This document shows, piece by piece, positions 1-64,000 of a stretch of 64,000 nucleotides of DNA. A program made the translations under genes and the position numbers. The stretch is taken from contig NIVC01003989.1 of assembly GCA_002269645.1 (NCBI GenBank), forward strand, positions 2,146-66,145. The letters are read 5' to 3'. The number at the start of each line of letters is the position of its first letter. Positions within the stretch are counted from its first letter, which is position 1. The notes below the pieces were generated by a model. The model did no database searches, was not told the origin of the DNA, and was given only the letters and a program-made list of their open reading frames with translations. This stretch comes from Macrostomum lignano. Lineage: Eukaryota.

Positions 1-149
1 TTACTTAATCACTTAATCAAATTTTTATTTATTTTTTAATCAATTTTTTACTTAATCAAATACTTAACCTAGTTAACAGCACAAATAGTTATAAATAGTC
101 AAAATACAAATAGTCAAATAGTTAACAGCACAGAAATTAAAAAAATGAT

Positions 150-749
150 TCATTCTTCAACGACAGTGCTGCGGCTGCGGCTGCGGCTGCGGCTGCGGCG
201 GCGAGGTAGGTCTCTGCATTCTGCCGCGATGTGGCCGCGCCGCAGGCAGAATCTGCAGAGTCCAACTGTGAAAAGAAAGCGATTAGATTTGTCAATATTA
301 GTTTTGACGTATATTCACTTCACACGAAATGAGTGGTCAAACGAAAACTGATTTAGTCAAAACTACCCCTCTAAACAAACTCGTAATACAATTAACTTAC
401 GTGCGCGCATTTCGTCTCTCACAAATCGAGTTCTCGCCGAGCGCGAGAACAGCTGCAGTTGATGCTGCTGCTGTTGCTGTTGCTGTTGCGATTGTTGTTG
501 TTGCTGTTGTTGTTGTTGCAGTTGTTGTTGCTGCTGTTGTTGTTGCTGCTCCTCTTGCTGTTGCTGCTGTTGCTGCATCGGCCAGGGTGCCGGTGGGAGA
601 ATGGGGGGTGGGTATGGGTTGGGATAGGGCATCCCAGTAGATGGGGGGGGATAAAATACACCAGGAAATGGATAGGGATAGGGATAGGGATAGGGATACG
701 GATAGGGATTGGGATAACTTAGGTAGGGATTACTTAGGTACGGATTCAT
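150..749 (-). CDS. Small spliced Pro/Tyr-rich, poly-Q, CCHC zinc-knuckle, RS-repeat protein (~154 aa; exons 749-401 and 265-150), carried by Helitron C
   Basis: The poly-Q ORF is joined in frame via a phase-1 intron (C|GTAAGT at 400; TTTTCACAG| acceptor at 266) to an exon reading LGLCRFCLRRGHIAAECRDLPRRRSRSRSRSRSTVVEE*, a Cx2Cx4Hx4C knuckle. An acceptor-like TTTTTTCCAG just before the ATG suggests a further upstream exon. Confidence 0.75.
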
Positions 750-940
750 AGTACTGGAAAAAAGACTGGCGTGGGCTTTTAAACTTATTTTTTATTTTGT
801 TCGGGCGTATAGTGAAATTGTTAAGAACAGAGTTGGTTATATATACTATAGTGTACAGTGGCCAAAACCAGATAATGGCTGGCTGATCCACCACCCCAAA
901 TTTGCTGTTTTTTCACCCCCAAATCTCTAGTTATCTCTAG

Positions 941-1496
941 CACTGATTGGCTCACCCTGTCGGCTTTTGATTCCTGAGTTATTTCTAACCAATCACCTAA
1001 CTCCCCAGCCCAGCCTAATAAGCCTATATTTTGTTTTCAGTGGACAATGAGGGTGAGACATCATACTTTAATCACCTCATTATTGATTTTATCTGGAGTC
1101 TCTCTACCTCTGTCGTGAAAATTTAGCTACAAAATGCACTTTTAAGTTTAAGTGTAAGTTTCAGTTTTGTTTTGTAAAAAATAACAAAAGTATTTGTTAT
1201 TATATCTGTTAGTATTTGTTCTTGTAGTCCAAAAAATCAATAACTTTCCGCGGCACGCGTAAACAGCCCAAATAAAGTAATTGCATGAAAAAAGTCTCAG
1301 CGATCCAGTTCGACCCAGCGGAGGGGTTGGCGCTGACTGCAGCCCCCAATCGACCCCAGCCTAAACCAGCGGACCAATCAGAGGCCACCAAAATTATAAA
1401 GGTGGCTAAAATTTACAAACAGGGGTGACTAAAAAATGAATAGAGTGGACGGTAAGAAAAAGGCTATAACAGAAAGTCGAGATGCTGACCAATCAG
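941..1496. promoter_or_regulatory. Putative bidirectional CCAAT-box promoter between knuckle gene 1 and RPA-like gene 1
   Basis: CCAAT/ATTGG boxes at about 945, 989, 1374 and 1489 lie between two divergent genes. The same arrangement recurs at 25.6-26.0 kb. Confidence 0.45.
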
Positions 1497-1666
1497 ACGG
1501 CAGCGAGAAAATATTGAGAGTTGTTTTGGTACGAAGGGGTGGCTGCAGGGCTGCAATATATAATAAAAACAAACTGCAAATGCAGTAAACTTTTCGCCTC
1601 AACTGTTTCAAGTCAAGCATCACTTTTATCTACTTTTAACTTAGATTCTTTAAGTAACGAAGAGAA

Positions 1667-3310
1667 ATGGAATCAAACCCTACGCCAGCCCAGAAGGTCA
1701 AATTCAGCATCTCTGCTCTTCTGCCCGGCTTGATGGATTCACCGGTCGTTGGTCTGATAACGAGACTGACAAAAATCCACGCCTACGAGAACAACAAAGC
1801 TGGATCAGGCCAAGTGTTCTCCTTCACTTTGACTGACGAGACTGCAGACATCAGAGTGAGCGTTTTTGGCAAGGACCTGAAGTCATTGCTGGAAATGTGC
1901 CAAACGGTCGAGACAGTGCGCATTTCTGGAGGCTGGATCAAAAAGGCTGACCCAAGGTACAACACTACGGAAAACGAGTATGAGATGAGCGTCTCAGTTG
2001 ACAAAAGCGGCACCATCATGACTTCAAACGAGACGGTCAACAGGCGTTCCCGGGACTACAGGAGGATATCGGAAATTTCTGCATGCCAAATGAAAACGTA
2101 AATATCTTGCACTTTATGCCTTTATTTTTTTTTATACATTTTCCTCGTGCTTTGCTTTACTTTAGGGTTAGGGTTAGGGTTAAGCTAGGGTTACGGTTAG
2201 AGTTAGGCTGAGGTTAGGGTTAAAAGCTTGACCGATTTTTTAAGATTTCAAGGCTTAATGGGGAGGGGGCATCGATGAGATGTCAAGGGGGGGAATTGAT
2301 ATGCTAAGGCTTGTGGGGGAATTGCTAACATGCCAAGGCTTACAAGGGACTGCTGAGGTATTGCAAAGAGACGCTACATGTAGTTTATTAAAAAACTTGT
2401 AATGCATTTTTTGGCTGCCCAACGGGGGGCGCTGATTGCTAGTCATTCAGCTAAATTTGCCCTACTCAAAAACTTTCACCGTACGACAGGAAAGTTGACG
2501 TTCGTGGCATCATTTCTGCAGTTGAGAAGCCAAAGGAAGTAAAAACTGGTGCCGGAAAGCTCGTCGATTTAGCAAAAGTTACCATCGTTGATCGGTCCGG
2601 GTCCTCTGTGTCCTGCACTTTTTGGGCCAGTTCTTCTGCGCAGGTGAATAATTGGTCTATCGGCGACATTCTCGCGATTCATGGCTCTCAAGTCCAAGAG
2701 TACGCCCAGATGATAAGCCTCGGCTGTTCGCAAGCAGAAGTGCATCACTGGCCAGAAAATTCGCAAGAGTTCTCCGACCTAACCGAGTGGTACAACGGCG
2801 CCACAGCTAGCCAGCAGCATTTCGAGGCTGTGCGAGCGACACAGATTCCACCACCTGAGCAGCAAGCATCACATGATGAAGAAATGACATTACACTACCC
2901 GAACGAATGTTTCACCAGTTTAACAACATGCGAAGAATAAGACTGCGTTTCGGAAGCAAAGAGGTTAGTTTATTTCGAAAATGTTTGTTCACTTTAGTTT
3001 AATCAAAGGCAGTTATTATTGTATACTTCTTATGAGTGTTCACTTCAATTTAATCAAAGACAGTTATAATTATATACTTTTCAAACCGAATCCCACTTCA
3101 CAGGTAACATTTTCACGAGATTCGAACAGCTGGAATCAGCAGATGCCCACAGGCTCTACACCTAGGCCTCTGTACACGAGTGACATGTCTCAGCAGAACA
3201 GCTGGAATCAGCAGGTACCCACAGGCTCTACACCTAGAACTCCGTACACTGGTGACTCGAGCACTCGAAATCAAGAATTTTTGACATCACCAGCAGAAGA
3301 TGAAGACTAA
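1667..3310 (+). CDS. RPA70-like ssDNA-binding protein, two OB folds (~370 aa; exons 1667-2097, 2490-2963, 3104-3310), with one -1 frameshift at 2898-2900
   Basis: GQVFSFTLTDETADIRVSVFG...KKADPRYNTTENEYEM resembles RPA70 DBD-A. KVDVRGII...VDRSGSSVSCTFW...LAIHG resembles DBD-B. Splice sites are canonical and phase-compatible. TACCC-GAA lacks one C relative to the paralog (YPERMF). Confidence 0.85.
2162..2221 (+). repeat. Degenerate (TTAGGG)n telomere-like tract in RPA-like intron 1
   Basis: About 10 imperfect TTAGGG units, read directly. Confidence 0.8.
2245..2442 (+). mobile_element. 3' fragment of a non-autonomous Helitron (element G family) inside RPA-like intron 1
   Basis: Contains the GAGATGTCAAGG...GGGGAATTG repeat of 50.9-51.7 kb and ends in a GCCCAACGGGGGGC hairpin plus CTAG|T at 2439-2443. 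No 5' end recognised. Confidence 0.6.
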
Positions 3311-3317
3311 TTTTTTC

Positions 3318-3512
3318 TTTTTGAATTTCTTCAAACTGAATTCGAACAGATATCAATCAGAAAATTTTTTCCTCAACCTCTATTTCTGTGCTGTTGTCTT
3401 TTAACTTTCGCAAATTTTGAATTTCTTCAAACTGAATTCGAACAGATATCAATCAGAACATTTTTTCCTCAACCTCTATTTCTGTGCTGTTGTCTTTTAA
3501 CTTTCGCAAATT
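3318..3512. repeat. Two-copy tandem duplication of ~97 bp downstream of RPA-like gene 1
   Basis: TTTGAATTTCTTCAAACTGAATTCGAACAG...CTTTCGCAAAT occurs twice in tandem. Confidence 0.85.
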
Positions 3513-4469
3513 TATGCCTCAAAATGCAACTAAAGATATATTTAAGATCTAAAAATCCATTTTAAATTTGTAACTGTAGAAGGGCTTGAATAATATCACC
3601 TTTTTTACTTACAGTAGTAATAAGTAATAATCACGCAAAATTCGCTAGCAGTTTGACAAGTTTGAATATTTTTATTTGCATCAATTTGCGACGGAGCCTA
3701 CGTCTTAAATTCGATAAATAAAAATGATTTCCGGGAAAACTTTTACCCAAGGCGTAGGCTCTGAATATTTGTCTTTGTCTTTATTTTTCAACTGTTGTTA
3801 AACAGTCGGACAAAGGTTTATAGTAGAAGAAGATAATTTTTAAGATACAGGCTTTAACAGTATAATATTTAGATAATAAAATAATAAGTAATACTAAAAA
3901 GAGCAAGTTTTAAATTTCGAATGCAATACGATGCATTGAAACTTCTTATTAATTCAAAAAGATAAATGAACGAGTAAGAACCGCTGAGCGTAGGGGAAAA
4001 GAATAAAACGAAAGTTAGTGTTGTTTAGTAATAAACGAGTACAGTAATTTATTGATTTACCAATTTAATAGTTAAACAATATTCAAGCAGCCACTATAAT
4101 ATTGTAATATTATGCAAATCATGTAACAGTAAAGCTCACTTTCTCAAGGAAATTTTCCGTTCGTCTCTCCTTCTCGCTCAGATTTTTAGTTTGGCTCTCT
4201 TTCGTTTGCACTTTTGCTTTTTCTTGGTTCTCCCTATTGTTATCGTTTCTCAGCCAGTTCAAGAACTCTTTCTCAGCTTTGCAATCATCATTTACTCTGC
4301 TTTCGCTGTGAATCCAGGGCGTCGCCAACAGAGGGGTCATCTTTCCCTAGTAAAAGCTATACGGCCTCACCACCCAACCATGTGACCCAATATTGAAATC
4401 AATAGTATTCCTTCGGCGAAAAATATAGTGCCTGCAATTCTGCCGCATTAATAATGAAAACTAAGTACG

Positions 4470-5120
4470 TGTGGGACCAAAATGAGTTTCTGCGGCGCTA
4501 CAAGTAGTGCCTGCGCTTAAACGAGTGCCTGCGGCGCTAAAATGAGTGCCAGCGCCTAAATGAGTGCCTGCGGCGCTAAAATGAGTGCCTGCGGCGCCTA
4601 AATGAGTGCCTGCGGCGCTAAAATGAGTGCCTGCGGCGCCTAAATGAGTGCCTGCGGCGCTAAAATGAGTGCCTGCGGCGCTAAAATGAGTGCCAGCGCC
4701 AAAATGAGTGCCTGCGGCGCTAAAATGAGTGCCTGCGGCGCTAAAATGAGTGCCTGCGGCGCTAAAATGAGTGCCTGCGGCGCTAAAATGAGTGCCAGCG
4801 CCAAAATGAGTGCCTGCGGCGCCTAAATGAGTGCCTGCGGGGCTAAAATGAGTGCCTGCGGTGCAAAAATGAGTGTCTGAGGCGCCAAAATAAGTGTCTG
4901 CGGTGCCAACATGAGTTTCTGTGGTGCCAAAATGAGTGTCTGAGGCGCCAAAATAAGTGTCTGCGGTGCCAACATGAGTTTCTGTGGTGCCAAAATGAGT
5001 GTCCGCCTGCGGTGCCAAAATAAGTGTCTGCCTGCGGCGCCAAAACGAGTGTCTGCGGTGCCAAAATGAGTTTCTGTGGTACCAAAATGAGTGTCTGCCG
5101 GCGACGCCAAAATAAGCGCC
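4470..5120. repeat. GC-rich minisatellite, 18-21 bp unit (AAAATGAGTGCCTGCGGCGCT)
   Basis: Direct tandem repeat with about 30 variant units. The xGTHF-repeat ORFs are its by-product. Confidence 0.9.
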
Positions 5121-6119
5121 TTAAATGAATCCTTTGACCTTTCTGAAGTTTGCAATTTTCATTTTCTGCAATTTTGCATTACTCCTTGACTCAGCTTTTG
5201 CAAAAATATTTTCTCAGCAATACTCCCATCTAACTCTAATTTTAAGTTAGATCTCTCGATCTCATATTTTTATTGGTCTCTTTCTTTCGCGCTAAAATTT
5301 TCTGTTCGGCTCTATTTCCTTAGCCTTTGCGCTTTGCCTCAGTCTATTCGTATTTATTGTTTCGCCAAAGATTAAGAAATGAAGTAAGACAAAAGCTTCA
5401 TTCAGGGCCTTCGCCTTAGTTAAAATTGACATCTTGCGAGTTTCGTATATTATTCAACTTTCAATATATGGAAGACGAAGGCCCCGTCGCAAGTTGATGC
5501 AAATCGTTTTTTATGAGCTTACAGTCCACAGTTGTTACAGGTGACTTGAGATATTTTGGATTTTTGAAAAAAGACTGTCAATCGTAGTTTGCGTAAAAAT
5601 TCACTCTAAATGTTAAGTTTTTGCACACCTTGGAAAACTAAAAACAAAATTGTTTCGTCTTTTGCATAAATTTGCGATATAAAATAGGTAAAGTTAGTAT
5701 TCGAATTATAATGAAATTTCAGGTGAAAAATAAAAGACAAATTAACTGCTCATCAAAGACTTAATTCATTCAAAGCAGTGCAAAAGAAGGTTTGTTTCAA
5801 AAGTTACTTTCGGCTAATATGAAATTGCCTTAAAATACAAATTAACTGTAAAATGACTGTAAAAATTAATACAATGAATAAAATAAGCCTAATTGAGCTT
5901 CAACATTAAGTTCATCAGCTATTAGCTCGTACTCACTGCCATTGCAATATCTACGCTTCGTTAGAAATGAGGTTGGGGCAATAAGTTTCCTGCGATTCTT
6001 TTAGGAATGAGAGCTACCACTTTAGAGATATGGGGAAATAATTATTCTATTTTTCCTTAAAAATAAATGAATATACTTTCTAGCCTTTTGCATAAGGAAA
6101 ATTATTGCTCACCCCATTT

Positions 6120-9100
6120 TCAGTCTCGCAAGCACCGGTCGACGGCCTCCAAATCCTTCCGGTTTGTCATAGAAATCTCGTCCCAGACAATTAGATGCAC
6201 TGTCCGAAATACAGCGGCCTGTTTGGACTGCGCTCCAACAGCGCACACGTCTTTGCTCGAACGGATCGCCCGAATTGGTATCTTGAACCTGGCATAGACA
6301 AATAGTTTCAGCATGCCGAACATATTTACAGCACACGAAATATTTACAACTGCTTTTTGAAATATTAACAATAAATTACTCACGTTGAATGCGCCGTCTG
6401 TCCACCTGGCAAAAGAGTCGCTGCGATTCCAGAAGCCGCAACGGCGAGGGCGACTTCACCCCGGCTGCGCACGAAGGCTAGCAGAACCTCTAGCAGGAAG
6501 GTCTTGCCAGTGCCAGCAGGTGCGTCCAGGAAGTGCAAGCCGCTGGTGCCGTCCACAAGATTCTGAGTCACGGACTCGTACACCGCTTTCTGCTCATCTG
6601 TCAGCATTGGTAAGCGCGCCTCAGTAATCAGTGCCTGCTCAACCGTATCAAACTGCATTGGTCCATCTTGAGGTGTCACGGAGGCCGCAGGCAGGCCGTA
6701 CTCTGGCAGGCTTCTCCCGCCCATGGAGATCAGCATGCTCTGAAGCTCACGCAGCGCCAGGTCAGTAATCTCCTCGGTGCTCAAGTCTCGGTGGTGAAAC
6801 CGCAGGTCCTCGCTGAGATCCTCGGCAAAACTGCACCAGAGGTCGCTGCCATCCTCAGGCTCACCCCATATGAGAATTACGGCCAGAAGATGTCTCAGGG
6901 CTCTTGGCATTCTTGACTGAACGGCCTCAGCTAGACACCGCCGCCAGTGATCATCTCGCTGCAGCAGGCCAAGGGCCATGCAAGCAGCCTTGGCGCTCGG
7001 ATGCACAACGCCGTCCACGGTCTGCAGCGCCTCGAAGCTAGTCGGTCCCCTAACATTCAAAAGGAGCATTCGAACATAAAATAAATCACCTGCTCTTGGA
7101 CTCACCGTGTACATGCGTGCAACGTTTTTGTTCCGCACTACACCCGGATGGCCATCGACTCGCACACCCTGCTTGGCCCGCCGCCACTCTCTTTCGCTGG
7201 AGTGCCACACGAAGTAGGACGGCACCTCCGTGTAGAGCAAGGACCCAGCAAATTCGTCAATACGGCACAGCTTGAAAAATGCCGTCAAAGTCGAATCCTT
7301 CGGCGTTCTCGCTTTTGCTCTTGCGGTCCCCTCGTTGAAATACACGAGCTGCTCTTCCGACTTGTGAACGCAGAGTCGGATGACCGCCGGAAACCTGTTG
7401 TGCACCTGATCAGAAAGTGAAAGGAAAATATACAGCCTTTAAGTTTCGATGGAAATTCAATTTATACTATGACGAGGTTTCACAGCTCTGGTTAAAATGA
7501 GCCAATAATAATTAGAATGCGAATTACTTCAAAGCCCAAGATGGTATTCACGGCTTCCATTGGACCAATGTAGCGCGCGGACAGGTACTCCTTAATCTCA
7601 TCACGCCGCGGCTCATTTCGTGTCGTTTGCGTCGGCTGCTGGTTACCCACTGCCTGCTCTCTCGGTTCAGTAGAATTCCTATTGGCATCGACTTTGAACG
7701 TCGCCATGTCGCCACCCTTTAACAGGTACTTGATCACGTACTTGACCGACTTCACAGTGGCGCAAACTTCGACGTTCAAGTGGCACGCAAACTGGAGCAA
7801 CAGGTCAGGGCTGTACGGAACGACCCACCTGTTTTAATGAAAAAATAATATCATTAACTTTCAGAAACAAAAGCTGCAATGCACAACTAAGCAATATATT
7901 AGCGTTTGAACTTCCCTGTTGTCCATGCGAATGCTCCGGCCTTTGAACAGTTTGTCCACTGTAAATCCGCCCATCTCAGGCGATAGTCTGCGGTACAGTG
8001 GGTAGCCAGTATCGCTGGTCAGCGTCACCTGCTGGAACTCTTTCGGAAAGCCCTTGCTGCATTCGCCATTCTCCATGCAAGGACACGCCGGATTCTCCTT
8101 GCCGCAGGGGCCATGGATCATGTGCGTCTTCACCAGCTCATACAGCACAGGCTGCTGCTCTGGGTCCGGAATCTCGGCAGACACGATGTCATCGTATCGG
8201 TCCGGAGTCACTCGCTGACCGCTCACGAGCCACAGCAGAAAGTGCACATGAGGAAGACCTGGAGCGTCAAAAAAAGTATTAAAAAATATCACAAAACCTT
8301 TGTAAATCTAAATTTCAATAAATCTTAAAACTTTGATTCTTGCAAGTCAGAATTTTTACTCACCACGCTTCTGGTACTCCAGTGAGCAAACGTGAGCGGC
8401 CTCTTTCCCATAGCGCTTGGTCAACTGGGCCAGCAGAGCTTTCTTCTTCATTTCAAAGACTCGGCTAACAATGTCGGGCCGGTCTTCTGCCCGCTGTCCA
8501 GGCAGAAGCTGAGCGCTGATCTCCGGCCATTTCGGATTGCACGTTGCGGTGACAAACAGGTCCGGCTTACCGAACTTGTGAACATAGGTCATAGCGTCCT
8601 GTAGCCTCTCCATCAGGTACCTTGGCCCGCCAACGAAGCTCGAAGACAGAAGCACATGCGCGGGCTTGCCTATGTCACTCGGATCTCTGTCGGTAGACCT
8701 GCCATCAGCTGCAAACAGAGCGTCCCGCAGACCGCTGTACGTCTCGCTGCGCAGGTCCTGCTGATGGGTCCGCAAATACAGCAGCCTCTCTGCCTCAATC
8801 TTGGCACACATGTCCACCAAGTACTGCTGAAATAATCTTCGGCCATAGTGCAGCACACTGAACTGGCCCGCTCGCACCATGATTTCGCTCGCATAGTATT
8901 TCATGGGCGTCAATTTCTTGCCATTACTCATCAGCAACTCCGGGTGCCAGCCATCTTCGCCATTCGGGAACAGCAGCACATACTCCAGCGGGTCGTATGA
9001 GCGGTGCGTCTCGCTGATTCTCTGGGAACCGCCTCCACGCAGTTGAATCACCACGTCCCGACTGGCCGGTGTGTTCTCATTGTCCTCCACAATCAGGATA

Positions 9101-11185
9101 CCGACCTCGTTCGCCGTAGGCAAGTTGTAGCGCCTTATTTTGAACGGAGTTTGTGGGATACTGAGTTTGTACAAATTGGATAATTTATTACGCAAAATAT
9201 CTTATTAGAATGTCTTGCAGACATACCGAATGTGTTCCCCAGATGGTCGACGGTCAGGGTGAATCACGATTCGCGCATCTCCCAACTCCGGATCTTGACT
9301 GATTCGATGAGCGACTGCCCTCAGGCTGCGGACATAGCCGTTGCACTCGTGAAGCAGCGTCTGCAATAGCTCCAGTAGCTCCGGCTTCACCTTCTGGCTG
9401 AGACTCTGGCGGCTTTCAAGTTCGCGATCATTGAAATACACCTGCCAGCCATGGGGCTCAGCTGAATCCTCTGCAAACAGCGGCGCCGTGTTGTGATGCA
9501 ACTGGCCGCTGATGATGAAGCTGGGACACCAGCCTGGCACCAACCGCAGTTTGGCACCCAGCGATGTCAGGTGCAGCGCCGAGTTGTAACTCCGAATGTT
9601 GGTCAGGAACTCGGCACTCAGTCTGTGCCGCCCCAGGTACAGATCCGCCAGCACTTGAGGCACGGTGCGGCTGGGCAGCTTTACCTTGCCTTTGGCGCAG
9701 CAGAAATTCCTCGTCTCAGAGCACCAAAGTAATGCACCGCATTGGTCGCATGCTCTGTCCATTGGGCCACAGTTATGGGCTGGCGCTTCAGGCCTGATAA
9801 TCCGTTCTGGCCTGTGATTGGAAGGATTAGGATTAGGAAGGATTAATGGCAAACAGTTTTCCCAGTTAATCTTTCAGTTTACAAAAAAATTTATTGGAAT
9901 AAAACAACTTGAGTTCGATGACAAATAAATTATGATGACCAGTCACACCAATGACCTACCTCTCTTGAGCAGGTCTTGCGCCAAAATGACCTGCACTCTG
10001 CTGAGTTAATCTTGGCTCCTCTGCATCTACAATGGGCTCAGAAACTGGAATCGGATTAGCAAATCGCAATGACTCATAATGCTCATGACGCAAAAGAATT
10101 CGGACGATTGCAATCGGTGGCTGCAAAGGGGACATACAGTACTGCAGTACAGTGCCGTTTCTTGATAAATCACCAGATCAACATTAAAACAACGGCTTAA
10201 AAGCGGAACAACTTCATCAGGCACATATGTGCCTTCAGAAAAAGAGGAATCAACAATGAAATCAGCATTTTCTGGCAAAACAAAGCCTTGTTCAATCAAT
10301 TCTGGCATAATCTGCACTACACGGCTCGTCAGCTCGTGTCTTAAAGATGCCGCATCGGTCTCAAGTGGAGTGCCCTGCAACTGATCACAGACTGCATGAA
10401 AAAAACAGTTCCCATCACCAGGAATGCGAATTATGCGCAACGCATCAAAAGGTACCACAGACGGTGTGGCCAACTCACTACTATCAAACCTGGAATATAG
10501 GAAAAAAATTATACACAACTTCATTTGCCGGTAATTAAAGTAGTGACGAATAAATTTTATGCTACTCTATACTGATCTCTTAAATAAAACTCTTGGAAAG
10601 CAATCGACTTGAAAAGATGAGAAAAAATGCACGAAACAGATTCCAGTTTTTAATTATATGCCCAAGTACCAAAAAAACATCAGCTAAGATAGAAAATACC
10701 CCGAATTAGGCACAATGGGCACTTGGATTTTATATAGCTATAAAATATATAGCTCCAATTAAAATGTCATCCTACCTGCCAGCCGACACTCCTCGACGGC
10801 GAATTTGCTCGGCTTCCACTCGAGCTCTTCGTTGCTCTTCGGTTTCTGAAGCGCGTCGCTTCTCCGCACGAGTTCTGTCTCCAGATCTACGCTCTTCTCG
10901 CTGAGCCTCAGTTTCAGTTGCCCTTCGCTCAGCCTCCTGCTGCCGGTGTCCAGCCAGACGCTCTTCCCGCTTAGCCTCAGTTTCAGTTGCCCTTCGCTCA
11001 GCATTCTCCTGCCGGAGTCTTGTCAGACGCTCTTCTCGCTGAGACTCAGTTTCAGTTGCCCTTCGCTCAGCCTCCTGCTGCCGGTGTCCAGCCAGACGCT
11101 CTTCTCGCTGAACGGCACTCTCTTGCTGACGCTTCTTCTTGGCATCTCTGCTCTTCTTCAAAGCGCTGGTGCCACGTCGAGTCAT
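6120..11185 (-). pseudogene. Helitron RepHel copy 1 (STPR-OTU-ZnF-HUH Rep-PIF1 helicase), defective; exons 11185-10776, 10489-9960, 9811-9227, 9133-8364, 8258-7916, 7828-7528, 7405-6384, 6288-6120
   Basis: Motifs: FVTATCNP, EYQKRG|LPHVH, KYVIKYLLKG, DAPAGTGKT, IVWDEISM, GDGNCFF. Lesions: a -1 in the OTU exon (~10167), the intron-5 donor reads GG instead of GT (7915-7914), and a TGA after CLRD at 6120 with helicase motifs III-VI absent. Confidence 0.92.
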
Positions 11186-12589
11186 TTTGCAATTTGTATT
11201 TAAAAATAATAATTCAGAGTGATAATGAAAAGTAAAAATTATTAAGGCAATTTGCACGAGAAAAGAGAAAGATTGAGAACTACATGCATTGACACGCTTT
11301 TTAAACTCAGCGAACCACACCACCCCAAAAAGCTAGACCACCCTCTTGTACGAGTACACTGTTAAATATGTACATTGTGTACATTGTGTACACTAAGCCT
11401 AAGTTCTCTCCCCAACACCCTATGCTAATTGGTCAAGACTTTTTTAGCCTAGCCTAGTTTAATTAATTTAAATATCTGTTTCAGAAAAGGCTCAGTCCAT
11501 TTGTGTAGCAATGTTGCATTCTGATTTGAATCGATATAAGAAATATATTATTTCTCTCTGTTTTGGGGGTTTGCGGGTGAATAATTTAGAATTTGGTTTG
11601 TTATCCTTTTACGCTCGTATTATTGTCAGTGTCAGTGTGCAGTGTACAGTGTTAGTGTATGTTATTATGGATGCCTTTACTTAGAAGCGATTCTAGCCAA
11701 GGTGAATTATAATTTATTGGGTGCATAGGTGGCGCATTCAATATTCACTTTCACTGGGTTAAAGTAGAAGTCACATGAAGCAGTTACGAAATTATTAATT
11801 TCTCAGTTTGCAAAAGCATGTTTTTCGAATATTTAATCCCTTTAGCATTGATACATGTACCGTAAGAGGAAATTTCTGATCGAATGGGCTATCTCTTGTC
11901 AATTACACTGTGGCTCTTATAATTCAATTCTTTCACCATGTCAGTTAGAGTAAAATTTATGACATAATCAATTTCTCAGTCAGCAAGCATCAATTTCAAT
12001 TTCAATTTAAGTTAGCATTATGGTTACACAATTTCAATCGACTCTGATGCTATGCTTCCATATTGTTTTTTTAACACTGCGAGCCCAGTACACGGACAAT
12101 AAATAAATACAATATGGTTATGCAATCTCAATCAAGTCTTGTGTGCTTTTCTTCGACACTGTTTTCAACTTGTTGTGATGCAATCTTTATCACAATCGGA
12201 ATTCAGCCAGTCAGTTTTTTCTCTAGCATTCTTACAATGCATTTCAGGTCGAAAGTTCTGCTTGACCTTTGCAAAAAAGCATGTTTTTCGAATATTTAAT
12301 GCTTTAACATTGAGCAATTTCTTAGCCAGGATGCATGTACCGTCCCAGGAAAATTTCTGATCGAATGGTGCAAGTTTGAAGAAAATCGGTTGAGCCGTTT
12401 TTTCTGGAATCTATCTCACACATACACACAGACATTTCATTTTTAGTATATAGGACTAGCAATCTTTGCCCCCCGATGGGGGACATCTGGATAGAACTTC
12501 TGTTCTCTACAAGTAAAAAAAACCGCCAAATAGAGTCTTCACAAAGACAACAGAACAACTGCTCAAATGAAGCGCAATTCAAAAAGAAA

Positions 12590-12830
12590 ACATCCCAAGA
12601 CAGCAAGCATCCCCCCTCCTCCCAGATAGCAAGCACCCCCAGATAGCAAGCACCCCCAGATAGCAAGCACCCCCAGATAGCAAGCACCCCCAGATAGCAA
12701 GCACTCCCAGATAGCAAGCACCCCCAGATAGCAAGCACCCCCAGATAGCAAGCATCACTCAGATAGCAAGCACCCCAGATAGAAAGAACCCCCAGATAGC
12801 AAGTATCTATCCTTAAATAGCAAGCATCCA
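12590..12830. repeat. 16-17 bp minisatellite (CCCCAGATAGCAAGCA) near the 3' end of Helitron B
   Basis: Direct tandem repeat; the same unit is expanded at 37.1-37.9 kb. Confidence 0.9.
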
Positions 12831-12879
12831 CCAGACAAAAAGTATATAGTGCAACATTTCCTTTTAGCTTTCTAGGGGC

Positions 12880-15800
12880 TCCTTTATGATTGGCATGACG
12901 CTTCTTATTACGTTTGAAAATGTCTCTCCTGTGTTTGAAATGGTGACTATTTTACGTTTGAATTGGTGGCTTTTTAATGTTTGGCATGGTGACTCTTTAA
13001 TGTTCTACATGGTGGCTCTTTAATGTTTGACATCGTGCCAGTTTTATGTTTGTCATGGTGGCTCCTTAATGTTAGAAACGGTGGCTCTTTAATGTTTGAC
13101 ATGGAGTCACATATATGTTTCACATGGTGGCTCTTCTATGTCTAACTTGGTAGCTCTTTTATGTTTGACATCGTGGCTCGTTAATGTTCGACATGGTGGC
13201 TCTTTAATGTTCGACATAATGGCTCTTTAATGTTTGACATGGTGGCTCTTTAATGTTCAACATGGTGGCTCTTTATTGTTTGACATGGTGGCTTTTTAAT
13301 GTTTGACATGGTGTCTCTTTAATGCTCGACATTGTGGCTATTTAATGTTCTAAATTGTGGCTCTTTAATTTTCTACATTGTTGCTCTTTAATGTTTGACA
13401 TGGTGGCTCTTTAATGTTTTACATGGTGGTTCTTTAATGTTCTACATTGTGGCTCTTTAATGATCTACATTGTGGCTCTTAAATGTTCAACATGGTGGCT
13501 CTTTATTGTTTGACATAGTGGCTCTTTTATGCTTGAAATGGTGGCTCTTTAATGTTCGACATGGTGGCTCCTTTATGTTTAACATGGTGCTCTTAAATGT
13601 TCGACATCGTGGCTCTTTAATGTTTGACATGGTGGCTCTTTAGTGTTTAACATGGAGTCACGTATGTGTTTAACATGGAGTCACGTATGTGTTTGACATG
13701 GAGTCACGTATATATTTGGCATGGAGTCACGTATATGCTTTACATGGTGGCTCTTCTATGTTTGACATAGTGGCTCTTTATTGTTTGACATGGTGGCTCT
13801 TTAGTGTTTAACATGGAGTCACGTATGTGTTTGACATGGAGTCACGTATATATTTGGCATGGAGTCACGTATATGCTTTACATGGTGGCTCTTCTATGTT
13901 TGACATAGTGGCTCTTTAATGTTTGACATGGTGGCTCTTTAATGTTCGACATGGTGGCTCTTTTATGTTTGACATGATGGCTCTTTAATGTTCGACATGG
14001 TGGCTGTTTAATGTTTGTTATGTAGTCATATGTATATGTTTTACATGGTGGCTCTTTTGTGTGTGACATGGAGTCACGTATATATTTGACATGGAGTCAC
14101 ATATATGTTTAACATGGTGGCTCTTTAGTGTTCGATATGGTGGCTCTTTAATGTTTGACATGGTGGCTTGTAATGTTCGACATGGTGGCTCTTTAATGTT
14201 AGACAGTGAGTCACGTATATGTTTGACATGGTGGCTCTTTAATGTTTGACATGGTGGCTCTTTAGTGTTTAACATGGAGTCACGTATGTGTTTGACATGG
14301 AGTCACGTATATATTTGGCATGGAGTCACGTATATGCTTTACATGGTGGCTCTTCTATGTTTGACATAGTGGCTCTTTAATGTTTGACATGGTGGCTCTT
14401 TAATGTTTGACATGGTGGCTCTTTTATGTTTGACATGATGGCTCTTTAATGTTCGACATGGTGGCTGTTTAATGTTTGTTATGTAGTCATGTGTACATGT
14501 TTTACATGGTGGCTCTTTTGTGTGTGACATGGAGTCACGTATATATTTGACATGGAGTCACATATATGTTTGATATGGTGGCTCTTTAGTGTTCGATATG
14601 GTGGCTCTTTAATGTTTGACATGGTGGCTTTTAATTTTCGACATGGTGGCTCTTTAATGTTTGACATGGTGGCTCTTTAATGTTTGACATAGTGGCTCTT
14701 TAATATCTGACATGGTGGCTCTTTAATGTTTGACATGGTGGCTCGTTTATGTTCGACATGGTGGCTCTTTAGTGTTTGACATGGCTCTTTAATGTTTGAC
14801 ATGTTGGCTCTTTTATGCTTGACATGGTGGCTCTTTAATGTTCGACATGGTGGCTCTTTTATGTTTGACATGGTGGCTCTTTTATGCTTGACATGGTGGC
14901 TCTTTAATGTTTGACATAAAGTCACTTATATGTTTTGCATGGTGCCTCTTAAATATTAGACATGGTGGCTCGTTTAGGTTTGACATGTTGGCTCTTTTAT
15001 GTTCGACATGGTGGCTCTTTTTTGTTCTACATGGTAACTCTTTTATGTTTGATACGGTGGCTTTTTAATATCTGACATGGTGGCTCTTCTATGTTTGAAA
15101 TTTGGCTCTTCTATGTTTGACATGGTGGATCTTTAATGTACGACATAATGGCTCGTTTATGTTCGACATGGTGGCTCTTTAATGTTTGACATGGTAGCTC
15201 TGATATGTTCGACATGGTGGCTCTTTTAGGTTTGACATGGTGGCTCTTAAATGTTTCACATGATGGCTCTTAAATGTCTTACATGGTGGCTCTTTTATGT
15301 TTGACAATGTGGCTCTTTAATGTTTTACATGGCGGCTCTTTTATGTTCGAAATGGTGGCTCTTTAATGTTCGACATGGTGGCTCCTTTATGTTTAACATG
15401 GTGCTCTTAAATGTTCGACATCGTGGCTCTTTAATGTTTGACATGGTGGCTCTTTAGTGTTTAACATGGAGTCACGTATGTGTTTGACATGGAGTCACGT
15501 ATATATTTGGCATGGAGTCACGTATATGCTTTACATGGTGGCTCTTCTATGTTTGACATAGTGGCTCTTTAATGTTCGACATGGTGGCTCTTTAATGTTC
15601 GACATGCTGGCTCTTTAATGTTTGACATGGTGGCTCTTTAATGTTCAACATGGTGGCTCTTTATTGTTTGACATGGTGGCTTTTTAATGTTTGACATGGT
15701 GTCTCTTTAATGCTCGACATTGTGGCTATTTAATGTTCTACATTGTGGCTCTTTAATTTTCTACATTGTTGCTCTTTAATGTTTGACATGGTGGCTCTTT

Positions 15801-18800
15801 AATGTTTTACATGGTGGTTCTTTAATGTTCTACATTGTGGCTCTTTAATGTTCTACATTGTGGCTCTTAAATGTTCAACATGGTGGCTCTTTATTGTTTG
15901 ACATAGTGGCTCTTTTATGCTTGAAATGGTGGCTCTTTAATGTTCGACATTGTGGCTCCTTTATGTTTAACATGGTGCTCTTAAATGTTCGACATCGTGG
16001 CTCTTTAATGTTTGACATGGTGGCTCTTTAGTGTTTAACATGGAGTCACGTATGTGTTTAACATGGAGTCACGTATGTGTTTGACATGGAGTCACGTATA
16101 TATTTGGCATGGAGTCACGTATATGCTTTACATGGTGGCTCTTCTATGTTTGACATAGTGGCTCTTTAATGTTTGACATGGTGGCTCTTTAGTGTTTAAC
16201 ATGGAGTCACGTATGTGTTTGACATGGAGTCACGTATATATTTGGCATGGAGTCACGTATATGCTTTACATGGTGGCTCTTCTATGTTTGACATAGTGGC
16301 TCTTTAATGTTTGACATGGTGGCTCTTTAATGTTTGACATGGTGGCTCTTTTATGTTTGACATGATGGCTCTTTAATGTTCGACATGGTGGCTGTAAATT
16401 GTTTGTTATGTAGTCATATGTATATGTTTTACATGGTGGCTCTTTATGTGTGACATGGAGTCACGTATATATTTGACATGGAGTCACATATATGTTTAAC
16501 ATGGTGGCTCTTTAGTGTTCGATATGGTGGCTCTTTAATGTTTGACATGGTGGCTTTTAATGTTCGACATGGTGGCGCTTTAATGTTAGACAGTGAGTCA
16601 CGTATATGTTTGACATGGTGGCTCTTTAATGTTTGACATGGTGGCTCTTTAGTGTTTAACATGGAGTCACGTATGTGTTTGACATGGAGTCACGTATATA
16701 TTTGGCATGGAGTCACGTATATGCTTTACATGGTGGCTCTTCTATGTTTGACATAGTGGCTCTTTAATGTTTGACATGGTGGCTCTTTAATGTTTGACAT
16801 GGTGGCTCTTTTATGTTTGACATGATGGCTCTTTAATGTTCGACATGGTGGCTGTTTAATGTTTGTTATGTAGTTATATGTACATGTTTTACATGGTGGC
16901 TCTTTTGTGTGTGACATGGAGTCACGTATATATTTGACATGGAGTCACATATATGTTTGACATGGTGGCTCTTTAGTGTTCGATATGGTGGCTCTTTAAT
17001 GTTTGACATGGTGGCTTTTAATGTTCGACATGGTGGCTCTTTAATGTTTGACATGGTGGCTCTTTAATGTTTGACATAGTGGCTCTTTAATATCTGACAT
17101 GGTGGCTCTTTAATGTTTGACATGGTGGCTCGTTTATGTTTGACATGGTGGCTCTTTAGTGTTTGACATGGTGGCTCGTTTATGTTCGACATGGTGGCTC
17201 TTTAGTGTTTGACATGGCTCTTTAATGTTTGACATGTTGGCTCTTTTATGCTTGACATGGTGGCTCTTTAATGTTCGACATGGTGGCTCTTTTATGTTTG
17301 ACATGGTGGCTCTTTTATGCTTGACATGGTGGCTCTTTAATGTTTGACATAAAGTCACTTATATGTTTTGCATGGTGCCTCTTAAATATTAGACATGGTG
17401 GCTCGTTTAGGTTTGACATGTTGGCTCTTTTATGTTCGACATGGTGGCTCTTTTTTTTTCTACATGGTAACTCTTTTATGTTTGATACGGTGGCTTTTTA
17501 ATATCTGACATGGTGGCTCTTCTATGTTTGAAATTTGGCTCTTCTATGTTTGACATGGTGGATCTTTAATGTACGACATAATGGCTCGTTTATGTTCGAC
17601 ATGGTGGCTCTTTAATGTTTGACATGGTAGCTCTGATATGTTCGACATGGTGGCTCTTTTAGGTTTGACATGGTGGCTCTTAAATGTTTCACATGATGGC
17701 TCTTAAATGTCTTACATGGTGGCTCTTTTATGTTTGACAATGTGGCTCTTTAATGTTTTACATGGCGGCTCTTTTATGTTCGAAATGGTGGCTCTTTAAT
17801 GTTCGACATGGTGGCTCCTTTATGTTTAACATGGTGCTCTTAAATGTTCGACATCGTGGCTCTTTAATGTTTGACATGGTGGCTCTTTAGTGTTTAACAT
17901 GGAGTCACGTATGTGTTTGACATGGAGTCACGTATATATTTGGCATGGAGTCACGTATATGCTTTACATGGTGGCTCTTCTATGTTTGACATAGTGGCTC
18001 TTTAATGTTTGACATGGTGGCTCTTTAATGTTTGACATGGTGGCTCTTTTATGTTTGACATGATGGCTCTTTAATGTTCGACATGGTGGCTGTTTAATGT
18101 TTGTTATGTAGTCATATGTATATGTTTTACATGGTGGCTCTTTTGTGTGTGACATGGAGTCACGTATATATTTGACATGGAGTCACATATATGTTTGACA
18201 TGGTGGCTCTTTAGTGTTCGATATGGTGGCTCTTTAATGTTTGACATGGTGGCTTTTAATGTTCGACATGGTGGCTCTTTAATGTTAGACAGTGAGTCAC
18301 GTATATGTTTGACATGGTGGCTCTTTAATGTTTGACATGGTGGCTCTTTAATGTTTGACATGGTGGCTTTTAATGTTCGATATGGTGGCTCTTTAATGTT
18401 TGACATGGTGGCTTTTAATTTTCGACATGGTGGCTCTTTAATGTTTGACATGGTGGCTCTTTAATGTTTGACATAGTGGCTCTTTAATATCTGACATGGT
18501 GGCTCTTTAATGTTTGACATGGTGGCTCGTTTATGTTCGACATGGTGGCTCTTTAGTGTTTGACATGGCTCTTTAATGTTTGACATGTTGGCTCTTTTAT
18601 GCTTGACATGGTGGCTCTTTAATGTTCGACATGGTGGCTCTTTTATGTTTGACATGGTGGCTCTTTTATGCTTGACATGGTGGCTCTTTAATGTTTGACA
18701 TAAAGTCACTTATATGTTTTGCATGGTGCCTCTTAAATATTAGACATGGTGGCTCGTTTAGGTTTGACATGTTGGCTCTTTTATGTTCGACATGGTGGCT

Positions 18801-19500
18801 CTTTTTTGTTCTACATGGTAACTCTTTTATGTTTGATACGGTGGCTTTTTAATATCTGACATGGTGGCTCTTCTATGTTTGAAATTTGGCTCTTCTATGT
18901 TTGACATGGTGGATCTTTAATGTACGACATAATGGCTCGTTTATGTTCGACATGGTGGCTCTTTAATGTTTGACATGGTAGCTCTGATATGTTCGACATG
19001 GTGGCTCTTTTAGGTTTGACATGGTGGCTCTTAAATGTTTCACATGATGGCTCTTAAATGTCTTACATGGTGGCTCTTTTATGTTTGACAATGTGGCTCT
19101 TTAATGTTTTACATGGCGGCTCTTTTATGTTCGAAATGGTGGCTCTTTAATGTTCGACATGGTGGCTCCTTTATGTTTAACATGGTGCTCTTAAATGTTC
19201 GACATCGTGGCTCTTTAATGTTTAACATGGAGTCACGTATGTGTTTAACATGGAGTCACGTATGTGTTTGACATGGAGTCACGTATATATTTGGCATGGA
19301 GTCACGTATATGCTTTACATGGTGGCTCTTCTATGTTTGACATAGTGGCTCTTTAATGTTTGACATGGTGGCTCTTTAATTTTCGAAATGGTGGCTGTTT
19401 TATGTTTGACAAGGTGGCTCTTTTATGTTCGACATGGTGGTTCTTTAATGTTCGACATGGTGGCTCCTTTAGGTTTGACATGGTGGCTCTTCTATTGCGC
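12880..19500. repeat. ~6.6 kb satellite array, 23-bp monomer (GACATGGTGGCTCTTTAATGTTT, variant GACATGGAGTCACGTATATATTT), with higher-order duplications
   Basis: Monomer spacing is 23 nt. A diagnostic variant GCATGGTGCCTCTTAAATATTAG recurs at 14937, 17370 and 18721. Confidence 0.95.
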
Positions 19501-22500
19501 TTTTTTTATGTTTAGCAGTTTTTTTGATTTTAAGGTGTTTTAATAAAAAAATTATTTTGCGCTTCTAAGATTCGAACCCAGGTCGCTACATTAGCATTCC
19601 AGTCTGTTCGCATCAGGGCTATCTCTTTTCAATTGGAGAACATGAATTGTGGCCCTTATAATTCAATTCTTACAGCAAGTCAATTGGAGTAAAAAGTTAT
19701 GACATAATCAATTTCTCAGTCAGCCAGTATCAGTCTCACTTCAAGTTAGCAATATGGTTACGCAATTTAAATCATGTCGTATGTGCATTTCTTCGGCACT
19801 GTTTTCAACTTGTTGTGATGCAATCTTTATCACAATCGGAATTCAGTCTGTCAGTTTTTTCTCTAGCATTCTTACATTGCATTTCAAGTCGAAAATTTGG
19901 CTTGACCTTTGCAAAAAAGCGTGTTTTTTCGAATATTTAATCCCTTTAACATTGAGCAATTTCTTAGTCAAGATGCATGTACTGTGCCAGGAAATTTTCT
20001 GATCGAATGGTGCAAGTTTGAAGAAAATCGGTTGAGCCATTTTTTCTGAAATCAATCGCATACCCATATACATACATACATACAGACAACTCATTTTTAG
20101 TATATAGACTAGCTAAAGTTTTGCCCCCCTTCGGGGAGCAGAAATAATTAATATTCGTCTAATATAATATACCTTTTAGCAGGAGTACTTTAAGTGTCTT
20201 TCTTAAGCTTAAGCTTAAAATAGGAATTTTTGGAGATCGTTAATAACGCATTTTAGGTAAAACAAAACTATCAACTTTTTACAGTTTTTTAGTTTAGAGC
20301 CCTGTATATGTCAACGTGTTTGATAAAAATTATTTTATTTATTTAGTTTATAAAACTGTTGAGATCACTTTTTTAGTTGTTACTGAAAATAAATTAAATA
20401 ATATTCCAAGAAATTGCGACTTTCCGAGAAATGACTTGCTTTATTCCGATTTTCTTGTTGCTTGTATTGCTCATGTGTACTACAGTTTTATACACATCCC
20501 GAGAAATTTTTTACTTTCTTCATTTGTAAGTGAATTTCTTAGCCCTGCTCATCGTACTAACTGCGACTGCAATGTTCCGAACAATAAGTAGCTCAGCATT
20601 GCAACTATTGCCCTTGAATGAGGCCCCTCTTATTATAATAAATGACTTAAAGAGTCAGTTCAATGCAGCTATCTCATTGTGAATGGACTTTGCAAAAGCA
20701 ACTGGAGCTACATCCTTCGACCTTTGGTTTGACACTTTTAATAAAGCTAACATTGGCTATATATAGGCATGATATATGATATATATTATCATGCTAAATT
20801 CCCCCTTTCTTTTCTAGTCACACTCCTCAGCAGACTTCTCTTTTCTTATATGCCTCATTCACATTGTCAAATCTTATTTTGAATCAAATCCTATATGACA
20901 TAAAAGTCTATTTCAAATTAGATCCATTTTGATAGTTCAAAATGGTTAGCTCATATCAATGGCTAATTAAATATCAATGGATCAATTTCTAATCTCCTTT
21001 CTTTTTCTTAATGATTCCAGTTCTGATCAGATCCTATTTCTCATCTGACCTCTTTTCTTAGTAATCCATTTTGTATCATTCTTCATTTTAAATGCATGCC
21101 TGACAATTTATCTTTTAAAATAGAATAAGGCAGGTACCAGGTGTGCAGATTCATGAATCATGGGACTGGTCTTTGTCCACTGAAACATTTTTTGTATTTC
21201 TTCAATTGCAAAACACATTGAAAACAACAAAACAACAACAATTGAGTGAGCATCTGGCAAAATTATTATTATACAAATACATATCATTATGACATTATAA
21301 GAAAACAAACTCCAAATGTAGAGAATTCAGCGATTTTCCTCTTTCGTTTGTTAAATTATTTTTTCGACAGAAACAAGTTGTGACTACTGAGTAATGTCAG
21401 AAAACGACAGTAATGGGACAGTAATGGGATTCAGTTCAATGAAAAAAGAAAAAATTGCATTGCACCTAAAAATATTACCCACAAACAGTAAACATGATGC
21501 ACTTGCAGAAGGCTCCGCCAACAAGACAGTATCATTGCACAGTTCATTGCATTTGACTGCAAGAATAATGGTGTCAATCCTACTGCTTGTTGGCTTGCTT
21601 TACTCTGCACTGCTGGTCAGAGGCATTCACTGGGGCAAGTTAAGTTCACGCACTCAACGTCACACAAAAAGCTTAGCTATCACAAGTCTCTAGGTTTGCT
21701 GAAGCTGCTTCAAACCTCTCTCTCATGGCTGCATACCCTCAGTTTTAGAGTGGAAGAACCTCTGAATCGTGAAAAAGCAGCGAACACGTTATTTCAACCA
21801 CAATCTCAAGGCCCATTGATATGCAGCCAACCTGCTATATATTCACCTAATATTTACCTACATTAATTTCACTATTACTTATTAACTTTCATGGCACAAC
21901 TAAATTGGGATCCGATTGTATCCGATCCTATTCTGGTTTGCCTTGATCCCAATCTAGTTATGCAATGATCTCAATCTAGTTATGAAAGGATCTCAATTTA
22001 GTTATGCAATAATCCCATTTTAGTTACGCCAAATGATCCCAATTACGCTAAGCAATGATCTTAGTTCTGTTATGCAATGAACCCAATTAGGCTAAGCAAT
22101 GATCTCACTTCTGTTATGCCACAAACACAATTTAGCTAAGCAATGATCTCACTTCTGTTATGCCACAAACACAATTTAGCTATTGGGTTGGGAACCCAAT
22201 TGGCTATTGGGAACCCAATCCGATCCTATTCTGGTTTGCCTTGATCCCAACTCGTAGCAGAAAATTTTCATTACCTTACGGACGCCCCTCTTACTAATCA
22301 TAATTCTGGTAAACTATGAATCCAATTTTCCATTCTTCAATGATCCCATTCGTATCATGCCATGAGCCCAATTTCATTATGCGATAATTCCAATTCTGGT
22401 TTGCTATGATCCCAATTTAGTATGCAAGGATCCCAACTTAGTTATGCCAAATGATCCCAATTACGCTAAGCAATGATCTTAGTTCTGTTATGCAATGAAC

Positions 22501-22722
22501 CCAATTAGGCTAAGCAATGATCTCACTTCTGTTATGCCACAAACACAATTTAGCTAAGCAATGATCTCACTTCTGTTATGCCACAAACACAATTTAGCTA
22601 AGCAATGATTTAGGATTGATATATAAGATTCTGTGAATTTACCCAATTGGAATAAATGTTGAAAACCCGCGGACGCGCGCTTTAGAATAGAGTCAAATTA
22701 TTTTCCCGCGCTTTAGGATTAT

Positions 22723-23028
22723 TAGAGATGTCCCAAAAGAGCAGTTTCCTCAAAATAAAAATTCGTTAACTTTCCAAACTCAAAATTGAAATTTTCCGAA
22801 ATCAAAATGCAGAAAAACAAAGTTTAGTATGACCAATACTCACTTTTTACATTCGATTTACTGTTTATGCAAAATGAAATACATGTATATGTAGCAGAAA
22901 TTGGTATATATTTAGTGATTTTTTAGACGCTTCCAAATTTTGACTTCTAATTTTATTCAAAATTGAAATTTGCTCTTAAAAAAATTCTAATTTTGGAAAA
23001 TTCAAATTGAAATTTCGGAACATCTCTA
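22723..23028. mobile_element. Putative MITE (TAGAGATG termini, hAT-like)
   Basis: Inverted termini TAGAGATGTCCC / GGAACATCTCTA. Flanking 8-mers AGGATTAT and AGCTTTAT match 6/8. The segment is absent from the duplicated block at 27.5 kb. Confidence 0.45.
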
Positions 23029-23234
23029 AGCTTTATAAATTATAAGTGTATAGGCCCCTTCCACAGAGGTATTAGATGACCCATTTCCATGCATATTTAT
23101 TTGCTAGAACAGCAGCCAGCAAGAAAAGGCAGCGCACGCAGGCGCTGCGCGCCTGTGCGCACGCCGCGCTTTAGAACAATTTCAAAAGTGCGCCGGACGC
23201 CGTCCACGGATTTACAACTTTTTCCTATAGGGTG

Positions 23235-23605
23235 AATTTAGGATTGGGATCTAAGAGATTCTATGAATTTAGGATTGGGATCTAAGAGATTCTATGAATT
23301 TAGGATTGGGATTTAAGAGATTCTATGAATTTAGGATTGGAATCTAATAGATTCTGTGAATTTAGCATTGGGATCTAAGAGATTCTGTGAATTTAGGATT
23401 GGGATCTAAGAGATTCTAAGAATTTAGCATTGGGATCTAAGAGATTCTATGAATTTAGGATTGGGATCTAAGAGATTCTGTGAATTTAGGATTGGGATCT
23501 AAGAGATCCATGAATTTAGGATTGGGATCTAAGAGATTCTATGAATTTAGGATTGGGATCTAAGAGATTCTGTGAATTTAGGATTGGGATCTAAGAGATT
23601 CTGTG
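23235..23605. repeat. 31-bp minisatellite (GAATTTAGGATTGGGATCTAAGAGATTCTAT), ~12 units
   Basis: Direct tandem repeat. Confidence 0.92.
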
Positions 23606-23999
23606 AACCCAATGAACAAGCAATGAACCCAATTTAGCTAAGCAATGCTCTCAGTTCTGTAATGCCATAAACCCAATTTAACTAAGCAATGATCTCAGTT
23701 CTGTTATGCAATGAACCCAATTTCGCTAAGCAATGATCTCAGTTCTGTTATGCAATGAACACAATTTAGCTAATCATTTTGCTTAGCTAATCACTGATCC
23801 CAATTCCATTATGATCCCATCTAATTTTAATTTATTAGGTGAATAAAGCAGGATTTACCTGATACGTCTCATCGGGCCGTATTATACATATCAGGTTAAA
23901 CTACTTGTGATGGCTATCGAACTCAGATGCGCTACTGGCAGACAAAAATGCACTCAAGCATTACTCACGTTAATTGCATCTTTATTAGTCTTTCAAGTC

Positions 24000-25408
24000 C
24001 TACTCGTCCATGAAATAATGTGATGGCCCAGGCTTCTCGGACACATTGGGAGCCTTAGGGGTTGACATAGCGGGGATCTGCTGACTTCTGTTGATATGAT
24101 CTCGGGAAAATGTCACCTGTGAAATGAAATTTATATATGAATTTAATCAATTTTTTATATTCATATTACTCTTGAATGAATGAATAAACCTAATCTTTAG
24201 AGATAAGAGGCCTCATTGAACAAGTTAATAATGAATCTAAGCAGTCAATCACTTATTGCTTCTTTAGTACGTTCTCTGACACCATATTTCTATTTAACCC
24301 ACACGTAATACTCGTAAAATCAACTTACCTCTTTGTCCCCAAATCGCACTTTAATTCTTCGCACCTCATCGAATTGGTCGAACATTCGCTCTGGGTACTG
24401 TAATACCATTTCGTCGTCACGGTTAGCATATTTCTCCCGCTGGGAGCTTTGCGTCACCCGTAGCTCCTCGAAGCACTGTTGGCTAGAAAGCGCATCCTTG
24501 TACCACTGGGTAATGTCGGAGACATCAGCAGAGTCTTCTGGCCAATGCTGAATTTCCGCTTTCGAACATCCGAGACTGATTGTCTGGGAATATTCCTGGA
24601 CTTGAGCACCATGAATCGCTAGAACGTCGCCCACAGACCAGTCATTCACTTGGGCAGTAGAGCTGGCCCAAAATGTGCACGACACGGAGGACCCAGACTG
24701 ATCAACAAGCGTCACTTTCGCCAGGTTGATAAGTTTTCCGGAACCGGTTTTAACTTCCGTTGGTTTCTGGACAGCAGAAATCGTGCCATAGACGTTAACA
24801 TTCCTGAGATATGTGAGGCAAAGGGTGAACTTACAAGAATGCATTAACTCATTCACTAAGCAACTTCACTGACTGATTTAAATAAGTTTCCCTAGAAATA
24901 ATTGGCTAACCTAACATTTAGTGGGAATATATATTCCAAATCCTTTCCATTTTATTTTTAACAATTGCAACAAGTTAACTTACATTTTCATTTCACAGTC
25001 CGAAATCTCTTTTATCTTCTTATAGCTTGGTGCACGTCGAGTGACGGTCTCGAGGGTCCTCACAATGGTTCCACGTTGGTCAATTGAAACTGTTAGCTCG
25101 TGCTCATTGTCCGTAGTGCTGTATTTGGGATCCGCCTTCTTCACCCAGCCGCCGGATATGCGGACGGCGACGCCCTCACGACACACCTCCAGGAAAGGCT
25201 TAAGATCCTTTCCGAACACGCTTACACGTATATCGCCGGTGTCGTCACAGAGGATAAAGGAAAACACTTGGCCTGGTCCTCTTTTGCCTTCAAAGTCCGT
25301 GATTTTGGACAGCCTCATTACGAGGCCAACGATTGCAGCGTGCATCAGGCCCGGAAGCAGAGCAGAGATACACGCTTTGCTTTTCTTGGCTCCTTCGGTT
25401 GACTCCAT
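24000..25408 (-). CDS. RPA70-like ssDNA-binding protein, two OB folds, intact (338 aa; exons 25408-24984, 24803-24329, 24116-24000)
   Basis: GQVFSFILCDDTGDIRVSVFG, KKADPKYSTTDNEHEL, VDQSGSSVSCTFW, LAIHGAQVQEY. Exons total 1017 nt in frame with canonical GT-AG sites, and intron positions match copy 1. Confidence 0.9.
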
Positions 25409-25599
25409 ATTGCTCGATTGATAGTTGCCAAAAATATGGATTATAAAAATTTCACTGATAAGGTCTTTACGGTTTGTGGTTTGATAGTTTTAGCATCAAG
25501 GCCAATTGTGCCAGTTTATATTGCAGCATTTCGTTTCGGACAACCCTAACTGTGATGACTCATGCCAATAGAGGGTGCCATGTAAAGATCAATTTAGAT

Positions 25600-25990
25600 C
25601 TGGCTAACCAATCAGAGAGAGTTTTGTTCTAATCCACCCACTGGGCTACTTGTTGTGGATTGGCTGGTGATTGCCTTAGCTTTTACGTTCTTTCTTTATG
25701 TACACTGTGTGGGGTGTCAGAGTCGAGTGTGGTGCGACTTGTTATGCAATCTGTTTTCGACACACTTCAATAATAGGACACAAAAAATATCTTAAATGTA
25801 CACTGTAATTGGGAAGCCAGTGCGGCGTGTGGCTAACGTGGCTAAAAATAGAGGGTTTCAAGTCAGCCAATAGCAGTAAACTTTGTATTCAACTAAAGTG
25901 ATTTCATTAAACTGCCAGTGCAAGCCCCAACCTAGTGCGACTTTTCAGTAATCACAAACAGCTAAAGCCTCATGACGCTCACCAATGAAG
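25600..25990. promoter_or_regulatory. Putative bidirectional CCAAT-box promoter between RPA-like 2 and knuckle gene 2
   Basis: CCAAT/ATTGG at about 25608, 25659, 25866 and 25982, between divergent genes. Confidence 0.45.
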
Positions 25991-26225
25991 CCTCACACGA
26001 TTTTAACTGGGGTTGGGGGTGGCCCTAAGCTGGTATTCATTTTTGCCTAAGCTGAAACGGGCTTTAAAAAAATGAAATGAGTTTCATTTCCTTAGCAAGG
26101 TTTTCAAACCAATCTCGCTAATCCTTGCTTGACATGAGTGAGCGTATATAAACCAGAGTGAGCGTACGACACGCTCGTATAATTTCCACTGTATAGTTCC
26201 ACTGTTTAACTCCACTGTTCCACAA

Positions 26226-26467
26226 ATGAAGTTTACCCAGAACTTCTTTTCCGGCGGCGGCAGGCGGCGAGGAGGCCGCGGTGGTGGACACCCTAGAAAA
26301 CCTAGTAAGTCTCATTTCTAAGTCTCATTACTGTAATTAAGTCTTTCGAAACCACCTGTTGAGTAAAATTGCACTTTCCAAACTTAACAGTGGCCTGTTA
26401 TCTCTGCGGTGGAGGTCACCCTGTGGCCCGGTGTCCGGACCTGGCCGACATGCGGCTGCAGCAGCAG

Positions 26468-26511
<44 letters not shown>

Positions 26512-26515
26512 GCAA

Positions 26516-26550
<35 letters not shown>

Positions 26551-26581
26551 GCCGCAGCAGCAGCAGCAGCGGAATAATTAA
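26226..26581 (+). CDS. Small spliced RGG-box, CCHC zinc-knuckle, poly-Q protein (89 aa; exons 26226-26304 and 26391-26581)
   Basis: MKFTQNFFSGGGRRRGGRGGGHPRKP, a phase-1 intron (A|GTAAGT...TTAACAG|), then MACYLCGGGHPVARCPDLADMRL(Q)n..RNN*, a Cx2Cx3Hx4C knuckle. The spliced length of 270 nt is in frame. Confidence 0.72.
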
Positions 26582-26955
26582 ATTCAATTTGTTTGTGGAA
26601 TTAACTTGATATGATTTCTTGATTTTTTTATTTATGTGTTTGAGAATTTAAAGAATTCTAAATAAATAAAATAAATAATTCTGTTTACTGAATAAATAAG
26701 TGTTTCGTGTTGCTTTTTCTTACTCCTAAATGAAAATAAGAAACTTAACTGACACAGCTCATTGCTATGATCAATTTAGAACCTAAAATGAAGTTTTGGA
26801 GCTTAATTGAAAGTTTTTAACTAAACAAACATCCATATGAAAGTATGCAAAATAACATATTATAAATAAGGGAATTCAATGACAACTGATGAGTTTAATA
26901 ATTGCTTTGTGAATACTTACTTACAAAGACAGTAGAGATGATGAATTCGCAGATT

Positions 26956-28960
26956 GCTCCGCCAACAAGACAGTATCATTGCACAGTTCATTGCATTTGA
27001 CTGCAAGAATAATGGTGTCAATCCTACTGCTTGTTGGCTTGCTTTACTCTGCACTGCTGGTCAGAGGCATTCACTGGGGCAAGTTAAGTTCACGCACTCA
27101 ACGTCACACAAAAAGCTTAGCTATCACAAGTCTCTAGGTTTGCTGAAGCTGCTTCAAACCTCTCTCTCATGGCTGCATACCCTCAGTTTTAGAGTGGAAG
27201 AACCTCTGAATCGTGAAAAAGCAGCGAACACGTTATTTCAACCACAATCTCAAGGCCCATTGATATGCAGCCAACCTGCTATATATTCACCTAATATTTA
27301 CCTACATTAATTTCACTATTACTTATTAACTTTCATGGCACAACTAAATTGGGATCCGATTGTATCCGATCCTATTCTGGTTTGCCTTGATCCCAATTTA
27401 GTATGCAAGGATCCCAACTTAGTTATGCCAAATGATCCCAATTACGCTAAGCAATGATCTTAGTTCTGTTATGCAATGAACCCAATTAGGCTAAGCAATG
27501 ATCTAGGATTGATATATAAGATTCTGTGAATTTAGGATTGGGATCTAAGAGATTCTATGAATTTAGGATTGGGATCTAAGAGATTCTATGAATTTAGGAT
27601 TGGGATTTAAGAGATTCTATGAATTTAGGATTGGAATCTAATAGATTCTGTGAATTTAGCATTGGGATCTAAGAGATTCTGTGAATTTAGGATTGGGATC
27701 TAAGAGATTCTATGAATTTAGGATTGGGATCTAAGAGATTCTAAGAATTTAGGATTGGGATATAAGAGATTCTATGAATTTAGGATTGGGATCTAAGAGA
27801 TTCTCTGAATTTAGCATTGGGATCTAAGAGATTCTGTGAATTTAGGATTGGGATCTAAGAGATTCTAAGAATTTAGCATTGGGATCTAAGAGATTCTATG
27901 AATTTAGGATTGGGATCTAAGAGATTCTGTGAATTTAGGATTGTGATCTAAGAGATCCCATGAATTTAGGATTGGGATCTAAGAGATTCTATGAATTTAG
28001 GATTGGGATCTAAGAGATCCCATGAATTTAGGATTGGGATCTAAGAGACTCTGTGAATTTAGGATTGGGATCTAAGAGATTCTATGAATTTAGGATTGGG
28101 ATCTAATAGATTCAATGAGATTAGGATTGGGATCTAAGAGATTCAATGAATTTAGGATTGGGATATAAGAGATTCTGTGAATTTAGGATTGGGATCTAAG
28201 AGATTCTGTGAATTTAGGATTGGGATCTAAGAGATTCTGTGAATTTAGGATTGGGATCTAAGAGATTCAATGAATTTAGGATTGGGATCTAAGAGATTCT
28301 ATGAGATTAGGATTGGGATCTAAGAGATTCTATGAGATTAGGATTGGGATCTAAGAGATTCTATGAATTTAGGATTGGGATATAAGAGATTCTATGAATT
28401 TAGGATTGGGATCTAAGAGATTCTGTGAATTTAGGATTGGGATCTAAGAGATTCTATGAATTTAGGATTGGGATCAAAGAGATTCTGTGAATTTAGGATT
28501 GGGATCTAAGAGATTCTATGAATTTAGGATTGGGATATAAGAGATTCTATGAATTTAGGATTGGGATCTAAGAGATTCTGTGAATTTAGGATTGGGATTC
28601 AAGAGATTCTATGAATTTAGGATTGGAATCTAAGAGATTCTGTGAATTTAGCATTGGGATCTAAGAGATTCTATGAATTTAGCATTGGGATCTAAGAGAT
28701 TCTATGAATTTAGGATTGGGATCTGTTATGCTCAGTTCTGTTATGCAATGAACCCAATTTAGCTAATCATTTTGCCTAGGTAATCCCTGATCTCAATTCC
28801 ATTATGATCCCATCTAATTTGAATTTATTAGGTGAATAAAGCAGGATTTGCCTGATATGTCTCAGCGGGCCATTTACATATCAGGATAAACTACTTGTGA
28901 TCACTATTAAACACAGATACCAATGCGACACTCACAGACAAAATGACACAAGTAATACTC
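26956..28960. repeat. Copy 2 of the internal direct repeat block (3' of RepHel 2), including a ~1.2 kb 31-bp minisatellite at 27525-28722
   Basis: Same components and order as 21512-23965. Confidence 0.85.
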
Positions 28961-28984
28961 ACTTCAATGACGCCTGGAAATCGC

Positions 28985-31900
28985 CTAATCTCCAGTGAGC
29001 ACTTCTGGATACACCACGTTTCTGGTCTTGGTGCCACAGATCCGGACGCGAACATTCGCGGCGTTCTTCGCCCGTGACAGCGCCGTGTACAGCTGACCAT
29101 GAGTGAAGCAACCGACAGCCAGGTCAACTCCAACGGTCTCCAGGGATTGTCCTTGTGCTTTGTGTATTGTAAGGCAGAAGCTCGGCTTCACCGGAAACTG
29201 CAGCCGCTTGAAACTCACTGGTAGATCCGCATTGTTTGGAATCAGCGGAATTCGCGGCAGCAGGATCTCGTCTCCAGTGAACTGACCGGCGGCAATCTTG
29301 CAGCGCAGCACATTATCGCCCATCGTGAGAACGATGAGCCGTGTACCGTTGCACAGCCGCGGCGGGTTGATATTCCGAAGAAGCACCAGCGGCATGCCCA
29401 CCTTGATCCTGAGCAGATAAGTTGGAAAATTCGGGGCATCCAGCTGGTTTAGCAACTCTGTCGGGAAATGCGTAGCGGCCTCCTCATCAGCCAGGCTGTC
29501 TACAGAGCGATACTCTCGCAGGCAACCCGGGAAAATGCCCAGACACGTCTCGTTGATGGCATCAACAGAGTCGTTGTACGGCGCCAGTATCGCTCGACTT
29601 GCAAAATAGTCGTCCCGCTCCGCTGATTCTTCAAACGACGGGTACACGAACTTGATCAGGTCATTCAGCGGAGCCTCTGCAGAAATCACCATCTCAGCGG
29701 GAAGGGACACCTTCTCCTCAGCATCCTGCTCGATTGTCCCGGTTCCGATCTGTGAAAAGAAAAGCAATAAAAACATGAAACATAATATTCGCAATGATTC
29801 GCGAGAAAAAATGATTTTTACACCCCATTCTCACCTGCATGAGTAGCTCCGTGAACTTCTGGTACATCGCTGGCTCGGAGCTGCACAGCAGACGAATGTT
29901 TCTCGTCAAGCGATGTCGCTTGAAAAGTTTCCACAGCGAAGATCTGCAGACACACGCCATGACGCTGTTGGCGCGGGTTCCATTCACTACGACAGGCAGG
30001 AGCTGGCGGAAGTCACCGGAACACACCAGAGTGACTCCTCCAAATGGCTTGTCCTGCTTCCGAACGTCTCGCAGACACCTGTCCACGGATTCCAGATCCT
30101 TTCGATTGGTCATGGAGATCTCGTCCCAGACAATCAGCCGAACTCTACGAAACACTTCCGCTTGCTTGGACTGCGCGCCAACAGCGCAGACATCCTTGTT
30201 GGATCGGAGCAGCCGGACTGGGATCTTGAACCTAGAGTGAAGTTGTCATAGGTAGAATCGATTAGAAACGCGACTCTAAAATTCAGAAGCATTCCCCTAA
30301 TCTAAAAAACTTACGTGGAATGCGCAGTCTGTCCGCCTGGCAGCAGAGTCGCTGCGATTCCAGACGCCGCAACTGCCAGGGCGAGTTCACCGCGGCTGCG
30401 CACAAAGGCCAGCAAAACCTCCAGCAGGAAGGTCTTGCCAGTGCCAGCGGGCGCGTCCAGGAAGTGCAAACCGCCCGAGCCGGCCACAAGATCCGCAGTC
30501 ACCGACTCGTACACCGCAATCTGCTCCTCCGTCAGCATTGACAGTCTCGCTTCCCGGATCTCGGCCTGTTCAACCGGGTCGAACTGCATCGGTCCGACTT
30601 GAGGCGGCACGGAGGCCGCAGGCAAGCCGTACTCGGGCAGGCTGTGACCGCCCATGGAGGTCAGCATGCTCTGCAGCTCGCGCAGCGCCAGGTCGGTGAT
30701 TTCCTCAGCGCTCAGATCTCGGTGGTGAAACCGCAGGTCCTCGCACAGATCCTCGGCGAATGTGCACCACAGATCGCTGCCATCCTCAGGGTTGCCCCAA
30801 ATCAGAATGACAGCCAGCAGGTGCCTGAGAGCTCTCGGCATTCGCGACTGGACTGCCTCGGCTAGGCAGCGCCGCCAGTGGTCGTCTCGTTGCAGCAGAC
30901 CCAGGGCCGTGCAAGCAGCCTTGGCGCTGGGACACAGCACTCCGTCCACAGTGTGCAGCGCCTCGAAGCTGGTTGGCCCTCTAACCTGCAGGAGGAGCAT
31001 TCGCATATAAAACAGATCCCCTGCTCTCGGACTCACCGTGTACATTCGGGCAATGTTCGTGTTGTGCACAACACCAGGGTGGCCCTCAACTCTCGAACCC
31101 TTCTTGGCGCGGCGCCACTCCCTCTCGCTGTGGTGCCACACGAAGTAGGACGGCACCTCGGTGTACACCAGGCCTCTAGCGAATTCATCAGTGCGGCACA
31201 GCTTGAAGAAAGCCGTCAGCGTCGAATCTCTGGGCGCCCTGGCCTTTGTGCTCGCATTTTGCTCGTTGAAATACACGAGCTGCTCGTTAGACTTGTGCAC
31301 GCACAATCGGATCACAGCCGGAAATCTGTTGTGCACCTGTTGTGTTTTAGTTTAAAAACCATATCATTATTTTCCCATTCTTTGCTCCTAGCACTGCCTT
31401 GCAAACATCTATGACTTACTTCAAAGCCCAAGATGGTATTCACGGCTTCCATTGGGCCTATGTAGCGCGCCAGCAGATACTCCTTGATCTCATTTCGCCC
31501 CTCCTTCTTGGCTTGAGTCGGAGCCTTGCTAGCTGAACCTTCCTGTCGTTCGCCATCCGCAGCCTGCTCTCCTGGCCCGCTCGGCTTCTTGTTTGCCTCG
31601 AACTTGAACGACGCCATGTCGCCGCCTTTTAGCAAGTACTTGATCACGTACTTGACCGACTTGACGGTGGCACAAACTTCAAAGTTCATGTGGCATTCGA
31701 AAAGGAGCAGCAGGCCCGGGTTGTATGGTACAACCGACCTGTATTTGTGCCAGGAAAAGAATTGCTAATTAATGATTTATGTATTCTAGCAATGGTAAAT
31801 TAAACTTACAGTAAATAAACAATTTAGCAATATAAATAAACTAAACACAAGGCTAAACTAAGTACTTTGCTTTCGTATTAAAGAATCAACCTTTCAATCA

Positions 31901-34900
31901 AGTCTGAAAAAACACCAACACCTCCTCACTCACCTGTTGTCCATGCGAATGCTGCGGCCTTTGAATAGTTTGTCCACCGTAAATCCGCCCATCTCAGGGG
32001 ACAGCCTGCGATACAATGGGTAGCCAGTATCGCTGGTTAGGGTCGCCTGCTGGAACTCCTTCGGGAAGCCCTTGCTGCACTGGCCGTCCACCATGCACGG
32101 GCAGGCTGGATTTACCACGCCGCAGGGGCCATGGATCATGTGAGTCTTCACCAGCTCGTGCAGCCTCGGCTGCTGCTGTGGGTCCGGGATCTCAGCGGAC
32201 ACGATTTTGTCGTAGCGGTCCGGAGTCACTCTCTGTCCACTGACCAGCCAGAGCAGAAAGTGCACATGGGGGAGACCTGTGGAAGACATAAACAAGTGAT
32301 TCAAAGCGACGTATGAGTGATCACAATTTAGTCATGTAAATTAATTAAAATTCTAAACCAGCGTTTGCATCGTAGAGAAAGCGAAGTTTGAATCATGGAG
32401 AAACTGGAGTTTGAATCATGGCTAAACCAGAGCTTAATTCCGGTTTGCAATGACCCCTTGCATAAAAATATGGATTGCTAAACCTGGAATGCAATTACAG
32501 AATGAAAATTGAAAGCGCAATTTGCTAACTTACCGCGCTTCTGATATTCCAGAGAGCAAACATGCGCGGCCTCCTTTCCAAAGCGCTTCCTCAGCTCGGC
32601 AAGCAGAGCCTTCTTCTTCAGCTCGAAAACACGCGTGACAATATCCGGCCGGTCCTCAGGTCGCTGTCCAGGCAGCAGCTGTGCACTGATTTCCGGCCAC
32701 TTAGGGTTGCACGTCGCCGTGACAAACAGGTCCGGCTTGCCAAACTTTTGTACATAGGTCATGGCGTCTTGCAGCCTCTCCATCAGGTACCTTGGCCCGC
32801 CAACGAAGCTGGAGGACAGGAACACGTGCGCAGGCTTGCCAATATCAGTCGGATTTGTGTCGGTCGACCTGCCATCAGCAGCGAATAGAGCGTCTCGCAG
32901 ACCGCTGTACGTCTCACTGCGCAGATCGCTCTGATGGGTCCGCAGATAGAGCAGCCTCTCTGACTCAATCTTGGCGCACATGTCCACCAGGTACTGCTGG
33001 AACAGCCGCCGTCCGTGGTGCAGCAGGCTGCTATGGCCCGCTCGCACCATGATTTCGCTGGCATAGTACTTCATCGGCGTCAGCTTGCGGCCATTGCTCA
33101 TGCGCAGCTCCGGGTGCCAGCCGTCCTCGCCATGGGGGAACAGCAACACGTACTCCAGTGCATCATACGATCGGTGCGTTTTGCTAATCCTCTTGTAGCC
33201 GCCACCCCGCAGTTGAATGACAACATCTCGGCTAGTTGCTGGCTCATCACCGTCTTCAGGGGCCTCAGTGTCCTCAGTGTCCTTAACAATGAGGATGCCG
33301 ACCTCGTTTGCCGTGGGCAAATTGTAGCGCCTGATTTTGAACGGTAGTAACAAATGCTTTTAACAAAACTCTTTACAACGGTAAACATTCCTGTGTACAC
33401 AGGCACAAAGCTTTAAAAGACAGGTTTTAAAATGTGTTCGAATCCCTTTTCAGTTATTGTTAGCTCACCGAATGTGTTCCCAGAAGGTCTTCGGTCCGGG
33501 TGAATCACGATTCGCGCATCCACAAGCTCCGGATCCTCCATGATCCGCTGTGCTGCAGCCTTCAGGCTCCGAACGTAAAGGTTGCACTCGTGAAGCAACG
33601 TCTGTAGCAGCTCATGTAGCTCTGGCTTCACCCTATCGCTCAGACTCTGCTGGCTTTCGAGTTCGCGGTCAGTGAAGTACACCTGCCAGCCGCGAGGAAC
33701 AGCAGACGCTTCAGCAAACAGCGGCATAGCAGTGTGGTGCAGCTGACCGCTGATGATGTAGCTGGGATTCCAGCCTGGCACCAACCGCGGCTTGGCACTC
33801 AGCGAGGTCAGGTGCAGCACAGAGTTGTAGCTCCGGATGTTGGTCAGGAACTCTGAGCTCATGCCATGCCGGCCCATGTACAGGTCAGCCAGCAGCTGTG
33901 GCACAGTCCGGGTGGGCAGCTTCACCTTGCCGCCAGCACAGCAGAAATTGCCTGTCTCCATGCGGAACAGCTTGGCACCGCAATGGTTGCATGCCCAGTC
34001 CATTGGCCCGCAGTCATGGGCTGGAGCTTCTGGCCTCGCCATCGTCTCAGGCCTGATAATAAAAATGGAATGTATCTCTTAGTAACTGTTAAATGTAAAT
34101 GTAACTGTTCATTGTGTGTCAGTTTACCTTGCAGTAGCGGGTCCGTCTTCAGCGCGGCCCGCAGTCTCATGTTCCGCCGGCATCGCGCTGGGGCCCTTGG
34201 CCTTTTTGGCCCTCTTGGCAGGAGTTCTGCTTGCTGCCAGGCTTGGGAACTCAGCATCTGTAAAGGCTTGCAAAAGCTCTCGAAGTCTCAGTGACTCGTA
34301 ATGTTCATGGCGCAAAAGCACACGCACAATGGCATTAGGAGGGCGCAAATTAGCCCTGAAATATTGCATCACACTACCATTGGCCTGGTAAATGACCAGA
34401 TCCACATCAAAGCAGCGGCTCAACAAAGAGGCAACTTCATCTGAAACATAAATTCCTGCTTGAAAAGAGGAATTCACGATCTCATCAGCACTCTCAGGTG
34501 CAATGAGGCCATCTGCAATCAGCTGTGGCATGAGTTCTGCAACACGGCAAGACAAGTCCTGCCGCAGGGAGGCTGCGTCAGTTTCCAGCGGGGTTCCACG
34601 CAGCTGATCACACACAGCATAAAAAAAGCAATTGCCATCACCAACAATGGGGATTACCTGCAACTGCTCAAAGGGTACTATAGTTTCTGTACCTTGCTGC
34701 TGGGTGTCCGACCTAAGGGGCAATGGGTGAACGTAAGCACAGCAGCCTTAATTGGCTTTTTAAGACAATTCATTCCTCAAAAATCGTTATCCGCTTAATT
34801 TATACAGAATAAAATAGATACTACAAATTATCCCCTTCAAGGCAATTCAGAAAAAAACAAAAATAAAGACTTGTTATAAAAAGTTACTATACAACTCACC

Positions 34901-35309
34901 TAGAAACCACAGCTCCACGGCAACGAATCCGATCGGCTTCCAGTCGGGCAGCCCACTCTGCCTCAGTCTCAGCCTCTCTGCGCTGAGCGTCCCGCTGCCG
35001 CTGTTCTTCCAGTCGGGCAGCCCACTCTGCCTCAGTCTCAGCATCTCTGCGCTGAGCATTCCGCTGCCGCTGTTCTTCCAGTCGGGCAGCTCGCTCTGCC
35101 TCAGTCTCAGCATGTCTGCGCTGAGCATCCCGCTGCCGCTGTTCTTCCAGTCGGGCATCCCGCTCTGCCTCAGTCTCAGCATGTCTGCGCTGAGCATCCC
35201 GCTGCCGCTGTTCTTCCAGTCGGGCATCCCGCTCTGCCTCGGATTCTGCCTGTCGCCGTCGCTTGGCATCGCGGCTCTTCTTTAAACTGCTGGCGCCGCG
35301 TCGAACCAT
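28985..35309 (-). CDS. Helitron RepHel copy 2: STPR repeats-OTU cysteine protease-Zn finger-HUH Rep-PIF1 (SF1B) helicase, ~1740 aa; exons 35309-34900, 34712-34128, 34052-33469, 33330-32534, 32276-31934, 31738-31420, 31336-30315, 30231-29835, 29749-28985; one -1 frameshift at 33479-33481
   Basis: All 8 introns are GT-AG and phase-compatible once one G is restored in TCT GGG(G) AAC (copy 1 has four Gs: PSGEHIR). Motifs: 23-aa ETEAERDARL repeats; GDGNCFF...HEHYESL; CNHC...CCAGG; FVTATCNP; EYQKRGLPHVH; YVIKY; APAGTGKT; WDEISM; GDFRQLLPVV; LCNGTRL; TIHKAQGQSL; HGQLYTALSR. No endonuclease domain. Confidence 0.95.
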
Positions 35310-35794
35310 GATTGAGAAATGAGAAGTGAAATGAAATTAGTTCAGAAAGAATGATATGGTTTGAAAGATGAAAGTTTGTGAATTTGGATGTCTGAAGAAT
35401 CAGATAAGGTGCCCTTGAGCCAAACTATTACAGGCTATTTATCATCCAGTGGGCTGAATTGGAGCTTATCTTAAGACGCAGGGTAGAAACTGAAAAATCG
35501 ATAAAGAAGAAAGGGGTCTAAATCTAAAAAACCTATGATTTGGGGTGTGGGCTCTCCAGGCCCGTGTGTCCAAATTCCGGGGCAGAGGGCTCACAATGTA
35601 CACTGGTCTGCGCCAGCCAGTGAAAAAAACTGTGAATGTAATCTATTTATGACTGTCTCGCCAGTGGGGTTGATACAGCTATGTACTTTTGACATAGTGA
35701 AATTCTTATCAGAGTTACCAGTATCACTGATATCAGTGATATCATCAATATCAGTGATAATCAGTATCACTTTTAACAAAACTGGTTTTGCAAT

Positions 35795-36295
35795 GATTCA
35801 AACTCTGGTTTAGCCATGATTCAAACTCTGGTTTAGCCATGAGTCAGACTCTCGTTTAGCCATGATTCAAACTCTGGTTTTGCCATGATTCAAACTTTGG
35901 TTTAGCCATGATTCAAACTCTGGTTTAGTCATGATTCAAACGATGGTTTAGCCATGACTTAAACTCTGGTTTAGCCATGATTCAAACAATGGTTTAGCCA
36001 TGATTCAAACACTGGTTTTAGCCATGATTCAGACTCTGGTTTAGCCATGATTCAGACTCTGGTTTAGCCATGATTCAGACTCTGGTTTAGCCATGATTCA
36101 GACTCTGGTTTAGCCATGATTCAGACTCTGGTTTAGCCATGATTCAGACTCTGGTTTAGCCATGATTCAAACACTGGTTTTAGCCATGATTCAGACTCTG
36201 GTTTAGCCATGATTTAAACTCTGGTTTAGCCATGATTCAGACTCTGGTTTAGCCATGATTTAAACTCTGGTTTAGTCTGATTCAAGCTCTATTTT
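35795..36295. repeat. 23-bp minisatellite (AGCCATGATTCAGACTCTGGTTT), ~21 units, upstream of RepHel 2
   Basis: Direct tandem repeat with 23-nt period. Confidence 0.92.
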
Positions 36296-36975
36296 TGCAA
36301 TGATTCAAAGTCAGATAATATTTTATTTACGAAGTGAATGAAAAAAATAAATTTAAATAATCTTCAATCACTACTGGCTGAAATTTGACGCAGTGCAGAA
36401 TCGAACCCTAGCCGAGCCTATAACCAATTCCTAGTGCCTACACATCGGCTATTCCATCATCTACAGTAGCAGTCCAGTCTGTTCGCATCTTTCTTGGCTA
36501 TCTCTTTTCAATTGGAGAACATGAATTGTGGCCCTTATAATTCAATTCTTACAGCAAGTCAATTGGAGTAAAAAATTATGACATAATCAATTTCTCAGTC
36601 AGCCAGAATCAGTCTCAATTTAAGTTGGCAATATGGTTACGCAATTTCATTCAAGTTTTGTGTGCATTTGTTCGGCACTGTTTTCAACTTGTTGTGATGC
36701 AATCTTTATCACAATCGGAATTCAGTCAGTCAGTTTTTTCTCTAGCATTCTTACAATGCATTTCAGGTCGAAAGAGCTGCTTGACCTTTGCAAAAAATCA
36801 TGTTTTTCGAATATTTAATCCCTTTAACATTGAGCAATTTCTTAGCCAATATGCATGTACCGTCCCGGGAAAATTTCTGATCGAATGGTGCAAGTTTGAA
36901 GAAAATCGGTTGAGCCGTTCGGGAGAAAATCAATTACAAGCAAGCAACCAAGCATTTCATTTTTAGTATATTAGA

Positions 36976-38831
36976 CTAGCAATCTTTGCCCCCGATGGGG
37001 GGCATCTGGATAGAATCCTTGTTTTTTACAAATAACAAATAGACAGCGAAATAAAGCCTTCAGAAAAAACAACAGACATTCCCTCTTAAAAACAAAACAT
37101 CCCAAGACAGCAAGCATCCTCAGACAACATTCAAGCATTGATCCCCAAATAGCAAGCATCCCCCAGACTGCAAGCATCCCCCAGATAGCAAGCATCCCCA
37201 GATAGCAAGCATCCCCCAGACTGCAAGCATCCCCCGATAGCAAGCATTCCCCCAGACCCCAGATAGCAAGCATCCCCCAGATAGCAAGCATCCCGCAGAT
37301 AGCAAGCATCCCCCAGATAGCAAGCATTCCTCAGATAGCAAGCATCCCCCAGATCGCAAGCATCCCCAGATAGCAAGCATTCCCCCAGACCCCAGATAGC
37401 AAGCGTCCCCCAGATAGCAAGCATCCCCAGATAGCAAGCATCCCCCAGACTGCAAGCATCCCCCGATAGCAAGCATTCCCCCAGACCCCAGATAGCAAGC
37501 ATCCCCCAGATAGCAAGCATCCCGCAGATAGCAAGCATCCCCCAGATAGCAAGCATTCCTCAGATAGCAAGCATCCCCAGATCGCAAGCATCCCCAGATA
37601 GCAAGCATTCCCCCAGACCCCAGATAGCAAGCGTCCCCCAGATAGCAAGCATCCCGCAGATAGCAAGCATCCCCCAGATAGCAAGCATCCCGCAGATAGC
37701 AAGCATCCCCTAGATAGCAAGCATCCCCCCCCCAGATAGCAAGCATCCCCCAGACAGCAAGCAACCCCTGATAGCAAGCATAACCTGGATACAAAGATAC
37801 CTTATAGATATCTAGCAACCCCCTCTCAGATAGCAAGTACTCTCCACCCCCAAGAGCAAGCATCCCCCTGATAGCAAGTATCCATCCTTAAATAGCAAGC
37901 ATCCACCAGAGAACAAGTAGCTAGTGCAACAATTTCCTTAGCTTTATAATGGTTTCATTTTGTTTGGCATGACACTTCTTTTATGTTTGAAATGGTGTCT
38001 CTTTTTTAACTCAATTTTAACTGTCTTCTTTCCAGATAATTACAAATCTTTTCGTAAAAACGCGATTAAAATTGGCCAATTGGTTCTATCTCTAGAACGT
38101 TATGCAAATAATAACACAAATTCTCTTCGAGTGAAAGTCACACGAAGCAGCTATGACATAATCAAATACTCAGGCAGTCAGCATCAGTCTCAATTAAAGT
38201 TAGCAATATGGTTACGCAATTTCTGTCTTTCAACTTGGCACAGTGTTTTCAACTTGTTGTGATGCAATCTTTATCAAAATCAGAATTCAGTCAGTCGGTT
38301 TTTTCTCTAGCATTCTTACAGCGCATTTCAAGTCGAAAGAGCTGCTTGACCTTTGCAAAAAAGCATGTTTTTCGAATATTTAATCCCTTTAGCATTAAAG
38401 CAGATTAAAGAAATTTTAACCGTCTTCTTTCCAGACAATTTTAAATCTTTTGGCGAAAACGCGATCAAAATCGGTGAAGTATTGCTCGCTCTAGAGCGTT
38501 ATGGACATTCATTCAAGCATACAAACCTTAGAGATTTAGTATATTTAGATTAGAAGATTTAGTATATTGTGATTAGAAGAAGATAGAAGATAGACAAGCA
38601 AGCAAGCATACAAATATTAGAGATTTAGTATATTTAGACGATCTCTAAAGCGTTATGGACAAGCAAGCAAGCAAGCATACAAATATTAGAGATTTAGTAT
38701 ATTTAGATTAGAAGATAGAAGACTAGAGCGTTATGGACATTCATTCAAGCATACAAACAAACCTTAGAGATTTAGTATATTTAGATTTAGTATATGGATT
38801 TTGATTTTTAGTATAATGGAAGTATAATGGA
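36976..38831 (-). mobile_element. Helitron D, short non-autonomous sibling of B, with stacked 5' termini
   Basis: 3' hairpin GCCCCCGATGGGGGGC (36988-37003) plus CTAG at 36979-36976, with a 3' region homologous to B. A|TC...ATACTAAA 5' ends are reiterated between 38549 and 38831. Confidence 0.8.
37090..37900. repeat. Expanded 16-17 bp minisatellite (CCCCAGATAGCAAGCAT)
   Basis: Direct tandem repeat with internal higher-order blocks. Confidence 0.92.
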
Positions 38832-39113
38832 TTTCATAATGGTTGGCTTGTGTAGCTGTCAAATAGATCGATAATTGGGGTTGACGCACTGGAGAGAGAG
38901 TGATAAAAATGTACGCGGAGATGAATTAGGGGTAGTAAAATGGCGTGATGTGTTCAGGTGAGTGTACGCACCTACACCCTGAAAGGCAGAGTAATAGTAT
39001 CGCATTTTAAGAAAGCGTATTTAACAATGGCCTCGTCAACCATTTTTCATCTTGCGAGAATTCACATACTTTTGATCGCATAAAATTCTACTCATACTAA
39101 GTAACGATAGAAG

Positions 39114-40239
39114 ATGAAAATTCTTGATGTAAGAAATTGCACGAAGCTAACGACTCCCTTGCGGGGAAAAATTCTGGTTCGGAATGAGGTGAGCTGCACT
39201 TTTAGTTTCTTCGCTTACTTTTGCACAATAGTCAATTAAATGCACAATAGTCAAGAAAACAATACTACTGTAATTTGTAGGTGAAAATCAACTCAAAAAT
39301 TTTTCCTGACCCCACATTTGTTTAGATTCGGTCCTACTCAAACCGTAGTGGCCCCGGCACTTTGTTCTCGGCCCTTCTGATCGACGAGACAGCTGAGATC
39401 AAAGTGTGTTTTTTCGGACGTAACCTTAACGATTCGTGGCAGAAGTGTACCGAGGGGAACGCTGTAAACCTTCACGGCGTTGAAGTGAAGACAGCGGATC
39501 AGCGCTACAACTTTGCTGAGAACCTTTTCGAGCTAAATGTCAATGTCGACAAAGGTGGTTTCGTTGAAGAAGCGGAAGACTTCGTGTGTTCACCGCACTA
39601 CAGATTCCACCCGATATCAGAGCTAGCCACAATCGGGACTAATGGGTGAGAATTCTTATGTCAAAATTATATTCTTATGTCTATATCTATAACTCTATCT
39701 ATCTATCCATCTATCCATCTATCCGTCTATCCATCTAGCTATCTATCCACTTCTCAATATGTCTTACCCATTTATCTATTCAAGATTTGACTTTGAACCC
39801 CATTTCTGATCCTAGCGTTCGCGTCGACTTGCTGGGGGTAGTAATATCGACTGCTGGTCCGACCGACGTCCAGACAAGAAATGGTCCTACGCAAAGGACT
39901 GGCGTTGTCTTGGCAGACAACAGTGACCGTACAGTCCTCTGTACGTTCTGGGGACGGCGAGCCGTTCAGGTGTCCTCGTGGCACATCAATTCTATTGTGG
40001 CAATCAAGGGGGCGTGAACAAGTGACTACGATGTCCTCTCGCTTAGTTGCTCCTCCGTCTATTGTGTCCTGGATCCCGACGGAGTTGACCTCAGTGAGCT
40101 GCAAAAATGGCGTGAGGAACGAGCAGCCAAAGAATTGATGCCCGTTGCTGCCTCTCGCCAGCCGCAGATCGACGATGCGATTTGCATCGACGTGCCCAGC
40201 AGCGTCAAACGGGTCCGCATCCGTCGGGGAAATATCGAG
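39114..40239 (+). pseudogene. Third, more divergent RPA70-like gene (exons 39114-39188, 39326-39645, 39816-40239; last exon not resolved) with a premature TGA at 40015-40017
   Basis: GKILVRNE|IRSYSNRSGPGTLFSALLIDETAEIKVCFFG; VRVDLLGVV...LADNSDRTVLCTFWG...VAIKGA*TSDY. The frame continues past the stop to KRVRIRRGNIE|GTAAG, as in the paralogs. Confidence 0.8.
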
Positions 40240-41088
40240 GTAAGGCTCAATATTTAACTCAATTCAATTTAGTATGCATGCTCTTCCTGTCATAGCCAAC
40301 AGAACCAGCTTCTTCACAAAACTTACAGAGGACGATCGATCTCAACGATTTGGAGCCACAGAGTTCACAGTGAGTAATCGAATACTTTCATGCCGTTAGA
40401 ATTTGCGTTGCGGGTATCAAGGAGCTACAATATAAAAATTTTAACGAATCACAAATCGTACTTGCAGACAAAGCGACACGTCATTCTCCTCTCAGTGAAC
40501 GATGTACGGCGAACATCGGTGAAGATGTACGATGTACGGTGAAGAGTGAAAGCTGATAATAAAATAAAAGCTGAATAAAAATGTTCTGGATAAGAATATT
40601 GAAATAAAAGCTGAATAAAACTGTTCTGGATAAGACTATTTACCTTCTGTCTATTTCACTTACGTATATCCATCTGTCGTTGTGTCAGCTCATGCCTGTC
40701 TGTCCGTCTATATATAAATTGTACAGCAACAATCATTCCAGTCTCCCCAGAAGTGTAAGATTCTCCCCAGATTAGCACCGCTCCCCAGATTAGTAATGCT
40801 CTCTGCAAATTAGCACATGGGAGGAGACTTCATTATTGTCAAAATTCTGCAGTTCTCCTCCCGGCTGGCTCCTCAGTCTCCTCAGCAAACTTGCAATAGT
40901 CCTTTTATCTATTTAAAAATTTCTCAGCATTTAGTACGACTCACTAATCAGTACTCGATACATAACTACACCAATATCTTATCTATTCTATATCTATATC
41001 TATACTCGATCATAGGATTTAGCTATGCCTTCAGCAGTTTAGCAGTATTGTCTGCAGTTTAGCAATTTCATGCTTAAATGCAGGCAAC

Positions 41089-41312
41089 GGTGACCGGACA
41101 TTTCGTCAACCGGCATTTCGTCAACCAGACCAACCATGTCCGGTTGCCGTAATGTTTGGTTGACAATACCAGTTGACGAAATGCCAGTTGACGAAATGCC
41201 ATTTGACGAAATGCCGGTTGACGAATGCCAGTTGACGAAATGCCAGTTGACGAAATGCCAGTTGACGAAATGCCGGTTGACGAAATGCCAGTTGACGAAA
41301 TGTCCTGGAACC
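41089..41312. mobile_element. 224-bp MITE with internal 15-bp repeats and an 8-bp TSD (CAGGCAAC); GG termini, Merlin-like
   Basis: TIRs GGTGACCGGACATTTCGTCAAC / GTTGACGAAATGTCCTGGAACC. Identical 8-mers at 41081-41088 and 41313-41320. The paralogous site near 49778 is empty. Confidence 0.8.
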
Positions 41313-41536
41313 CAGGCAACACCCATTGATGAGATCAGTAACACTCAAAGCAGTTTACAAATCAAATTTGTTTAGTGGCTTGTGCCGATTAGCGAAAATA
41401 TAAGCACAAGCCACTAAGCAAACGTAAAGCAAACTACGTAATAAAAATGTTTCAATCGCTATTAATAGACAGACGTTTCAATTAGTCGATGCAGAATTTA
41501 GAAAAAAATAAATTCATGCAATTTAAATTATTCGCA

Positions 41537-41605
41537 GCGAGGTGGACTCGAACCTGGGACCTTACGCCTAGCCTAAACCTAGTGCCTACATGCGGCTACT
41601 CCGCC
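41537..41605 (-). other. tRNA-derived (Pol III A-box/B-box-like) motif inside the Helitron 5' region
   Basis: GGCGGAGTAGCCGCATGTAGG...GGTTCGAGTCC. Related copies at 49514-49590 (+), about 36395-36455 (-) and a partial one at 19568-19578 (-). I could not fold a full cloverleaf. Confidence 0.5.
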
Positions 41606-42575
41606 TATTGATGGAAAGGCGAGAAAATCAGCCATATAAGCTTCGACACTGCAGTCAAATACATAGCAGTGATGGGCTGCTCAGTGCGCAGGCAGAGCCA
41701 ATGCACAGTTGAGTGAAATCTATAAATAGCAATTGTCTATGCAGTCCGCCATTCAGCTAGGGTCAGAGGAATGTACACACAGCCACTGAGCATTTTTTCT
41801 CTCCCTTGCACACTGTAGCCAGTATTGAAACTTGGAGAAAAAAGTTATGGCGCAATCTCAATTGGAGTTTCAATTCAGTCAGTCGAGATTTTGACCATTT
41901 CTAGCCTCCCATTAAAATCATAAGGAAAACTCGTTTTTCGAATATTTAATCCACTTAGCACGGAAGCAAATATTTGAAAATTTTTAGGTACAATCCTTGA
42001 AAAATTTTGCAGGTTTAGAAAAAAACGCGATCAAATTTGGTTGAGGCATTCAGTATTAAATGCGTCATTCACAAACAGACAAACAAAGGTAGGACTTTTA
42101 GTATATTAGAAGATTAGAAGAAGAAAGATAGAAGATAGAAGAAGATAGATAGAAGATAGAAGATTCATTCAAGCATACAAATATTAGAGATTTAGTATAT
42201 TTAGATTTGATAAAGCTTCCTGACTTTGTGCTGGATGGTCATAAAAATTGCCTGCGCGCTTATGTCTTAGCCGTAAAAATGGCCTGCGCGGTAAAGTCAC
42301 TGGGTTTTTGCGCGCTTGTGCCTGTGCGCGCTTATTTCCACACTTGCCAAAAAATACACATCCGCGCTTATGTCACGCGCGCTTATTCAGCCCTCCCGAT
42401 AAGCCTCACCCAAAGTTCGCAAGAGAATAGCAGGCGCAAATTGGCTGACCTACGGACAAGAAATGACAGCTCTGGAATGCATGTCAACTGGGCCATATAT
42501 ACCCAAATGGGTATATTGATTGAATTATACTGCCTAATAAAATCCCATTTGATTCGTCAAAGGATTGAACAATTG

Positions 42576-43334
42576 AAGGTAAATATCAACATGAAGTATT
42601 ATTTGAGTTGCCGATGCATTTCGTCCATTTGCATTAGGACATCGTCAGGGTCTTTTTATTGAGAAACAATTTGAACGAATATTCAGTATATATAGATAGT
42701 TGAGAGTAACAAGAGTAGTTGAATTGAGTTTTTAATTGATGGTTTAAAACTTGTACATAGTAATCAATTTTTTGATACAGTATTGGTTGGGTAAAGTGCA
42801 TATCAGTTTCAAGCCAGTCCGGTCATTGACAAATCAGCTAAAAAATTCTGAGTTGACGGCTAGCCCCACCCATCGCAAGTTGGTTATTTAACGTGGGCTG
42901 TTTGGTCTTAATGTACAGGGCTTCTAATAGGCAGAGCATGTGATCTCTATTACAAAAATCAATAGCCTTTATCATTTCGTGTGGTTCAGCCTCACAACAA
43001 GAATTGCAGGTTAGCAGGTTAAATAACCAACTTGCGATGGGTGGGGCTAGCCGTCAACTCAGAATTTTTTAGCTGATTTGTCAATGACCGGACTGGCTTG
43101 AAACTGATATGCACTTTACCCAACCAATACTGTATCAAAAAATTGATTACTATGTACAAGTTTTAAACCATCAATTAAAAACTCAATTCAACTACTCTTG
43201 TTACTCTCAACTATCTATATATACTGAATATTCGTTCAAATTGTTTCTCAATAAAAAGACCCTGACGATGTCCTAATGCAAATGGACGAAATGCATCGGC
43301 AACTCAAATAATACTTTATGTTGATATTTACCTT
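42576..43334. repeat. Long inverted repeat: 317-bp arms (42576-42892, 43018-43334) with a 125-bp spacer
   Basis: The arms are reverse complements with about one substitution and one homopolymer indel. No TSD seen. Confidence 0.92.
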
Positions 43335-43641
43335 TATTTATCTACTCTTCATCAAGCGAGCCACTTTACCTGATTGAACAATTGTATATTCTGGCTTTAA
43401 TTGTAAGATGTCGTAATTACGATAAAAGAGAAAAACTCAAGACAATTCAAAACTCCTGTCTAAAAACTTTCAGATGACCAGTTTAGAACACAATTTGAAG
43501 GTTGACATGTCATCATTCTTTCATTTAATATTAGTTATATGCATATAATTGTTAGTTATAGAATGAGTTATTTAGTAATAAATTAAATTAATTGAAATAG
43601 AAAGCAGTTGGAAAACAATTAACCAGTACAAGCTATTCAAT

Positions 43642-44609
<968 letters not shown>

Positions 44610-44633
44610 TGCTGATGCTGCTGCTGATGCTGC

Positions 44634-47600
44634 TCTCTCTCTCTCTCTCTCTCTACACCGAGCCCTCGACGCCGCTGGGAGGCGGCTGGGGGCTTGGCCG
44701 GCCGAGGGGTCGGTCCACCACCCGAAGAAAGCGGCAGATCCCGCCCGCGTCGTTGAGGTCGAGGGGGTGGACAGCGCGGGCGTGGTCTCCCCGGGGGCAG
44801 TCGTCTAACAGGTGACTCTCGGTGTCTGGCTCACCGCAGTCCGGACACCGCGGCGAGTCAGCAATGCCGATGCGGTGGCGGGTAGCGGCACAGGCGGTGC
44901 TGCAGCCTGCGCAGAGCTGGCAGACCGCCGTCTCCTCCGCTGGGCTGATGCGGTCGGGGTGAGTCCATGGTGCGCTGCGTCCCCAGAAGTCACGGTCAAG
45001 GCGACGCCTGGCTCTGTGGATGAGCGCCTTAGCAGTGCCAAGTGGGATTGCCTGTTCTTCTTGGCGGAGATTCACGGCGCGGTTGGCAGCAGCATCCACT
45101 CTTTCGTTGCATTTCACCTCAACGTGGGCCGGCACCCAAGTGAGGCGGATGCGGTGCTGCATCGCGCAGAGGTACTCCGCGCCCCGCGGGTCGCTCTGGT
45201 CGCAAGGACCGCGCATGAGGGTGACGAGCGCCGCTTGGCTATCAGTGAGAATGTCGGCGCTAGTCCCGTGACTCGTGTCCAGGTGTCGGATGCTTGCAAG
45301 ACCGGTGGCTATAGCAGTCAACTCCGCTGCGGTGCTGCTGCAGATCGCTCCAGCCGCAGCAGTGCGCACCTGTCCCCAGAGCCTAGTCGTGATGACCGCG
45401 GCTCCGCGTTTATTTCTGTAGCCTTCGGTGGCGCTGCCATCAGTCCAGATTTCGATGTCCGGCACAGGTCTGGAAGCCAGATATTCGAGAGCACGGGTTC
45501 GCTGAATGCTGTCGGGGAGTCGGCGGTTGCAGGCGTCTGCCAGATTGAGGTCGAAGACGACGTTGTCGGTGAAGGTCCACGGCGGACCCGGCGCCGTATA
45601 CGGCGCGCGCGTATGTAGGTCCAGTTCGTCGGTCAATTCTTGTGCTGCGCGCCTCCAGCAGCCACGGTGTGGTCGCTTGTAGTCATTGACCAGGATTGGC
45701 CGCTCCGGTGTCTGCTGCTGATCTCTGATCCAGCTTTCGTGGGCTCGGGATTTTAGTCGGGGTCTGCAGGTTCTGAGTGCCGTTTGGTGCGCTGGCTGGA
45801 CCCGTAGGACCCTTTCACGGAGGACCGCTGCTCTTTCCAGGAACAGGTGACCGAGCGGCGGCAGGTCGGCGGCGGCCAAGAGCGCTCTGATATTTGTCGG
45901 CTGGATGCACCCTGTGATGATGCGGGCGGCGCAGTTCTGTTGGCGCTCCACAAGGAGGCGTGTGCTCGGGGACGCGAAGGCGCCCCAGACGCCACCTGCG
46001 AAGTCGACTACGGCCCGGACCGTGGAGATGTAGGAGAACTTTGAAACTTGCGCCATTCGATCTGGTGGCAAGCGCCGCCAGTGGTCTTCTGCAGGCTGCC
46101 ATGCGCTTGCAAATGTCACGGGCATGCTGATTAAAAGTGAGCTGGCCGTCGAGGGTCACCCCCAGGAAGGTCGGGTGGGCCTCGTACGCCAGCGGCTCTC
46201 CCGCGATGTTCAGATCTGGGCGCGTTTTCCCATTGCATTCACTTGGCGCGAGGGTGAAGGTGGTGTAGCAGCACTTAGCTGGGCTCATTTCGACCTTCCA
46301 GTGACGCACCAGGTGTGTACCGCATCCAGGGCCGGTTGCAGATTGACGGCACAGCGGTGGAGCGAGTTGGCAGTGCTCAACAGTGCGCTGTCATCGGCAA
46401 AGAGGCTAATGCAATGCCCGGGGCAGCTTGATTAACGGCTTCGACCAGATCGTTGACGTACACATTCCACAGCGTCGGGGCGATGACGCTGCCCTGTGGG
46501 AGGCCTTCGCGGAAACTTCTCTCGCGGCTGAGGGCGGCGTTCCAGCGAACTCTGGCGCGTCTTTGACAGAGGAAACCCCTGATCCACTGGACCATGCGGT
46601 GGCTTACGCCCATTCTAAAGAGCTTGGCGTAGAGAGCCCGGCGCCACAGGCGCGGCTGAAATCGAGCAGAGCCAGGATGCTGTGCAGGGACGGGCTAGCC
46701 TCGAGTCCGTCAAGATATCTTGGCAGATGCGGCCGATCTGCTCTTCGCAGCTCCGGTGCCTGCGAAAGCCGGCTTGACTAGCGGAGATCTTTCCGTTAGT
46801 TTCGAGGAAGCAGTTAAGTCTAGCCAGCACCATCCTTTCCGCACACTTGGCCACGCAGCTGGTCCGGGCGACCGGGAGGTAGCTGCTAGGCTGTTCCGGG
46901 TCTTTTCGTTTTTTGGAGATCGGGATGATAACTGCCCCTTGCCAGGCGTTGGGTGTCTTTCCTTCTCTCCAGCTACGATTGATGAGCTCTAGCAGCGCAG
47001 AGTCGCCGGCCGGTGGCAGGTGTTTAAGCATTTCGTTGTGGATCCCGTCCGCTTCAGCGGCTTTGCCCGATTTAAGTTTACGCAGAGCAGTTCGGAGTTC
47101 GGAGACCGAAAGTTCTACTCCGATGCGTCCAGGTGCCCCGTCTGGTTCCGCAGTCCGGCTTTGACTTCGTAGCGGATAGCGGCGTCCTCAGGTCTACGCG
47201 GCACCCTGGAGACTTCAGCGTACAGCTGGCAGAAAAGATCTGCCTTATCCTTGTCGGAGTGGCAGGTATGTGCTGGTCTCCCTTTGCTTGCGCTGCTATA
47301 GATAGTAGCAGCATCTCGCTTCTTAGCTGACTCCCCTCGGAGGTTTCGGAGCAGGGCGTAAAGGTCGCTGTTGACATTAAGCTCGCTGGCCTTTGATTCC
47401 AGACAGGCTCGGCGCTCAGTGCGGATGGTTTTGGCCGCGTGGTGTCTGGCTCTGTTGTAAGCGGCCATGGCTTCCGGTGTCTTTGTGGTCTCCGCCGTGG
47501 TCCTGGCTTCTTGCACCGCGTCGCACGCTGACTGACATTTCTCGTTCCAGAAAGGAGCTCTTCGACCAGCTCTGCTGCCTCGCGGGATCGCCCGGTGTGC

Positions 47601-47723
47601 AGCCCTGAGGATCTCTTCATTGAGTGCGGCGGCCTGTTGGTCCAGTGTCCTGCTGGCTTCCAATTGGAGCGTGTTCAACGCGAGCTGCAGGTGGTCGCTG
47701 AAGGTGGCAGAACCTTTGAACAC
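44634..47723 (-). mobile_element. 5'-truncated, frameshifted non-LTR retrotransposon (RT + RNase H + CCHC; I-group, Ingi-like) with a (GA)n tail
   Basis: GIHNEMLKHL, PISKKRKDP..SY.PV, QAGFR, GLPQGSVIAPTLWNVYVND, FADD, FLGVTLD; RNase H WTDGS, AELTAI, TDSQAAL, WVPAH..NERVD; CPDC...HLLDDC. No endonuclease is present. Confidence 0.9.
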
Positions 47724-47729
47724 CCCGCT

Positions 47730-48384
47730 CTGTGCAGTTCTAACCCTAACCCTAAACCTAACCCTAGCAACTGAATCCTGACACTCGAGTTCTGTTTCGC
47801 GGAGAGCATTTCGATGGTGTGCAGTTTCACGGAGAGGATTTCGATGGATTTGGAGAAACGTTGAAGGATGGTATTCGGAGGGCTGCTTCTAATGGAAATC
47901 TTTCGATAGGTGATTCATTGGGGAATTTATTCAATGGGGTTTTTTTCGATCGAGGGTTCTTTGAATAGGGGATTCTTTGGATGAAGGATCCTTTCGATAA
48001 AAGGATCCTTTAGATATGGGTTTTTTGGATGGGGATTCTTTAGATGGGGGTTATTTAGATGAGGGGATTCTTTAGCCGAGAATTCTGTAGATAGGGGGAT
48101 TATTTGGAGGGGGATTTTATATATGCGGGATTCTTTGAATGGGGATTCTTTTGATTTTTTGATGGGGATTATTTGGACGGGGTTCTTTAGATGAGGGGAT
48201 TCTTTGGCCAATTATTTTTTGGTGGAGATTATTTGGTTAGAAGATCTATGGATTATTTGGATGTGAATTTTTTGGATGGGGGATTCTTTGCATGTGAAAT
48301 TCTTTGCATTGAGGATTTTATGGATGGGGAAAACTGTGGTTGGAGTTTGGACGGAAAGCCCCAACGGGGGTTGGAATTGGCTAG
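47730..48384 (+). mobile_element. 3' portion of a non-autonomous Helitron (F) with TAACCC repeats and GGGGATTCTTT repeats
   Basis: Ends in an AGCCCCAACGGGGGTT hairpin plus CTAG (48381-48384), abutting the TC of element G. Confidence 0.65.
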
Positions 48385-51300
48385 TCCAATATACTAAAAA
48401 TCCTCCAATCACAATATACTAAATCTCTAAGATCTGTCTGTCTGTCTGTCTGACCGGTATTCCAGTCCACAGCCTGAATGCCTGAACCGATTTTTTTCAA
48501 ACTTGCTTTATTCAACTCAAAATTCTTGTGAGATTGTGTGGGTGTAATTGCATTGAAAAATTCGAATGGGAAGTTGGGTAAATATTCGAAAAACGAGTTT
48601 TCCCAATGCTTTCAATGGAAAGCTAGAAAAGGTCAAATCTCACTAACTGAATTTCAATTCATATTAAGATTGCGCCACAACTTTTGTCTGTTCACTGTGT
48701 ACGCCTCAATACTGGCTGCAATAAGTGAGAGGAAATGCTCAGTGGCTGCGTGTGTACATTCTGACCCTGGCTGACTGGCGGACTGCATAGACAATTGCTA
48801 TTTATAGATTTCACTCAATTGGGCATTGGCTCTGCCTGCACTCAACCTGTGCACACTGAGCAGCCTATCACTGCTATGTATTTGACTGCAGTGCCGAAGC
48901 ATATATGGCTGATTTTTGCGCCCTCCCATCAGTAGGCGGAATAGCCGCACTGTAGGCACTAGGACTAGGTTTAGGCTAGGCATAATCACAATATACTAAA
49001 TCTCTAAGGTTTGTCTGTCTGTCTGACCGGTATTCCAGTCCACAGCCTGAATGCCTGAACCGATTTTTTTCAAACTTGCTTCATTCAATTGCAAATTCTT
49101 GTGAGATTGTGTGGGTGTCATTGCATTTAAAAAGTTAGAATGGGAAGATGGTTAAATAATCAAAAAAAGTTTTCCCTATGCTTTCGATGGGAGGCTAGAA
49201 AAGGTCAAAATCTCACTAACTGAATAGCAATTCCAATTAAGATTGCGCCACAACTTTTCTCTATTCACTGTGTAGGCCCCAATACTGGCTGCAGTGTGCA
49301 AGGGGGAGGAGAATGCTCAGTGGCTGCGTGTGTACATTCTGACCCTGGCTGATTGGCAGACTGCATAGAGAATTGCTATTTATAGATTTCACTCAACTGT
49401 GGATTGGCTCTGCCTGCATACAACCTGTGCACACTGAACAGCCCATCACTGCTATGTATTTGACTGCATTGCCAAAGCATATATGGCTGATTTTTGCGCC
49501 CTCCAATTAGAAAGCGGAGTAGCCGCAGTGTAGGCACTAGGACTAGGTTTAGGCTAGGCGTAAGGTGCAAGGTTCGACTCTGCCTCCTTGGTGGATGATT
49601 AAAATTAAATTAATTTAATTCATTTATAGCTTCCCCTCAACTAATTGGAATATTTTTGTTGAATTCGCAAGGCACACTTAATGAATAATTTTTGTATATA
49701 CAAAATTATTCAAATTCACTAAGCAAATTTGATTTGTAAAAAAACTGCTTTGAGCATTACTTGTCGCATCAATGGGTATTGCCTACTAGCTCCATGAAAG
49801 TATGAAATTGCTAAGTTGCTAAATGCTGAGAAAAAATTAAGATTCTTGAAAGGATCCTTTATTTCAGTTTGCTAAATATACTGAGGAGCCCGCCGAGAGG
49901 TGAACTGCAGACTGCTAAGGGGAACTGCAGATTGGCGAAAAGATCATTCATGCAGACTGCAGAGGGGACAAACTGAAAACTGCTTAGGTAGTTCTTCCAG
50001 ACTTATAAGGCTATAGCTGCAAACTGCTGAGGGGGACTGCTTGGAGGATTGGTAGACTTCTGAGCTGTTGTTTGCTGAGGGGACAGTTCTAGGCTGCTGA
50101 GGAGATAAATGCTTAATAATTGTTATAGACTGCAAGGGGATAACTCCAAGCTGCTAAGATAATGACTGCAGTCTGTTTTGTAGGATTAGAAGGGTTGTTG
50201 TGGGGATATCTCAAGAATTGCTAAGATGTAATGGCTTTTTGGGGCAATTTCTGAGATTTTAAGGCCCATGGAGCATTGCTGATATGCCATGTCTTACTGG
50301 AAGAATTGCTTGAATTGAGGTTTCAAAGGCTTATGAGGGGAAGTGTTGAGATTACAAGGCTGAAGGGGGGAAATGCTGCAATTGCTTTCTTTTGGGGGAT
50401 GCTTGCTATTTAGGAATGAACGTATTGCTTAATGCTGATTTGTGCAAAGACTGCCGATATGTATCGAAAAGTAGTGAACCGATTAGTGAACCGTACTAAA
50501 TTGTTAGCAAATTTTTATTGTAGAAAATATCATTGCAGTTTGCTAAGCAGGAGACTGAGAAGCTGGCCAACAGGAGAACTGCAGATTGTCAAAAGGATCA
50601 TTCATGCAGACTGCAAAGGGGACAAACTGCAAACTGCTAAGGTAGTTCTTCCAGACATATAGATCATATCGTCTGAACGATCAAATCATAGATGTAAAGA
50701 TGTGAGATGTGCAGACGGAGTTCCTCCAGACCATATTCAGAAGCAATGATATGATCTTTTCTCCAGACTTATGAGCGTATGACTGCAAACTGCTGAGGTG
50801 GTAACTGTGGATTACTGTGGACTGCTGAGTAAATTATTGTTTGCTGTGGGTACAATTCTAGGCCGCTAGAGTATGACTGAAGTCTGTTTTTTGGGATTAG
50901 AAGGGATAATTTCAGGTTGTTGTGGAGACATCTCAGGTATTACTGAGATGTCCAGGCTTATTGGTTGAATTGCTGAGATGTCATGGCTTTTTTGGGCTAA
51001 TTTCTGAAAATTTCAAGGCTCATGGGAATTTCTGAGATGTCAAGGCTTACTAAGGGAATTCTTGAGATGTCAAGATTTCAAGGCTTATTGAGAGAATTAC
51101 TGAGATGCCAAGGCTTATTGGGGGAATTTCTGAATGTCAAGGCTTATTGGGAGAATTGCTAAGATTTGATGGCTTTTTGGGGTAATTTCTGAGATTTCAA
51201 GGCTCACGGGGAATTGCTCAGATGTCAAGGCTTACTGGGGGAATTACTGAGATTTCAAGGCTTACTGGAGGAATTTCCGAGATGTCAAGGCTTACTAAGG

Positions 51301-52121
51301 GAATTCTTGAGATGTCAAGATTTCAAGGCTTATTGAGAGAATTACTGAGATGCCAAGGCTTATTGGGGGAATTTCTGAATGTCAAGGCTTATTGGGAGAA
51401 TTGCTAAGATTTGATGGCTTTTTGGGGTAATTTCTGAGATTTCAAGGCTCACGGGGAATTGCTCAGATGTCAAGGCTTACTGGGGGAATTACTGAGATTT
51501 CAAGGCTTACTGGAGGAATTTCCGAGATGTCAAGGCTTACTGGCCTGGGAGAATTGCGTAGATGTCAAGGCTCGAGTTTAATTGCTGATGTCGATGCTGA
51601 CTGAGGGAATTTCTCAGATGTCAAGGCTCATGGGGGATGGCTGAATTGTTGAGATATCAAGGCTCATTGGGGGTGGCTGAATTTTTGGGGGGAGGGGGTT
51701 AGGTTGTTGAGCGATTGTCAGATCTTCAAGTTGTACGGCTCAAGTAGATCATTTAAATTGATACTGGAATAGTAAACAAAAATAATGCTTATTTCTGCTA
51801 ATAGGAAATAAAGGAAATCAGGGATTGGCATATTGAGCTCCTGCTGCAGACCAGAATATGCCCAAGCCAATGAAGATATGCACTAAGAGTTTGTGCTTAA
51901 AAGGATAAGCACTATTTGCTGATTGAAAAAGGGTTTTAGGCTGATGAAGGAAACATTTTAGGCTGGTGAAAGTTTTGATTAATGGCAATTTATTTTTGCC
52001 AGTAAGCGAAAAAATGTAACTTTTGATTAATGGAAATTGAAATTAATGGTTATTCTTGGGTCTAAATAAAAACCACTTGGTGTCAATTTTAAGGCCCCCC
52101 AGCGGGGGGCTAAATGGCTAG
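48385..52121 (+). mobile_element. Helitron G, non-autonomous (3.7 kb), with a duplicated ~575-bp 5' region
   Basis: 5' TCCAATATACTAAAAA; second 5' block starts A|TCACAATATACTAAA at 48986. 3' hairpin GCCCCCCAGCGGGGGGC (52094-52110) plus CTAG|T (52118-52121). Confidence 0.8.
50920..51680. repeat. ~30-bp degenerate minisatellite (GAGATGTCAAGGCTTACTGGGGGAATTGCT) inside G
   Basis: Direct tandem repeat with a ~240-bp higher-order duplication. Confidence 0.85.
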
Positions 52122-52515
52122 TATACTAAAAAAAACTATGCACCTATAGGAACCTTCGTTTAACTTTACTCTGCGTGGTCCGAATTTCGTGGGGTTTTCT
52201 GCACTCGATGCGTATTGATGGTGCGCTGGTACACAATTTTGCTAAGAAATTGCTATTTTTTTGGGATTTTGCAGCAACACTCAAAAGTTCCACCCTCCAG
52301 GCGAGATTAATTTTTTTCACTTATTGCAAGTGATGCAATTTACTACGCACGCGCAAAGCTTATTGCCACTTGGGGGTTGATTGGATCTGCTTAATGGTCC
52401 AGGATGACAACGCGCCGCCACACCGAGCCGATGCTGTTGTTATTCAACTGAAAGAACAGCTACAGCTGCGCCCTCTGCGCTGGCCTTCCCAGTCCCCAGA
52501 CATAAATCCCATCGC

Positions 52516-52925
52516 AATAATCTCATAGCAATAGTCTCATAGCAGTTTTGCGGTAATCTCATAGCAATGATCTTATAGCGGCTCTTCGAAAATCTCATAG
52601 TAGCTCTCAAATAATCTCATATTAGCTCCTCAATAATCTCATGCAATAATATCATAGCAGCTTTGCAATAATCTCATAGCAGCTTCGCAATAATCTCATA
52701 GCAATAACCTCAGCAGTTTTGCAATAATCTCACAGCAGCTCTTCAATAATCTCATAGCAGTTTTACAAAAATCTCATAGCAGCTCTGCAATAATTTCATT
52801 AAGCTCTTTAATAATCTTAAACTAGCTTTACAATAATCTCATAGTAGCTTTACAATAATCTCATAGTAGCTTTACAATAATCTCATAGCAGTTTTACAAT
52901 TATCTCAGCAGTTTTGCAATAATAT
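52516..52925. repeat. ~22-bp degenerate minisatellite (CAATAATCTCATAGCAGCTTTA)
   Basis: Direct tandem repeat. Confidence 0.85.
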
Positions 52926-52936
52926 TACAGCAGCTC

Positions 52937-55171
52937 TTTGATGTAACCGCCCTTGTCGCCTGCCCGCTCCGTAGAGAGACGAACGCATGACTAGAGGGGG
53001 CAATGACCGTAGGCTGCCTATGACCGGGCAACCACCTGACGGACCTCCAGCACCAGACTGTCCCGCCCACATGATTAGTAGCTTTTGGTAGCGCTTCGTG
53101 ACCAGAGGGCCAAGGACCCACATGGACCCCACCTGTAGCCAAGGTGCAATAGTTGGTCACTCGGTCATGGTATGACCCGAGTGGCTGCCACCACTCTATG
53201 TGACCTGGCGCACCTGGATCTTTCTACCAGACCTCTCGAGGCTAGAGCCCCGCCTGGATTGGTTACCAGGGGATTTAGGCTAACAGGGGAGACGCATGCA
53301 GCCGAGTACAGGGACTCTGCTTGGGGCATGATCGGGAACTCTGGGCTCAATCCTGGAGGATTTCTCAGCAGGGGATCCTTTGTGGCTGTGAGCGAGGCTG
53401 ACTTGCGACTTTGATTACTAAGAGTAGTATGAGGCGAACATGTACTGTCTACAGTTTAGATTGCTCAGGGCGAAGGGACGCGTAAGCAGGGGGTTGCAAC
53501 CTTCCTACTGCCATCCTGTGCCAAGACTCGCTAATCCCTCTACTGCACGCACACGCGGCCCCGCAGCACGCACTCACAGGCGGGCTTTGCACGGGGAGAG
53601 GCCATTAGCTTACCCAAACTTCCTTATGCTTTGCCACCCCGGGAGAAAGGCTTAACAAGCCATGAGTTAAATGATGGTGAAAGATTGAATGATGATGAAG
53701 TTAGTTAATAGTTAATAATTAGGCCCTTAGGCGAATAATCAGGCACTTAGGCGGCTTCACTATTGAGTAAAATACAGCAAAAGATACGGTATCACAATTG
53801 GCTCAGCTCTCTAATCAGACAATGGAAAATAGGCAAACCCCGGATAAGCAGAGGCAATTAGAGCACAAATTAGTAACAGGAACTTACCGGCAGCTGCACA
53901 GAGAGAGAGAGAGGCGGAGTGACCGAGGGCGGCTGTAGGCTGCAGTCAGGCAGACAGTGAAGCGGCGATGCGCTGGAGCGACGAGGCGCTGATGTAGATC
54001 AGGCGATGCTGATGATGCTGGGCGGTATCAGACCGCTGGCCGATAGGCGAGCTCACTTGGGGAGCTAAGGATAACTTGGCGGTAACAGACCGCGGACCGG
54101 CAGGGATTCGTCTTATAGACGAATGGGTCAGAACTCAATCTGACTGCAAGTCCAAAGAAGGACGAGGAGAGGAAAAAAGGTTGAAGCGTAGAACGCGAAA
54201 GCACTGACGATTCTCATGCCGAAATCGCTTCCTTTTATAGACCTCACAGCCGCCTCCTCAAGGTCGTTACCATGGCTCCCTCTCTCTGATTGGCTGCCGG
54301 CAGAATGACGTCAGAATGAGTCATGATGAGAAGCATGAGACCGGCATAGCAACATGAGAAATAGGGAAATTGCGCAATCCGGAGGTGGGGTGGGGGGATA
54401 ATTGGCGCAGCGGGTGGTTGCGAAAGTGTTGCGCAAGCAAACATTGAGAACAATAGGGCTGGGGTCGAGAACAAAGGAATTGGAAATCGGGATAATTGGG
54501 GAAAACTGAGAACAATGGAAAAGTAAACATTGGAGAAAAGGTGATAATTAGGTGCGAAAACGAGAACAAAAGAAAGAGAAAATCGGAGAAAATGTGATAA
54601 TTGGTGGGGGTCGAGAGAACAAAAGAAGCAAAAACGAGAACAATAGAAGCGGAGGTGGGGTGGGTGTCGCATGAGAAATTTGGGGAGGAGAACAATGGCG
54701 TGAGAAAAGGTTGCGCAAGAGAGGGGGATGAGTCATCGATGAATCACCGAGGGGGAGAGGGGGTCACACGACTTGCGTCACCGTTCGGGAGTTTGAGAGG
54801 GGATGGGGGACGGTGAGCACACAAAATACTGTAAGTAGACACAGGGAAAGAGGGGACAGCGCAGGAAAAGAGTGCAGAGGGCGAAAAAAAAGAGAGGAGA
54901 TAGAGAAAGTACAGGAAGAATAGGGCGGAAACAGAAGAGATAGGGTAGAGGGGGAGGTACAGAAAGGGGTAGGGGCTCCGGAAAGGCAGGTGTGGCGGCA
55001 GGAGAGACGGGACCAAGGCAGCAGGAGGGGTGCAGCAGAGCGAGAGTCTCCAGGCCCGGTCGGAGACCTGGCCGAGTCTCGACAGCTCTGTGCAGAGGGT
55101 GCACGGGATAGGAGGCACTTTCGAAAAAGTTCCCATGCCCTATCCCGCGACCAGAGCGTGGTTACATCACA
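52937..55171 (-). mobile_element. Long terminal repeat (~2.2 kb), probably the 3' LTR of a minus-strand LTR retrotransposon
   Basis: Inverted ends TGATGTAACC...GGTTACATCA. A polypurine-tract-like AAAAGGCAGTGGGGG lies immediately 5' on the minus strand (55186-55172). No TSD, so not a solo LTR. Confidence 0.65.
54205..54298 (-). promoter_or_regulatory. LTR core promoter: CCAAT box, TATAAAA and initiator-like TCAGT
   Basis: Minus-strand GCCAATCAG (~54295), CTATAAAAGG (~54240) and TCAGT (~54210), at canonical TATA-Inr spacing. Confidence 0.55.
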
Positions 55172-56226
55172 CCCCCACTGCCTTTTGTGACGGAACTGGT
55201 TCCGTCATCATCACTGCCCAACATGGAACCACACAGACGGGAGCGGGATCTCAACCGAACGTGAAATCACAGAATTAACAAACCGCGAGCGGGAATGGGA
55301 AAAGGCGATAAAATAGAGGGGATAGCAATAAATTCACAAAACGAGATACATAGGTTGAAGTGCAATACAGAATTTCAAAAACTTCAACTGTTGCCGTGGC
55401 TAAAGTGGGAGGGGGGAACACAGGCAGCGCAATAGTAGGGAGAAAAATAGCGAATTGTCAACAATAAATTATCATAATTGGATAGAAGCGCAGCTGGGGG
55501 AGAGAGGAAACGGGGAAGGGTGAGGGAAGTGGGGAAAAAGAAGGGGGGAAGGGTTGCTAGCACACAGCCAAGGGCAGAGCCTCGGGAGAACGACAATTAC
55601 ACAGTGGGAAAATACTAATGCAGCGCAGTAAATTAATAAGCTAATTTCGCCGGGAGTTCAACCGCACGGAGGCCTAGCGTCCTTGAAGGCTCGGACCCCG
55701 CTTCAGCCAGTCAGAGGGCTTCGGGGCGATCGGTTGTAGGCTGGGAGGCGCCGCGCCGGGCGCTGGCCACTGTATAAAAGGCGCCACTGATGACGGGAGC
55801 CGGCTGCCTGCAACCTACACGGAGTCGCAGTTTCCAACCAAGGCACTCAGCGCGATTTTCCAAACTATACAACTACTCGGTAAGTCCCATCACCAACCTG
55901 ATTTCCTTTCGCCTGTACGTTAAACGAAATCCACCCACTTGCCATGCCTTTCATATTAAACTGAGCCAATTGCAGTAATAATATATGGCCTTTCTTACGG
56001 TAAAAGTAGTGAGCAGCCAACACAGAGCCATTTTTAGGAACTTTTAGGATAATGACACAACAATGACTCGTATATTGGTTATTAAAGTTTAAAAATGAAT
56101 ATTAGGGAAGAACCGAATATTAATAGGATAATTTCACACACACACACACGACAAACACACAACGCAAGGGGCGGAAAGGCGGGTCGGACCGGCCGGCGGA
56201 CGTCGCTCAGCAGGCAGTCGGCATCC

Positions 56227-57574
56227 TTACTCGAAATGGGCCTCTTGATTTAGCTGGTACGGGCCATATGCCGCCACCTGAGCCATGGCACTGGCCCATG
56301 CTTCCACATAACGTTGGGCTGCCGCGGCCGTGAGCACCACTCGGTGCCATCGGCTAGGCAAGATGTCGTTGCGCAGCACGCCCCTCAACTGCGGCAGAGT
56401 CGGGATGCCCAGGGCCCGGCATTGGACGACAAAGGCCGCATTCCGTACTTGTTGCAGCCGTGTCAGAGTTGGTGCAGACAGGGGCGGCTGCACGATTGCA
56501 AAATGCTGCAAAGTGCCACGGGGCACCTCGGCCAGGCCCGCGTAGCCGGGCTCAACGTCGCCCAGGGCCGCCAACACCCACCCACAGCGGCGATTGAACC
56601 GTTGCGAGAGAGTGGCGGCCCAGGCCACTGTGGCAAACGGCGCATAGAGGAGGGGCGCAGAGGCCGGCGCGGAGGCCGCAAGAATGCCGTCGTGGATGAC
56701 GAGAGCCTCTTCCCATTCGGCGCCCTCGCTCAGGAAGCCCCAGAGCAGCCCTGGCAGGTCCGCAGGAAGCATGCCCCAGCGGCTGGCCAAGCTGGCCAGG
56801 CCAATCAATAGCCGGGCTCTCTGGGTTGGTGTCAGTTGTCTAGTCATCTGAGAGGAGGCTGCGCAGCTGATGATCACCTTCTTGTAGACCGGCCGATCGC
56901 AGGTGCTGAAGATTGCTGTGATGGGGGCACAGGACGGCGGCCGGGCTGTCAGGTGTGATGGTTCCTCCTCCACAACCTTGCGGAGGAACTTGGCGGCCTG
57001 CCGGACTAGGTCGCCGAGGGCGTATTTGTAGGCGCTCTGGGCCGCTGCCTCGATGTACATTAACAGCGTATTGTCAACCAATCCCAGCAGGGCCGCTTTT
57101 GACAGGATGAGCAGACAGGGCCGGTCCAGGTTGTCGCGAAGTTGGCGCTCTAGAGTCGCGTGCCTGTCCTCGGCCTGGAGTGGGCCATGATAGGACTCGG
57201 GCCCGACCCAGTGCACCAGATCCATTGCTGTCGCCGAAGGTTCGCCAGCCACCTGACCCCAATCGACTTCTTCTCTTTGCAGGGCGATGTCCACACTTCG
57301 GCGGCTGTTGGCAGAACATCACGCAGGCGGCGGGCCGCCTCGCCGAATTCGGCCGCCATGTCCGAAATGTCCGCGGTGTCGCCCCAGCATTGGCCGGGTC
57401 GATTGTCTCGTCACCTTCTTCGACCCTGGCGGAGGCCGCCGCTGGCGGCTCGGGGCCGTCCTCCGCCTCTTGGATGGCGTCACGGGGCCGCTTTCGGCTA
57501 ACCGGGCTGGCAGGACGCTCAGACGGTAAGCTGGAGCATAGCTGAATTCGATTGATGGTAGGCTTCGTGTCCAT
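56227..57574 (-). CDS. Unknown protein, ~449 aa after restoring two single-G deletions (~57383 and ~57295)
   Basis: Three overlapping ORFs (57074-57574, 57150-57359, 56227-57294) join as ...PANAG(G)DTADISDMAAEFGEAARRLRDVLPTAAEV(V)DIALQREE... The 1348-nt span plus 2 nt is divisible by 3. GC-rich and intronless; no domain recognised. Confidence 0.6.
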
Positions 57575-57702
57575 GTCAAGCTGGATAGTTCATAGAATGC
57601 TTCAGCGATTGAATGACAGAATGATTTCTCTGATTGATGATTTCCAGCTCTGGCAGGCGTGGGTCTTCTTATAGTGCCGGTATTATGCTTTCAACACTCC
57701 CC

Positions 57703-57766
57703 TACTTCCACTCTCCCCCCGGAGAACTCAAGTATGTTTGAGTTCTCCGGGGGGAGAGTGGAAGTA
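57703..57766. other. Perfect 29-bp-stem hairpin (6-nt loop) between the integrase and the unknown ORF
   Basis: TACTTCCACTCTCCCCCCGGAGAACTCAA-GTATGT-TTGAGTTCTCCGGGGGGAGAGTGGAAGTA. Confidence 0.9.
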
Positions 57767-58045
57767 AATTGTAGTCTCCGTGGGAGAGACTTTGTGGCGA
57801 TCATGTAGTCTCCCCTGGTCGTGTGGTCTCCCCCTAGTGTTTTTTTATCTTTTGCGTTGCAATCTCCCGCATGAACTCTCCCCCACGAAGAGCCGTATTT
57901 AAAATATGTATCGGCACAAAAAAGTTCAAACATTTCTGTAATTTTCTAAACCAAAGTCAAAAAAAGATATATTTTCAGAGATTAGTAAATCCTAGTTAAT
58001 TGTAAGTGATTAAATGAGCAGCATAAATTTGACAGCACTTGCGGT

Positions 58046-59342
58046 TTAAGTGGCCAATTTTAGATGAACACCATTGATGCAACGGGAAATGTCCTCCAAC
58101 TTGTACACGTTTCGGCCAAGCGCTGCAGTGATGGTGAAGATTTTACGGCTCCAGAGAGGCGACATTTTTCCACCTTTACGATCATCACGGCGCTTGTTGC
58201 GAAGCCGTACCTTGTCACCAACTTTGAAGTCGCTGAACTTGGCCGCTCCCAGTCGCTGCTGGTGTGTGCGTACCATGATGTGCTGAGCTCGGCGAATTCG
58301 GCGATAGAGTCGAAGCTTAGTTCGCGCGCGCTCTTCGTCCTTGATGCGCAGCCAGTCACGATCCAGCGTTGGCTCTAGGTAGCGCCTGTCTGCCTCTCCA
58401 TCAGCGAAGTCGGAAGGAAGAACAGCGGTGTGTCCAAAAGCGGCCTTGAATGGAGAGACACCTGTGACCGAATGTTTTCTAGCATTGTATGACAGCTGAA
58501 TCTGTCCCAGATGCGAGTCCCAGTCAGTTGCAGTTTCGTCACAGGATTTGCGGAGCATGAGGAGGCATGTCTGGTTGAGCCTCTCCGTTTGACCATTGCT
58601 TTGAGGGTGGTAGGAGCTGGTGACTCGACGCTCCGATGCACCAGATTGCAAAAGTTGGTCGATGACATGGTTGCAAAATTCTCGACCTTGATCCGATAGA
58701 AGAACTCGTGGCCAACCAAAAATATTAAACACCTCGCGCAAGACAGGCGATCGTCACTGCTTGGATGTTTGGTAGAGCTCGAAAAATGGCAAACTTGGTG
58801 AATTTGCATGTGATTGTCAGGATGTACTTGTTTCCCGCGGAAGACACGTTCGGCATAGTAATGCAGTCGATGCAGGTAAATCCGAAGAGATGCTCAGCCG
58901 AAGATGGGATGCTAATTGGGTGCAATTCACGCGAGGCAGAGCGGAACTTCTTGTTATTTAGTTGACATGGCTCACAATGTTTTATGATATCCTCGCAGAT
59001 GGCCGTGACATTAGATTCTGTGAAAAATCGCTCGTTGAACTTGGTGATAGTAGTCCGAATGCCGCAATGTTTTCCTTCTAGGTGTAGTGCCAGCACCCTT
59101 TCCCGAGTCTCAGGCTCTGAAAAAATGACGGGTCGCTCATTCTCGCTGCGTTGCTTCTGTGAGTTTTCCTTGTTCATGACTTTTTTCTGCAGTCTGCCGT
59201 CTCGAAGGGTAAAGGTCTTTGATTTTTCCCGTATTCTCCGCTTTAGATTCTTTGCTGCTGCACCATTCAGCTGCTCGGGAATGTCGACGTAAGAATTGGA
59301 CAGCAAATAATGAAAAACCTGATTTAGCGAGGCAGTTGCCAT
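58046..59342 (-). CDS. Stand-alone Gypsy-type DDE integrase/transposase, Ginger1/GIN-like, with one frameshift at ~58742
   Basis: Own ATG and a GIN-like N-terminus (FHYL...KRRIREKSKTFTLRDGRL). HHCC (H..GKH...CEPC), CIDCITM, SDQGREF, YHPQSNGQTE (D-35-E), FKVGDKV and RKGGKM..W. No RT or RNase H upstream. Confidence 0.85.
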
Positions 59343-61699
59343 TATTGCGGTCAGCAATGAATTAATTTTTATTGAGACTTGGGACTAATTGGTGCACGTG
59401 AATTAAATAAAGCTCAATTCTATTGATCGACCAGGTTTCAGCTCTACAACCCACCCTCCCTCCGAACCCACCAATTCTAAACTAAATCAGTGAGTTGGAA
59501 TTCAGATTCATAAAATTGCGTCACCAGAATATGTCACAGCTACTCATAGTGCTGCAAGACCTGGGGCTTAAAGCTTAAATGATTTGCCTGCGCTAATGTG
59601 CAAGGTGCGTGTAGGGGTGCGAAAGTGTGCTCACCGAACGTTTATGGATAAGTGGGGGAGGGTGCAAGTAAGGGAGAGACTAGAAAGTCCGACTAATGTC
59701 GTGACTTGCCGTCTCCCCTAGGGAGCGAATTCAAGTCACTCGACGATCGTTTTGTACTCTCCGGGGGAGAGCGCATGAGGTGGGAGAGTACAAAGTCTGA
59801 CACCGGGGCTGGCTTCTCATTGGTTGAGCACACTGGGAGGCACACCTGCTGCGGCCGGGGTCGCCGTTGGCTTGGGACCGCTCGCTTTAGTCTCCGTGCG
59901 CTCTGATTGGCTGGTTCCGCCACTTCCTGTTTCCTCACCTGTGAGCAGGGGGCAGACCCGAGACCACCTCCGTTCGCGCCCGCGCAGATCCGTACTCCAG
60001 CCGACAGAGATCGCACTCCCACCTCACATGCACACATTCAGATCAGGCACACAAATTAATTTGGTTAATATGAATAGAAGAGGGATTTGGGAGATTAGAC
60101 TCCGGAGGATTAATGATGAAGCGGCCCAACTCCCTTCGATTTCTTCCTTCAACGCCACGCACACGCAGTTCTCATCCATGCCTCCGAGACCCTCATAAAC
60201 TTAACAGCCGAAAGAATTTGAAAGAGGAATTAATCATTAATTTGACTGCCACCAGTTTGATGTACTATTATAAAAGAGAAAGGGGAACCTACCACCATCT
60301 TGGCGCATTACTAAAGAAAAGAAAAGGAGGATCAGCCACCATTTTGAGAGAGGTTGCTAGGGAAAACTGCCACCAATTGTACATTAACAGGGAAGAGAAA
60401 GAGGGAACTCGTCACCAATTAGAGTGGATTGCACGGGGAAACTGCCACCATTTGCCCTTCTACCAGAGGAGAGGAAGACGAAAAACTGCCATCACTTAGA
60501 GGTGTATTATTAAAAGAAGGCGGGGAATAAGGCTACCACTACTTGATCACCTAGAGCTCAAGAGAAGGAAAGGGAATGAAGAAATGAAGAAACCCCAAGA
60601 AGGCCACTATCACACGCCATAAAGTTAAGATCCCCATCTATCTACATCCTAATAATTTGCTAGTTTCCTAACTCCTATCTTATCCTTTAAATTCTTGCGT
60701 CCAGGGCTCCGACAGGTCACCGCCGAGCCCATTGTTGAAGAGGAGTCCGACTACGAAGCGCCCGAGGGCAGCCTTTCCGGGCCGGACACCCACTCCGATT
60801 CTGGGTCGGCCGCACCACCAGGCGGAGTCGGCGCCGAGGCGCCCGAGCCGCGCGGTAATCGGGCCGCCAGCGCGCCAGCGCCCGGGCCAGTTGGTCGCCG
60901 GCGCCGCCACCGCTGTCAGGACGAGCCCGACCTCAGCCGCCGGTGGCGACCGTGGCACCGGTAGCCGCTGCCCCACAGTTCTCGCCAGCCTCTATGGTGG
61001 AGACCGATGGCTCCTGGCACTTGGTCGTGCTGGCGACGGCCCTGGTAGCCGGTCTCACCATGCATTGGCTGCTGCTCTTGGAGCTGTTTCTGCGGCTTCC
61101 CAACTGCTGATACTAATCCTTCTCACGCTGACTTAATCTACCTACTCGAAACTTAATTGCCCCACTAACTGACTTTAATTACTTACCTGACCTACAGTGA
61201 GTCTATACCTAGCCTACTCTAAATAAACATTGCTCCCCATCTGTCTACTAAACTTAATTACAATACACACCCCACTATTGCATCATCGAAACCAATTAAA
61301 ATTTTCCCCAAATCTGACTTTCACAAAGTGTGAACAAACACACGAAATCAGACCTAAAGGTGCTAATTTCCTACGGTCCCAGACTTCCATTGTTCCCAGA
61401 AAATCTTAAACAGCGGGACAGGACCTCCTGTGGAGCAGACCCATAGAAATTTTACTAGTTTCCAAGTTAATATTTACTGTTAGGGAATTAACGCATACCG
61501 TACGGGCCTAATTTTCGAGCTAAAATCTTAGATATTTAAACAACACCAACGAGCACGAGGTCACAACATAAATTCGAGTAATAGAGGGCATACGTAAATA
61601 CGCGAAAAGCGGTCTCCAACGGGGCAACACGAGCAAAATTTCGACACGCGAATCGGGGGGGGGAATTAAGCAATCACTGGCTAGCTACCGATCTGTTAC

Positions 61700-62100
61700 T
61701 CAGCGGGGGTCGAATGGGAGACTCACACCTAGCAAGTAAACATTTTCTGTTCGATAGTCTATGATAGCATGCGCACTGGCTAGAAAAGCACTACCCAGGA
61801 GGGAAACTGCTGCTGAATTGCCAACGACCAGAAAGAGGATTCTCACCTCTTCTAGCCCAATAACTGCTGTGAGGGTGGCCTGGCCTAGCATCTCTAATTC
61901 ATTGCCCGTGTAGGACACGGCCTTCACACATGGGGGCTCCAGGGCCTCCACACTCTGTCCGGTAATTTTAGTAAAGTCTTTGACTGTTAGCAAAGACAGC
62001 GCACTGCCCCATCTACCAGGAGGCGGGTGGGAACATTCTCAATTGGCAACTCTACAACAATATCTCTCCCGCGTTGTCCTCTAGCTGGTCTTGGCTGATA
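61700..62100 (-). pseudogene. Retropepsin-like aspartic protease of an LTR retrotransposon, frameshifted at the catalytic D-x-G
   Basis: RLLVD-(x)GSALSLL...VKAVSYTGNELEMLG...SLLGSAFL...IIDY. One base is missing in a G-run at ~62007-62010. The frame ends at a stop and no RT follows. Confidence 0.75.
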
Positions 62101-62344
62101 GAAATCGGGTACCTTCTCAAATCTAAACTTCTTGCTGGGCGGGCGTGGCAGGTTAATCTGGGCCCTAGAGAGGGAACGGGGCTGAGTTCGGGCCGGGCCA
62201 TTCAGCCCTCCCACGGGTTTCCCGAACCCGGGGCTCTTCAGGCGTGGGAGGAGGAGGCATCAGAGCTTGCGCGCGCAGCTAGCTGGGCGAGCCTCTCCTG
62301 CCTCTCCCTGGTAGCCTCGTCTAACATATCTCTGCCCCAATCCG

Positions 62345-63600
62345 CTAAATCTTGCCTATGGCGATCGGGTGGCGCACGAAGCTGCAATTGTTGCTGCTGC
62401 ACACCCGGCGCCGGCGGCGTGGGCGCCTCCTGAATTGCAAGCGGCGGGGGCTGGGATTGGCGCCAGTTCCTACTGCTATTAGAGCCGCCCTGCCCCTGCC
62501 TCCAGTTCCTGTTGGGAGTGGCGGGGCGAGGGGTCTCATCTGCTGGGGCAGCTGGGCAACAGACTCTGCTGTCGCCTTCATAGTTTCATTGAGCTGCACC
62601 AGCTGGTTGCGCAGATCCTTTTGCGTTTGCTCTAGCGCGCCCAGCCTCTCTTGCATCTCTGATAGGCCGTCACCGTCCTCCTCCGTCTCGTCAGCTTCCT
62701 GGTTCACCATCCTGACCCACTTGCGAGGGGGCCTGGGTGGCTGCTGAGGTTGCAGACGGACTTCGGTGCGGGACTCAGACTTGGGCGGGCCACTACTGTC
62801 CCATTTCCCGGCTAAGTCTGCGGCTTCTAACAGGGCTTGCTGCTGTTCTAACACCTGCTCAATTGTCTGCCAGCGACGGCTCAACAGATCTTGTCTGACC
62901 TGGCGGGGGAGCTTAGCGTGTTCCAAGTAGGTGTACACGATTTCTTGTTCTCTCTGCTCACCCTGAATCTGAGGAAACATGGCCGTTATCTGAGATCTTA
63001 TCATAGCAGCAAAAGCACTATGTGATTGGCCGGGTTTCTGGCTCAGATTCTTCAGCTTATTTCTCTTAGCCAGATCAGTGTTGGCCTCGCCCAACTGCTC
63101 GCCTAATCTAGATACGAACTGCTCAAATGGCAATTGCCCGTCCAATCCTAAGGCTAAGTTCTGAAATTCACCTGGGAGGTGCGAGATGAGCACCTGTTTC
63201 CTAGCCTGATCTCCTACAGTTCTCTCCGCGTCCAGCTTGTAGATCATTTTCTCTACCATTGCACAAAACAGTGTTCGCCGGGAGAGAACTTCTCTACGTA
63301 GATTTTCGGCCTCTGGGCGTCTTGGCCCATGTTTAGCTGGTTTAACGCATTGGCTATAGCAGCAACTAAGTCTCCTAGCTGCGGGACTGCCTGAGGAGGA
63401 TTCTGGGCTGCGTCCGGGGAGCAGCGGCGGCTGCTGCGTCACCCTGATTGGGAGCGGGAGCTGCTACTCCTTCATCTGGTTCCTCAACTACTACTGCTTC
63501 TGGAGGCTGAGGACCTGGTTACCAGCGGCTGCGGCCATTGCGGCTGCGGGGCGGCAACTGCTGGGGTGTCAGCGGCCGAGGGTGGTTGACCAGGGGCGTC
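62345..63600 (-). pseudogene. gag: Ty3/Gypsy-type Gag, multiply frameshifted
   Basis: RPKIYVEKFSPGE..F.QW, then LISHL...KLKNLSQKPGQSHSAFAAMIR...FP (retrotransposon gag-like), a coiled-coil segment, and position directly upstream of the protease. Confidence 0.7.
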
Positions 63601-63864
63601 TGCGCACACAGCTTCTACGACCCTATCTCCGCGCCCGTGACATGTGAATGCCGGATAGCTGGGGAGTACCCACTACGGGAAGGAAAAGAAAAGAAAGCCG
63701 GGGCAACTACAGGTAAAGACCGAAAAGTTGACCCGAAACACACAAACACAGACAAAACTCACACACTTGCGGCGTCGAAGAAAACAAATTGAAAAACGGG
63801 TGGCTCCACATAATTCCAGTTAGGCAGTCCTAACGGCTTCACTCGGCAAAGCACACAAACTCAA

Positions 63865-64000
63865 CTGCGGCTACCACTACCAGTTGTCTATGGCACATCC
63901 TGACAGGGAAAATTGGCTATTCAGAGAGACTTGACCTTCATTTTTGCGGCCATGCTAGGGAACCCAAATGCGACCGTAAACGGACTTACGGCACCTGTAC
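63865..64000 (-). mobile_element. Putative primer-binding site (TGGTAG... at 63882) and U5 end of a 5' LTR (63885 to beyond the window)
   Basis: The minus strand reads ...AGACA-AC-TGGTAGTGGTAGCC upstream of gag. I could not assign the priming tRNA. Confidence 0.4.

Follow-up and report, generated by a model that had tools for sequence, protein, structure and literature searches.

A two-exon CCHC zinc-knuckle gene carried by two diverged Helitrons of Macrostomum lignano

Introduction

Do small zinc-knuckle genes that are too finely split to be seen as single open reading frames belong to the Helitrons among which they lie, and do they serve them? The question was raised by a repeat-rich stretch of 64,000 nt from Macrostomum lignano (assembly GCA_002269645.1, contig NIVC01003989.1, positions 2,146 to 66,145; hereafter the window, in whose numbering positions are given). 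An earlier note, made from these letters alone, had described three copies of a hidden gene for a CCHC-knuckle and poly-Q protein and had tied them to Helitrons. We mapped the ends of the transposons, re-derived the three genes (copies 1, 2 and 3) and searched for their relatives; the gene itself was sampled in one genome, that of M. lignano.

Results

Three split genes have a single knuckle and a common intron position

Across the six frames of the window, the motif C-x2-C-x3/4-H-x4-C has three matches, all at the three noted loci. Dinucleotide shuffling, done 200 times, gave 0.42 matches on average, and two of the shuffles also reached three. The donor sequence GTAAGT is present at 23 sites on the two strands; three of these lie 90-200 nt 5´ of the three knuckles, on the correct strand and in the correct phase, and the remainder are mostly in introns of the RepHel and RPA-like genes. 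In each copy, the predicted phase-1 intron before the knuckle runs from a perfect GTAAGT donor to an ACAG acceptor, and the intron is separated from the first Cys by 2 residues in copies 1 and 3 and by 1 residue in copy 2. All three loci thus read as the earlier note had described them, with no single ORF and a phase-1 intron just ahead of the knuckle (Table 1).

Joining the exons of each copy reproduced the module orders given in that note, including the side on which poly-Q lies and the RS or RGG nature of the basic module. Copy 1 reads PY-rich stretch, poly-Q, basic stretch, canonical C-x2-C-x4-H-x4-C knuckle and (RS)5; copy 2 reads RGG box, C-x2-C-x3-H-x4-C knuckle and poly-Q; and copy 3 reads poly-Q, basic stretch, phase-1 intron, knuckle and an Ala/Thr-rich tail. 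Every gene encodes one knuckle, and an RS tract is found in one of the three, with RGG and poly-Q instead in copy 2 and no RS in copy 3. The product is therefore a protein of 89-154 aa with one CCHC knuckle, arginine-rich flanks (RGG, R-rich or RS) and a stretch of poly-Q. In copies 1 and 2 the start is the first ATG after a TATA box, with no further ATG between the two in copy 2. No start codon could be identified in copy 3, which has one premature stop and nested retrotransposon insertions on its 5´ side.

Table 1. Positions of the knuckle genes, their signals and partners, and the surrounding elements in the window
Feature	Position	Strand	Remarks
Autonomous Helitron H1	1..12454	-	5´ TC at 12454; 3´ CTAG 1.9 kb left of window
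Copy 1 AATAAA signal	28..33	-	~120 nt past stop codon
Knuckle gene copy 1	150..749	-	154 aa, intact; predicted exon 1 749-401, phase-1 intron 400-266, exon 2 265-150
Copy 1-RPA 1 intergenic region	750..1666		Presumed divergent promoter
Copy 1 TATA box	840..845	-	~90 nt upstream of ATG
RPA-like gene 1 (OB folds)	1667..3315	+	Publicly annotated as 293-370 aa protein
RepHel 1 coding blocks	6123..11323	-	Helitron_like_N, PIF1
Non-autonomous Helitron N1	12455..20108	-	Head-to-tail with H1 and H2
Autonomous Helitron H2	20109..36974	-	16.9 kb; 5´ TC at 36974; hairpin and CTAG end at 20109
RPA-like gene 2	24317..25408	-	Exons 1-2 25408-24984, 24803-24329; extends downstream
RPA 2-copy 2 intergenic region	25409..26225		Presumed divergent promoter
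Copy 2 TATA box	26145..26152	+	~75 nt upstream of ATG
Knuckle gene copy 2	26226..26581	+	Joined exons one open frame, 89 aa; predicted exon 1 26226-26304, phase-1 intron 26305-26390 (GTAAGT...ACAG), exon 2 26391-26581
Copy 2 AATAAA signals (three)	26661..26696	+	80-115 nt past stop codon
RepHel 2 coding blocks	28985..34723	-	Helitron_like_N, PIF1, Pif1_2B, UvrD_C_2; blocks separated by introns or frameshifts
Third RPA-like gene	39326..40242	+	Distant, 28-36% identity to RPA 2
Knuckle gene copy 3	43642..44217	-	Broken relic; layout and intron phase as in copy 1
Nested non-LTR retrotransposon sequence	44220..47765	-	Abuts poly-Q (5´) side of copy 3

The knuckle resembles multi-knuckle proteins and has no specific relative among the proteins searched

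The description of all three as CCHC knuckles stood for copies 1 and 3, which have the ligand spacing of zf-CCHC (Pfam PF00098), C-x2-C-x4-H-x4-C, but needed qualifying for copy 2, which is one residue short of canonical and has the spacing of the eIF3g knuckle. Because the eIF3g knuckle with this spacing has been solved, the short form in copy 2 need not be defective. Copies 1 and 3 scored 12.8 bits with Pfam zf-CCHC, below the gathering cut-off of 20.8 bits, and copy 2 had no match to this profile. Pfam detected no domain other than the knuckle in the 89-154 aa proteins, and no RRM even at E ≤ 10.

An exhaustive phmmer search of 1.84 billion representative proteins with copy 1 exon 2 gave 42 matches at E ≤ 1e-3 (best 5.5e-9), all of them multi-knuckle proteins with 3-9 matched stretches each, and the significance of these matches comes only from summing many knuckle repeats. 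Ten of ten sampled matches scored above the PF00098 cut-off and, since copy 1 exon 2 matches PF00098 proteins, the knuckle is, judged by sequence, of the genuine CCHC type. The same search of 1.84 billion representatives returned generic multi-knuckle proteins and no specific relative of the knuckle protein. A word-indexed search with the C-terminal half of copy 1 against 5.8 billion proteins yielded nothing at E ≤ 10; no host parent gene was found among these 5.8 billion, the M. lignano proteome included; and by exact look-up the spliced proteins and exon ORFs are absent from a collection of 15 billion proteins that includes transcript-derived assemblies. Among structures in the PDB, the best matches for copy 1 were retroviral nucleocapsid knuckles (E 0.012), with the knuckles of splicing factor SLU7 and uridylyltransferase TUT7 at weak E-values, and the best for copy 2 was the eIF3g knuckle (2mjc), a weak match (E 0.37) with equal spacing. 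No SR protein was among the matches of the protein and PDB searches.

Copies 1 and 2 lie between the termini of autonomous Helitrons

Helitron termini were located by aligning repeated blocks. The 3´ end consists of a CCCC(C)nnnnGGGG(G) hairpin, ~10 nt and CTAG, and abuts a 5´ TC(n)nATATACTAAAAATG at five junctions, where the abutting unit begins TC...ATATACTAAAAATG. Three of the junctions are on the minus strand (12454/12455, 20108/20109 and 36974/36975) and two on the plus strand (48384/48385 and 52121/52122). Since the 3´ CTAG directly abuts the 5´ TC at these junctions, the region is a head-to-tail Helitron array, in the order H1 (from 12454 leftwards), N1 (20108 to 12455), H2 (36974 to 20109) and then N2. 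Two arrays of opposite orientation meet near 38.8-42 kb.

H1 and H2 have the canonical ends of a Helitron, 5´ TC and 3´ CTRR after a short GC-rich hairpin, without terminal inverted repeats, and each encodes a RepHel protein with a Rep (HUH) domain and a PIF1-type helicase (Helitron_like_N E ~4e-46 and PIF1 E ~1e-19, Pfam). The 3´ CTAG of H1 was seen at position 235 of locus L013 and position 6418 of L001, and its terminus was confirmed through an independent insertion, as the H1-type 3´ CTAG is flanked by unrelated DNA in L014; the base after CTAG in the independent flanks of L014 and L002 is T. Read in element sense, H1 encodes RepHel 1, RPA 1 (antisense) and copy 1 (sense), and H2 encodes RepHel 2, copy 2 (antisense) and RPA 2 (sense). 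The proposed tie to Helitrons was borne out by copies 1 and 2, which lie between mapped termini and adjoin an RPA-like gene. In each of two diverged autonomous M. lignano Helitrons there is a compact two-exon knuckle gene that has a TATA box and a poly(A) signal to itself. The stretch with copy 3 is bounded by a minus-strand unit's 5´ end near 42200 on one side and by the plus-strand 3´ end at 48384 on the other.

Several repeats were noted within these units. The knuckle-RPA block of H2 lies between direct repeats of ~2-2.5 kb (21471-23974 and 26912-28968), composed of 31-bp and 22/44-bp satellites that are 83-97% identical; the idea that this block is itself a nested Helitron was set aside, as no extra termini were found inside 20109-36974. 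N1 carries a 6.5 kb satellite (12932-19491; ~286 copies of 23-bp units) flanked by duplicated 5´-terminal blocks, and since this satellite is absent from the near-identical contig L001, it is either collapsed there or polymorphic.

The intact copies are paired head-to-head with RPA-like genes

The distance from ATG to ATG is 918 nt between copy 1 and RPA-like gene 1 and 818 nt between copy 2 and RPA-like gene 2; an exact look-up of the RPA 2 exon ORF found it not on record. The CCAAT-box sequence GATTGGTTAG has only two sites in the window (985-994 and 25604-25613), both in knuckle/RPA intergenic regions, at non-equivalent positions. Relative to RepHel, the knuckle/RPA pair has opposite orientations in H1 and H2. 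RepHel 1 and RepHel 2 are separated by dS 0.8-1.0, with dN/dS ~0.06-0.1, and the two RPA-like genes by dS 1.4-2.2, with dN ~0.26. The inversion of the pair, together with the higher dS of RPA than of RepHel, suggests that H1 and H2 are mosaic elements or have exchanged modules.

The third RPA-like gene is convergent with copy 3, 3.4 kb away, and probably belongs to another Helitron unit. That unit has a Helitron 5´ block (~41930-42200) and no RepHel, and recalls the 'semi-autonomous' RPA-only Helitrons described in rice.

The 5´ side of copy 3 is occupied by retrotransposon sequence

The non-LTR sequence beside copy 3 comprises two GC-rich copies, a long one that encodes RT and RNase H and a 5´-truncated one, each (GA)n-tailed, and it encodes its own C-terminal zinc motif, different from the knuckle. 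A 24-nt string is duplicated on either side of the short copy, and TTAGGG-like repeats are present at the far junction of the insertion (47735-47765) and also at 2163-2222. Tandem repeats of 15/32 bp occupy 47934-48326, just before the plus-strand Helitron 3´ hairpin. The 15-bp repeats at 47934-48205, which contain an NP(H/Y)LK-like frame, were considered as the lost 5´ part of copy 3, an improbable identity given that BLAST was not significant; the faint likeness of this frame to the copy 1 N-terminus is probably coincidence, and arrays of this type are usual for subterminal Helitron repeats.

Integrase zinc-binding and core matches at 58046-59357 (-), together with long GC-rich ORFs at 56-63 kb, suggest an LTR retrotransposon, from which no CCHC motif was found within the window. 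Relaxed motif scans and short-query tblastn of the window and 17 loci revealed no further knuckle relics. One extra motif match in loci L015-L017 was rejected, being outside the element, after a stop and without the Gly-His signature.

The knuckle, the intron position and the signals of the gene persist amid saturated divergence

BLASTP connected copies 1 and 3 at E 6e-6 and copies 1 and 2 at E 0.005 and, with the intron phase and position in common, these values uphold the view that the loci are a family of related small spliced knuckle genes. Identity in the knuckle region amounts to 8/21 and 8/19 residues, of which 4 and 5, respectively, have different codons, the pattern expected under protein-level constraint. 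Outside the knuckle, no alignable DNA was found among the three loci save CAG/CAA (poly-Q) runs, and the introns and flanks of the copies are unalignable. Conservation between copies is limited to the knuckle with the residues that directly follow it and to the position of the intron; the low-complexity modules have been swapped or re-grown.

The poly-Q and PY tracts are repeat DNA, with long ORFs in other frames too. A 9-mer, CCTGGCCGA, is found directly before poly-Q both in exon 1 of copy 1 (578-586) and in exon 2 of copy 2 (26440-26448), in different reading frames, and has 4 occurrences in the window where 0.29 would be expected; its place next to poly-Q may reflect a past shift of the poly-Q module inside the gene.

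That introns and intergenic DNA no longer align shows that unconstrained sequence is saturated at the distance between H1 and H2. The H1 and H2 copies have in common the ATG, consensus splice sites, four ligands and stop, and the open frame of copies 1 and 2 spans 35-36 glutamine codons. We read the persistence of start, splice sites, ligands and frame amid such divergence as retention by selection, and infer that the gene was kept by selection on the element lineage and is not a recent capture; repeat slippage can also renew poly-Q.

A paralogue is an annotated gene, and a sister Helitron family lacks the gene

One locus, L001, duplicates the left 12.5 kb of the window at 99.8%, and two others, L012 and L014, are 97% paralogues. 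All three have copy-1-type genes, in which the RS run numbers 5, 6 or 8 units. The window copy and that of L001, which are near-identical duplicates, are intact; the L014 gene has one frameshift and the L012 gene one 1.2 kb insertion. Exons of the 97%-identical paralogues show no deficit of change, a comparison (within the 97-99.8% set) that is without power as a test of selection because the changes fall in repeat tracts.

The GenBank annotation of the assembly is based on RNA-seq-derived transcripts and TransDecoder ORFs (PMC5730564). In L014, a 115-aa gene is annotated at 8720-9067 on the predicted strand, with the same ATG as copy 1 and the first 36 residues in common with it; the called ORF ends early because this paralogue has the frameshift. 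The presence of this gene in a transcript-based annotation supports transcription, not the splice.

A sister Helitron family (L002, L004 and L015-L017), with RepHel directly followed by an RPA-like gene, lacks the knuckle gene. Its 3´ terminus lies ~600 nt past the RPA-like gene, and it is represented by at least two independent insertions (L002; L015-L017). A sister family that is complete for RepHel and RPA yet has no knuckle gene indicates that not every Helitron of this group requires it, and the gene, absent from some autonomous relatives, is not in the indispensable (core) Helitron set. Nor was it found in three other Helitron loci from M. lignano and other organisms (L003, L009 and L010).

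Discussion

The knuckle gene appears to be a real, Helitron-borne and lineage-specific accessory or passenger with a possible role in the transposon. The best explanation, in which our confidence is about even, is that it is a lineage-specific helper carried by the Helitron and kept by selection on the element lineage. Of the reading in the earlier note, the family and its tie to Helitrons are supported, and the proposed condensate-forming or strand-annealing part in Helitron replication is not. The knuckle and RPA-like genes would be co-expressed from the common 0.8-0.9 kb intergenic region, and the knuckle protein, by analogy with other basic-flanked knuckles, would bind single-stranded nucleic acid, as a helper and not an essential factor. 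Either it might join the RPA-like protein on the single-stranded DNA that arises as an intermediate in rolling-circle transposition, or it might act on the Helitron's intron-containing RNAs. The most specific form of this proposal, a third kind of Helitron-encoded protein that acts as a stand-alone nucleocapsid-like knuckle chaperone, co-expressed with the RPA-like protein and handling transposition ssDNA or RNA, is speculative, and we consider it unlikely.

The main rival is that an ancestral Helitron captured a host CCHC gene or gene fragment that is still transcribed and of no use to the element, its survival owing to hitch-hiking and repeat slippage and not to selection. Gene capture by Helitrons is well documented (PMC6431247), a complete sister family does without the gene, two of the copy-1-type paralogues are broken, and the copies differ in all but ~20 residues. 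This history is possible, and we hold it for less than probable, given that no host parent turned up in 5.8 billion proteins, the M. lignano proteome among them, that start, splice sites, zinc ligands and open frame have been kept in two lineages that are saturated in their neutral DNA, and that both copies have kept the divergent pairing with an RPA-like gene. If the gene does serve the element, its target could be RNA and not the DNA intermediate, as an SR-like or knuckle factor for splicing, export or stability of Helitron transcripts. The (RS)5-8 tract that follows the knuckle at the end of copy 1, the GTAAGT introns in the RepHel and RPA genes of these Helitrons and the weak PDB matches to the SLU7 and TUT7 knuckles all fit such a role. 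It becomes improbable in light of the restriction of RS to one of three copies, with RGG and poly-Q in copy 2, the lack of an RRM or other RNA-processing domain and the lack of a named SR protein among the matches.

Low-complexity DNA could hold open frames by chance, with coincidental knuckles and introns, for poly-Q and PY repeats yield long ORFs in several frames, three motif matches also turned up in 2 of 200 shuffles and the Pfam scores are under the cut-off. We give this view very little credence, as each of the three motif matches comes with a consensus GTAAGT donor in the correct phase, pairwise similarity reaches past the ligands, the knuckle matches genuine knuckle proteins, the intact copies have TATA and poly(A) signals and one paralogue is an annotated gene. 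We find it equally hard to believe that the copies are remnants of Gag nucleocapsid domains, as might be suggested by the retrotransposons in the window and by the retroviral nucleocapsid knuckles that are the best PDB match of copy 1 (E 0.012). Copies 1 and 2 have no adjoining sequence for capsid, protease or RT, an intron is present in every copy along with a separate promoter and stop, the retrotransposon by copy 3 is a nested insertion with a different C-terminal zinc motif, and gag-like sequence is continuous with the knuckle exon in none of the five copies seen.

If the knuckle gene serves the element, a nucleic-acid chaperone would be added to the rolling-circle toolkit, and DNA transposons would have independently evolved a small basic knuckle helper, convergent with the nucleocapsids of retroelements. 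If it is only a passenger, it would show how a tiny spliced gene can last in a transposon even as its disordered tails are built anew, and would be a case of how small spliced genes are missed by annotation. In addition, annotation of the M. lignano genome, which is very rich in repeats, can draw on the clean Helitron termini and tandem junctions of the locus.

Known Helitron accessory genes, present in some lineages, encode RPA-like, OTU and endonuclease proteins (PMC6431247; PMC4683698), and the RPA-like gene, for a single-strand-DNA-binding protein, is found in Helitrons of plants, cnidarians and fish (PMC4683698; PMC6431247). We found no report of a Helitron-borne CCHC or zinc-knuckle gene in the searchable Helitron literature. 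Like the RPA-like accessory gene, the knuckle gene is separate, lies between the termini beside RepHel and is patchy across lineages, and its product is likewise predicted to bind single-stranded nucleic acid; unlike the RPA-like gene, it is far smaller, encodes one CCHC knuckle and disordered tracts without OB folds and has another origin.

Proteins of the CNBP type have both knuckles and an RGG box and are binders of single strands, and SR proteins of the SRSF7 (9G8) type consist of an RRM, a CCHC knuckle and an RS domain. Multi-knuckle proteins of the CNBP/ZCCHC type are the top matches of the exhaustive protein search, but they have 4-9 tandem knuckles, in contrast to one per gene here. 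Copy 1 resembles SRSF7 in that its knuckle is followed directly by a run of RS dipeptides, and differs from it in having no RRM, and the run is missing in copies 2 and 3. With the eIF3g knuckle (PDB 2mjc), copy 2 shares the unusual C-x2-C-x3-H-x4-C spacing, but not the N-terminal region of eIF3g or its RRM. Compared with the nucleocapsids of retroviruses and retrotransposons, which are nucleic-acid chaperones with basic-flanked CCHC knuckles, the knuckle gene is not part of a Gag polyprotein and encodes no capsid domain, has an intron and one knuckle instead of two, and sits in a DNA transposon with RPA-like and RepHel genes, not pol, as neighbors; what it has in common with them is a small protein built from a short CCHC motif and arginine-rich flanks.
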